Assembly: GCA_904063045.1 (NCBI GenBank)
Contig: CAJFCJ010000007.1
Span: forward strand, 3,479,404 to 3,543,403
DNA: 64,000 nucleotides
DNA from: Dimorphilus gyrociliatus
Lineage: Eukaryota; Animalia; Annelida
Direction of reading: 5' to 3'
The notes under the pieces are model-generated. The model ran no database searches and was not told the origin of the DNA. It worked only from the letters and a program-made list of their open reading frames with translations. Made by a program: the position numbers and the translations under genes. Positions 1 through 64,000 of this stretch are shown here, piece by piece (positions within the stretch are counted from its first letter, which is position 1; each line of letters opens with the position of its first letter).

Positions 1-3000
1 AGGTATGGATGAACCACAATTTATCCCAGCTGGACAACTTGAATCAAGCCCAGATACCACTGACAAAGAAAACAACCCATTGACAAACTTGAGACCAAAG
101 AGTGGAAAGGCTTTCGTATTGCCTGTTCCAAAGAAGGACTCTGATGAAAAGAAACCATTTGTCACAGTTGACTTGACACCAACTGATGATACTGCTGCTC
201 CATTTGTTGAGAAGGTACGCTTCCCAGAATCAAACATTGGAAAGGTTACAATCAAGAGATTGGTACCAGCCAGTGAAAAGAATGCTGGACAATATGAAAC
301 TGTTGCTGATAATGAAACACCAACTGGTGATGATAATACAATCAAATTCACAACACCAGTCCGCATGGATAAGATCCAAATCATTTTGGAAGAACCACAA
401 AATGATGATGATACTGAATACAAACTTCATGTTGCTATACATGCCTGCTTCAAGGTTAAAGTAACAACAACAACTCAACCACCAACAACAACAACTACAA
501 CAGCTGCACCAACAACAACTACTGAAGCTACAACAACAACAGCTGCACCAACTACAACAACAACTACAACAGCAGCACCAACAACAACTATGACCACAAC
601 AGCTGCACCAACAACAACTACTGAAGCTACAACTACAATTACTGTTCCATCAACAACTACAGTTACTACAACAACAACTACAACACCAGCACCAACCACA
701 ACTGAAGCTACAACAACAGCACCAACTACAACATCAACAACAGCAGCTCCAACCACAACAAAAACTACTACTACTACCACAGCAGCACCAACAACAACTA
801 CTGTTCAATCTACAACAACAATGTCAGTTAAACCAACTGAGGGTACAACAACAACACCTGCCATTGTTACAACAACAACAACTGCTGAAACAACAACAAC
901 TAAGGTCTGTCCATTCAAAGAGACAATGAAAGATTCAACAATCATTCCAAAGAAACTTATTAAGACAACTCCTGAAGATGGAGAAGATTCAAATGATAAG
1001 GTTCGTTTGGGTAAGGAAGGCTGGATTACAAATGTTCCAACATCCAGTGATCAACCTAAACCAACTGTTGAAATTAAATTGAATCGCCAAGATGATCCTG
1101 AAGATCCCTATGTTGAAAAGGTTATTGTTAAGGGAAATGCTGGCAAGGTATCTATATACAAGAAAACAAGAACAGATGATGATTACACACCAATCCAAAC
1201 TAATGTTGATGTACCAAAAGAAGGTGGAGACATTGTCTTCCCCAAGGTTCAAAAGATCAACACTATCAAGATTGTATTGGAAGAACCTACATTGAATGAA
1301 GATGGAACCCCAGCAAAGAAATACAAGGTCAACATTGGAATCAGTGCTTGTATCTCATACACTGGTAAGTATTAATATTAATTGTTTTCCAACATTTTCT
1401 AATCTAATCAACTTATTTACACTTATAGTTACAACAACAACAACCACACCAACTCCAACAACAACAACAGAAGCAACTACAACTATGGCACCAACAACAA
1501 CAGAAACAACAACAACAACAGCTGCTACAACCACAACTGCTAGAACAACAACTACAACTTCTGCAACAACTACAACAACTGCTATGGTAACAACTACCAC
1601 AACTCCAGCAGAAACAACAACAGTCAAGATCTGTAACTTTGAAGAAGGTATGGATGAACCACAATTTATCCCAGCTGGACAACTTGAATCAAGCCCAGAA
1701 ACCACTGACAAAGAAAACAACCCATTGACAAACTTGAGACCAAAGAGCGGAAAGGCTTTCGTATTGCCTGTTCCAAAGAAGACTCAGATGAAAAGAAACC
1801 ATTTGTCACAGTTGACTTGACACCAACTGATGATACTGCTGCTCCATTTGTTGAGAAGGTACGCTTCCCAGAATCAAACATTGGAAAGGTTACAATCAAG
1901 AGATTGGTACCAGCCAGTGAAAAGAATGCTGGACAATACGAAACTGTTGTTACAAGCCAAAAACTTGATGATGATAATACAATCAAATTCACAACACCAG
2001 TCCGCATGGATAAGATCCAAATCATTTTGGAAGAACCACAAAATGATGATGATACTGAATACAAACTTCATGTTGCTATACATGCTTGCTTCAAGGTTAA
2101 AATAACAACAACAACTCAACCACCAACAACAACAACTACAACAGCTGCACCAACTACAACTACTGAAGCTACAACAACAACAGCAGCACCAACAACAACC
2201 ACTACTCTTCCATCAACTACAACAGTTGTTGTTACAACTCCATCTACAACTATGCAATCAACAACAACAGCTACAACAGCAGCACCAACAACAACAACTG
2301 AAGCTACAACAACAACAGCTGCACCAACTACAACAACAACTACAACAGCAGCACCAACAACAACAACCACTCTTGTATCTACAACAACAATGTCAGTTAA
2401 ACCAACTGAAGGTACAACAACAACACCTGCCGTTATTGAAACAACCACAACTACTGCAGGAACAACAACCAAAATCTGTCCATTCCAAGAGACAATGGAC
2501 AATCCTGCTGTAATTGGTCAAGGCCAAATCAAGACTAGCCCATCTGAAGAAGGTTCAAATGATAAGGTTCGTTTGGACAAGGAAGGATGGACACCAAAGG
2601 TTCCAACCAGCTCAACTGAAGAAAAACCATATGTTGATATTGACCTCGATGTGGTGATGACAGTAATGAACCATATGTTGAAAAGGTCATTATTAAGGGC
2701 AATACTCAGATAGTATCAGTATACAAAAAGAATGTCAATGATGATGATTGGACTGGAATTGTTGAAGATGTTGAAGTTAAGGAAAATGGAGAAGTTGTCT
2801 TCCCCACAGTTGTAAAGGCCGATTCTATAAGAATTGTACTTGTTAAACCTGAAGATAATGAGGATGGTTCTCCAGTAACTAACTACAGAGTTAATGTTGG
2901 AGTACATGCTTGTATCACACCAACTAGTAAGTAGTCAATTGTGCTCAAAATTTTCTTTTCATTTGTTAAAGAACAAACATTTAATTTTTAAATTTTTTCA

Positions 3001-6000
3001 GTGACTACAACAACATCAGCTCCAACAACAACTATGACTACAACTACACCTGTAGCTACAACAACAACAGAAGCTACTACAACAGCAGCTCCTACAACAA
3101 CAACTACTACAACAGCTGCTCCAACAACTACAGCTGTACAACAACAGAAGCTACAACAACAACAACAATGAAACCAACTGAAAGTACAACTTTGAGTACA
3201 ACAACTACTACTAGCACAACAACAACAACAACTGCTATGGTAACAACTACCACAACTCCAGCAGAAACAACAACAGTCAAGATCTGTAACTTGAAGAAGG
3301 TATGGATGAACCACAATTATCCCAGCTGGACAACTTGAATCAAGCCCAGATACCACTGACAAAGAAAACAACCCATTGACAAACTTGAGACCAAAGAGTG
3401 GAAAGGCTTTCGTATTGCCTGTTCCAAAGAAGGACTCTGATGAAAAGAAACCATTGTCACAGTTGACTTGACACCAACTGATGATACTGCTGCTCCATTT
3501 GTTGAGAAGGTACGCTTCCCAGAATCAAACATTGGAAAGGTTACAATCAAGAGATTGGTACCAGCCAGTGAAAAGAATGCTGGACAATATGAAACTGTTG
3601 CTGATAATGAAACACCAACTGGTGATGATAATACAATCAAATTCACAACACCAGTCCGCATGGATAAGATCCAAATCATTTGGAAGAACCACAAAATGAT
3701 GATGATACTGAATACAAACTTCATGTTGCTATACATGCCTGCTTCAAGGTTAAAGTAACAACAACAACTCAACCACCAACAACAACAACTACAACAGCTG
3801 CACCAACAACAACTACTGAAGCTACAACAACAACAGCTGCACCAACTACAACAACAACTACAACAGCAGCACCAACAACAACTATGACCACAACAGCTGC
3901 ACCAACAACAACTACTGAAGCTACAACTACAATTACTGTTCCATCAACAACTACAGTTACTACAACAACAACTACAACACCAGCACCAACCACAACTGAA
4001 GCTACAACAACAGCACCAACTACAACATCAACAACAGCAGCTCCAACCACAACAAAAACTACTACTACTACCACAGCAGCACCAACAACAACTACTGTTC
4101 AATCTACAACAACAATGTCAGTTAAACCAACTGAGGGTACAACAACAACACCTGCCATTGTTACAACAACAACAACTGCTGAAACAACAACAACTAAGGT
4201 CTGTCCATTCAAAGAGACAATGAAAGATTCAACAATCATTCCAAAGAAACTTATTAAGACAACTCCTGAAGATGGAGAAGATTCAAATGATAAGGTTCGT
4301 TTGGGTAAGGAAGGCTGGATTACAAAATGTTCCAACATCCAGTGATCAACCTAAACCAACTGTTGAAATTAAATTGAATCGCCAAGATGATCCTGAAGAT
4401 CCCTATGTTGAAAAGGTTATTGTTAAGGGAAATGCTGGCAAGGTATCTATATACAAGGAAAACAAGAACAGATGATGATTACACACCAATCCAAACTAAT
4501 GTTGATGTACCAAAAGAAGGTGGAGACATTGTCTTCCCAAGGTTCAAAAGATCAACACTATCAAGATTGTATTGGAGAACCTACATTGAATGAAGATGGA
4601 ACCCCAGCAAAGAAATACAAGGTCAACATTGGAATCAGTGCTTGTATCTCATACACTGGTAAGTATTAATATTAATTGTTTTCCAACATTTTCTAATCTA
4701 ATCAACTTATTTACACTTATAGTTACAACAACAACAACCACACCAACTCCAACAACAACAACAGAAGCAACTACAACTATGGCACCAACAACAACAGAAA
4801 CAACAACAACAACAGCTGCTACAACCACAACTGCTAGAACAACAACTACAACTTCTGCAACAACTACAACAACTGCTATGGTAACAACTACCACAACTCC
4901 AGCAGAAACAACAACAGTCAAGATCTGTAACTTTGAAGAAGGTATGGATGAACCACAATTTATCCCAGCTGGACAACTTGAATCAAGCCCAGAAACCACT
5001 GACAAAGAAAACAACCCATTGACAAACTTGAGACCAAAGAGCGGAAAGGCTTTCGTATTGCCTGTTCCAAAGAAGGACTCAGATGAAAAGAAACCATTTG
5101 TCACAGTTGACTTGACACCAACTGATGATACTGCTGCTCCATTTGTTGAGAAGGTACGCTTCCCAGAATCAAACATTGGAAAGGTTACAATCAAGAGATT
5201 GGTACCAGCCAGTGAAAAGAATGCTGGACAATACGAAACTGTTGTTACAAGCCAAAAACTTGATGATGATAATACAATCAAATTCACAACACCAGTCCGC
5301 ATGGATAAGATCCAAATCATTTTGGAAGAACCACAAAATGATGATGATACTGAATACAAACTTCATGTTGCTATACATGCTTGCTTCAAGGTTAAAATAA
5401 CAACAACAACTCAACCACCAACAACAACAACTACAAACAGCTGCACCAACTACAACTACTGAAGCTACAACAACAACAGCAGCACCAACAACAACCACTA
5501 CTCTTCCATCAACTACAACAGTTGTTGTTACAACTCCATCTACAACTATGCAATCAACAACAACAGCTACAACAGCAGCACCAACAACAACAACTGAAGC
5601 TACAACAACAACAGCTGCACCAACTACAACAACAACTACAACAGCAGCACCAACAACAACAACCACTCTTGTATCTACAACAACAATGTCAGTTAAACCA
5701 ACTGAAGGTACAACAACAACACCTGCCGTTATTGAAACAACCACAACTACTGCAGGAACAACAACCAAAATCTGTCCATTCCAAGAGACAATGGACAATC
5801 CTGCTGTAATTGGTCAAGGCCAAATCAAGACTAGCCCATCTGAAGAAGGTTCAAATGATAAGGTTCGTTTGGACAAGGAAGGATGGACACCCAAAGTTCC
5901 AACCAGCTCAACTGAAGAAAAACCATATGTTGATATTGACCTCGATGTTGGTGATGACAGTAATGAACCATATGTTGAAAAGGTCATTATTAAGGGCAAT

Positions 6001-9000
6001 ACTCAGATAGTATCAGTATACAAAAAGAATGTCAATGATGATGATTGGACTGGAATTGTTGAAGATGTTGAAGTTAAGGAAAATGGAGAAGTTGTCTTCC
6101 CCACAGTTGTAAAGGCCGATTCTATAAGAATTGTACTTGTTAAACCTGAAGATAATGAGGATGGTTCTCCAGTAACTAACTACAGAGTTAATGTTGGAGT
6201 ACATGCTTGTATCACACCAACTAGTAAGTAGTCAATTGTGCTCAAAATTTTCTTTTCATTTGTTAAAGAACAAACATTTAATTTTTAAATTTTTTTCAGT
6301 GACTACAACAACATCAGCTCCAACAACAACTATGACTACAACTACACCTGTAGCTACAACAACAACAGAAGCTACTACAACAGCAGCTCCTACAACAACA
6401 ACTACTACAACAGCTGCTCCAACAACTACAGCTGGTACAACAACAGAAGCTACAACAACAACAACAATGAAACCAACTGAAAGTACAACTTTGAGTACAA
6501 CAACTACTACTAGCACAACAACAACAACAACTGCTATGGTAACAACTACCACAACTCCAGCAGAAACAACAACAGTCAAGATCTGTAACTTTGAAGAAGG
6601 TATGGATGAACCACAATTTATCCCAGCTGGACAACTTGAATCAAGCCCAGATACCACTGACAAAGAAAACAACCCATTGACAAACTTGAGACCAAAGAGT
6701 GGAAAGGCTTTCGTATTGCCTGTTCCAAAGAAGGACTCTGATGAAAAGAAACCATTTGTCACAGTTGACTTGACACCAACTGATGATACTGCTGCTCCAT
6801 TTGTTGAGAAGGTACGCTTCCCAGAATCAAACATTGGAAAGGTTACAATCAAGAGATTGGTACCAGCCAGTGAAAAGAATGCTGGACAATATGAAACTGT
6901 TGCTGATAATGAAACACCAACTGGTGATGATAATACAATCAAATTCACAACACCAGTCCGCATGGATAAGATCCAAATCATTTTGGAAGAACCACAAAAT
7001 GATGATGATACTGAATACAAACTTCATGTTGCTATACATGCCTGCTTCAAGGTTAAAGTAACAACAACAACTCAACCACCAACAACAACAACTACAACAG
7101 CTGCACCAACAACAACTACTGAAGCTACAACAACAACAGCTGCACCAACTACAACAACAACTACAACAGCAGCACCAACAACAACTATGACCACAACAGC
7201 TGCACCAACAACAACTACTGAAGCTACAACTACAATTACTGTTCCATCAACAACTACAGTTACTACAACAACAACTACAACACCAGCACCAACCACAACT
7301 GAAGCTACAACAACAGCACCAACTACAACATCAACAACAGCAGCTCCAACCACAACAAAAACTACTACTACTACCACAGCAGCACCAACAACAACTACTG
7401 TTCAATCTACAACAACAATGTCAGTTAAACCAACTGAGGGTACAACAACAACACCTGCCATTGTTACAACAACAACAACTGCTGAAACAACAACAACTAA
7501 GGTCTGTCCATTCAAAGAGACAATGAAAGATTCAACAATCATTCCAAAGAAACTTATTAAGACAACTCCTGAAGATGGAGAAGATTCAAATGATAAGGTT
7601 CGTTTGGGTAAGGAAGGCTGGATTACAAATGTTCCAACATCCAGTGATCAACCTAAACCAACTGTTGAAATTAAATTGAATCGCCAAGATGATCCTGAAG
7701 ATCCCTATGTTGAAAAGGTTATTGTTAAGGGAATGCTGGCAAGGTATCTATATACAAGAAAACAAGAACAGATGATGATTACACACCAATCCAAACTAAT
7801 GTTGATGTACCAAAAGAAGGTGGAGACATTGTCTTCCCAAGGTTCAAAAGATCAACACTATCAAGATTGTATTGGAAGAACCTACATTGAATGAAGATGG
7901 AACCCAGCAAAGAAATACAAGGTCAACATTGGAATCAGTGCTTGTATCTCATACACTGGTAAGTATTAATATTAATTGTTTTCCAACATTTTCTAATCTA
8001 ATCAACTTATTTACACTTATAGTTACAACAACAACAACCACACCAACTCCAACAACAACAACAGAAGCAACTACAACTATGGCACCAACAACAACAGAAA
8101 CAACAACAACAACAGCTGCTACAACCACAACTGCTAGAACAACAACTACAACTTCTGCAACAACTACAACAACTGCTATGGTAACAACTACCACAACTCC
8201 AGCAGAAACAACAACAGTCAAGATCTGTAACTTTGAAGAAGGTATGGATGAACCACAATTTATCCCAGCTGGACAACTTGAATCAAGCCCAGAAACCACT
8301 GACAAAGAAAACAACCCATTGACAAACTTGAGACCAAAGAGCGGAAAGGCTTTCGTATTGCCTGTTCCAAAGAAGGACTCAGATGAAAAGAAACCATTTG
8401 TCACAGTTGACTTGACACCAACTGATGATACTGCTGCTCCATTTGTTGAGAAGGTACGCTTCCCAGAATCAAACATTGGAAAGGTTACAATCAAGAGATT
8501 GGTACCAGCCAGTGAAAAGAATGCTGGACAATACGAAACTGTTGTTACAAGCCAAAAACTTGATGATGATAATACAATCAAATTCACAACACCAGTCCGC
8601 ATGGATAAGATCCAAATCATTTTGGAAGAACCACAAAATGATGATGATACTGAATACAAACTTCATGTTGCTATACATGCTTGCTTCAAGGTTAAAATAA
8701 CAACAACAACTCAACCACCAACAACAACAACTACAACAGCTGCACCAACTACAACTACTGAAGCTACAACAACAACAGCAGCACCAACAACAACCACTAC
8801 TCTTCCATCAACTACAACAGTTGTTGTTACAACTCCATCTACAACTATGCAATCAACAACAACAGCTACAACAGCAGCACCAACAACAACAACTGAAGCT
8901 ACAACAACAACAGCTGCACCAACTACAACAACAACTACAACAGCAGCACCAACAACAACAACCACTCTTGTATCTACAACAACAATGTCAGTTAAACCAA

Positions 9001-12000
9001 CTGAAGGTACAACAACAACACCTGCCGTTATTGAAACAACCACAACTACTGCAGGAACAACAACCAAAATCTGTCCATTCCAAGAGACAATGGACAATCC
9101 TGCTGTAATTGGTCAAGGCCAAATCAAGACTAGCCCATCTGAAGAAGGTTCAAATGATAAGGTTCGTTTGGACAAGGAAGGATGGACACCAAAGGTTCCA
9201 ACCAGCTCAACTGAAGAAAAACCATATGTTGATATTGACCTCGATGTTGGTGATGACAGTAATGAACCATATGTTGAAAAGGTCATTATTAAGGGCAATA
9301 CTCAGATAGTATCAGTATACAAAAAGAATGTCAATGATGATGATTGGACTGGAATTGTTGAAGATGTTGAAGTTAAGGAAAATGGAGAAGTTGTCTTCCC
9401 CACAGTTGTAAAGGCCGATTCTATAAGAATTGTACTTGTTAAACCTGAAGATAATGAGGATGGTTCTCCAGTAACTAACTACAGAGTTAATGTTGGAGTA
9501 CATGCTTGTATCACACCAACTAGTAAGTAGTCAATTGTGCTCAAAATTTTCTTTTCATTTGTTAAAGAACAAACATTTAATTTTTAAATTTTTTTCAGTG
9601 ACTACAACAACATCAGCTCCAACAACAACTATGACTACAACTACACCTGTAGCTACAACAACAACAGAAGCTACTACAACAGCAGCTCCTACAACAACAA
9701 CTACTACAACAGCTGCTCCAACAACTACAGCTGGTACAACAACAGAAGCTACAACAACAACAACAATGAAACCAACTGAAAGTACAACTTTGAGTACAAC
9801 AACTACTACTAGCACAACAACAACAACAACTGCTATGGTAACAACTACCACAACTCCAGCAGAAACAACAACAGTCAAGATCTGTAACTTTGAAGAAGGT
9901 ATGGATGAACCACAATTTATCCCAGCTGGACAACTTGAATCAAGCCCAGATACCACTGACAAAGAAAACAACCCATTGACAAACTTGAGACCAAAGAGTG
10001 GAAAGGCTTTCGTATTGCCTGTTCCAAAGAAGGACTCTGATGAAAAGAAACCATTTGTCACAGTTGACTTGACACCAACTGATGATACTGCTGCTCCATT
10101 TGTTGAGAAGGTACGCTTCCCAGAATCAAACATTGGAAAGGTTACAATCAAGAGATTGGTACCAGCCAGTGAAAAGAATGCTGGACAATATGAAACTGTT
10201 GCTGATAATGAAACACCAACTGGTGATGATAATACAATCAAATTCACAACACCAGTCCGCATGGATAAGATCCAAATCATTTTGGAAGAACCACAAAATG
10301 ATGATGATACTGAATACAAACTTCATGTTGCTATACATGCCTGCTTCAAGGTTAAAGTAACAACAACAACTCAACCACCAACAACAACAACTACAACAGC
10401 TGCACCAACAACAACTACTGAAGCTACAACAACAACAGCTGCACCAACTACAACAACAACTACAACAGCAGCACCAACAACAACTATACCACAACAGCTG
10501 CACCAACAACAACTACTGAAGCTACAACTACAATTACTGTTCCATCAACAACTACAGTTACTACAACAACAACTACAACACCAGCACCAACCACAACTGA
10601 GCTACAACAACAGCACAACTACAACATCACAACAGCAGCTCCACCACAACAAAAACTACTACTACTACCACAGCAGCACCAACAACAACTACTGTTCAAT
10701 CTACAACAACAATGTCAGTTAAACAACTGAGGGTACAACAACAACACCTGCCATTGTTACAACAACAACAACTGCTGAAACAACAACAACTAAGGTCTGT
10801 CCATTCAAGAGACAATGAAAGATTCAACAATCATTCCAAAGAAACTTATTAAGACAACTCCTGAAGATGGAGAAGATTCAAATGATAAGGTTCGTTTGGG
10901 TAAGGAAGGCTGGATTACAAATGTTCCAACATCCAGTGATCAACCTAAACCAACTGTTGAAATTAAATTGAATCGCCAAGATGATCCTGAAGATCCCATG
11001 TTGAAAAGGTTATTGTTAAGGGAAATGCTGGCAGGTATCTATATACAAGAAACAAGAACAGATGATGATTACACACCAATCCAAACTAATGTTGATGTAC
11101 CAAAAGAAGGTGGAGACATTGTCTTCCCCAAGGTTCAAAAGATCAACCACTATCAAGATTGTATTGGAAGAACTACATTGAATGAAGATGGAACCCAGCA
11201 AAGAAATACAAGGTCAACATTGGAATCAGTGCTTGTATCTCATACACTGGTAAGTATTAATATTAATTGTTTTCCAACATTTTCTAATCTAATCAACTTA
11301 TTTACACTTATAGTTACAACAACAACAACCACACCAACTCCAACAACAACAACAGAAGCAACTACAACTATGCACCAACAACAACAGAAACAACAACAAC
11401 AACAGCTGCTACAACCACAACTGCTAGAACAACAACTACAACTTCTGCAACAACTACAACAACTGCTATGGTAACAACTACCACAACTCCAGCAGAAACA
11501 ACAACAGTCAAGATCTGTAACTTTGAAGAAGGTATGGATGAACCACAATTTATCCCAGCTGGACAACTTGAATCAAGCCCAGAAACCACTGACAAAGAAA
11601 ACAACCCATTGACAAACTTGAGACCAAAGAGCGGAAAGGCTTTCGTATTGCCTGTTCCAAAGAAGGACTCAGATGAAAAGAAACCATTTGTCACAGTTGA
11701 CTTGACACCAACTGATGATACTGCTGCTCCATTTGTTGAGAAGGTACGCTTCCCAGAATCAAACATTGGAAAGGTTACAATCAAGAGATTGGTACCAGCC
11801 AGTGAAAAGAATGCTGGACAATACGAAACTGTTGTTACAAGCCAAAAACTTGATGATGATAATACAATCAAATTCACAACACCAGTCCGCATGGATAAGA
11901 TCCAAATCATTTTGGAAGAACCACAAAATGATGATGATACTGAATACAAACTTCATGTTGCTATACATGCTTGCTTCAAGGTTAAAATAACAACAACAAC

Positions 12001-13730
12001 TCAACCACCAACAACAACAACTACAACAGCTGCACCAACTACAACTACTGAAGCTACAACAACAACAGCAGCACCAACAACAACCACTACTCTTCCATCA
12101 ACTACAACAGTTGTTGTTACAACTCCATCTACAACTATGCAATCAACAACAACAGCTACAACAGCAGCACCAACAACAACAACTGAAGCTACAACAACAA
12201 CAGCTGCACCAACTACAACAACAACTACAACAGCAGCACCAACAACAACAACCACTCTTGTATCTACAACAACAATGTCAGTTAAACCAACTGAAGTACA
12301 ACAACAACACCTGCCGTTATTAAACAACCACAACTACTGCAGGAACAACAACCAAAATCTGTCCATTCCAAGAGACAATGGACAATCCTGCTGTAATTGG
12401 TCAAGGCCAAATCAAGACTAGCCCATCTGAAGAAGGTTCAAATGATAAGGTTCGTTTGGACAAGGAAGGATGGACACCAAAGGTTCCAACCAGCTCAACT
12501 GAAGAAAAACCATATGTTGATATTGACCTCGATGTTGGTGATGACAGTAATGAACCATATGTTGAAAAGGTCATTATTAAGGGCAATACTCAGATAGTAT
12601 CAGTATACAAAAAGAATGTCAATGATGATGATTGGACTGGAATTGTTGAAGATGTTGAAGTTAAGGAAAATGGAGAAGTTGTCTTCCCCACAGTTGTAAA
12701 GGCCGATTCTATAAGAATTGTACTTGTTAAACCTGAAGATAATGAGGATGGTTCTCCAGTAACTAACTACAGAGTTAATGTTGGAGTACATGCTTGTATC
12801 ACACCAACTAGTAAGTAGTCAATTGTGCTCAAAATTTTCTTTTCATTTGTTAAAGAACAAACATTTAATTTTTAAATTTTTTTCAGTGACTACAACAACA
12901 TCAGCTCCAACAACAACTATGACTACAACTACACCTGTAGCTACAACAACAACAGAAGCTACTACAACAGCAGCTCCTACAACAACAACTACTACAACAG
13001 CTGCTCCAACAACTACAGCTGCGTACAACAACAGAAGCTACAACAACAACAACAATGAAACCAACTGAAAGTACAACTTTGAGTACAACAACTACTACTA
13101 GCACAACAACAACAACAACTGCTATGGTAACAACTACCACAACTCCAGCAGAAACAACAACAGTCAAGATCTGTAACTTTGAAGAAGGTATGGATGAACC
13201 ACAATTTATCCCAGCTGGACAACTTGAATCAAGCCAGATACCACTGACAAGAAACAACCCATTGACAAACTTGAGACCAAAGAGTGGAAAGCTTTCGTAT
13301 TGCCTGTTCCAAAGAAGGACTCTGATGAAAAGAAACCATTTGTCACAGTTGACTTGACACCAACTGATGATACTGCTGCTCCATTTGTTGAGAAGGTACG
13401 CTTCCCAGAATCAAACATTGGAAAGGTTACAATCAAGAGATTGGTACCAGCCAGTGAAAAGAATGCTGGACAATATGAAACTGTTGCTGATAATGAAACA
13501 CCAACTGGTGATGATAATACAATCAAATTCACAACACCAGTCCGCATGGATAAGATCCAAATCATTTTGGAAGAACCACAAAATGATGATGATACTGAAT
13601 ACAAACTTCATGTTGCTATACATGCCTGCTTCAAGGTTAAAGTAACAACAACAACTCAACCACCAACAACAACAACTACAACAGCTGCACCAACTACAAC
13701 TACTGAAGCTACAACAACAACAGCTGCAAC
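1..13730 (+). repeat. Intragenic higher-order tandem repeat, unit ~3.29-3.30 kb (2 exons + 2 introns, 4 globular domains), >=4 copies
   Basis: The same exon start recurs at 3002, 6300, 9599 and 12887. Intron sequences are essentially identical between copies. The sequence diverges after ~13730. Confidence 0.97.
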
Positions 13731-16700
13731 AACTACAACAACAGAAGCTACAACTATCATTGATTCAACAACTTCTGTGGCTGCAACTACTAGCTTGAGC
13801 ACTGAAGGATCTACCAGCTTTGTGGTACCTTCTACTACCGTCTTTGTTACGACAACACCGGAACCCACTTCAAGTTCTCCTGAAACTTCAAGCAGTCCTG
13901 CTGGTACCACCTCTACTGTAGAGTCAACAACAACAATTGAACTTAGTTCCACTGCAGGAACCACCACATCAACGGCAGTTGTTTTTACATCAACGACACC
14001 GGTTGGAACAACTACTAAAGTTTGCCCATTCAGTGAAACAATGAATAACCCAGCGCAAATTAGTGATAAACAAATTTCTGTTTATCCTGCGGAAGAAGGT
14101 GTTGGAAAGAAGATTAGACCTAATGGAGTAGGTTGGACGCCTTCTGTACCAGAATCTGAATCTGATAATAAACCTTATGTTGATATTGACTTAAACCCCT
14201 ATGATATTCCTGAGGAACCATTTGCTGAAAAGGTTATATTGAAAGGAAATGCAAAGAAAATCACTATTTTAAGAAAGAAATTAAGGGATGATACATTTTT
14301 GCCTGTATTGGAAAATGTTGATGTACCTGAGAATGGCGAAGTTGTTTTCCCTGAAGTAAAACGTGTTGACACTTTGAGAATTGTTCTTTTAGAACCAGAA
14401 GAAGATACTAATGGTACCCTTCCAGAGAATTATCAAGTTACAATTGGAGTACATGCTTGCATAAAACCAACAAGTTAGTTTTCAAAGTCAATTTTTTTTA
14501 TTTTTTTTAAATTGTTTGATATTGTTTAAAAGTAACAACAACAATGGCCCCCACTACATCTGCTGTAACAACTGACGGAATGCTAGGTGAAGAAAGAACA
14601 ACAACCGTTCCTGTCTTCACAGGTAGAAGAATAGTTTTGTAATTGTTTCTTTTTTAATCATGCTATTTATAGATGCTACAACAACCGAAGGTACACCAGA
14701 ACCTACAACAACTTTACCTGTAACAACAACTGTACCTATAACAACAACTGAAATTGTAACTACCACAACTATACCTGCAACCACGACTGTTCCAACTACC
14801 ACAGCTCCGTTATGCCATGGTTCACTTGTCCAAACTGACTGTGTTTGCCAGAAGACATGCGAAAGCTTGGCTGATTCATCATTCAAATGCCCAACACTGG
14901 GATCTGATTCATGTAATAAGGGATGCCACTGTGGTGCAGGATACGTTATGCATAATAGTAAATGTATCAAGGAAACTGAATGTCCATGCTTTGCCAACAA
15001 TCGCTATTACCAATTTGGAGAGAAATTTGCCTTGGAAGAGAAGTGCATGCTTGGAATATGCACAGCTGAAAAGGGCATTGTTAAGATGGTTGATCCTACC
15101 TGCCAACAAGACAAGTGTACTTTAGGTAGAGTTTGGAGTGACTGTGCTTGTGAAAAGACGTGTGAAAATCCAAAACGCAAATGCGATATGGTCAATTGTA
15201 AACCAGGTTGTGCTTGCAAAGAGGGTACATTCTGGAATGGTGAAAAATGCGCTCCTCAAACAGAGTGTCAATGCAAGAAGGGAGATAAACTTTACAGTGA
15301 AGGTGAAAGATGGAATGTTGGTCAATGTGTACGCTGTAAATGTGAAAACGGTCAAGAAATTTGCTCTGAATATTGTCCACTTACAGAAGAAGATTGCAAG
15401 AAGAAGGGCAAGAAACTCGTAAATAACAATCTTGAAGATAAGGTTTGCTGTTCATGTGTGGCTGACGAACCACAGTGCATGGATGAATCAGGAGTATCAC
15501 GATCTGTTGGTTCTATTTGGCACAAAGGAGTTTGCGACATGTACGAATGTGTCTTGCTTCCTGGTGGCAGTACAATGGTGAAACAAAACCACACTACATG
15601 TACGCCATGCAGACAAGGCGAAACTCCAGTTTATTCACCAAAGAAATGCTGTCCTGAATGCAAGGAACCACTTACAACAACTACAACATCCACAACCACA
15701 ACTGCCACAACACCTGGTACAACAACCAGTACTGGAACAACTACTGAGTTGGTTACCGGCGGTCACACTCCGGAACCAGATACAACAACCGGAACCACAA
15801 CAGTATCTACAACTGAAACAACAACTGTCTCTACCATAGGAACAACAACAGAACAAGTTACTGGTGGTCATTCAGAAGAACCATCAACAACAGGAACTAC
15901 TACAACTGCTGGTACTACAACAGGAACTACTACAACTGCTGGTACTACAACAGGAACTACTACAACTGCTTCAACATCAACGGCAGGAACAACCCCAGGC
16001 ACTACAACAGGTACTACAACAGAGTTAGTTACTGGTGGCCATACCGAGGAGCCATCTACTACACCAGCAACAACCACACCACAAACCACAACGCAAGGAA
16101 CAACAACTACACAAACAGAAGAAACTACAACAGAGGGAACAACAACCACACCAACAGACGCAACAACAACACAAGGAACAACACCTGCTACAACAACAGG
16201 AACAACAACTGAATTAGTAACTGGTGGTCATACAGAAGAACCAGTTACTACAACAGCAGCTGCACCAACAACTACTGGAGTATCGACAACTGAAGCGCCA
16301 GTTACTAAACCACCAACTTGTGCAGAAGCTATGTCAAAGGACACAGTATTGACTGACGATTTGATTGATCTATCACCAGAAGGAACTGTTGACGATTTAC
16401 GTCCTAATGGTTCAGGCTGGAAGGTTGATAAGACTTCTTCCCCATCCATCACAGTTGATTTGACACCAGATGATAAGGATGGTCCAACCAACTTGGAACA
16501 AATCACTCTGAAGGGTAATGTTGAAGATGTCAAGATATTGGTCAAGAAAACACCAGAAGCTGAATTTGAGACTGTTAAGGATAGCGAAGGTGATGTTGAA
16601 TTTGATGCAACAAAACCAATCAGATTCACCGAAGTTTTGAAAGTCTATAGTATCAGAATCGTATTATTAGACACAATTGAAGATACAGATACAACTTACC

Positions 16701-17230
16701 TTACAACTCTTTCTGTTCACGCTTGTGTCAAGGTACCAGAAGTAAAGACATGCAAATATAATGGAAAGGATTACGATTTCAACTCTGAATGGTTCGTTGA
16801 AAAATCAGGTATTAAAACATGCGTTAAGTGCAATTGCAATGAAAATGGCGTCAACTGCGACGACATGAGCAAGAACTGCAACTTAAAATGCGATGGTGAA
16901 CTTGTATATCAAAATGGAACTTGTTGCCCAGTTTGTAAACCAAAGAAACAATCTTGCAGCTTGAAAACTGTAAATACCGTTTTGGAAGTAGGAGAATGTA
17001 AATCAGCTAATTACGTAAAAAGAACAATGTGCGTAGGATCATGTAGTAGTGGAGCAACAGCAATGTTTACAGCCCCATACATGAAGGCAGTCTGCAACTG
17101 CTGCAAACCTGTCGCAATGGAAAAGGCTGTTGAAAGTCTCACATGCAAAAACGGAACAACAATAGAATATAATTATGTAAAAATACAACAGTGTTCCTGC
17201 AATCAATGCAGCTATAATCCATTTGCATAA
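1..17230 (+). CDS. Giant gel-forming mucin-like protein, 5'-truncated by the window: Thr-rich linkers alternating with discoidin/F5-8C-like domains; C-terminal TIL, VWC and cystine-knot (CTCK) domains
   Basis: ORFs join through phase-1 GT-AG introns at 1365-1428, 2927-3001, 4659-4722, 6224-6299, 7959-8022, 9523-9598, 11250-11313, 12811-12886, 14474-14532 and 14623-14672. The last exon (14673-17230) encodes TIL-like (CHGSLVQTDCVCQKTC...GCHCGAGY), VWC-like and CTCK-like (CSLK...CVGSC...CNCCKP...CKNG...CSCNQC) segments. The repeated ~150-aa domains run C..M..I...R...GW.P...IDL...F...IRIVL...HAC. Several copy-specific 1-nt indels interrupt the frame inside the repeat. Confidence 0.88.
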
Positions 17231-17820
17231 ATTCATTAATCATATATTGGAAATGGATAATAAGGACTGTCACATGAATTTTCTGATAAAGAAAGGCACA
17301 CTACAAACTTTAAATTCTAAGTTAATATGTTAAAAGTAATTTTAATATTTAAATATCACATTGTTAATTCAAATTATGTTGTTAAAGATAAAAAAAATAT
17401 TGTTTTTACCTCTTTGTTTGTTTTTTAGTTTCTCCAACAATTGTGTATGCAATTATGATTGTGACAGAACTTATTTCAACATAATACAGCATATTTTAAA
17501 ATTTATATAAAAATAATTCAATGACTTAACCTTAGCTGAATTTTGAAAACCTTATTATCGTAATCTGATGATATAACTTTAAATTCCAGAGTTATTTGTA
17601 GTAAAGACCGTAATTCGATAGATCGATATTGTATTTATAATGATTAATCATCTATACATCTACAAGACATAAGGTACTAGTGTCATTTTATAAAATTTAA
17701 TCTTCAGCCTCCAACTGCTTGAACATTTACGCTTTGTATCGTGTAGGACTAATTATGCTGTGCTCCACTTAGTAGTGGCCATTGTAATCCATGGATTGTT
17801 AGTTTCTTTTTACCATTAGT

Positions 17821-19500
17821 TTAAGTTAAACGATCGAGAAATAGTTTTAATTTCTGTGTATCTTTATAAACAATGATACCATGTTTATTTCGTGCATTGT
17901 CTTTACTATCGTGATATTTTACTTGCAGCAAGTCCAAATCCATTTTCTTATAATTTTCAATTGCTAAGTCGTATTCTACTATTCCTCCGCCCATTGATAA
18001 TATGATTGCGTGGGGGCCGCAAATGTCCCATAAGTACGTAGTCCCTTTTGTAAGTACGTATATATCGGCTAGATCATCTAAAACACAAACGGATTTATAA
18101 CCAGCTCCAGGTGCGTAGTATATTTTAAAGCCTTTAAGCTTCTCAATCACATCACTTTTTTCACTTGATGACATAACAATTGTCATGGCATCTTTCTTCT
18201 CCGTTTCTATTTCCTCATGTTGTTTTCTTGTATTCGCTGCATATCCAGTACGAATCCTACTGGAGCATCTAAATTTAAATAAGCTTAATTAAATTGACAA
18301 AATCGATCACACATTTAGGCTTTTTAGCCGGATAATGACACTAAACGCCTCATAAGGATTTTATAGGATTTTCTTAATTAGCTTACCTCTCGTTATCCAT
18401 ATGGTAAAATGGCTGATTGCAAACACCGGCTACTGGACAGCCAGTTTTCATGTCGTAAGCGCCAATTAAAACTACGCAACATGGTAGTCCACGTTCCTCT
18501 ATTCCATTATCGAGAGCGTGACGAACGCCTATTTGACCGTTGATGTATTGTTCCGTTGCGTCTATTTCGCAATAATGTTAAATTAATCAGAACAAAAACA
18601 GAATAATTACACTTTATTTACCTATAGGATCAATCCATATGGCTGTTGTGGACAAATCTACGTAACCTTCAATGTCAATGTTAACTTTCTCTACGATAGT
18701 GTCATCCACTTGTTCTAATACACATTTTGATAACATTTTAGCTGCTTTTTCGTCTCCATTTAGAATTCTGCCTGTTAAATAATAGGATGAATTTTATAGA
18801 AAAAGCAAAATAAAAGCAGGCCTATTAAAAGCTCCTATCATATAAAGTATTCTATGGGCCCTTAACAGAACAAAGTCCGATAGAAGTGTAAGATTGCTTC
18901 GTTAAATGAAGATATATAATATAAATGAGTGTTAGGTTAATAAATAGTACAGAAGCGGATATATCAAGTTTAATACTTAAAAGGTTCGTCATATCTTCTT
19001 CATCCTCCAGAATGTTAACTTCAATTGACTCGTTTAATTTATTAGTAAAGATATTCTTTTCTTCGCCGAATATTCGATTTTCGAATCCGGGAAACTTTAA
19101 AAAGTACAACTAATAAAAAAAATTGATATTAGCCGAATCACAGTGATTACCTCTTTCGATAAATCATATCGAATAGATTCTTGAATGAGAACATCTGCGA
19201 GAGTTTTATAATCTTCTACAAACCTCGAATTAGCCGAATCGCCAGTCTTTTTTTCAATTAGAAGCTACATAGAATATTTATACCTTTAAATATCATTTTA
19301 AATAATTGTAGTATAATAAAAACAATAAACTAAACTACCATAAAAACTAGTAAATAACATCACGATAATTGATTAAGAGAACACACTTGGAATAAATATT
19401 TTTCCGATTTCACTAATCGAGCAATATTTGCCGCTTTTTCTGAACATTTTACTAATTCTTTTAAGAATTTAGATGAATTTATTCTTTTATTATCGCACAT
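17821..19500 (-). CDS. INPP1: Inositol polyphosphate 1-phosphatase (multi-exon)
   Basis: Spliced translation: MCDNKRINSSKFLKELVKCSEKAANIARLVK...DYKTLADVLIQE, FPGFENRIFGEE, WIDPIG(T), GAGYKSVCV...TTYLWDICGPHAII. These match the INPP1/inositol monophosphatase family motifs. Confidence 0.9.
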
Positions 19501-19509
19501 GACGATTTT

Positions 19510-20053
19510 TATCGTTAAAAAGTTCTTGATATGGTTGCATTTGAAGTATACCGGTTAAGGGGGTCCACCTGCTCACGAATCGATGACGTCACGAGATTTG
19601 CGATCGTTCCCAGAATGCAGCGCGAGACATTTTTATGTCAGTCAGTCTGTACTGGCGCATGCTAAAATCATAAAATATCTACTAAATTCGCAGTCTAATC
19701 CTAACATCAGCTTAATTTTTCGTTAGAGCAAACACTTAATTGGAACACTACCGTCTACTCGTGTCTCAAACATTCGCTATTAACTCGTATCGTGCTCAAA
19801 ACCGTTTGCGGATGACGAAGAAACTGCTGTGAGTGCAAGGCTGTGTTCTCCCTTCTGAAGGAATATTTGTGGATTATAAACACGTAAGCTGATAGAAGAA
19901 ATTCTCAAGAATATTTCAAGTCGGATAAAGAATTTTTTCGAATGGAAGATTTGTGAGAATAATCAACGCAAAAAGTGACTTGGTCACCTGAAGGTCGAAT
20001 TATAGCGCCACCTATAATAATCGATCGAAGAGCCTCGCGCGGCGAAGGAAAAA
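19510..20053. promoter_or_regulatory. Divergent (bidirectional) promoter region of INPP1 and CDK12/13
   Basis: Head-to-head ATGs at 19500 (-) and 20054 (+). Locally CpG-rich, with a perfect CRE TGACGTCA at 19584-19591. Confidence 0.6.
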
Positions 20054-23000
20054 ATGTCTCGAGATCGGTATGGTAAGCCGGATAGAAGAAGACGGGACTC
20101 GTTCGACGATAGGGACGGCATCACCTCTAGGTCTACCTATGATCCAGAATATGATGCTCGGAACTACGCGGATAAAAACGATAAACATCGGTCAGACTAC
20201 CGTAGCAGCTACTCTGACTCAAAAAAGAAAAAGAAAAAGAGCAAAAAGCGTAAGCACAAGGAAGGTAGAAGAAGCGGAGAAAGGCTTACAGGGAGCCGGT
20301 TAGTCGACTACGATAATGGCTCTAGTGACGACGACGCATATTCAGACGACTCGCACAGCTATGGCCGAATACAAAGTAGGGTAAGCCCAAAACATCCTAA
20401 ATTGGAACGATCTCTATCACCGGCAACCGGTTTACGAGATTATAAGAGAAGCAGAGTTGATTCTGATGTCCGTCGTCACGATAGAACTTCTCCTAGAAGA
20501 GCTAGAAGAGAATACAGAGATTTTCCCAGTCGGGAGAGACGTCACTACGACTATGACCTATCTCCTTCGTCTAAACGCTCAAAGCGTGGAGGACGATCTC
20601 CTAGTCCAAATAGAAGCTCGAAAGCCAGTAGGTCTTCAAGGAACAAGTAAGTAACACTTCTTAACACAATAACAAATTACTATATCTGATACTGTTTTTA
20701 GATTTGGAAGAGATGATGCTCGGTCCAATCACTCCCCTAATCACTCACGTTCCATATCTCCGAAAAGACAGCGTAAGGCCTCAAGTTCATCCCCAAATCG
20801 AGAAGCATCCAACTTGGGTACACATACCCTTGCCGCAGAATTACGGAAGAGACAACAAATTTTATCAAAATCGCAAACTAATAGTCCTAATTTATCGGAA
20901 CCTTCGAATAAATCAGGTAAATACGACGGTCGGAAATATAGTGGACACAACCAGTTAACTGTAGAGAAAAAACCCCCATCACCAACGGCTACTATTGCAC
21001 CAACTTCTTCTCAGTTGGACAAAGATGTCAAGCCAAAGGATAAACGACGTCAGCTACCTTTGCCTCCAGGTGGCTCAAGCGATGTAGATAGCCCAGGACC
21101 TAATCAAGAGCTACAAACAAATCGAGTGAGCAAATTATATGATCTGCCAATGCCTCCGGTGACAAGTTCCCCTCAAGCTGATGAGGATTCGCTTAATCAA
21201 CAAAAGATAGCGAAGCAACGGTCATCTGGGCAGACGCCTTTTAATGAAAAGGATGGAAAAGAGCAAAAAATACCCAATCGGTATCTGGAACAAAGAATGA
21301 AACAAAGAAACACTAAAATGAATGAAAGAGTTGATTGCGATTGGGGAGAGCGTTGTATAGATGTTTTTGAAATTCTAGCTCAAGTTGGGGAAGGTACATA
21401 TGGACAAGTGTACAAGGCTAGAGATAAGGATACCGGTAAGTGTAAACGTGTGTCAAAACTTTCGCTGCGTTAATTACGTATCTTAGTTGTTTTCTTCATA
21501 ACATACGCAGTCACGCAGCAAAATTAAAATAGTATATTTGATCGTTTTTTAATCAATCGCTGTTTATATCGACGTCGATTGTTAACGATGATGTTCACAA
21601 ATTAAATTTTTTTACAGGTGAAATAATGGCTTTAAAGAAAGTTAGGTTAGAAAATGAAAAGGAAGGTTTTCCGATTACGGCTATCAGAGAAATAAAGATT
21701 TTACGTCAACTAAATCATAAGAATATTGTGAACTTAACGGAAATCATTACAGATAAGAGGGACGCTGTTGATTTCAAGAAAGACAAGGGATCATTTTATT
21801 TAGTATTTGAATATATGGACCACGACTTGATGGGTCTTTTAGAATCGAATTTAGTGACGTTTAAAGAAGACTATATTGCTTCCTTTATGAAACAATTATT
21901 ACAAGGATTAGAATATTGTCATAAGAAGAACTTCTTGCATCGAGATATAAAATGTTCTAATATTCTAATGAATAATAAGGGCCAGATAAAATTAGCAGAT
22001 TTTGGTTTAGCACGTTATTATGATGCTGAAACTAGGGAAAGACCGTACACAAATAAAGTTATTACTTTATGGTACCGTCCTCCGGAACTTTTATTAGGAG
22101 AAGAAAAGTATGGTCCAGCAATTGACGTTTGGAGTTGTGGTTGCATATTAGGAGAGTTTTTTCATCAAAAACCTATATTCCAAGCAAATACTGAATTAGC
22201 GCAATTAGATTTAATAAGTAAAGTATGTGGAACGCCGTCACCTGCTGTATGGCCTGATGTTATCAGATTACCCTTATTTACGACGTTCAAACCCAAAAAA
22301 CAATATAGACGACGGATTAGAGAGGAGTTTTGTACTATGCCCGAAACTGCTCTTGATCTATTAGACAATATGTTAGAGCTGGATCCAAGCAAGAGATGTT
22401 CAGCTGAAGCAGCTCTCAATTCTCCGTGGTTAATTAACGTCAATCCTGATTGTCTACCGGCGCCAAAGTATATTTGTTTAAATATGAAGAAATTATGTTT
22501 TATTTTATAAAATTTTCCTTTTTTTTACAATTAGTTTACCTAGTGATCAGGACTGTCATGAAATGTGGTGTAAACGACGAAAAAGAAGTATGAGAGAGCA
22601 ACATCAACTGCCCACACAAACAAAAAAGCCAGAGCCACCGTTGCCTCCTGTCCACGAAAATAATAAAGCATCAGCTGTTGCAGATAGTACAAACGATCGT
22701 CCATCACCTCCACCACAGCCGCCACCCCAACCCCCTCCTTTACCTTCCGGTGCCTCCCAGGCAATTCCAGGTCCTCCGCCACCACCTCTTGACTGTCAGA
22801 CTAAACTGCTGAATTTAGGACAGTTGGTCAGAGATAAGAAAGGAAATTTCTCAATAGACGATATTGCAAGGACTATATGCGTTCCAGTTAACGATCAGAC
22901 AAAAAGTTATCTTCTGTGTGTTCTGGAGCAACTAAATAATGCAAAAACACAGATGGATGCTAATAATATTATGCAGGTGCCTACACATCAAATGACTCAA

Positions 23001-23411
23001 ATAACAAATCTGTTGCAAAATCCGATGGTGGAGAATGTAACATGGCCACGACGAACATCGTCTGGATCAGCAACAATGGATATATCGGACGACGATGTTA
23101 GTGATCATTTTGAAAGTGAAGAACATAACTTTATGAACGTGGAAGACAATAATCAGGTACCGCCAGCAAACAGGGGACTAAGAGGCCTACCAAGAGGTAG
23201 AGGCCCCGTTGGTCATATGCCAGGGGCACACCTTGTACATCCAAATATAATTAATAGTGCAAGAGCACCACCGCCGTTAAACATGCAGCAAATTAACCAG
23301 CCTCCTCCACCGCCACCCCCGCCCTTAATGAATGTTCCCGTTAATAGGAATAATGTACCAAGACCTGGGCGAGGAGGCCGTGGCAAGTTCCATCAGCAAC
23401 AGCCCTGGTAA
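20054..23411 (+). CDS. CDK12: Cyclin-dependent kinase 12/13 (RS-rich N-terminus, PITAIRE kinase, Pro-rich tail)
   Basis: [52 protein letters not shown] and [11 protein letters not shown]. Introns at 20647-20701, 21436-21617 and 22468-22534. CDK12 and CDK13 cannot be told apart here. Confidence 0.95.
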
Positions 23412-23654
23412 AACAGTCTTTCGCGTGTCTTTTTCATCTATTATTGTTAACAAAATATGGTTTTGTTGTTGAATGTTTATCACAATATTATCTTGTATGG
23501 TTTTGTATATTATACGTTTAAAACTTTTATTAATATTATACGAGTCGCTTTATTTTCTTATATATAGAATGTCAGATATGCTGCGTTATCATACGGCTTT
23601 TCTTCGAGATGCTACTGCAGTTCATTTAATAAATTTGCCAACTAATTGCCTATG

Positions 23655-23981
23655 TTATTGTCGAGGAGGGAAACGGGATCTTCGAATACAGTCTGCTTCT
23701 TGGAAAGAAATTGGCTTAAGATTCTTCCATGGATCAACTGTCATGCTCTCGTGATAGAAGGCACTTCTCTGTAAAAGAAACGCAGTTTGTACTAAGATCC
23801 TTCGTTAATTACATAGCTGGGTAATACCAACATATTTCTCGGCTTGTTTACCCTCTCGATGAACATTATCGGGCCCTGAATTAGACTGCGTATCATCAGT
23901 AAAGCGCTTCCTTGGAGGTTCTTCTAAATCCTCACCTTTTTGAGTATCAGGTACGTCTTCTTTCCTTCCCGTTTGTTCCAT
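23655..23981 (-). CDS. Small 87-aa protein with MPLKIP/TTDN1 (SICKLE)-like C-terminal motif
   Basis: Exon 23981-23832, a 63-nt GT-AG intron and exon 23768-23655 give MEQTGRK...AEKY|RSAFYHESMTVDPWKNLKPISF... The motif resembles (Y/F)xxSMxxDPWxxLxP. A 5'UTR intron is likely at 24013-24099. E2F-like TTTTGGCGCGAA at 24429-24440. Confidence 0.6.
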
Positions 23982-24630
23982 TTTCAACTGTAATTACCAG
24001 AATGACACCTATCTGAAATAAAAATGATAACAGTGATGTTAATCGTTACTAAATTCTGACAGTTCTTCGCTTGTTTTGTGTATTTTTGGTGAAATATACC
24101 AATGTTTTCCAAGAAAACTGGTAGAAACGCCGAAATATTGTCTTGTTAATTTATTGAATGAATAGGCAAGAAATTTTTTTTACCAAATTTTTGTTTTATG
24201 CAAAGCCTACAGAATTTTTAAATAAATTTTATAATATCTCCAAAAGTATTTGTTTTGAATGACGAATGTTATTTACTCCTTCAAAAGACCCAAAAAAAAA
24301 CAAACAAACAATAGTTACATAATAGATAACAGTGTGCTCTAATAATCCCCAAGTCGTTTTGTTGACTTTATTTGACTATTAAAACCCAATTAAGATCAGT
24401 TATATAAACTAATATCGGCTTTGCTCAGTTTTGGCGCGAATCTTATATTTCCGGTTCGTTCAACATTTGAAACAAAGTCGATAATAGGTTTCGAGCTAAC
24501 CAATCAGAATGTTCTTATCAACTAAACTTCAACGATTGACTTATTTCCCAACCAATAGCTATTATTTAATAACTGTTTACGAATGGCGACAACAGGGCAA
24601 CTGTAATTCTGCAGGAAAAGAAATATAACT

Positions 24631-25660
24631 ATGGATATTCCAAAAACGAAAGAATCTCTAATATCCAGAATCTTTCAACAATATGATAAAAACTTCATAG
24701 GCGAATTGACTGCAGAACAAATGCAACAAATTCACAACAATATAAGAATTGGAGGTATTAGTCTTCCACAAGTTTGCGCTTCCATTGAATATTCTTGTAT
24801 TGGACCAACTGTTGAAGAAAGCGAAATATTCGATCTACTTCAAGAGATGGATAGGAGATATTATCTTGTTCAAGATTTTAGATGGGAATTTTCAATGTTA
24901 GATACTGAAAATTCAGACACAATAAGCGAAGAACAAGCAAAGTATGTTATTTCTATCTTAAACATAAATAACAGAATAACGTGACAATACTTTTAACAGA
25001 TGGTTTGTTCAATCTGTTCATGGTAAATGGTTTTCTAAGAAAAAATGGGAGAAATTCCTTAGACATAGAGCAGTCCCAAAGAGTGGAGTACGCTTTTCCG
25101 AGATAGAAGTGATACTGTGCAACATACCTAGTAAAGAAGATTACCTACTCGAGCAGGGAGAAGACGAAAGGGAACGTCAAGGTAATTACAGTCTTAAAAT
25201 AAACTAATTTTTCTATGTCCATTCATTAAATAGAGAGAGCTAGAAAAGAAGCCGAATTTCAAAGGCTACTGGAAGAGGAGAGGATTCGTCGCAAAAGTAT
25301 GAAAGACGTGGCAATTCAAAAGGCTCGCGAACAAGAAGAGATGGACGAGGAGGAAAGACGAAAAAGACGTCTTCAAGATGAGGTTTTTCTTTAATATTTT
25401 TCTAGATATTCGTAATGAGAAAATTAAAATGAAAAATTTCTTTTAGAAAGAGAGACAGCAAAGACTACGAGAGAAGGAGGAAGAGAAGAATAGACAAAAG
25501 AAATTGGATGAGGAAGAAGGTAAAAATAGAATAAAAATTTTTAAATCTTACTAGAAAAGAGTACCTTTTAAAAAAATAGAGCGCGGAAGAAGAGAAGCTG
25601 AAATCAGAGCTAAGAAGGCTAATAAGGAAGATGAGGTTGTAGCTTCTTTCATAAAATACA

Positions 25661-25699
<39 letters not shown>

Positions 25700-27030
25700 T
25701 TAACATAACCAATACATTCATGTTTCTTTTTTACTAATATTAAAAAATTTGGAACAGACTAACCCCGTAAGTTATACAATAATAAGTTTACTATTGTCAC
25801 TGCCTTTTGTCATTCAAGTGATTTTTATAGCTTGGGTGTGCCAGTCAAAATTTCTTCTCAATTCTAAAATCCTTTCTATTAATAGTGTTTTACATTATCT
25901 ATTTAATTAAAACATGATTTTATTTCTAGGAAGTGGAAAAAGAAAATCAGAGGTTAGAGAAATTAAAGAGGTTAAGGGAAGAACAAGAAAAACAATGGAA
26001 AAAAGATTTACAAGATGCGGATGAGTGTGAGAAAATATATGAAACTGCTAAAGCTGGTGAGGAAAATGCAAATAGGGAGGCGGATAACGCTAGAGATAGA
26101 GCTAAAAGAACGGCTGATGACAATGAACGAAGAGAGGCGGAAGAGAGAGAACAGAGGGCTAGATTAAACGCTAAGGAAAATAGGAACAAGAAAATAAGAT
26201 ATAATCTGAAGGTAGCTGTGAAGAGAAGAGATAGAGAACGACTTCCGCCTGCTGTTGACGAGTTTAAGAAAGCAAAACTTCCCGATGATGATATGGATTT
26301 GGCAAAAGCTGAAAGATTATTGAGGGAGTTCCAAGCCAGAGACGGTTTACAAAAGGCTATGTCTCAAAGAGAATTGAAAGCATTGGAAAAGGCCATTGCG
26401 TACGTGAAAAGAAGTGGATTTGAAATGGAATTGGCTCATGAACTATTAGAAGCCAATCGTATATTACTCCAATTAAGAAGACTTGAGAGAATCCGAGCTG
26501 AAATCCTTGAACTTAAACAATCGACTGTGGCCGAAATAAGAAGTTATCAGAAACCGCCAGAGATTGTACACGTCGTTATGACTGGTACATTCCTAATTTT
26601 GGGTCATAAAGAGAAGGAGACTAAAGTTTGGAAAACAGTTCAGAGTCTTGTTGGTAAGACTGGAAAAGAAGGTCTCAAACGTAGGTGTTTAGAATGTAAC
26701 CCAGATAACATCAAAGATGAAGATGCAAAGAGGGCGAAGAAGTTAATGTCATCGTTTGATTTGGACGATGTTAGAGACGTTTCCGCTGGTGCAGCAACAT
26801 TTTACGTATGGTCTATGACAATGATTGAAGAAAAGCAAATTCGTATAGAGGCGAAGAAACGGGAAGCGGAAGAAAAGTTAAAAGAGCAGAAAGAACGAGA
26901 AGAAAAGGAGGAAGCTATTAAAAAACAAAGAGCAGAGGCGGCCAAAACACCAATAGACACACAAAAAAGTTTAGATAATAGCGAAACAAACCCTACAAAA
27001 ACTGATGAAAGTAACGAAACTGGGAATTAG
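24631..27030 (+). CDS. EF-hand + charged coiled-coil protein with C-terminal dynein-stalk microtubule-binding-domain-like region
   Basis: Two degenerate EF-hand loops (DKNFIGELTAEQ, DTENSDTISEEQ) and E/R/K-rich coiled-coil exons, followed by ELKQSTVAEIRSYQKPPEIVHVVM...W...DVRDVSAGAATFYVW. Introns at 24942-24999, ~25182-25232, ~25383-25446, 25520-25579 and 25636-25929. Confidence 0.8.
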
Positions 27031-27763
27031 TATAATGGCTGGTACATTAACATTCCTATATAGATGTAGAGCATTTTTTCAATTCTATCAATGTCTTCCA
27101 TTTTTCCAAGTTAAGCTTACTGCCTTGGTACTTTTCGAAATTCTTAAATATTTACCAATTTTTCTAATAAAATATTTATCGATTGGTTCTCTAATCCCCC
27201 CTCATTCAGAGTTAATTTGCATACCTTTATTATGTCGTAGTTAATACTTGGAATAAGTTATAGATGGAGATTTATCGTTTCTTTTCAAATGTTATGCAGA
27301 CGATTTTCGTAAAAGTACGGTCTTAACTCCTCACCGATTTTTTCCTCTTATTTTAAAGATAAAATCGAAATACGATTCTTTTAAAACTATAAATAATATT
27401 TATCATTCCTTGAACTTCATAATATCGAATATATAAGTTAAATTACGAAGTTAAATATTAATACGAAACTATCCCGTAAACCGGAAATAAATTCACGCGG
27501 AAAATTTTGCAAGGAGGGTCAGATTTGTAAGCTTTTATTCTTTAATTTATTGAAGTAATAAATCATTTTCTAATTGTAAAAAGTAAATAGTTGTTTATAT
27601 CATTGCATTCGTAGAATTGAAAGTTTACAAGGCTATCAAGAGAAAAAATATATAGGAACTTATAGGAAAATAGGATAAACATTTCATGTTAGGAAGCAAA
27701 AGTTTATTAATATCCTCTGTCAAGCCTTAAATCTCACTCAATTAACAGTTAAAGTTCGATAAA

Positions 27764-28198
27764 ATGGCATCGGAATTAAGCAAAAAAGAGATTCAAAAGA
27801 TAACTAATACGTTAGTGTGCCTTGCAAAGGGTACTGAAGGCTATCGCCTAAAAGTCCATCAACAGAATGGTGTAATCGCCGAAGGACTGGTGGATAAAGT
27901 GGACGGTTACATGAATTACGATATGAGAAATGTTCGCATTCAATTACCAAACGGTTCAATAGAAAATTTGGACCAAATGTTAATTAATTCAAGAAAGATA
28001 AAATATATAGAGATACCAAAAGAGATGAATATAAAAAGAACAATGGAAAATCAATTGAGAGTATTTAATAAGCCAGTGCAGAAGTACTTGGGAAAGAAGG
28101 GTACATCAAATCTTATGCAAAAGTTGAAAAGGATCGATGATGATGCTGATGATAATGATGATAATGATGATGATGATGATAATAACAATAAAAAATAA
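27764..28198 (+). CDS. LSM10: U7 snRNP Sm-like protein LSm10
   Basis: TNTLVCLAKGTEGYRLKVHQQNGVIAEGLVDKVDGYMN...LDQMLINSRKIKYIEIPKEMNIKRTMENQL aligns by eye with the Sm1/Sm2 motifs and the LSm10-specific tail. Asp-rich C-terminus. Confidence 0.85.
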   Translation: MASELSKKEIQKITNTLVCLAKGTEGYRLKVHQQNGVIAEGLVDKVDGYMNYDMRNVRIQLPNGSIENLDQMLINSRKIKYIEIPKEMNIKRTMENQLRVFNKPVQKYLGKKGTSNLMQKLKRIDDDADDNDDNDDDDDNNNKK

Positions 28199-28397
28199 TG
28201 ATAATATTGTTGTTGATGACTCTTAATTGTAATATTAAACATATTTGAATTTGTAGCAAAATATTCTATATATAGAAATCTAAAATAAATAAAGCTTTTC
28301 TTAGCTTAAGAGAACATAAAAAGCTAGTTTTTAAGGTAAAAACTATAATAATTAATAAAAAACTAAAATATGTTGAATTTATATTTTTCAGATTATA

Positions 28398-31300
28398 ATG
28401 AAAAAGTCAAAACAACCGACATTGGATTCATTTATGAAATTAACCAATAAAACACCAAAAACACCTTCTAATAATGATAATACTACTGATATCGATAACG
28501 ATGATATTATTGAATGTTCACCATTATTAAAAACTAAAGTAACTAAATTAAGTAAAGTTAGAAGTTTTAATGGAGCAGCAAATTTTAAAACATCATTAAA
28601 TGGCGAAACTTTAAAAAAGAAGAAAATGAACGATAAATGCCAAATTTTAAAAGAAAAAAGTCAGAAAGAAGTTAAAGAATTAATTAATAAGATAGCAACT
28701 AAAATGCAAGCTGTACCAATTAAAGAATGTAATATTGAAAGTGAAGATTTAAATGATATTTTACAAGATATTGATCCTACTCTTCAAGATAAAGTCATAA
28801 AGGTTAAAAAATTAATATTTTTACTTTCATATCTTTTAATCTAATTAATTATCTTCTCATCTTCTTTTTCCTTTTACATATTAGAAATCTAAAGAAGAAA
28901 CTTCTTCCTCTATGAAAAGTGACGCTCAAACGTCTATAAAAACGCCAAGAGAAAAGTTAAAAGTATTAATACTATTAAAAATAATAAATTCTTTTTAGTA
29001 AATTATTTTCCATTTAAGGAATTAAAACCGGTTAAAGTCAATATTAAGAAAAGGAAGGAGACGTCTTCCAGCGATATACCATTTAAATTTCCAAAAAAAG
29101 AGACGCAAATCGTTACTAAACGCGAACGAGTAAAGGGATACAATTCAAAGTGAGATATTCCTATTATATAATCAACGTTTTGGAATATATAATCCGAAAG
29201 GAAATATTTTGCAGTTGGAAAGAGAAGCTCTATAAACCATTAATGAAAACTAAGTGGAGAGTTACAAGTGTAAAGCAAGAGTAATTAAATACCAATATTT
29301 AATTATAATTATCTTTTACCGAGGACTTGACCTAATTACTCATACTTTCTTCTTTTAGAAAGATGTGTAAGATTCTAGAAGTTTCTCACTACTTGGAAGG
29401 AACTAACGAAACAATTGAACTCTTCGATTATTGGTACAGATAAACACTTTTAACTATTATTTTTTGATATAATGAATTAATAGTATCATTATTCCAATTA
29501 AGGGATGATAATACACCAGTTGGAGCAGGAGATATAATATGCGCTTATGGTGAAAAAGAATCGTGCGCAAAACCTATTAAAATTGATAAGAATCATGGTT
29601 TTGTGATCATTGATCCCGATCGTTTAATAAGCGTTACATCCGTTGTCGCGACGCGTAGATGTATGAGAAGGTTTGTATTTTAATTAGGTCACTAAAGATA
29701 TAATACAAATTTAATTTGATTCTCCTTCAATTTTTATAGACAAGTTTTAAAAGACATCTTCAAAGTTTGTACATTTCTTATTAATAGATACAATACATAA
29801 TAGATAATTCTATATCATTGTTTTTAATAGGAATATCCAATGCAAGACGGTAATAATGAACTTCCAAAATCAGCTCTATGCGGTTCTATTGTTCACGCAG
29901 TCTTTCAGAGAGTACGTAGAGGATGCTCGACAATCGTTTTACTTTAGGTAATTAACTAAGAAAATACTCTTTTCCTTTCGTAGGCCCTTGTCGAGAAGAG
30001 ATTTGATGAGAAAACCCTATTTTGGTTCTTGGAAAAAACAATTGGGAATTACTTAATTGATATGTTGGTTATAATTTAAATCATTATGAATTAATTAATA
30101 TATTTTCGCTTTTAAGGTACGCTCTTAATTTTGATGAGAACTTTTTAAGGGCCTGGTTTAAGCCTATGGCTGAGCAAATGAGAATATGGAATGGGAAATT
30201 TGTTAATAATCCATCAAATAAACCGAATATAAATCAAATAGTTGATATAGAAGAATGTATTTGGTCGCCAGAGATTGGTATGAGAGGTAAAATTGATGCT
30301 ACGGTTGAATGCGATGGAGAGATTACACCATTGGAATTAAAAACTGGTAAAGTTAAAAATAACGAAGAACACGATGGTCAAGTTGTTCTATATAATTATA
30401 TGCTTGGTTTAATAACGAGAAATGTAATTCAAACTGGCCTCCTTCTATACGTTAGAGATGGAAATCGTATGAAACAAGTTGAAAGTAAACACGCCTATAC
30501 AATGCGTATGTTAAATGATTAAGATAAATAGAACACAATCTATTTTAATTATATATTTCCTATAGATTTATTTCAAGCAAGAAATGAATTAGTTAAATGT
30601 TTAAAGAATGTTGAAACATATTTTCAACTACCTAAACCTATTGAAAATGATTTTATCTGCTCAAAATGCCCTCAAAATGTTACTTGTGGACTATTAGAAA
30701 GGAAATTAAATGGAGAAAATGCATCAAAATCACATATTCAATATTCAAATCATTTAAAAGATGAAGAAATTGATTTTACTATAAATTGGTTATATACTTT
30801 AAAAGATGAAGCAGATTTTAATAATAATTATTTAACTAAAATACTGAATGATCCTAATTCAACAAGGTCATGTTCATACGCAGGACTTAACTGCGTAAGT
30901 TGTAAGAAAGTTGATGAAAATTATATAATTGATTTTGTTCATGTTTCTCATGGGTATTTATTATTTATTATTTCAAATAATTACTGAATTGTTTTTCCTT
31001 TTTCTTCAGTTTAATCGATAGGAAATTATTAGATTTTGAAGAACAAGATTTATTGATTATTAGTACAGAATATCCAAATGCAAGATTATGTTTAGCAACT
31101 GGTAGACTATTGAAAATATCTTTGCAAACCATTCAAGTTATTATTGATAGGTATTAATAATTGCATTTTTTATTAGATATTAAAATCTCAATTCATTTTT
31201 AGGCAACTTGAAAGTGAACAAAATGGAATTTGTATTATTTATAGAATTGATAAAAGGGACTATTCACCTTCGTTACATTTTAGCGAGAGTCTATTACAAA

Positions 31301-32850
31301 TGATGACAGATACGCCGAAATATAAAAGATTAAGAGATCTTATTATTTATGGTTCACAACCTAATTTCGAATCTAAATTAACTAATGAAATGATTGAGAA
31401 AGGTAATAAATTTGTATTTATTGTTTGTTTATTTATTTTTTATCTCTCTCTCTCTCTCTCTCTTTTGTAATTAGTTCGAATTGCTAGCGGAAATGAGATA
31501 AACGAGAGACAGAAAGAGATTTTAGTCTATTCTGTATGTTGTCAAGATTATTTACTGGTTAACGGCTATCCTGGTACTGGAAAAACTACTATTATAGCTA
31601 AACTTGTCGCATTTCTGACGTCTCTCAATTACAAACTACTCTTATCAACGTATACAAACTCGGCTTTGGATAATATTTTCATTAAATTAAAGAAACATAA
31701 TGTTAAAGCTATACGATTGGGAAATAAATTTAAATGTCATCCGGATGTTACGCAATACGCTGAAGATGAAATTCTTAGGGAATGTTCATCCGTTCATAAT
31801 ATAAGAGATAGAATTAAAGATATACAAGTTTTTGGCGCAACAATGAACCATTTGGCTAGTTCACCAAAAATTATTCAACCTATTCATTTCGATTATGCCA
31901 TTATTGACGAAGCGTCGCAAGCAACTCTCCCAGCATGTTTAACGCCTATACTTAAAGCTGAAAAGTTTATCCTTGTTGGTGATATTAAACAATTGGCTCC
32001 CTTACTTATAAAAGGTTCCGGTGAGAGTCTCCTCGAAAGATTATCGGTATTTTGTCCAAACAATTGTAAAGTTGATATGGTTGAACAGTATAGAATGAAC
32101 GATGAAATCTTACAACTGAGCAATCAATTATACTATTCAAATAATTTACGATCTGGCAGTAAAGAAGTAGCTAATCAAACGTTACAATTATCCGGAAATA
32201 GTTTTGGTAATAAGGTTGAAGAATTTATTATAAATCCTAATCATTCGGTTTGTGCACTACTCACCGACGATTTAGGATTACAGGCAGCCGAATTTCAATA
32301 TTGCGCTGGTATTTTAAACAATTACGAAGCTGATATTGCAGTAGAAATAGCTAATAATTTAATAATGGTAAGCCATTTAACCATTTATTATATATATATA
32401 TATTTCATAGAGTTCTATCATCCTTATTGAACATTTCATTCCAACCTATAGAATGGACTAGACGCTCAAGATATTGGAATAATTACACCTTATACCTGTC
32501 AAGTTAAGTTAATTAAGGAAAAATTAGGTCCAAAAAGCGAAATTGAAGTTAAAACAATTGATCAATCTCAGGGAAGGGATAAAAATTGTATTATTTTATC
32601 GTTCGTAAGGGCAAGATGGACTTTGAATGAAGAGGGGAAAGAGAGCGATACTTGTCAGGAAAAAGTTAACGAGCAGGGACTGAGCGGAATCCTCTCGGAT
32701 GAGAAGAGGTTAAACGTATCGTTAACAAGAGCAAAATGTAAATTAATTATTATAGGAAATAAAGAAAAACTCTTATCCTATCTACCTTTTAAACGATTCT
32801 TTTCAATTTTGAAAGATAATCAAATATTTCGTCTAACTTCTAAAAATTAA
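28398..32850 (+). CDS. DNA2: DNA2 nuclease/helicase (multi-exon)
   Basis: RRCMRR, IWSPEIGMRGKIDAT, PLELKTGK, HDGQVVLY, Fe-S cysteines CSKCPQNVTC, Walker A GYPGTGKT, IIDEASQ, LVGDIKQL, QYRMN, TIDQSQGRDK, RLNVSLTRAK. Confidence 0.95.
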
Positions 32851-33490
32851 TTAATTAATTAATTAACTACTAAATATTATGCATGTTTATATTTGACCTT
32901 TTAACCTTTAATTTAATGAAATATAACGTATTAATTGTTTTTATTTTTACTCTTTTAATAATAAAACTATACCCGTTTAAACAGTTTTTTTTTAAAAGCT
33001 TTAATATAGATATATTGACGACTGTTTGATATTCCATCTTGTTCATATACTTCTCAACAGTTATCTTTTACAGTTTCTCAGTTAAAACTAACTAAAAAAA
33101 TTGAATCTTTTCAACTCTTGTAGGCCTAAGATCGGCTACATTTGCTAACTATATTTCAGCTAGACTAGCATACGGGTTCTAACTGCCAGGTACCGCGCAG
33201 TCCCGCGCAGTAGGTAGTTTAACCCTCAAGCTAATATTTTATTTTCTGCCGCTTGTAGTCTATTTATGAACTAAAAATGAATATGGTTACAAAAGCTGTG
33301 CAGGACAAAGGTAATGCAGTTGATTTTGCTTATTTTTTTATAAATAAAGTTAGGTATAATACTTGCGTTTGATACCGAGCGATATTAGGCGTTTTTACCC
33401 ACTCGACGTTCCCGCGTAAAGTATACGCTGCGTCGTTTATTGCTTAATTTTTGAGCATGATGCAATTTATTCGTTGTCGGTGATAGTGAT

Positions 33491-36203
33491 ATGACCTGTC
33501 CAACGCCTTCCTTTGATCTCTACGACGATTTGGTGTCGTTCGACCATTTGACAGAGGTTAGTTAAGTCTCTCTTGAACAGAGTTAGTTACTTCATCGGTT
33601 TTGTCTTGAAGGAAGCGGGTAAACTTGATAAGGCCGAATCGGAGATCACCAGTTTGAACGATCGATTAGAATATTTAACCAAACAAAATTCAGATTTAGT
33701 AGAAAAGAATCTTCTATTAAGGAAAAACATATCGAAATTATATAAAACTGCCAAGAAGGAAATCAAGCAAAAAAATGATGTAATTAGAGAGTAAGTGTTT
33801 TATTAAAAATCAACAAAGATACAATCTACTTATTAATAAATAACATATATAGTTTGAATGAGAAATTAGAAGAATTTGAGCGGAGAGAACGAGCAGATAG
33901 ATCCCACTCCAAATATTCAGATAGAAGACGACATAGTAGCAGAAGATCACCTATTCGGAATAATAAACGTTCTCCTACAAAATCTAGATCGCCTAAACGA
34001 TTTAGAGATAGATCAATATCGCCAAAATATAGTGGAAGAGATTGTAGACATTCCTCTAGATCGAATAGACACAGATATAGTCCTCGTACACCTAGTAGTG
34101 ACCTTAGGAAAGGGGAATCGAATAAATATCGTAAAAATGAGAAAAAAGACATCAGTATTAGTCAGAATTTTAGTGAATCCCTCGAAGATGGAGAAATAGC
34201 CGATAGCAAATACCCTTCGGTAAAGACTAAGAAAGAGGATAGAGCTGAACATTCAAAGAAGATTCCTCCCAATAAGCGTTTTGATAAAATAACCAGTCTT
34301 ACAGATGTTCAATCGTCCTCCAGCGATATTTGCGGTACAAGAGGTGATAAGAAAGCGGATGAATCTAATAAGAAAGAGAATAAACGAGATAAAAGGAATC
34401 TTAAACGATCTAGTCTAGAATCGGTGGTACGGGTAGTAACGCCGTTACAAGAGAGAAATGTTACAAATCATTCATATATTGATAAAAATAAATCCATACC
34501 TAGAAGTCGACAGAATAGCTGGGATAAAAATAACGATATTTTAAAAACTGGTAATGAAAATATCGCTAAAAGTACTACTAATCAAGTTGATAAGTTACCG
34601 TCAAATGAGAAAACTAATATTTCTCCTGATGCTGGGAAGCAAGACTTGAATAAAGTAACTGATATATCGAATGATAATAATGATAATGATGACAACCGCC
34701 ATGATAGGAAAACTTTACATTCTCACCTTCTCAAGAATACGGGACTAGGTAAGAAAGAATTGGACGCTAAAATGGAAGAGATTTCGCAAAGAAATGAAAA
34801 AATTATCAAAGAACAAGAGGACTATTGTATAACTAGCGATTATAAACAGGCTATGCACGCTGTTAGAACAATGGATAGGAATAATAGGAAGCGGAAGAGA
34901 CAAAGTTTAGATTTTTGTAAGAAGGACGATGAAGAACAATTAGAAGAGATAAACGATATTGTATCTATTCCTTCTGTACAATCTATTACTTCTTTGAATT
35001 CCAGTTTATCTACGCAAATAACTACAGTTGATAATATTATCGAATTAGCTCGTAAACAAACAAAAATCAATCAAGATAAATTAAAAACTTGTCGTAACGA
35101 ATCGAAAATGACGGATAGTAATTATTATTTAATTCCTATTAATTTACCACCTTGGTCAAGGGTCAAAATGCCGAAAATGGCTGAGAATAGGCCAAGGTCA
35201 CAAACGGCAAATATACCTGAAAATAGGATAGGGGATATTAAAGATCCAAGAATAAATCATTATCGTTTAAAATGTTCATTAACGGATATATTATTAACGA
35301 AAGATGATAATTTAAGAACATGTTGGGGATCGAAAGATACGCATTCAGATAATATTAAAGAGACGCTTGAAACGAGTCATCATTCAGAGATGGATATATC
35401 GAAGACGTCTTTTAATTCTTCGAAAAAGTCTACGGATAAGAGTCTGTCAATTTCCGCAGGCGAAGAGTTTGATGGAAAAATATGGTAAACAATATACAAA
35501 AACTAGCTTTTAAAGTCTTTTTAGATACGTTAAACTTGAAGATAGAGAGAAGCGTTTTTATTTTTAATTAGTAATAATTAATTAACTTTGTTTTTACGTA
35601 AACAACAAACATTAGCTATGTAAACATTTTCCATTCAGCTCTTCGAATAAGGAAGAAGGCTCAAGAACTAAACCGATTGATAGTAGTACACCGTTCTTCA
35701 AGCATAAGATAAACAACGACTTTGCAGTTGACGTCTCACCTGTAACATTTTCGGATTCGAAAAATTGTATGAAGGATAATTTTATGAAGCCTCCTCCTAC
35801 TAGAAATTTACCAATAATTAATCTATTCGGAACAAGAACAGATAAAATTGAACGCGCTAAAAGAACTTGTGTTGTTATTGAGGACTCTTCAATATCATCA
35901 TTACTCCATTGTCTCTTGGATTTTGCTGATAAATCATTAAAATTGAAGGATAATGATAATGATAGGAGAAATGATGATCTAGATAAGATGTTCGAGAGAG
36001 CTTTTCACATTTATAGTACTCCTGATAAAGATCTCTACCTTCCAAGATTAATTGGTGACGATACGAATACAACGTCACTATCTAACTGGCCAAATCATGA
36101 CTTTGTACCCCCAATGACCGACGATACAACTATATCGTCACCTTCAAAGTGCTTTGATAAATATATTAATAGAATGGCTTCGCTTTCCGATACAACTAAG
36201 TAA
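33491..36203 (+). CDS. CASP8AP2: FLASH / CASP8AP2-like histone pre-mRNA 3'-processing factor
   Basis: Spliced N-terminus MTCPTPSFDLYDDL...LTE|EAGK...KNISKLYKTAKKEIKQKNDVI matches the FLASH LDLY motif and the NISxLxKTAxxEI coiled coil. Introns at ~33557-33611, 33791-33852 and ~35485-35638. The rest is low-complexity. The start codon is uncertain. Confidence 0.78.
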
Positions 36204-36384
36204 AAACGTCTAGCCTTTTTTACTATATATCAGCGTATTGTCAAATTATATTGTAATATATCCTGTACCTTTTTTCCTTATCAATTATTAGACATAGTTA
36301 ACATTTTTGAATAGAAGGTCGAAAAAGTGAATATATATGTCAAAATAAATTTATATTAAAGTAATCTAAGGCCGCCTTTATTGT

Positions 36385-36418
36385 CTCTTCCTCCCCTCCC
36401 TCCTCTCTCTCGTCTCTC

Positions 36419-36469
<51 letters not shown>

Positions 36470-36482
36470 TCTCTCCCTCTCA
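36385..36482 (+). repeat. (CT)n microsatellite / polypyrimidine tract upstream of the WDR24 splice acceptor
   Basis: Seen directly. AG acceptor at 36541-36542. Confidence 0.9.
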
Positions 36483-36565
36483 TTCCTCCGTTTCTCGCTC
36501 CTGTTTTTTATGTTTTTTTGTTTCATTTCGCAGCCCCTTTAGGAACCTCTGAAAATCTTCAGACG

Positions 36566-39533
36566 ATGGGTATTTGCGTAGAGAGTCCTTTAAATTGTTT
36601 ATGCTTAAATAAGGACAGTAGCTACGTTGCGGTTGCAGGTAGAAAAGGTAAATATTATAATATCTCTTAAATTATGCTTAATAAAAGTTAACATTTTTCT
36701 TTCTTCCTTGTTCAAGTATTCAAGATTTACGCTCTCACTGAAGATACATTTGACGAATGTCATAATTTAAGAATTGGTAAAAATATTAATTTAAATTACT
36801 CCACTTTAGACGTTGTCTGGAATCAAAAAGACGGTAGGCGTTACTTTTTCTTCTTTTTTTTTCTGGTTTTGTTTAATCTAATAATTGATAGATCATATTT
36901 TGGCGTCTGCTGCAACAAATGGTACTGTAGTATTATGGAACTTGGGAAAGGTTTCAAGAGCTAAATTCGGTTAGTTGAGTTATTTAATAATAAACTAATT
37001 AATTAATGTTAATTAATATTAACTAATTAAATTAAATAGATAGAGCTTATAAGGCTCATAAGAGAACTGTAAATAAACTGGAATTTCATCCAAGGGAAGC
37101 TCACTATCTATTGAGCGGCGATCAAGAGGGTTTAATAAAATTATTTGTAAGTATTTTATCATTTTCAATTCTTAGACGTTAAATAGTCAATAATACTAAA
37201 TGATTTTCAATATAGGATATAAGATCTAAAGAAGCTAATCCATCGACAACAACGTTCAATAGTAAAGTTTCGCAAGGCGTTCGAGATGTTAAATTTAGTC
37301 CTCATTCGGATCATCAAATTGCAGCTGCATTTGATAACGGTTGCTTCCAAGTAAATATCGACTATCTTTTATCTATTATATTAGTTATTGTATTAAAATT
37401 ATAACGTAAAACAATATAGCTCTGGGATAGGAGGAATCCATCTAAACCTGAGAAAATTATTCCGTCCCATAATGGACCAATATTTAGCGTTGATTATCAC
37501 GCAAAAGAACCTTGGATAGCAACGGCCGGAAGAGATAAGTTTGTAGTTTGTTGTTGTTGATTGTTAATTGTTTTAAAGTCTATTATTTTTAAGATCCATA
37601 AAAGTTTGGAATGTTGCCGATGGTAGCTATAATTGTTTATATGCCGTACAAACAATTAGTCCAGTTTGGCATATAAAATGGAGACCTCAACGACAATATC
37701 ATTTAGCATCTTGCGCAAAAGTATTAGATTTCTCTATAAACGTTTGGGACGTTCAAAGACCTTTTATTCCTTTTGCTACATTCGAAAAGCACGTTGACGA
37801 AGTAACTGGTACGAAAATATAAAATAGAAACAATTTCATAATTTATTATTATCTTATCAATTTTTAATGATTCTCTTCTAGATATCGCCTTTAAAAATAA
37901 TAACGATATCGCTATATTATCCTGTAGTAAAGATGGTTATTTATATCAGCATGTATTTAAAGATGCTAGACGTCCTATTGAACGAGTTAATCAAGTCAGT
38001 ATAGATATTAGCGTTTCCGGTGATATTGCTAGAGCAGTTAGCGACGAATTCTTAAGAGGTATTCTATATTATTTTACTTATAAATATTCATAAATTAATT
38101 AATATTATTATCTTTCTCAATTTCCTATTGGTCGAAAATAAAGTTAGTAAAAGATCATCATCCTATTCGGCTGCAAAGTTTACAAGTGTATTTCGTAAAT
38201 CTAATGAGAAAATTGAAGAATTTAGTAATGCTCATTCATCAGTAGAAATCTTTATGCCTTCCAACAACTTGCCCGACGCTTCGATGGAATGGTTTGTCGA
38301 ATGCGCTAAAAAATATAGAATAACTGGTGGTAGTATAGAAGAAATGAGTAATCATAATGCTGTAGTTTCCGTTGAATTGGGAAGATATCACGTGATTATA
38401 TTCTATTATTTATTTTAGTTATAATTTGAAATATTTTTTATTTATTCTAGGTTGCTCAAACTTGGAGAATGTTGCAAGTTTTATATACGGCAGCTAGTAA
38501 TACACAGTCAATGAATTGTGCTAAAAGTGACGCTCTAGCTCTAAAAGAAACTGAAGGTAACTTACGATTTTTATATATAAATCTATTAAATACGTCTATA
38601 GGGGCGTTATGCTTATTTGTTTATTTTGTTTGAGCAGCAGTAACAAAGTTAATTCAAGAAAAATCAATTGACGAGAAGACAAACGAATCTATTCAGGTAT
38701 GTAGTACAGCCGAAAAGGAGAATTTGACTGGAGAAGAGTCGGATATGGATGAGAAGAGTAGGCTAGAGAATATGCTCTTAACGCAAATAGCTAGAGGAGT
38801 TGATCATAACGAATTAGAAGGATTTTGTTCGGAGAATACGGATATTGATAATTTCGATCTGGACGAAATGGAAAATCACGATTGGCCTATGCCAGTTGAA
38901 GGTATTAGTACTCGACACGAATTAGAGATGGGATCGGATTCGCTAGAAGGTTGCTTACAATCGAATCCCGTCTTAAACAATTGCGAAGAGATGATCTCCC
39001 ATCAAGTTATTGATCACGGTCTATTAAACGTACCAGATTTTACTAACTCGTTAATCTCTTGGGATTTTAGTGATTTTGTTCATTCAACGATGGAGTATTT
39101 CGTCGAACAAGGCGATGTTCAAACGGCCGTTTGTATTATGTTGGTCGTTGGCGATAAAGTGGAAGTTGATGATGTGAAAAAGTACAATTGGCTTATGTCA
39201 TATGTAGACCTACTCAGTCAAATGAAATTATATATTGAAGCAACAAGGGTTATGAGAGCTAGCTCATTGGAGGACGTTTCAACACTGAACTGCACATCGA
39301 CTACTTATCTTTCAACTTGTGCAAGATGTGGTAAAAACATTACAAAAACTGGTTGGTTCTGTGTTAAATGTCCAAGAGTAGTAACGTGCGTTGTTTGCCA
39401 TCAACCAGTCAAAGGTCTATTTGCCTGGTGTCAAGGCTGTGCTCACGGTGGCCATATTAATCATATGCGGGAATGGTTCTCATCGAGGAGACAATGTCCT
39501 GCAGGTTGCGGTCATTTATGCGAATACATATAG
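36566..39533 (+). CDS. WDR24: GATOR2 subunit WDR24 (WD40 repeats + C-terminal zinc-binding domain)
   Basis: VAVAGRK|[33 protein letters not shown], and the C-terminal [31 protein letters not shown]...[11 protein letters not shown]. Confidence 0.95.
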
Positions 39534-39600
39534 GAAGATACAAATTATTAAATATTAACAGATTTATTATTATTAATGAAAAGGAAACGCCTACAAAGTT

Positions 39601-40299
39601 CTAATTTTTCTTGTCAGCCTTTAAAGAATTGCTAGATTTATCGTTAAAGTCAATCCAAGATCTTATATAATCAGGACAGTCCATTTTTAATTCTTCTTCC
39701 GGAAGATTTTCTAATTGTTTTAGAATTTCTAGTGGTGAAATCTTACGAACTGAAACTTTAACGTACGCAACGGCACTTGTGAAATTGTCTTTTAATGATA
39801 CAAACTTTTGTTCAACATAGAAACTCTTATCGTCGAAATAGACTAGTTTCGTAATTATTTCGTACTTTTCCCAATATTGAAGTGATCTCCTATAGCGGAT
39901 TGTAGACCCTGCCACTGAAAGTATAGCTTGTTTCGCTAATTTCTTCATTGAATGATATATACCTTTTTTTTTTTAAAAAAAAAAAAAGAACAAAAAAGAA
40001 AGAAAAATTAAACGCTTATTAAAATATTGTTTCTATACCTTACCAGTTGAATAAAAGAAGCTTATTCTAGAGAAATCCATATGCCATAGGTATCTACTAT
40101 TGTTCATGTGTAGAAAGATATCTAAATCTCTAAGACCTACTTGCCCCTTCCATTTAAGAGAATTTTTAATGGACTTGTTAAGACTTCTCTTCATAGAGAA
40201 AGTTAATAAAAGACATTGCCAAAGATATTGTAAGTCGAATAAATGATATAAAACAATACCAATTAATGGTAATACAACTTTGTAGCTTATTTCAATCAT
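39601..40299 (-). CDS. THEM6: THEM6-like hotdog-fold thioesterase, copy 1 (2 exons)
   Basis: VGLRDLDIFLHMNNSRYL; STIRYRRSL...FDDKSFYVEQKFVS. Intron at 39963-40043. Confidence 0.85.
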
Positions 40300-40683
40300 T
40301 CTTTTTTAACTCTTTTTTTTATAAGTACATAGGGTCACCGGAAACCGGATGTAGAATTTTTTCATCAAGACATCACGTGACACGTCGAAGAATAAAATTT
40401 AAATCTATATATCTGTATTATGTAACTATGATAAAATATACTGATTTAATTTAAATGAAACTTGATCGTTTTACAATTGTGTTGTTTTTACAATAAAAGC
40501 AGGAATGGACGAATAGAACCTCGTTTTGAGTATATTGTTAATAATAATACGATTCGATTTATTCTATAGTTTAAAAGTCGTCTTTTAAGAAAAATACATT
40601 TATTTTAAGAATAAATTAGATAGATTGATAAATAGATAGACAAACAAACTAACTAATTTACTAATTAATAAACATTTAATCAT

Positions 40684-41356
40684 TTATTCAATGCTCTTTT
40701 TTAAAGATTGACTGGAATGTTCTTGGAATTCCATCCAAGATTTTAAAGCTTTTGGACATTCCAACTGTAATTCGTCCTCCGATACTTTAAGGTAAGATTT
40801 AAACACGTCAATTGGCTTTACTTTAACAAACGCCAACTTAAGATAGGCAATCGAACTAATAAACTCATCTTTCTCTGATATAAATTTATGTTCCATATAA
40901 ACGTTCTTTTCGTCGAAATAAGCTATTCTTGATACTATTCTATATTTTTCAAACAACTGTAAAGATCTTCTATAACGAATTGTGGAACTTGCCGCCACTA
41001 TATAACCATTCTTGTTGAATTTATACAATTCCAAATTTAGGCCTAGAATTTTCAAAATTTCAAAATTTATTAATAAGCTTAAATTTTTTCTTACCGGAAG
41101 TGATAAAGAATATTGCTCTAGAGGCGTCCAAGTACCATAGATATCTGGCATTGTTCATATGAAAATAACTATCCAAATCTCTCAAACCGACCCGACGTTT
41201 CACAACTAGCGTCTCCTTAATCGTTCGAAGTAAAAATTCATTTTTCTTTGAAAAGTACTTAATACGTATAAATTGGAAAAACCATTGTATATCAATGAAA
41301 TGATAAAGAAAGCAACCAAACACTGGAATTAATACTTTGTAGTTTACCTCAATCAT
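40684..41356 (-). CDS. THEM6: THEM6-like thioesterase, copy 2
   Basis: RVGLRDLDSYFHMNNARYL; STIRYRRSL. Same single phase-1 intron. Confidence 0.85.
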
Positions 41357-41873
41357 AGCTAAACTTGAAGAGAAACTGGGATGGGGTCACCGGAAATCGG
41401 AAGTGAGGTAGAGACGGAATAGAGGGAATCACGTGATCATTTGAATATGATTTCAAAGAGGGAAAACAAGAGATAACAGCTACAATAATTTTATTCTCGT
41501 TGTCATTGGTTGATATCGTTTTCTTTATTTAATAAATCAATAGGAACTCCAAGAAAGCAGGCTAAATTGATTCGTTGAGTTCTAAAAACTAAAGCTACGA
41601 GATTAGCAACGAAATAAGAATGCAAGGAAAAATAACAGTATAAACTATCTTCTTAACCTTTGACCTATTATAGGAGTAAATTTTATGAATAATTAGATGA
41701 GATTCTTTATTGTAATTCATTTAATTTAATATTTCTTGACCTATACCCTTAAGAGAAAGGGAAACCCGTTTTAAACATTGATCTATTGAAAGTCCCTTCC
41801 ACCCACCTCTCCATCCATTCATCTACCTACTCGTACACTGTACTGGGATAAAATCTAGCCACCTTTTATCGTT

Positions 41874-42553
41874 CTATCTCCATTCTTTTCCAAAATATTG
41901 AGTTGGAAGCTCATTAAACTCTACCCAGGATTTTAAGTGCCTGGGACAATCTAGCTCAACTTCTTCCTCCGACAATCCGAAATGATACTGCAGTACTTCT
42001 TTTGGTTTTAAGCCTATAAAAGTTCCTTTTACATAGGCAAGAGCGCTGATGAAGTCGTCCTTTTCCGAAATGAACATTTGTTCAATATACATGTTCTTCT
42101 CATCATAGAAAATCAATTTCGACACAATCCGATAACATTCCCTATATTGTAGAGATCTTCTATAACGAATAGTAGCTCCTCCCATTACAATATAAGCATT
42201 CTCATTCAATTTTTTCACAGTCTTATTCAGACCTTAAAAGATTTTCAAACTTAATTTAAACATTTAACTATTTTGAAATTTGTTCTCTTACCGGAAGTGA
42301 AAAAGTATTGGTATCCAGCGGCGTTTAAATGCCACATATATCTAGCATTGTTCATATGAAGGTAAACATCTAAATCTCTTAATCCGACTTGCTCTTTTAT
42401 TTCAAGAGTATCTTCAAATTTTTTAAGATAATACCTTTCCTTTTTATTGAATAGTTTCATATATAGAATTCTTATAAACCATTGTAAATCCAAGTAATGA
42501 TATAGTATACAACCAATAGCTGGAAAAATTATTTTATAACCTAATTCAATCAT
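41874..42553 (-). CDS. THEM6: THEM6-like thioesterase, copy 3
   Basis: VGLRDLDVYLHMNNARYM; ATIRYRRSL. Confidence 0.85.
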
Positions 42554-42746
42554 AGTAGCGTTTCGAATAAAATTGGGATGCGGGTCACCGGAAACCGGAA
42601 AGTTAGGTACAGCAATTTAAATCACGTGATCAAAGTGGGAATATTTGAACAGAGAAAAGTTTTGACGTTTCATATGTTCAATTGAATGCTATATTGAATG
42701 AATGAATAAATAAATACAGTATGTACAACATATATAGGTCATAACG

Positions 42747-43435
42747 CTATTTAATGTTGTTGTTTAATGATTGCCGAGAGTTTTCATTGAATTCTAACCA
42801 GGCCTCCAAATATTTGGGACATTTTAATTCAAGCTCTTTTTCATTCGCTCCAAAATGTAGTTTAAGTATATCTATTGGTTTAACTCTTAAAAGTGCCGCC
42901 TTGACGTAAGCTATTGAACTGACAAAGTTATCTCTCTCCGAAATGAACTTTTGTTCAACATACATATTCTTTTCGTCGTAGTATACCAGTTTTGATGATA
43001 TTGTATAGTTTTCTCTATATTTTAAGGATCTCCTATGATGGATTGTTGAACCAGCTACCAAAGCAATTGCTTTCTTATCCAACTTAAACATTGTTTTATC
43101 CAGACCTTTATTTTTTTTATTTAAGATGATCATTTAATTAAACAACTTTGTTTCTTCTTATAAAAGATAATACCTGATGAGAAAAAGAATTCGTATCTTG
43201 AAGCGTCCATATGCCATAAATATCTGGATGTGTTCATACGGAAGAAAATATCTAAATCTTTTAGGCCTACTCTCTTTTTTACTTCTAGGCTATCTTCTAA
43301 GTTTTCAACCGATACTTGTCGAGGCTTAGTAAATAGTTTTAAGAATATGGTTCTTGAGAACCAAGGCAAATCGAAAAAATGATACGCCAAAATGGCAGAA
43401 GCCGGTAAAACAAATTTCAAACTCGACTCTATCAT
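42747..43435 (-). CDS. THEM6: THEM6-like thioesterase, copy 4 (divergent RMNT in place of HMNN)
   Basis: ATG at 43435 (MIESSLKFV...); RVGLKDLDIFFRMNTSRYL; STIHHRRSL. Confidence 0.82.
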
Positions 43436-43544
43436 AGTTTTTAGCGTTCTACATTTATAGGATGAGGTCACCGGAAATCGGAAGTGAAATTTTCTTGTGA
43501 CGGTCACGTGACTATATTTGATTATTCTTTTTTTTTTATTATCT

Positions 43545-44234
43545 TTAAAATTTCTCACTATTTCGTAATTGTTGAGATGAAAGTTCATTAAAATTCAACC
43601 ACGATTTTAATTGTTTTGAACAGTCTAATTGAACTTCTTTATCGTTAAGTTGAAAATGAAGTTTAAGTAAATCAATTGGTTTAAGATTTACTAAAGCTCC
43701 TTTTGAATACGCAATAGCACTAACAAAGTTATCCTTTTCGGAAATGAACTTTTGTTCAATATAAATGTTCTTTTCGTCGTAGTAAGCTAACTTTGTAGAT
43801 AATTTATAAGTTTCTCTATATTCTAATGACCTTCTGTAACGGATGGTGGTACCCGCCCCCAAAAGAAAGCTATCTTTATTTAGTTTCTTCATCGAATCGT
43901 ATAGTCCTAGAAGGAGGGAAAGGAAACACATATAGTTTAAGATATATAAAAAATAGGCCTATCTTTTGTCTTTATTACCTGTTGATACAAGAAATTTATT
44001 TCTTGACAAGTCCATGTGCCATAAATATCTTGCGTTGTTCATATGAAAGAAAATGTCCAAATCTCGAAGACTAACTTTTCTCTTATCAATAAAACTATCA
44101 TTTATAGACTTTAAAGAATGTTTATTGCTGAATACTTTTAAATACATGAATCTGGAAAACCAATGAACATCTATAAAATGATAGAGTAAGGTTCCAGTTG
44201 CTGGAACAAGAAATTTATAACCCAATTCCAACAT
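43545..44234 (-). CDS. THEM6: THEM6-like thioesterase, copy 5
   Basis: VSLRDLDIFFHMNNARYL; TTIRYRRSL. Confidence 0.85.
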
Positions 44235-44390
44235 TATCGCGCGTTTAAAGTAATAAGAAAACTAGGATGAGGTTACCGGAAGTCGGAAGTAGTAGTATGG
44301 TTGTAGAAATCATGTGATCATTTTCAAAATTAAAGAAAAGATTAAGTTTTTATCAAGTATTTTTCGAAAATAGGTATTATTTATTGGATA

Positions 44391-45081
44391 TTAATTTGAA
44401 GTTTTAGCAGCTTTCAACATATTACTGGATTTATTAATATATTCTATCCAATCTTTTAAATCTTCTGGACATTCCATCTTAAGTTGATCTTCTGGTAGAT
44501 TTGTAATTTCTTTCAAAGCTTCTAAAGGTGTTAAAACTGGTAAAGCTATTTTAGCATAAGCAGTAGCACTAAGAAAACCATCTTTATCCGATACAAAATT
44601 GTGTTGAATATATATGTTTCTATCGTCAAAGTACTTCATATTTGAAATAATACTATATTTTTCCATAAAAGCTAATGATCTTCTATATCTAATTGTACTT
44701 GATGCCAATAAGAAATGCGGTTTAATTGACTTTTGCTTAAGTAGATCATAAATTCCTGGATGGAACATTTTTTAAAGTTATAACAACATATTATCATTTA
44801 AATATATCTTTACCCATTTCGAATACATGGAATACTCTGACAAAATCCAAATTCCATAGATATCTTGCATTGTTCATGTGAAGATAAATGTCCAAGTCTC
44901 TTAAACCTACTCGGCGTTTTAGTACTGTCGAGTCTTTAAATGACATTTTATTAGCTTGTTTCCTGGATAATCTAAATTTATTTATTAGTGAAAGACATCT
45001 CAATGCATAATGTACATCAAAAAAATGATAGGTTGCCAAGCCTATTACAGGTGTTGCAAACTTTAAGCCATATTCAAACAT
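44391..45081 (-). CDS. THEM6: THEM6-like thioesterase, copy 6
   Basis: RVGLRDLDIYLHMNNARYL; STIRYRRSL. Confidence 0.85.
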
Positions 45082-45545
45082 TTTCCAAATTATATCTTCG
45101 GTCGAAACTAGGATGCGGGTTCACGGGAAGTTAACAGTCCTGCAGTAAATATATAGAATGTCACGTGATCAAGTTTAAAAATTATATAGTTTATAGATAT
45201 ACTCTATATACTGTATATCTTATACTAAAGCATAATAATGACAAAGAAGACGATTGAAATGATATACTAATAAAAGTAATAGTATTTATTTATTCAAATT
45301 TATAGAACATATAGATCTTATTGAAATAGAACATTTAAAAAAAATACCACTTTTTTTAATATTACTTAGTTCATTATTGTTCTTTTACAAAATAAATATT
45401 AAAGACACTTTAAATAATTAGAACAAAAATAGTTAGAAAAGAAAGATTTTATAATGAACGCAGGAAGAAAAAAAAGATTATGGCAGTTATAAGATAAAAT
45501 GGCATATTTTCCTCTAAAGATGATATTCTTCAGGTAGATGTTTTG

Positions 45546-45727
<182 letters not shown>

Positions 45728-45747
45728 AAACCTTCATTGTTGTTTAC

Positions 45748-47535
45748 TTATTCGGATATTGATTTTGTTATAACATTAGCTTGTTCTTTAGCTTTTAAGA
45801 TTCTAGATATTCTCCTTAAAGGTAAGCAGATTATTCCTGCCATGGCTAGAGTAGCTCCAGCCAGGACGAACGAAGGTGTATATGACTTTGTAGCGTCGAA
45901 TAAAGCTCCTGTAAAAAAATTTCACAAACACAGCTATATGATATACTGTTCCAATGCCTATTCTGGAAGAGGATTACTTGTTAATTAATGCTTGTTCTTA
46001 CCTGCTGCAGGTGCTCCAATAAAGGAGCTAATACCTTGGCACATAGTAACTAGACCAAATGCATTGGTTAATTTATCTAAGCCTATAAGGTCAACCATGA
46101 TAATGGAACGCAACGACACGAAAACAGCTGAAGGAATGAAAAGATAAATGAAAAGAGACAGACCGACCTTAGATTAATTTTACCTATGCACATTCCAAAT
46201 ATCGACGATACAAGGCACATTGACCAATAAGTCGTACAGAGAGGTATCATCATTGTTGCAGTTCCACCAATTATTAATGCTATATTATTAATCAATAAAC
46301 TATCTGCCCACGGTTGATCGGAGATCCAACCACAAAGTACCCTGCTAATTGTGTTGGCAATACCAATAATTGATATTAAGAATGATCCCTTAGATTTAGA
46401 TACGCCATTTTCAACAGCATAATCAATCAGGTATGTAAAAGGAATAAAGAAACCTAAAATAAAAGCAATTAGCTAGTAAAAAGCAATCCGATAGATGGCC
46501 TTATTAAAGTAATCTTACCAAACATGCACAAGAAGCAGCTAATCCCATATATTTTGAAAACGGGATTGAGTAACAATGAAAAATCCATAGTCTACAAATA
46601 AAGTAACACAATTAAGTAATTCGTTTGAAGGATGTGCTCTGTTCAATAAAAATCTTACCTGTTTCATTGATGCAAGAAAGCTACTGCAATATTTTGAACA
46701 GCCGCTACTCTTTTCTAAATCTTCTTGTACTTTTACAGCTTCAAGATCAAATTTATCCTCATTCTGATTTAAACTTTTAAGACTACCACTGTTTTCGTTT
46801 TTGATTGTAAAGAAAGAGAGAAAAATAAATAATCATAATTAATTAATTTAGAATCATTTTGGAAATTACTAATTTCGAGCTTGCCTGTAAAATCTATCTT
46901 TCCGATAAAGCATTTTAGTCTTATCTCCATTAATCTGATAAACAGAGAACATATAAAATTAATTGTAATTGAAAATATATAGATAAGACATTAGATTATA
47001 TGAACTACTAACAAGGGAATCTTTAAGTATTAAATCATCCATACTCTTGCAATACTTTGCGCATTCTGGCGATTTTACATTGCATATTTCTTGGTAGCTT
47101 CTATTTAAATATTTATTCCTTTCGGATTGTGAGCAACCGTTTATATGAATTCCATTAGAATCATTATTTTTTAAATTATCTTTTTCCTTTTTCATCTTAA
47201 CCTAGATTTTTAGAATAAACAAGAATTATTTAAAGAAATATTAATAGGGAGAAAACCTCTAAAGGACGGAATAAAGCTCCACAAACAAGTCCATTTAAGA
47301 CGACACCGGATATTATAATAGTTGCTCCCTTCCATCCATAATTACTTATCAATGCATTACATAGAGGAGAAAATATAAATCCTCCTATCCCTGAACCGCA
47401 AACTGCAACACCTGTAAGAGAGTTTTAAAACAAATCTAATTGCAAAATAGAGACAAGAAACATAATAATGAGAAGAAGAATAAGGAATAAATTTGAATCA
47501 TATGGAAAAAGATCTTTTTTCCATTTCTTCAATCA

Positions 47536-47571
<36 letters not shown>

Positions 47572-47809
47572 ATCTGTCTTCGTTTGCTATTTATGGCTAA
47601 AAGTGTTAAATTTCTTTTCAAAATAATGTCACTTGGTGCAGAATGAAATTATTATAGGGATTTTTTATTTTGTTCTATCATGGTATAAGGGGTTAATTAA
47701 AGGAGTTTCTGTAAAATGAGAATCGTGGAAAAGACTAATACTATTTCTTTTGTTTTTTTGTTTTACAGTAAAACTTTTACAAGGTTATAATGATAACAGT
47801 TGTTACTCT

Positions 47810-47847
<38 letters not shown>

Positions 47848-48784
47848 CGATATATTATCAATAATTGAATAACTTATCAAGAATACGCCTAATTTGAACT
47901 CGGTTGTTCTCTTAATACTTTTTTATTTTTCTGTTCAAGCTAACTATCTTTCTTTTCGTCCCTCTCTACGCCTGTCTGTTTGTCTCACTGTCTGTCAATC
48001 AAATTTTTGGTATAGAAATTTTATGTACCTGTTGCTAGAGCTCTTCTCTTTTCAAAGTAATAACCAACCATAACTATAGATGGTAAATACATTAAACCAA
48101 AGCCAAAACCTGTAAATGCAATATGAGTAATAAAATAGACCTATTTTATTTCTATTAATTCTCTTACCTCCCAATGCACCAAAGGTCACAATCAGTACAT
48201 TAATATTTGGACTAAAAGTCGAAAGAATAAATGCAATTGTTGATACTATACTCCCAATTATTGTTACTCTCCTACAACCGAATTTATTAGCGAGAGCACT
48301 AACAAGTGGACCTGAAACATAAAATCTTGTTGAAATATATAATTTATAGATATAAATGTATGTAATCATATATAATTAGAATAGAAAGAAAAGATGGAAA
48401 ATTTGTAAATTACCCATAGATAAATACATCCCATTTAACACACTTCCAACAACAGATGTTTTTCCCTTAGATTCCTGATTTTTTTGTAAGAAATTTAATT
48501 TAACAGTTAATTTATAGATGTAATTCTTACCTGGAAATACTCTAGGAATTGAATATAGAATATTCCGAATGAAAAGCAAACACCATCAACAATAAGATTA
48601 ATTATAAAACTAGAAAACATAATAACCCATCCAAATCTGAGTGAATAGAAGGAAAAAAACATATATAGGTGATTATATAAATATCTATAAGACATCTATA
48701 TAAATATTACCCCCCATCCGGTGGTACTGGAAGCTCTGATAAATTTTCCTCTCTTTCCTCATCCTTATTCGCTTTCGAACTCAT
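45748..48784 (-). CDS. Monocarboxylate transporter (SLC16/MCT family, MCT12/14-like), multi-exon
   Basis: LPVPPDGG|[71 protein letters not shown]. The last exon ends ...KSISE*. Confidence 0.9.
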
Positions 48785-51611
48785 TTTTTCTCTTTATAAT
48801 TTACTATCTTTTTTTCTTCTTCTTCTGTTTCTTTTTTCTCTTGTTCTTGTTCTTTTTTTATGTTTCTTGCTCAGTTTAATTTTCCTTTCGTTGTTGAATT
48901 TTTATTGCAAGTTGGAAAAAAAGAGTGAGAAAGGGAGAAATAAACGAAGAGAAAAAAAATCCTAATATAACTTGTTTTTTTTCTTTCAAATTCAATATTA
49001 TTCCATTATAGCCGGTTAATATCTGTTTAGAAACATAAATATAATATAATAGTTCATGACGAGAGAGAGAGAGAGAGAGAGATTATTTCACTATCTACTT
49101 TAAATCTATCTAGCAAGAGACAGAATGCTGACAGCCTTTCATCCAGAAATGATGATGTACATTAACAAGAGAAAAATTGAACTTTTTTTTAAAGTATAAA
49201 ACATAAATCAGTTAAACTGATAAAGGCACAATAGACTAACGTTTGATAAGCTGAAAAGATTTATTCTTATCTCTTTTTGAATATACAAGGTGACGTTTCG
49301 TGATTGCAAAATGTCTCGTATAGAAGGAAATTGTTCTAATGTTCTTTTATTCTATTCTATTAAGACTTTATTCGAATTAAAATCTAAAATAATATTAAAA
49401 ATTATACACGTTTATTAAATTTCTTAAGGAATGAACGAATATCGTTAATATTATCCTTAGTCTCTTATATTCTATATGTTGAATCAGCTGATAAAAAGAA
49501 TATAATCTAAAACGTTGATTTAAAGGCAAATTTCACGAACTTTGTATTGTAAATAAGAAAATCATATCAACAACTTACACGTGGTTTCTTAAAATGAATA
49601 GCAAGTCATCGATTCATTATGAAATATGAATTTTAATAACCTAAATTCTCTCACTTTCGGATTGAACTAATGTGAAATGTTGATTTTGCCATGTTGCTGC
49701 GGAAGGGTTCCCATTTACTATGGTAATTTTTCTCATTTTAACTAATTTATTTACTAATAGTTATTCATTTTTAATCGGTTAAAAATTTCTAATAAAGTTA
49801 ATATTTTATATAATAAATAGAAACTTACTATTTCAGTTCTTATCGAAGACTGATTTGCCTAAAATCAGCCTCCATCAACAATTGACATACTACACCCAAC
49901 CTTAAACGTTTCCATCCACTGTAAGCTATAGGGCAGGCAGCGTATCCTAGAGAATAGTCTATTCTGCTCGTATTTGCACCAGTATATGTAATAAGCCTAT
50001 AGATTTGAAAGCAAATGTTTCATAAAGCATAAAATAGCTCACAAATTGTTAAAAATCTAGTTACATAACGTACATTCTATATATATAAATTTATATATAT
50101 ATGATTGATTCTCTTCGTAGGCCTAAACTGTTTCTGTATGCACAAAAGATCATTAATATAGTTAAACGTTTATATATATATATATATATGTATAGAAATT
50201 TCATTGAAATACGCTATAACAGAGTCTATCACATATATTATTACACACATATGTATTACTTAAAAATTCGTTCAAGGTTATAATCTTTATTATCTGTTCT
50301 TAAACTATATCTCAAATCTTCTCTTAATCGAAATACAAATGACCAATTCAAAAATTAATCGATAATCTTATGTTATTTTTGATAATCTTACAGATAAATC
50401 AATTACTTATTACTTAATAGAGTATAGATGTATAATCCATCTTCTTCTCTCATTATAGATTATCTTATCTTAATCAACTATTATTTACGTGCATACATAT
50501 ATTAAAAAATAGGTCTAGTATAATTACGAATAAACATACAGACTTGTTTAAAAGTTGAAGAAATAGTGTTGTAGAAAAAGAGAAAAGAAACGATGATTCT
50601 ACTAAAAGAGTTGAATGACCTATTCAAATATAATCTTTTTCTCTTACCAAACAACTTGTATATGTTATATAAAGAAATATAAGACAAACATGTATAAATC
50701 TTTATTATATATATAAATATATCTCTTTAATTCTTTGTTGTTTTCCATATTCTTAATTTTCAATTCAATACAAGAGTACAAACTCTTTGACATGTTTATT
50801 ATAATTATAACCAGAACTTTGTCAGTACTTGATCCTTTTTTTGTTGTTATTGTTGTTGTTATTGTTGTTTGTATTGTATTCTCTTAGTACAACACTCTTC
50901 TATGTATTGTATATATATATATATAAAATCATATACATCTATCATCCTCATCCATCCCATACAAGTAAGCTTTTTAGAAAGAAATCAATATTTTTTGAAT
51001 GCATACAAAATTAAAAAAAATGCATAAAAGACAATCTCAACATGGACGAAGGATTAGACACGAAGATACAGACAGACACCTGTTGATATTTACTACAAGA
51101 GAAAGACTTTGATACCACTTTGTACAAATTTCTACTACAAGTATCTACTTTAAAGTAGCATATAAATTTACGTTGTTGCATTATTAATGGACTATTTAAT
51201 CTATTTTTATACTATATGTAGCAAAAGATATAATAATAATGAGATTAATAGTTAAAAGTTCAAATCAAAGGTCTCTCTCTGTCTCTCTCTCTCTCTTTTG
51301 GTTTTTCATAATATGAATAGGATGAGAGAGAAATAACAACAACAAAAAATACTCCTTAATTATTCCTATTCTCACTTTCTTTCAATTTAATCCAATTAAA
51401 TAAACAAATGACAAACTTATCCTTAACGAAGAGTATGGAAGAGAAAATAGAAGAATAATATAAACGGAAATAAGTTTTACCTGTTCAGAATCATGAAATT
51501 GATTGAAATAGGTAAATTCAAAATATTGTAGCTTAAGGGTAGAGAAATTTCTCAAGAAAATAAAATTCTCGAAGCGTGTTTGACCTGATTTTAGACCAGC
51601 TAATTTTTTTC

Positions 51612-51653
<42 letters not shown>

Positions 51654-52334
51654 GTTCAATGCTCTCCATCTGTCAAGTGGGTGAGATAATCAAGAAATTA
51701 GAATAAATTCAATAAATCTCAAGGTGGTCATTAGATTAACGTAAATGTATAAATATACTGTATATACTGTATACAGTATATAAGCCTTATCTATTCTATA
51801 CATCTATTCCCTTATCAAAAGTAGTAAAAGTGTTTAGTGCGCAAAAAAAACTATTAAAAATTCAACTTCTTAATTAATTGAATATGTGTTTCTATTGCTT
51901 CTTTACACAACAGATGGCGATAAGGTCGATGGTATTCATTTTAAATATTGAGTACCAGAAAGGAATTTTCTTTTTACCAATTAGCTATAAGAGTAAGTTA
52001 TAATTGTACAAAGTATATTTATCCATTAAAAAATTGCCCTTCGTATAATTGACCTTCTAACTAGACATAGGCCTAGTGTGACGTCTTTTAAAATTTACAT
52101 AGAACATACATAAAGATAATTCGTTCTTTTCTCTTTTTATTGGCTGTTGTTGTCTTTTGTTTATAGGCCTATTAAAGGGATAAATGGAAAGACTGAGAGA
52201 AATCGCATCTCTAATAAAGAAATTTTACATAAATTAACATAAATTAGTTAAAATTAAAAAATTTGAATTTATTACTGCAACGTTAATAATAGTTTTATCA
52301 TATATTGTATATAGTTTTCAATAGCAATTCTATA

Positions 52335-52624
52335 CTAATTCTTATTATTAATTAATCCTGAGCTATCATTTTCCATTTCCGGTTCGTTCTGATTCCAGTT
52401 TTTATAAAATACATCACCTGACTGCCCAGAGTTACTTCCACCGGAACCACTAACCTATACATATATACATATGTTTATTGATGTGTTTACGTGTACATTA
52501 ATATATACAATGTATACTATATGACAAAGGTAAAGAATCGTACATCACCAGATCCAACATGATTAGAATTAAGTTGAACGATAATACTAATCAAAATCAG
52601 AATGATTAGCAAACGATAACTCAT
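52335..52624 (-). CDS. Secreted Ser/Gly-rich micropeptide A (66 aa), absent from the ORF track
   Basis: Exon 52624-52544, GTACGA..TATAG intron, exon 52454-52335: MSYRLLIILILISIIVQLNS-NHVGSGD|VSGSGGSNSGQSGDVFYKNWNQNEPEMENDSSGLINNKN*. Confidence 0.8.
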
Positions 52625-53150
52625 TTTCTACTTTTTCTTCTTCTTGTCTTCTTATTATAGTATCTTTTGTAGATTGGCCAAAAAGACGGATTAATACACG
52701 GAACGTATATTATCCAAACGTATCTGATAGACAATGATTCCAATTATTCTTTTTTATACAGTAAATTAATTGAAAAGAGTTCATGACTCTTGCGATTATG
52801 TAATGATTGTAGTATTTGTCCTATTAGAACCTATGACTATTGGCAAACTGAGAACTAAGTAATATTCATTCGTTCTCTCTCTCTCTCTCTCTCGCTCGCT
52901 CTTCAGTCCATTTACAACCATTTGTTTCTTTTAGTTTTTTTATTCAAAATCAAAATGAACATATAAAATCAAACAATGATATAGAATAGGTATGAAAATG
53001 ACATATATATCTATATATATCCACTAGAGGGAGCTTTAATGCTTCATTTCCAGAATGTATTGGAATAAAAGGCCCAACTGAGAATTCACTTGCTAAAGGC
53101 AAATGAAACTAAACTAGTTTGGAACCCAACTTCTTTCTTTGCTCTTTCCT

Positions 53151-53420
53151 TTACTTCGTAGGTTGTTCAGCAGCTTCATTGCCATTGTCACCACCTTCGT
53201 TGGCTTCATTTCCAAAAACTCCTCCAGAACCCTCGGATCCACTTCCTCCAGATCCCTTTTGGAATAGAGGAATTGATTGATATAATAATACAACATTTTA
53301 GTAAGTTTTACTTACACTGCCAACAACATCCGGAGTAGCCGTAGTGTCTTCAGTAGGAGCAGAATTCACTTTTGTCAAAGCGACAATCATTAAGAAGACG
53401 AGGAGCATACGGAAACCCAT
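53151..53420 (-). CDS. Secreted Ser/Gly-rich micropeptide B (69 aa)
   Basis: Exon 53420-53316, GTAAGT..AAAG intron, exon 53255-53151: MGFRMLLVFLMIVALTKVNS-APTEDTTATPDVVGS|GSGGSGSEGSGGVFGNEANEGGDNGNEAAEQPTK*. TATA at 53529-53536. Confidence 0.85.
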
Positions 53421-55960
53421 TGTAGAATAGTAGTGTAGAAGATTCCTTTCAGAAATAAACTTGTAAGTTGGGAGAAGCGTCGATGTTGACTGTTCAAGTT
53501 GTATGAATACTCTGAGCTGAGACGCGCTCTTATATACCCAAAAATTCTGGCGTTAGAGTTCATGACTTTGCCTTATTGCATAATTTAACGAATAGGATTC
53601 AAACCCTTGAAAAAAAAATCCTTACTTCAGCATTTTTCCAATCTCCTTTCTCTTCTAATTTTGTTAATTTGAGTACGAGATTATTCTTTATTTAATGTAA
53701 GAATGTTAACGATTTTAGGTTTTTTATCTACATCTTCTTGTTCTTTTTCTTCTTCTTCTTTTGACTATTTCTTTAGTTAGGTGATAAAAAAAGGCTAAAA
53801 CAAAGCATGAAAGGATGAGTAATCTATTCACTGATTACTCTTTTATTCTATCATTCAAAAGAATGGAACAATTTTTGCTTGAATAATTAATAAAGATTTG
53901 GGAAAATATTATCATTTTTCTTCTTCTGGTGTCCTTATTATTTATTAGATTTTATATAAAAACAAATCTGCAATGTTATATTAAAACTAGTAAGACAAAG
54001 ACCTGAAAAGACGCTACAGGTAAACAAGAATATAACGCGCAAAGTCAGCACATTTTTACATCTCTCACCTTTTGAACCTTTTCTTTTGTATCGATAAATT
54101 TGACGACTAAGCAACTTTCGGAAATAGGAAAACGACAGAAAAGCAAGAAAAATCTTAAAGTTCATTCCAAAGTTTAAGTAGTATTTAACAGATTCAAAAA
54201 AAAATAATAATAGATTAATTATTCATGTAATTAATATTCAAATATATTCATATAGAAAACACTTTAATAAGAATGGAATATTCCATTATAAAAATAAGAA
54301 TTTTTCATGACAAATTTAAGTTTGTTTCTTATTTTTTTTATATTAAAAATCAAGTATGATCTCCTTGGACTTGAAGTAAAAACTAATGCGTTTTTTTACA
54401 ACTTGACCTAATTTTTTTTGGATGATAAAAACAGTAACATCTTTTTGATATTACTTTTCAACAAAATATTTAATTCCATTTTAAAATTCTTGAAAATCGT
54501 TCGTTTGGTCAACTTAGGGCTTGGAGGGAAGGGGAGAAGGTGGGATGGTGGTGGTGGATGAGGAATCACTGAATTTCTAAGAAAGTCGAAAGAAACGCCT
54601 GTTTGTTTTCAATGAAACCCGTTTAATATTCAATTTTTTTAGATACGACTTCCGACAGATGGCGCACGTGTGAAAATTTTCTATATTTTTCTTTGTTTAT
54701 GATTATTTAGATTGAATAATTGAAATTGAAGGAAAAGTTCATAAAATTCTGTTCAAGGACAGAAGAGTAACGAAAAGAGAAGAATTCCTTCTTTCTCCTT
54801 TCTTACTCATTCAATAGAAACTGTTTCAAAATATTAATAAACAGGTAAACTATTTCAAGGCTACCTTTTGCTTTCAAAAGGGCTTACTTCAGCTAGATTT
54901 ATTTAAATTTGTTTGAAATATTATAGCCCAAACTCTTCTTTTAGGGTTATGCATTGAATGTTTTATATACAATATTATCACGTGATCAGTGCATGCTTTT
55001 TGTAGCAATATTTGCAGTCTTATATCTATAGTTTAAAGTATATAAATAGCCTACAACAATAAAATAAAAAATGTAACGCCCACGAAGGAAAAAGAAACGT
55101 TTGGTGTTTTTTTTTCTTGTCAATCATTGGTTACAATATATTACCTAAAAAGTATCTTTCCTATTAGCATTCTCTCTTACTATTTCTAGTAAGCGTCGAA
55201 TGCAGTTTTGGAAAATAATGCAGACAAGCAAAAGAAAGGTGAGATCAAAGTTCTAGTTTTCAATTTGATTGCATAATTCTTATAATATATAGAAATATAG
55301 TAATGTAGAAAATCTTCAATCCTAGTACGCTTTTAAAATATATACAAATTTCGCTTGGTCAGCTAATTTCCGTTGTTTACCTGTTAACCTTTGATATCTA
55401 TTCTCTCTGTCTCTCTTTCAGCTTGGATTTTCCTTAATAAATTTAACAGGTCGTCTACATATAAAACATCTTTACATTGCAGCAAACTATCTTGTCTTTC
55501 CCTTTTAATATCATTGACATTTTATCGTTCATTCATTTATAATTAATATCGGATATGGAAGTATTGTCTTACTTTGGGGAAATTCTTTAAGATAGGAAGA
55601 TATGAAGCTCTTACTTAAAAAAGGCAAATGGGGAAGGAAACATAAAAAAATTAAAAAGATAGAAAAGAACTTTTCTTGCTTTATCTTCTTCTTCTCCTTT
55701 AAAATGTATGAAATTCTCTACAAGAATAATATTACTCTCTCTCTCTCTCTCTCTCTCTAACTTGTCATCATTCTACTATACTAGTTTCATTTCATATCGA
55801 TAGATGGAGTCAAATAGTAGATTTAATGGTTTTATTCATAAGTCAAACGTATCACTACTTAGATGAACTATAAAGTTAATAATGTAAAATTTCTAAAGAG
55901 ATATCACGTATTTTTCAAACTTCTTATCTAATCCATCATTCTTAATTCTAAATATCCTTC

Positions 55961-56237
55961 TCAAGTAGTATAAGGGGGATCCTGATCACTACCCGATTCT
56001 CCAGCCGATTCTGATCCTTCAACTCCATTTTCGCCGCCTCCTGATCCTAAATTTGTTCCACTTCCTCCCGATCCGTCACCAGATGCTCCCTAAAATGGTA
56101 TTTTTTTTAAAAAAAGAGTATTTCATTAGTATTTATTAATAAGCGAACGTTTCAAAAATTATTCTTACATCACTATCACCGAATACTTGAGCAATGCTAA
56201 AAATCATAAAGATGATGAGACAAATACGATAATTCAT
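55961..56237 (-). CDS. Secreted Ser/Gly-rich micropeptide C (65 aa)
   Basis: Exon 56237-56169, GTAAGA..TTTTAG intron, exon 56089-55961: MNYRICLIIFMIFSIAQVFG-DSD|GASGDGSGGSGTNLGSGGGENGVEGSESAGESGSDQDPPYTT*. TATA at 56374-56382. Confidence 0.85.
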
Positions 56238-56265
56238 GACTGAATTAAATGTCAGAGATATAGGC

Positions 56266-56296
<31 letters not shown>

Positions 56297-59218
56297 GGAG
56301 AAGGTAAAGAGTTGTCAACTGTAGAGGTAGGTTGTTGGAGATGAACTGATGATTGAATGACGAAAATGGTACACTATATATACGTTTCTCCAGAGAGGTA
56401 ATAGTTCATGAACTTTTCTAAATTATATAATATAAATGTTCCTTATCTTTTTATTTACTTTTAAATCGGCGTTTAAATCGCAAAAAGGATGTGTATTAAA
56501 TATTTATTGAAATGTGAACGAGTATACATTGTACTTGCAGTTTTAAATGAACGAATTAGATGGTTGGATGGATGGATGGATGGAGTTATGCAGCTGGTTT
56601 TGTTACAGAATAACAAAATGTTTGTAAAAAGGATTTAAAGATTACTATCCAAATCTGTAATAATTTTTAAGGATCTAATAAAAGAGTTGTTAGATCTATC
56701 CCTCTCCTCATCTTTCTCTTCTCCCTCCTTTATATCCCCCTACCCCTCTTTCATAAACTCTTAAAGATTATATAAATAATCTTTTATTAAATAATTTCTT
56801 TACATTTTAATTTAAGTTCATGAACTTTTCCAATTACATAATTTGGAACTTTTCTTATCTTATTTACAATTGGAATTTATTTACATTAGGTCAATTTATA
56901 ATATCGAAATTTGGACCCTAAGTTTACTGCATCAAATATAATAAACAATAGTAATAAATTAATTGTTAAAATCTCTATATAGATAAATCAATTTTATCTT
57001 TCTACTTGTAAAAATCTGGTTGAGAAAGAGAATGGGGAAGATGGGAGAAAATCTCAAATAAATGCTATTTTATTATTTTATTGCAGTACAAGAGTTATTT
57101 TTTTCCTTTTTAGTTTTCTATTTATAGACTGAAATACTATGGTATCTATACTCTATAAATATCTACATTATAATTATACTGGTCATTGTCAATTAAACAA
57201 TATCAGATAGGTTTGTAAAATCATCCAGCAGGCAGTAACAACAACAATCAATTCTAATAGAACAGTGTTGATTATTAATATAAATGTTTCTAAACAATCA
57301 TCTATGTTATTCCGAGAAATAAATCATTATAATAAAAGTGTGAAGCCATATTTTTTGTCTTTGTCAAGGTCTCTAACGCTTTTAACATTCATTTCTTCAA
57401 AGCTATTCGATACCTTGTATTCGAACTTGATAAGAGTTTTTGAGGTTTTTTTTAATTGATGCTCAAACTTCTAACAGTTTAAAAGGAGAAGAACTTTGCA
57501 GTTAAGGTTGAACAACTTTGAAATATTGAATATACTGTATGTTTTTTATCCTTATAAAAACTCTTCTGTAAGCCCAATCATTTAACATTCGTAGTTAATT
57601 ATAATAGATCAAAGCTAGTATTCATATAAAAACTTTTGCACTTTGATGTGATAAAAATTGTTGCAAATTCTTTTTATATATCATTCCAAGGTGATCTTAC
57701 ACTTCATTAATTTAGTGAATGTTGTAGGGCACTAGTTCAATTAGGAAGAGAAGCTTATCCAAGGATAATCTCAATCTTAATCTACATTTTGGTTAAATAG
57801 TAAAATATAAAATATTCTGCCTCCATTGTTCATTTACGAAGATGTTGGAGAAGCGAATTTTCGGGTAGGATCCTCAAGCTGCAATTGGATTAAGGTAGGC
57901 AAGAAGTAACAAATGATGAATTTCTGAGTGTCAGGTATGAGTTGTTGGTTCGTTCAAATCCAATTTAGTTGGAGTATTCATTTGCGAATACTTTCAAGTT
58001 GAAGTAGAACTAGAATCTATTAGTTAGTGACTGATGAATGAGGAATATACACATTTAACAATAAATCAATTACAAAAATAAGGCTAAACAGAGGTTTATT
58101 ACAAAACATCTCGACTTTACATGACAAATGAAACACTTGGCCATAGTTCTTTCATCCAGAAGAATTGATGAACTATATTATAAGACTATACTTTGCTATT
58201 TATATCTAAGTAAATAATGTTGGTTTTCGATAGATGGAGCTGTATGTCATTAAGGTGTTAATAAGATGTTTAATTATGTTCCTATAAAAAAATTCCTGTA
58301 CTCATTGGAGACGTAATTTCCGGTTTGTTGTTGTTAGCTTTAATTCGCTCTTTCATCCTTTTTTCACGATGTTAAATATATATAGAATAACCAGTTAACA
58401 AATTGAAAGGAATGGAAAAGATAGAATTGTAGAACTTTTTCATCTGATACATGCAACTGTTTATATACTGTCTGAATACATAGACCTACACAATCTAATT
58501 ATAGCCAACAACATTGTTATTCGCTAAATATTTGAAAAACCCCTCCTTCTCCCAACACCCCTTCTTTCAGTTTTTTTATCGGAAAGGTTTTTATAAAATT
58601 ATCCAATATTACGTAATCATTAGATTAAGACTCTATCATTGGTTTTTTTCTATTTTAAGGAGAGTTTTTTTTTTCAATTGAAAGGAAAATCGTTCACAAC
58701 CAAAGTCTTTCGCTTGATATTTTAAACAAGTACAAACTATATTGAAAAGTTTAACGTTTCCCTTAAAAATATCTTATTTTTCTTCCATTTTTTCCCTCTT
58801 TCTATTATTATCTTCTTTTTCGGGATTCTATAAAAGGATATTATAACAGAAAGAGTCTTTCATTTTATTGAAGAAATAAATAAACAAACATAACAATTAG
58901 TAATTAATTAGGTTGTTTGTTTATAATATTCTTTTTATATGCAAATGTAAAAGTATCAAGACATCCTCCATGATAATTTTAGGAAGTGTCAATAGATTAA
59001 AGGATAAGTTTGTTATTGATTTTTTTAAGTTTCATTTCTTATCATCTTTATGTACCAGTTTATTTTATAGATTTACTTTAATGAAAGTTTTTTAATTTAA
59101 TTAATTGGATTTCGAATGATAGAATAAAACGTTTTAAACGCTTTAGTGTTTTTCGCTTGAAACTAATCTTTTGTTATCTTTCAAGAATTCTGAATTTCGA
59201 AATTTGTAAGCTTACAAG

Positions 59219-59310
59219 TGCGTTACGTCATATTACGTTAGGGTATCAAAGTCACGTGATAATTTCGTTACGAAATACCCCGTGTATATATAAAGAGAGC
59301 TTTACGTACA
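59219..59310 (+). promoter_or_regulatory. TATA promoter with clustered bZIP/bHLH sites
   Basis: TTACGTCA 59223, TTACGTTA 59233, GTCACGTGAT 59251, TTACGAAA 59268, TATATATAAAG 59285, TTTACGTA 59301. Confidence 0.7.
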
Positions 59311-59335
59311 TTTGGCAAGAACGTTCAGAGCGAAG

Positions 59336-59934
59336 ATGAACTGTATAGCACCCTCCAATTTCCATTATCCATATCAGGTTTTGTAACAATATTTAGTCTA
59401 TTTGAAGAATCTCTCATATCTGTTTGTTTGAAATATTTTCAGACTCAGTCAATTAAACGGAAAGATGGCCGACGATATCGTCAACTGCTACGTAAACCAG
59501 AAAAAATTAGTACTGTCAAGTGCAAACCTCCCAAGGTGATAAGGTCTCCTAATAAATGCACCTTTCAATTTACAACTCAACGTATCGAACAACATGCTAC
59601 AGCTGCACTCAGATGGACTTTCTTTACTTCAGCCATTTTCATTGATGAAACTACAACAATATCTGTTAAAGTAATAAGTTTAGGTTTGAAAAATTTTCTC
59701 GAATATAACAACGTAAAGACAAGGTTACTTCACATTCCTGGAACCATCGAAGAAGACGTTGATATTGCTCTAAAATTCCATTGTACAATCTACACTTCCG
59801 ATAAGGATTTATATTATGTAGATAGACAATTGCTAAAGAATAACTTTGGTAAGACAGTTATAAAAGTTTTGGATTATGAACAATTCTCTAAAAGGTTGCG
59901 ACTTATTTTACTATATTGTCGTACTTCTCTCTAA
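59336..59934 (+). CDS. Orphan ~178-aa protein, possibly a PIN/Mut7-C-like fold
   Basis: Exon 59336-59377 (MNCIAPSNFHYPYQ), a 65-nt phase-0 GT-AG intron, and exon 59443-59934 (open frame). It lies directly downstream of a TATA promoter. Confidence 0.65.
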
Positions 59935-60206
59935 ATGATTCTCTTTTAATTGTGAAACGAAATAGTCTAGTTAAATGATATTTTAGTTATTTTTTTTAAT
60001 GATCTCTTAAAGGCGGGAAATTTTATGATTATTGTCGCATTTAATTTTAACTATTTTAAATTGTAAATTATAATGAAAACAATACATTTTAATCATAATA
60101 ATTATATTTTTTACGAATGTTCTACAAATTCGAATTATTGATATATCTATTTAGTGCGGAGTTATAAAAAGCGGTTCCATGTCCAATAGAATCTTAGTTG
60201 GTATAT

Positions 60207-60220
60207 ATCGTTATAGCAAC
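60207..60220 (+). promoter_or_regulatory. X-box (RFX site) upstream of NEK10
   Basis: ATCGTTATAGCAAC fits the RTHNYYWTRRNRAC X-box consensus at every position. Confidence 0.55.
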
Positions 60221-60525
60221 GTCACTGGACTGAACAGTGTAAACAACTTCATGATTGGATTATACGTAGGTGATTGAACTTTTATGGACAGCAAACTTTT
60301 TCCAATATATATACTGCAATAGTCAAGGAAAATAACTTGGATTTGATTGTATAAACTACAACACTTTAGTGGCCTACGACCCATGTAAGTTCGCTATCAA
60401 TATCATCAAATGTATCATCAGTATTTAAAAGTAATTTCACAACACGTAAAAAAAAAGTCGAAATACATACAAGATTAACAAATTTTCTGTTTTAGGCAGT
60501 TTTAGTATGAGGAGAAGAATCTCTC

Positions 60526-63500
60526 ATGAGTCAACGTGTCCAGCCCTTATCTTCTTCTCCAGCTAGAAGACGGTAAATAGAAAGATTTATTGTGGGCGTT
60601 ACTATTTATGTTGTTATTTATTATCAAACCATTCATTCATTCATTGCTGACTATTTTTGTCCAAAAAATTTTCTTTAATAAGAAACAAAAAGAGGAAATA
60701 AACCTAAACTGTACTTTCATTAATAACCTTCACAGTGTTCGTTTGAATTCTGTATGCCGAAAGATTGATTGTGTTAAATTAAAAGAGTAAGTTTGTTTTT
60801 TTGTTTCTCAAGCGTTTTCTAATTCTATTTCTCCTCTTCCTACTCTTACATGATTGAATGATTGAACAGATGGTGATGATGATGATGATTTTTTTATTAA
60901 TTACTTAATTATCTAAATTTTAATAGGAATGAATTATTCGACCTTGATCTGTTGGTTAGCTCTTTAAAAACAACTGCACCGAAATATAAAGCAAATGGTA
61001 GAGATTGGTCAATAATTGCGTCAGGAGAGCTTTCATTACAACACAAGAAAGATTTAAGCCTACTTGAAAGTTTCGCGAAAATATACTATGAAGAAAGGAA
61101 CTTCAGTAGACTTAAACATAAACAAACTTTTTCAAATATTCTTAATTTGATTGTCGATAATCGTTTAAAGAAAAAAGGATGGATTCAAAATTCTCACGCA
61201 AAGCTCATTCATCAAGTTCTTCTATGCCTAAGATTGCTATTAAGAGATATTAAGTATTTGGAAGATTTTATAGAAAAGGATGCTATCGAAGATTTAGTTG
61301 GATTGTTACAAGTTTCAATAGAAACCTATTTCGAAGCAATTGACCATTATCACCTAGTTGATATTATACTGGAATTAACTAGTTAGTTTATCTTCGTTAA
61401 TTAAAATTTAATTGATAAAATCAACTTTCAATTATTTATACTTTCAATAGACATCTTCCAAAAACTAGCGTGCCATAAAGTGAATCTAATAGATTATTCC
61501 ATTCAAGATTGTCTTATTCAACTTTTACACTCGGAAGAGAGTTCCGTCTTGCAGTGTTGCCTTCATACTTTAATTGGTATCGGTAGCGATGGCGATAATC
61601 TGAAAATTCTAAGTGAATTAGACTTTGTTAATGATTTATTAAGGATTCTACAGGATAGCGAATCGAATGCTAAAAGTCTCGCTTGCAAATTATTACGTAA
61701 TTTATCCAGTTTTAATGTTGTTAAATCCGATGTACTTGCCCACAATGGCCTTACTGTTCTCTTAAGCCTGTTGAATTCGAATGAAAATTCAGTATCGATT
61801 CTCAGGAACGCCGCTTGGTGCCTAGTGAAATTAGCAACCAATCCAGAATGTCGTGAAGGTATTAAAAATAGCGGAGGAATACCTGTTCTCCTCTCTCTAC
61901 TTAGCGAAAAGAACTATTCTCCAGATCATCAGACTGGTATACATCCTGCAAGCGCATCAACAAGTAGAACACCTTTGAATGAGGTATTTCGAGTTTTTAT
62001 TTTTTATCATCCTTCTTATATCTACTTCCTGCCCTTCCTTCCATTTTTTAAATAGGTCTTTTCTTAATGTTTATAACGTTTTTGTCCAGCATCCAAAGGA
62101 TGATAAAGAGGTAACCAATTCGTTAAGCACAATTAATACATATGCGTTGTACTAGTTCGTTATTATTTTATATTTATATGTACATTTGTTTAAGCAGATA
62201 TTTTCCCATTTATTTTTGTTTTATAACTCTGAAAGCATATTCACTTTTCCTCTATCAATCCCTTCTCTTTCTTCCCCCCTGCCCCTCCTCTTCCCCTTCC
62301 TCCACCCCTTCTGCCTAATATATTTCTACAGTTAGATATTATACATGCATATATACTGTATATATAAATATCTCACATTGTTTAAAGAAACCCCATATAA
62401 TAATCAACTATTTATGTACTGTATCATTCTTATTACTTCTATATTAATTTTAAACAGTCGCAAAGTCAGGAATATCGTGATCAAAAGCTCCAACTGAAGT
62501 GTGCGTGTTGTACAGCTTTGGCTGAGATATCAAAGACCGATTCATGCGCTTATAAAATTGTTCAATCGAATGGAATTTATATTATATCATCTCTACTTTT
62601 CTTAACTGATACTTCACATTCCGAACGATTTAATTTAATGAAAAGTGTCTTCCGGGCTCTTAGATTTTTATTTTCATTAGATCGGAATAGACGTTATTTT
62701 AAACGCCTATTTCCGCCGAAGTTGCTTGAACCTTTTCTAGATGTTGGACATTACAATCACGATTTACAGGTAATCTAATCAAACATTTCCACTTATCATC
62801 AGATATTATTATATAATTGGTTTCTATTTAGGCCTACGAGTGTCTAGTAAAAACGTTTGACGATCTCGATTCGGACAATTATTTATTAATTAAGGATGCG
62901 GTTGCCCAAGTGAATTTAAATGCTGAACCAATGAAACAAGTCGAAGATTACTCGGTACTTGAACATTTAGGATCGGGTTCGTTTGGTAGTGTTTATAGAG
63001 TTAAAAAAATTGGTGGACAAACACAACTAGCGTTAAAAGAGATAAATACAATGCAAGCAAACTTTGGAAAAAATTCAAAAGAAAGGCAAAAAAGCGTTGG
63101 CGATTTAAATAACGAATTAAATATAATTAAAGAAGAATTACAACATCCAAATATAGTAAAATATTATAGAACTTTTGTTGATAGTAAGTGCATTAAATCG
63201 GCCTTTTGTATATATAGATATATTTATAACCTTAAAATCTTCCTTGTAATAGATAATAAGTTTTGTATTGTTATGGAATTAATTGAAGGAGCAGCTTTAC
63301 AAGAACATATATCCAGTTTAAAAGAGAGAAATGAAGGATTTGGAGAAGAACGAATTTGGGGGATATTTGTCCAAATAGTTAGAGCATTAAACTATTTGCA
63401 TAAAGAAAAGAAGATCATTCATAGAGATTTAAGCGCCAATAATATAATGCTGTCGGATACTGATAAAGTAACTATAAGTAAGGGGATTTTTTCATTCGTT

Positions 63501-64000
63501 ATTCACGCTTTTTTTCTTTATAGTTATTGTTAATTTTTCTAGCTGATTTTGGCCTAGCTAAAAGAAAGGCTCCCGATGTAAGCCGATTACAAACAACTGT
63601 TGGTACCATAATATATTGTTGGTAAGCACGATTTGTTCAATATTTCTTTCTTTAAATCATTAAAAAGTTTAAGCCTATTCTTATCATTTCCTCAGCCCGG
63701 AAATGGTTCAATCGGAAAAGTATACGGAGAAGGCTGATGTTTGGTCTGTTGGTTGTCTACTATATCAAATGTGTACATTAAAGCCGCCATTTTACTCGCA
63801 AAACATGCTTCATTTAGCAAAAATGGTTTTGTATTTTATAAAGAATCTTTCTTTGATCTCTATTGATTGATTGTTATTTTTAGATTGTTGAAGCAAAATA
63901 CGAGCCAATTTCACCAGATTATTCCGAAACCATGCGCTCGACAATAAATATATGCTTAACGCCCGATCCCGATAAGAGAGCTGATATCGTCCAGGTTGCT
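60526..64000 (+). CDS. NEK10: NIMA-related kinase 10 (ARM repeats + kinase), 3'-truncated by the window
   Basis: ESFAKIYYEERNFS...VLLCLRLLLRD, VFRALRFLFSLDRNRRYFKRLFPP, LGSGSFGSVYRV, HPNIVKYY, IHRDLSANNIML, DFGLAK, YTEKADVWSVGC. Confidence 0.93.

Follow-up and report, generated by a model that had tools for sequence, protein, structure and literature searches.

Gene models and locus

The window analyzed here, the whole 64-kb stretch of DNA, comes from the miniature annelid Dimorphilus gyrociliatus, which has a 73.8-Mb genome (10.1101/2020.05.07.078311), and is letter-identical to its locus on contig CAJFCJ010000007.1 of assembly GCA_904063045.1. It contains a tandem trio of two-exon genes on the minus strand, referred to as A, B and C, which start at 56237, 53420 and 52624, respectively (Table 1). 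On one side of the cluster lies an SLC16/MFS transporter gene (model 48620-45748), and on the other a NEK10-like kinase model, which starts at 59336. Both gene B and a single-exon LSm gene of the window map to this contig. No fourth paralog or remnant of A, B or C was found within the 64 kb.

Table 1. Features of genes A, B and C and of their upstream regions (window coordinates)
Feature	Position	Strand	Description
A exon 1 CDS	56169..56237	-	Signal peptide (1-20) and 3 mature residues; contig 56168-56337
A intron	56090..56168	-	79 nt, GT-AG, phase 0; skipped in spliced contig of run X1
A exon 2 CDS	55961..56089	-	Gly/Ser/acidic peptide; GSGGS core 56074-56060; strict DGSG at Ser30
A stop codon	55963-55961	-	
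A likely poly(A) signal	55831..55836	-	From sequence only
A proximal cassette	56375..56430	-	bZIP-like 56430-56423; perfect IR0 palindrome 56414-56403; TATA 56382-56375
A distal duplicate cassette	56815..56884	-	Fox-like, GATA-like and bZIP-like sites; perfect IR0 56826-56815; no canonical TATA
B (DgyrCDS6495) exon 1 CDS	53316..53420	-	Signal peptide and Thr/Pro-rich N-terminus
B intron	53256..53315	-	60 nt, GT-AG, phase 0; contains an in-frame stop; spliced out in X1 and X2 contigs
B exon 2 CDS	53151..53255	-	GSGGS core 53255-53241; strict EGSG at Ser45; acidic/Asn tail
B likely poly(A) signal	52939..52944	-	From sequence; contig extends to 53003
B cassette	53529..53583	-	bZIP-like 53583-53576; IR0-like 53568-53557; TATA 53536-53529
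C exon 1 CDS	52544..52624	-	Signal peptide and first Ser-Gly; sequence-based model
C intron	52455..52543	-	89 nt, GT-AG, phase 0; inferred, with weaker splice signals than in A and B
C exon 2 CDS	52335..52454	-	GSGGS core 52448-52434; five Ser-Gly; a single N-glycan sequon at Asn56
C likely poly(A) signal	52268..52273	-	From sequence only
C cassette	52751..52803	-	bZIP-like 52803-52796; IR0-like 52789-52778; TATA 52758-52751

The precursors of A, B and C contain 65, 69 and 66 aa (6.4-7.1 kDa), and have the start M-x-[YF]-R in common. Each begins with a predicted signal peptide, whose hydrophobic core reaches a Kyte-Doolittle mean of 3.2-3.8 over its best 11 residues; positions 18/20 hold small residues (V/G, V/S and L/S in A, B and C), and cleavage is predicted at residue 20. 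Neither a membrane anchor nor a GPI anchor is predicted in A-C, as judged by hydropathy, the -3/-1 residues and the polar C-termini. The predicted mature peptides contain 45, 49 and 46 aa (4.1-4.8 kDa, pI ~4) with 5, 4 and 6 Ser-Gly dipeptides, no Cys, 0-2 basic residues, none of which are paired, and no amidation signal. All three introns contain in-frame stops, and splicing is therefore required. The GC content of exon 2 is 0.51, 0.49 and 0.37 in A, B and C, compared with 0.19-0.25 in the introns. The leaders lack an upstream ATG, and an AATAAA lies downstream of each gene.

A scan for a signal peptide, an intron and at least three Ser-Gly dipeptides returned exactly A, B and C in the 64 kb, and nothing in 30 Markov-resampled intergenic copies. 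Our models reproduce the gene coordinates, phase-0 GT-AG introns, M-x-[YF]-R start and 45-49-aa mature peptides of an earlier sequence-only reading of this DNA, as well as its description of 4-6 Ser-Gly with no Cys and no dibasic sites. That reading also placed the intron just before a GSGGS core; the introns of A-C do precede the core, but at a distance of 0, 2 or 5 codons, and are not always adjacent to it.

Transcript support and existing annotation

Contigs over parts of the window were available from two independent public runs, X1, a coral metatranscriptome, and X2. The intron of B was skipped exactly in contigs of both runs, and that of A in one run, the coral metatranscriptome. Because these contigs lack exactly the introns of A and B, both genes are represented by spliced RNA. 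Among the splice junctions that the sequence-only reading had named for a check against RNA, 53315/53256 and 56168/56090 are thus exact in contigs, while 52543/52455, in C, was covered by no contig in either run, and C exon 1 likewise drew no support from RNA; the contigs show presence only, and give no ranking of expression levels.

The 5' ends of the contigs lie at 56337 for A, and at 53490 and 53481 for B. Counted from the first base of each predicted TATA box, the contigs start 39-55 nt downstream. In the coral sample, the B contig departs from the window at seven letters, and the sample therefore represents an independent population. The listed coding differences in this contig comprise two amino-acid changes (Thr26, Thr68) and one silent change, too few for a selection test, and leave all Ser-Gly intact.

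The family had been described as unannotated. This holds for A and C, for which the NCBI annotation contains no gene call at either place, and neither of which was found in the protein collections searched. B, however, is already public with the same model (DgyrCDS6495, CAD5117748.1, A0A7I8VN84; identical 69 aa). A and C are two genes to add to the public annotation. The evidence supports A, B and C as real genes of the secreted type, with A and B spliced.

Shared ancestry and promoter cassette

Comparison of the signal-coding DNA of the three genes showed identity at 30-32 of 57 positions, compared with 20-25 expected from codon shuffles (p 0.001-0.016). Exon 2 could be aligned between A and B and between B and C (p 0.007 each), but the A-C alignment was not significant. 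Intron phase is identical across the three genes. Within GSGGS, the codon of the first Ser differs in the third base (TCG, TCT and TCC in A, B and C), and the second Ser is encoded by AGT in all; AGT accounts for 23% of local Ser codons, and its sharing thus gives modest support for common ancestry. The tails of A, B and C do not align, whereas the signal peptides and GSGGS are kept.

The strongest sign that A, B and C form one family is an upstream cassette. It consists of a bZIP-like TTAYRYAA, an inverted repeat ending TCATGAACT, and a TATA box 20, 20 and 19 nt later in A, B and C. A second, distal cassette of A lies 412 nt further upstream (z 4.9 against the proximal copy). Four such composites were observed compared with 0.005 expected, for a pattern that was defined after inspection of these sites. 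The cassette was retained as the tails diverged, which argues that selection for shared regulation acted on all three genes, C included. The sequence-only reading had proposed a co-regulated family of paralogs. The shared bZIP, IR0 and TATA elements at near-constant spacing suggest that A, B and C are probably co-regulated, and the signal-coding DNA, exon 2 (A-B and B-C), GSGGS codons, intron phase and promoter cassette agree with paralogy; judged by these features, A, B and C are a paralogous tandem family.

The IR0 element of the Sult2a1 promoter has a TGAACT half-site, in likeness to the worm repeat. In this vertebrate promoter, FXR, PXR and VDR are known to use the IR0 (PMC12354525). The worm genes resemble Sult2a1 in having a zero-spaced inverted repeat in the proximal promoter (PMC12354525). 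Unlike the Sult2a1 element, the worm IR0-like element, a candidate site, occurs together with a bZIP-like site and a TATA box at fixed spacing. A literal search of the literature for the IR0 sequence returned primers only.

Ser-Gly content and candidate attachment sites

Gly follows 15 of the 22 serines in the mature peptides of A-C, compared with 12 of 232 (5%) in the window's remaining ORFs. The 15 Ser-Gly compare with 5.4 +/- 1.9 expected from composition and 7-9 in local shuffles (p < 0.001 overall), for peptides that had been picked for Ser-Gly richness; taken singly, the excess under local shuffling is significant only for C, and not for A or B alone.

The xylosyltransferase acceptor is a Ser before Gly, usually with acidic residues within eight positions (PMC2063922). 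An acidic residue lies within 8 residues at all 15 Ser-Gly sites, in agreement with the earlier statement that the dipeptides are flanked by Asp/Glu, but at -5 to -1 in only 9 of the 15, and most acidic residues of C lie downstream of the core. The strict attachment motif E/D-G/A-S-G (PMC8418075), which is nematode-derived, is present once in A (Ser30) and once in B (Ser45), and is absent from C. GAG motifs alone are ambiguous predictors (PMC8418075). CS sites sit in disordered low-complexity regions (PMC10424144). A-C are likewise disordered low-complexity chains without a folded domain, as indicated by the absence of Pfam and PDB relatives and by an unfolded Atlas model of B (pLDDT 0.37). 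GAG chains occur in annelids, according to a review (PMC6994554).

Database searches

Pfam contained no family for any exon of A-C or for full-length B, and the PDB contained no relative of value. A search with exon 2 of A gave no candidate among 5.8 billion proteins. Exon 1 of B matched only B itself, in a cluster of one, and no metagenome contig was found for B. Exon 2 of C, searched against 1.84 billion representatives, had five matches of the repeat type to long unrelated proteins, and these matches were rejected on inspection. The Atlas returned no features, and its structure matches for B are meaningless at such a low pLDDT. No nematode protein was found among the matches of the A-C searches, in which short low-complexity proteins, queried exon by exon, are hard to detect; given this difficulty, missing outside homologs are weak evidence of absence. 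A literature search on Dimorphilus mucus and egg capsules found nothing useful.

Comparison with known systems

CPG-9 from C. elegans (Y67D8C.8), with a predicted mass of 7 kDa, contains four Ser-Gly sites, two of which were proven by mass spectrometry (PMC2063922, Olson et al. 2006). Chondroitin sites were proven by the same method in CPG-7 and CPG-8, of ~12 kDa each (PMC2063922). Like these three proteins, A-C are domain-less, disordered, low-complexity, secreted-type and lineage-restricted, and CPG-9 compares with A-C (6.4-7.1 kDa, 4-6 Ser-Gly) in both size and number of sites. The sequence-only reading recognized no named family and considered the peptides extremely small for proteoglycan cores. 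A close known kind nevertheless exists in CPG-7/-8/-9, and because CPG-9 is 7 kDa, A-C fall in the same size class and are not exceptionally small.

There are also differences. The SGEX motif, common in the C. elegans cores, is absent from A-C; glycanation of CPG-9 is proven, whereas that of A-C is a prediction; and unlike CPG-9, A-C form a tandem cluster of three genes that share a promoter cassette. CPG-7/-8/-9 have no homologs in vertebrates, Drosophila or Hydra, and the authors thus proposed independent origins of core proteins (PMC2063922). Orthology of A-C to CPG-9 is not supported by the exon-by-exon searches, and their likeness probably arose by convergence.

Vertebrate serglycin (SRGN) is, like A-C, a small signal-peptide protein with clustered Ser-Gly, and its role is to carry GAG chains there; such carriage is predicted for A-C, which are about half its size. 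The defining feature of serglycin, which functions in granule storage, is a long uninterrupted series of Ser-Gly repeats (PMC4859157), whereas A-C have at most two consecutive Ser-Gly. An identity with serglycin was rejected, as there is no long uninterrupted Ser-Gly repeat and no Pfam match.

Cholecystokinin, neuropeptide W, dermcidin and chromogranin A are CS-bearing prohormones or small secreted proteins (PMC8418075). A-C resemble these proteins in being secretory precursors of small size whose Ser-Gly sites are acidic. From these proteins, bioactive peptides are cleaved off and mostly one site is listed, whereas A-C have several sites and no cleavage or amidation signals. A neuropeptide or prohormone precursor was rejected on the absence of dibasic and amidation sites and of a conserved terminal motif.

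Discussion

We hypothesize that A, B and C, as a lineage-specific tandem family, encode minimal secreted proteoglycan cores, and we give this reading a slightly better than even chance. In the proposed pathway, the signal peptide would be cleaved at residue 20, leaving a disordered acidic peptide of 4.1-4.8 kDa. One or more of the Ser-Gly serines would then be xylosylated, the best candidates being Ser30 of A (DGSG), Ser45 of B (EGSG) and the shared GSGGS core, followed by assembly of the linker tetrasaccharide and its extension to chondroitin or heparan (sulfate). The product, with sugar accounting for most of its mass, would be exported as a hydrated polyanion into mucus, the gut lining or the extracellular matrix. 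The peptide itself may act purely as a chain primer, in which case conservation would be needed only in the Ser-Gly core and signal peptide. The shared cassette of bZIP, IR0 and TATA elements would drive A-C jointly in one secretory cell type. The GATA- and Fox-like words in the A cassettes, of a kind common in this AT-rich DNA, allow a weak guess that this is in the gut lining; epidermal mucus or egg-capsule glands are alternatives.

The pattern of conservation bears on this hypothesis. GSGGS is kept with synonymous divergence, and the tails cannot be aligned, which argues for conservation of a modification acceptor rather than of a folded or receptor-binding motif. A conserved export signal together with a Ser-Gly core is a better fit to such an acceptor than to a ligand or a structural repeat.

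Alternatively, A-C may be acidic peptides rich in Gly/Ser that are secreted into mucus, cuticle or glue and carry no GAG chains, which we consider unlikely, though more probable than the other alternatives below. They would possibly carry short O-glycans (on the Thr/Pro residues of B), an N-glycan (at Asn56 of C) or phosphate, and act via charge and flexibility or via calcium binding. The mucin-like Thr/Pro N-terminus of B, the N-sequon in C and the pI of ~4 are consistent with this alternative, as is the unreliability of GAG prediction from the motif alone. Gly-Ser (13) is also about as frequent in A-C as Ser-Gly (15), which is likewise the case in generic flexible Gly/Ser stretches. Against this alternative, Gly after Ser is commoner than the local composition predicts, Ser-x-Glu kinase sites are few, and it is not evident how a free peptide of 4 kDa, lacking Cys, Tyr/His clusters and repeats, would be retained in a matrix.

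It is rather unlikely, and compatible with minimal proteoglycan cores in A and B, that C is a duplicate which is silent or in decay and that the working family consists of A and B. The intron of C is uncovered in both runs, its donor (GTACGA) is weaker, its acceptor lacks a pyrimidine tract and its exon GC is the lowest of the three. Contigs prove presence and not absence, however, and C has an intact frame, a signal peptide, six Ser-Gly, a poly(A) signal, no upstream ATG, and the full promoter cassette with spacing as in A and B.

A role as unprocessed signaling (hormone- or cytokine-like) or anionic defense peptides, whether bearing a GAG chain or not, induced through the nuclear-receptor/bZIP cassette, appears improbable. 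The peptides are small and secreted-type with inducible-looking TATA promoters, prohormones and dermcidin can carry CS (PMC8418075), and IR0 is known as an FXR/PXR/VDR element (PMC12354525). Against this, the peptides have no dibasic site, amidation Gly or Cys, the paralogs share no C-terminal motif, and no relative was present in Pfam or the databases searched. Chance small ORFs in AT-rich intergenic DNA, suggested by short, low-complexity sequences that lack homologs and by two of three genes being uncalled, have a negligible probability overall and are already refuted for A and B. Spliced contigs for these two genes, the independent annotation of B, exon GC of 0.5 against intron GC of 0.2 and zero such models in resampled sequence all speak against them.

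A bolder form of the proteoglycan hypothesis, which we regard as rather doubtful, is that A-C are dedicated GAG primers at the lower size limit of proteoglycans, whose nuclear-receptor/bZIP cassette would switch them on jointly and let a sterol, bile-acid-like or xenobiotic signal set the output of sulfated mucus in a spiralian.

Nothing is overturned by the present findings, since nematodes already provide documented cases of this size class and chemistry. Proteoglycan cores of invertebrates have been described in only a few species, and are unfindable by homology (PMC8418075, PMC11632948). If the dedicated-primer and nuclear-receptor reading were true, A-C would count among the earliest annelid proteoglycan cores to be defined, and would be the visible part of a class overlooked by gene finders. 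If glycanated, the three paralogs, with and without the strict motif, would provide a natural minimal substrate series for the rules of xylosyltransferase, and a spiralian case of the CPG-9 design, supporting repeated independent origin of tiny GAG cores.

Gene models in the regions flanking the cluster

The public model merges the region of the 168-codon ORF with a NEK10-like kinase (1191 aa from 59336). Taken as a separate protein, the ORF product showed no relative in Pfam or the databases searched; the spacing of its acidic residues may resemble that of a PIN nuclease. Upstream of the ORF lie a CRE-like word, an E-box of sequence GTCACGTGAT and a TATA word.

The Thr-rich mucin-like gene consists of a 3.3-kb higher-order repeat, and ends in VWC-like and cystine-knot-like domains. 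Its repeat copies are separated by frameshifts, which are possibly assembly errors. In the thioesterase array, gene calls cover only one member within the locus examined.

Features in the window
Feature	Positions	Strand	Remarks	Basis
Large Thr-rich mucin-like gene	1-17230	+		
TCATGAACT word, further single occurrence	26436-26444	+		sequence
Hot-dog-fold thioesterase genes (4HBT_2, THEM6-like)	39600-45100	-	tandem, ~6	
(TTA)n microsatellite	45546-45726		60 copies, shortly after transporter stop codon	
SLC16/MFS transporter	45750-48783	-	apparent ATG at 48783	
TCATGAACT word	49051-49060	-	as in IR0 of A/B/C cassettes	sequence
Run X2 contig	56305-56797	-	covers proximal promoter of A	
168-codon ORF	59220-59934	+	own stop at 59934	sequence

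Contigs upstream of gene A

The contig from X2, a public sequencing run, over the proximal promoter of A (the Ser-Gly peptide gene with two promoter cassettes) begins 18 nt past the distal IR0, a zero-spaced inverted repeat, and extends through this promoter. It could reflect transcription of A from a start further upstream, RNA that was not spliced, or DNA; contigs do not distinguish between the three. Another X2 contig (2459 nt, depth 40) runs from 57010 to beyond 57400, a region that holds neither a called gene nor a long ORF; a non-coding or long untranslated transcript is possible.

A possible promoter word upstream of the SLC16/MCT transporter

The public model starts the transporter at 48620, whereas the apparent start, an ATG, is at 48783, and the model may therefore lack the first exon. 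The TCATGAACT word at 49051-49060, ~280 nt upstream of this likely start, has no bZIP-like partner. Its occurrence suggests that a nuclear-receptor input, proposed to act through the IR0, may be common to the transporter and the A/B/C cluster of small secreted Ser-Gly peptide genes.

Follow-up and report, generated by a model that had tools for sequence, protein, structure and literature searches.

A compact TATA-dependent promoter block, probably kept by selection, in front of three paralogous secreted-peptide genes of Dimorphilus gyrociliatus

The miniature marine worm Dimorphilus gyrociliatus carries three neighbouring minus-strand genes (A, B and C) for tiny secreted peptides, and a common promoter block of about 55 bases stands in front of each of them. 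We asked what this block is: a switch read by a nuclear receptor and a bZIP factor, as the original prediction had proposed, a promoter module of a more ordinary kind, or a neutral residue of gene duplication. The analysis covers one stretch of 64,000 nucleotides, hereafter the window, in which the three genes are laid out as follows.

52344..52624, minus strand: gene A, 63 aa, read directly off the sequence, each exon being translated separately; exon 1 52624-52544 (signal peptide), intron 52543-52455 (GT..AG, phase 0), exon 2 52454-52344 including the stop
53151..53420, minus strand: gene B (DgyrCDS6495), 69 aa, 100% match to NCBI DgyrCDS6495; exon 1 53420-53316, intron 53315-53256, exon 2 53255-53151 including the stop
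55961..56237, minus strand: gene C, 65 aa, translated exon by exon; exon 1 56237-56169, intron 56168-56090, exon 2 56089-55961 including the stop

Each of the three genes has two exons and encodes both a signal peptide and a tail of Gly/Ser/acidic character. In the public annotation (GCA_904063045.1), no gene is called at A or C. When the exon peptides were compared separately by tblastn, the paralogues shared only 44-55% identity over 20-29 aa, and because of this we regard them as old. A phmmer search with DgyrCDS6495 against 1.84 billion representatives returned gene B itself only. Judged by sequence comparison, the peptide family is an orphan of one annelid.

Transcript contigs supported genes B and C, and none was found for gene A. 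For gene B, spliced contigs in two runs omit the 60-nt intron and have their 5' ends at 53490 and 53481, and for gene C, a spliced contig in run X1 omits 79 nt and has its 5' end at 56337. Together with the annotation of B as DgyrCDS6495, and in agreement with the common promoter grammar, these spliced contigs agree with the prediction that the genes are real. Counted from the first base of the TATA box, the contig 5' ends of B and C lie 45-55 nt downstream; one of them directly adjoins Illumina adaptor sequence. RNA-seq assemblies usually lose the extreme 5' end of transcripts, and ends at 45-55 nt are therefore still compatible with a TATA-directed start at about +30. The boxes TATAAAAA, TATATAAG and TATATATA(G) fit what a TATA-box core promoter has, namely a TATAWAWR-type box about 25-35 nt 5' of the start. 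In run X2, one unspliced contig (56305-56797) spans the gene C promoter; the library type is ambiguous, and the contig may be DNA or RNA. If it is RNA, some transcription begins further upstream of gene C. TATA promoters are narrow in D. gyrociliatus, and in its compact genome regulatory information lies mostly in promoters, near the start site (PMC7854359).

Read in gene orientation, each block begins with ATTRYRTAAT, followed after 8-10 nt by AARAG(T)TCATGAACT and, after a further 19-20 nt, by the TATA box.

52751..52804, minus strand: promoter module A; TATA TATAAAAA 52758-52751, core TCATGAACT 52786-52778, 10-mer ATTACATAAT 52804-52795
53529..53584, minus strand: promoter module B; TATA TATATAAG 53536-53529, core TCATGAACT 53565-53557, 10-mer ATTATGCAAT 53584-53575
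56374..56431, minus strand: promoter module C; TATA TATATATAG 56382-56374, 12-nt palindrome AGTTCATGAACT 56403-56414, 10-mer ATTATATAAT 56422-56431

The TATA boxes and motifs that had been predicted for A, B and C were all found in place. On the plus strand, the core reads AGTTCATGACT in A (52778-52788), AGTTCATGACT in B (53557-53567) and AGTTCATGAACT in C (56403-56414), and the second motif reads TTATGTAA at 52796 in A, TTGCATAA at 53576 in B and TTATATAA at 56423 in C. The predicted geometry was also recovered: TATA and core are 20, 21 and 21 nt apart in A, B and C by the earlier counting, equivalent to a spacer of 19-20 nt, and the second motif is offset from the core by 18, 19 and 20 nt, start to start. 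The 9-mer TCATGAACT sits at -28/-29 from the TATA box in all three promoters. Both spacers (19-20 nt and 8-10 nt) keep their length, not their sequence, and identity is limited to three short blocks.

Two further copies have no peptide gene of their own.

56811..56844, minus strand: module D; palindrome 56815-56826, exact D-box 10-mer 56833-56842, nhmmer E 8.5e-06
49048..49060, minus strand: copy E, core only, AGTTCATGAC (9-mer 49051-49059)

Module D, a fourth complete module (10-mer and core), is situated 412 bp upstream of module C. A canonical TATA is missing at the usual distance, and the DNA downstream shows no exon relic; in 56432-56814 we found neither an ATG-started ORF of at least 20 aa nor an exon-like tblastn match. 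Copy E precedes the first ATG of an MFS-transporter gene by 268 nt; it has 13 nt (TAATAGTTCATGA) in common with module C and a (GA)n run at the place of the 10-mer. Since chance alone should yield about one such 9-mer in the window, this copy is uncertain. Neither local DNA alignment nor tblastn with the exon peptides taken singly revealed a dead gene copy, be it downstream of D, downstream of E or in the gap between B and C. Both copies may be leftovers from birth-and-death evolution of the cluster; alternatively, D could serve gene C as a second module further upstream. A near-match on the plus strand (GGAAAAGTTCAT, 54728-54741) was not significant and was rejected.

Since all module copies are paralogous, the following statistics show conservation and not independent recurrence: AGTTCATGA has 8 matches in the 64-kb window against 0.98 expected, a count that 0 of 100 shuffles reached, and the composite TCATGAACT-N17-22-TATAWAWR occurs 3 times where 0 are expected. 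In a positional test, we anchored the three upstream regions on TATA and allowed a common word to shift in position by 2 nt at most. Nothing as long as the position-locked 9-mer TCATGAACT came up in 5000 dinucleotide shuffles or in 5000 random triples of real intergenic DNA from the same window, the longest common word being 6 in each case. Segment-wise pairwise alignments of A, B and C were z-scored against shuffles: the module reached 2.4-5.6, the first exon 1.7-6.5 and the second 2.3-4.1, whereas far-upstream, 5'UTR and downstream DNA stayed at -1.4 to 1.1. Introns scored -1.4 to 1.4 except for the pair B-C (3.3). Apart from this one intron pair, only the promoter block and the exons rose above shuffles, and the observation that the surrounding DNA does not align therefore holds. 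MAFFT on the four upstream regions did not align even the motifs, and anchored comparisons were used in its place. Run with nhmmer against the 64 kb, a profile of the four modules retrieved these four alone at E 3e-06 to 3e-04, and the best match after them had an E of 0.46; the window holds no module beyond the cluster and none at an unrelated gene. Among public metagenome contigs, the full composite pattern gave four unrelated matches, about the chance rate, which we rejected as chance hits: they are A/T-rich, lack the AARAG flank and have no comparable gene. Overall, a common promoter grammar of fixed geometry does stand in front of A, B and C, and it looks selectively maintained.

We consider it probable that the block, about 55 bp long, works as a compact proximal promoter module that depends on TATA and has candidate activator sites, inherited by old tandem paralogues and kept under purifying selection. 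Counted from the predicted start, its fixed parts would be ATTRYRTAAT, a quasi-palindromic 10-mer, at about -75, AARAG(T)TCATGAACT, an element of 14-15 nt, around -55, and the TATA box at about -30. Two sequence-specific activators may occupy the two upstream elements and act with TBP/TFIID, and the output would be co-ordinated, high-level and probably cell-type-specific (secretory cell) expression of the family. The most likely reader of the 10-mer would be a PAR/C/EBP-type bZIP dimer, and the core could be read by a factor recognising TGAACT plus TCA, possibly a nuclear receptor acting as a monomer or an asymmetric dimer. The identity of the binding proteins, as well as any hormone role at the block, is a guess.

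The similarity might also be neutral, either residual or left by a short gene-conversion tract between tandem duplicates, with no regulatory function. Indeed, every copy is paralogous and a span of 7.8 kb takes in them all, and the closest resemblances, C with D and A with B, are those that a duplication history predicts. However, the neutral DNA that flanks the block on either side is at shuffle level, as are most intron pairs, and what is shared is three short identical blocks separated by spacers of constant length. Moreover, the block stands exactly at the place of a proximal activator, 5' of TATA boxes whose positions suit the 5' ends of the transcripts. For these reasons we find a neutral origin of the similarity very unlikely. 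It is barely conceivable that the modules are snRNA-type promoters, in which the element at about -55 would be a PSE-like SNAPc site working with TATA at -30. The positions of the core and the TATA box would suit such a promoter, but instead of a small, non-coding, unspliced RNA, the genes downstream of the modules give spliced protein-coding mRNAs with signal peptides.

The original prediction had proposed a switch responsive to a ligand, stress or the clock, in which the core would be an IR0 element for a VDR/PXR/CAR/HR96-type receptor dimer and the 10-mer a PAR-bZIP/NFIL3/C-EBP site. The sequence AGTTCA does agree with RGKTCA, the consensus of nuclear-receptor half-sites (PMC1785376, PMC4314640), and the perfect palindrome AGTTCATGAACT is intact in C (56403-56414) and in the gene-less D (56815-56826). 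However, two of the three gene promoters, A and B, are one A short of it, and their second half-site (GAGTCA or AAGTCA) fails RGKTCA. The constant unit is instead TCATGAACT with its AARAG flank, that is, one AGTTCA half-site plus TGA. The conservation reaches asymmetrically into this flank, which a symmetric IR0 leaves unexplained, and in the searchable literature the 12-mer AGTTCATGAACT turned up in just two unrelated papers, without a response-element context in either. As far as its letters go, the invariant core is not a symmetric IR0. The TREpal/IR0 nuclear-receptor element is AGGTCATGACCT; copies C and D resemble it in having two inverted RGKTCA-type half-sites with zero spacer, but their half-site is AGTTCA and not AGGTCA, and in A and B the missing base breaks the palindrome. 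We also rejected a heat-shock element (TTCnnGAA occurs in C and D only, without a third unit) and, on sequence, AP-1/ARE (which fits B only) and p53-type, RFX X-box, STAT and FTZ-F1 sites as the core.

The bZIP half of this proposal was similarly upheld in part. The D-box, the site of PAR-bZIP factors and E4BP4 (NFIL3), has the consensus RTTAYGTAAY (PMC6627103), and A (52795-52804) and D (56833-56842) match it exactly, but the 10-mers of B (ATTGCATAAT) and C (ATTATATAAT) do not. The B site TTGCATAA is C/EBP-like, a C/EBP-PAR hybrid; the C site is all A/T, lacks the central YG and is a word common in this genome. The central positions vary among the copies (TG, GC, TA, CA), and the window has 10 occurrences of ATTRYRTAAT. 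Because the site is A/T-rich and this genome region has about 30% GC, a match to the D-box consensus is by itself weak evidence. All in all, we consider the combined IR0/bZIP switch unlikely. Somewhat less likely still would be a core that is a true response element for one of the lineage-expanded nuclear receptors of D. gyrociliatus, where one combination of receptors would read the palindrome of C and D and another the version in A and B, shorter by one base. A sterol, a hormone or a xenobiotic would then be the small-molecule signal that acts with a PAR/C-EBP bZIP to switch on species-restricted secreted Ser-Gly peptides and, if true, this would link receptor expansion to orphan effector genes.

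The proximal promoter module that we favour has parallels in other secreted-protein genes. In the glue, chorion and cuticle clusters of insects, tandem duplicates of secreted-protein genes have kept short position-locked elements near TATA while their neutral DNA is saturated, and these elements give co-ordinated, tissue-specific, high-level expression. The likeness lies in short position-locked upstream elements by the TATA box between diverged paralogues; the family here differs in being an orphan of one annelid, and its elements are not the insect ones. Promoters of the chicken vitellogenin II type combine a palindromic nuclear-receptor element with a PAR-bZIP (VBP) site and TATA. The same three kinds of element, here as candidate sites by sequence, occur there at a highly expressed secreted-protein gene, but the chicken receptor element is an IR3 far from TATA, whereas the annelid block packs everything within about 55 bp.

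The block is a clean footprint between paralogues; the kind of promoter is ordinary and the example is new. No new regulatory principle is shown by it, but it adds independent support for the unannotated peptide genes A and C and supplies two defined sequence elements for seeking binding factors. It also offers an experimentally tractable promoter of less than 100 bp in an emerging annelid model, and could become a small cell-type-specific driver for transgenesis.

The window contains three neighbouring genes for secreted micropeptides (A, B and C), in a part that has a G+C content of about 30% and is clearly animal DNA. They are built as follows:

Gene A: minus strand, ATG at 52624, intron 52543-52455, stop codon ending at 52344, 63 aa.
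Gene B: minus strand, ATG at 53420, intron 53315-53256, stop codon ending at 53151, 69 aa.
Gene C: minus strand, ATG at 56237, intron 56168-56090, stop codon ending at 55961, 65 aa.

In all three, exon 1 encodes a signal peptide starting with M-x-[Y/F]-R, the intron is in phase 0 and 60-89 nt long, and exon 2 encodes an acidic Gly/Ser-rich tail. Querying with exon 1 of gene B retrieved a single protein among 5.8 billion, at 100% identity (NCBI DgyrCDS6495 of the miniature annelid Dimorphilus gyrociliatus, 69 aa, contig CAJFCJ010000007.1). This is the sole gene called between the MFS-transporter and ARM-kinase genes in the public annotation of GCA_904063045.1, where genes A (52344-52624) and C (55961-56237) are not called. 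An exhaustive phmmer search of 1.84 billion representatives returned only gene B itself; the family is an orphan. The paralogues are old: the exon peptides reach at best 44-55% identity across 20-29 residues.

The intron of gene B was skipped exactly in spliced contigs from two public sequencing runs and that of gene C in those from one; for gene A, neither of the runs compared with the locus gave any RNA support. One run, X1, is a coral metatranscriptome, in which we found spliced transcripts of B (window 53003-53490, about 98% identical) and of C (window 55992-56337, identical except for two gaps). This places the worm, or a strain close to it, in the coral sampled there, with both mRNAs abundant enough for assembly.

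Upstream of each gene lies a promoter module of about 55 nt, and every motif position claimed for the three promoters in the original prediction was found. In gene orientation, the order is a 10-mer (ATTRYRTAAT), 8-10 nt, a core at about -55 (AARAG(T)TCATGAACT), 19-20 nt and TATA. Because A, B and C are paralogues, the following figures measure conservation and not independent recurrence: AGTTCATGA matched 8 times in the window versus 0.98 expected; the core-plus-TATA pattern matched 3 times versus 0 expected; and the upstream regions, anchored on TATA, have a 9-mer of the core in common at -28/-29, whereas the longest position-locked common word was 6 in 5000 dinucleotide shuffles and likewise 6 when 5000 triples were drawn from real intergenic DNA. 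For the same reason, we compared the paralogues segment by segment.

Pairwise z against shuffles among the paralogues
Module (54-58 nt): 2.4 to 5.6
Exon 1: 1.7 to 6.5
Exon 2: 2.3 to 4.1
Far upstream, 5'UTR and downstream: -1.4 to 1.1
Introns: -1.4 to 1.4, except for the pair B-C (3.3)

The spacers of the module are conserved in length and not in sequence, a pattern characteristic of purifying selection acting on three short blocks. The flanks are saturated. A profile derived from the modules recovered exactly four of them in the 64 kb, the next match having an E-value of 0.46; the fourth has no gene:

Module D: 56811-56844, palindrome at 56815-56826, 10-mer at 56833-56842.

The shared promoter grammar was thus correctly recognized and is stronger than had been claimed, and it supports the view that the genes are real. 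We found neither a canonical TATA at the usual distance from D nor an exon relic downstream of it. Either D drove a family member that has since been lost, or it serves gene C, 412 bp away, as a second upstream module. A core-only copy, E, at 49051 has 13 nt in common with module C; it adjoins a (GA)n run, 268 nt upstream of the first ATG of the MFS-transporter gene. Since about one 9-mer is expected by chance per window, and one clear chance match lies within a coding exon at 26436, it is uncertain whether E is a genuine copy. The annotated CDS of the transporter apparently starts at an internal ATG near 48619, and an exon further upstream, whose ATG is at 48783 (window 48620-48783), looks like its true first coding exon. 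(GA)n/(CT)n microsatellites (49060-49082, 52868-52900, 55737-55760 and 56254-56304) adjoin or fall within every promoter or 5'UTR in the cluster, perhaps as sites of the GAGA-factor type, perhaps as no more than the microsatellite common in this genome.

As for the factors binding the core, its AGTTCA matches the nuclear-receptor half-site consensus RGKTCA (PMC1785376, PMC4314640), and C, as predicted, and D carry an intact 12-mer palindrome, that is, a perfect inverted repeat with zero spacer (IR0). However, the other two gene promoters, A and B, contradict an IR0: they are one A short, so that their second half-site, GAGTCA or AAGTCA, falls outside RGKTCA. What is constant across all four modules is TCATGAACT plus the AARAG flank on the distal side, and this asymmetry argues for a selected unit made of one half-site extended by three bases, or for a site that another factor binds, rather than for a symmetric IR0. 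A heat-shock element (two units only, in C and D only), AP-1/ARE (fit limited to B) and p53, RFX, STAT and FTZ-F1 sites were rejected on sequence. In the searchable literature, the 12-mer turned up in two papers only, both of them unrelated.

The predicted bZIP sites stood in part. In A and D, the 10-mer is an exact D-box (RTTAYGTAAY; PMC6627103), but B has a hybrid of the C/EBP and PAR types, and C has ATTATATAAT, a word made up of A/T only. The window has ATTRYRTAAT at 10 places (18 strand-matches versus 4.2 expected), of which four are separated from a core by 8-10 nt. By consensus match alone, the 10-mer may plausibly be read by a bZIP dimer. Across the window, RTTAYGTAAY gave 9 strand-matches versus 2.2 expected, and two perfect palindromic D-boxes (ATTACGTAAT) lie at 58608-58617 and 61692-61701. 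A dense promoter upstream of the plus-strand ARM-kinase gene (59200-59300) combines, within about 80 nt, TTACGTCA and TTACGTTA (CRE/D-box-like), CACGTGA (E-box) and TATATATAAAG.

Contigs of gene B end 5' at 53490 in X1, directly followed by the Illumina adaptor, so that fragments truly end there, and at 53481 in the second run, X2; those of gene C end at 56337 (X1). These ends lie 45-55 nt downstream of the first TATA base, and each promoter has an initiator-like TCA triplet 33-36 nt past that base. As RNA-seq assemblies normally lack the extreme 5' end, the contig ends fit TATA-directed initiation at B and C without mapping the start sites. An unspliced X2 contig (56305-56797) spans the promoter of gene C and may be read-through RNA or else DNA; X2 has no library type on record, and this run has further intergenic contigs at similar depth. 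Exact X2 contigs at 55363-55802, in the gene-free gap between B and C near an ATTGCATAAT site and a TATA-like run (55268-55295), may come from a transcript missing in the annotation or from genomic DNA that the library contained. The genome paper on D. gyrociliatus reports that CAGE and ATAC data have been produced for adults, that most regulatory information lies close to promoters and that promoters with a TATA box are narrow (PMC7854359).

In public metagenome contigs, the full composite had four matches, all A/T-rich and unrelated, which is about the chance rate, and a cross-species footprint was impossible since orthologues were not found. The predicted ligand- and clock-responsive switch of nuclear-receptor IR0 plus bZIP is a consensus-level guess. 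The reading we favour is a proximal promoter module of an ordinary kind, though neatly defined, that belongs to an orphan family of secreted peptides. Its main use would be as a compact promoter, and as a bait for the factors that bind it, in this emerging annelid model.
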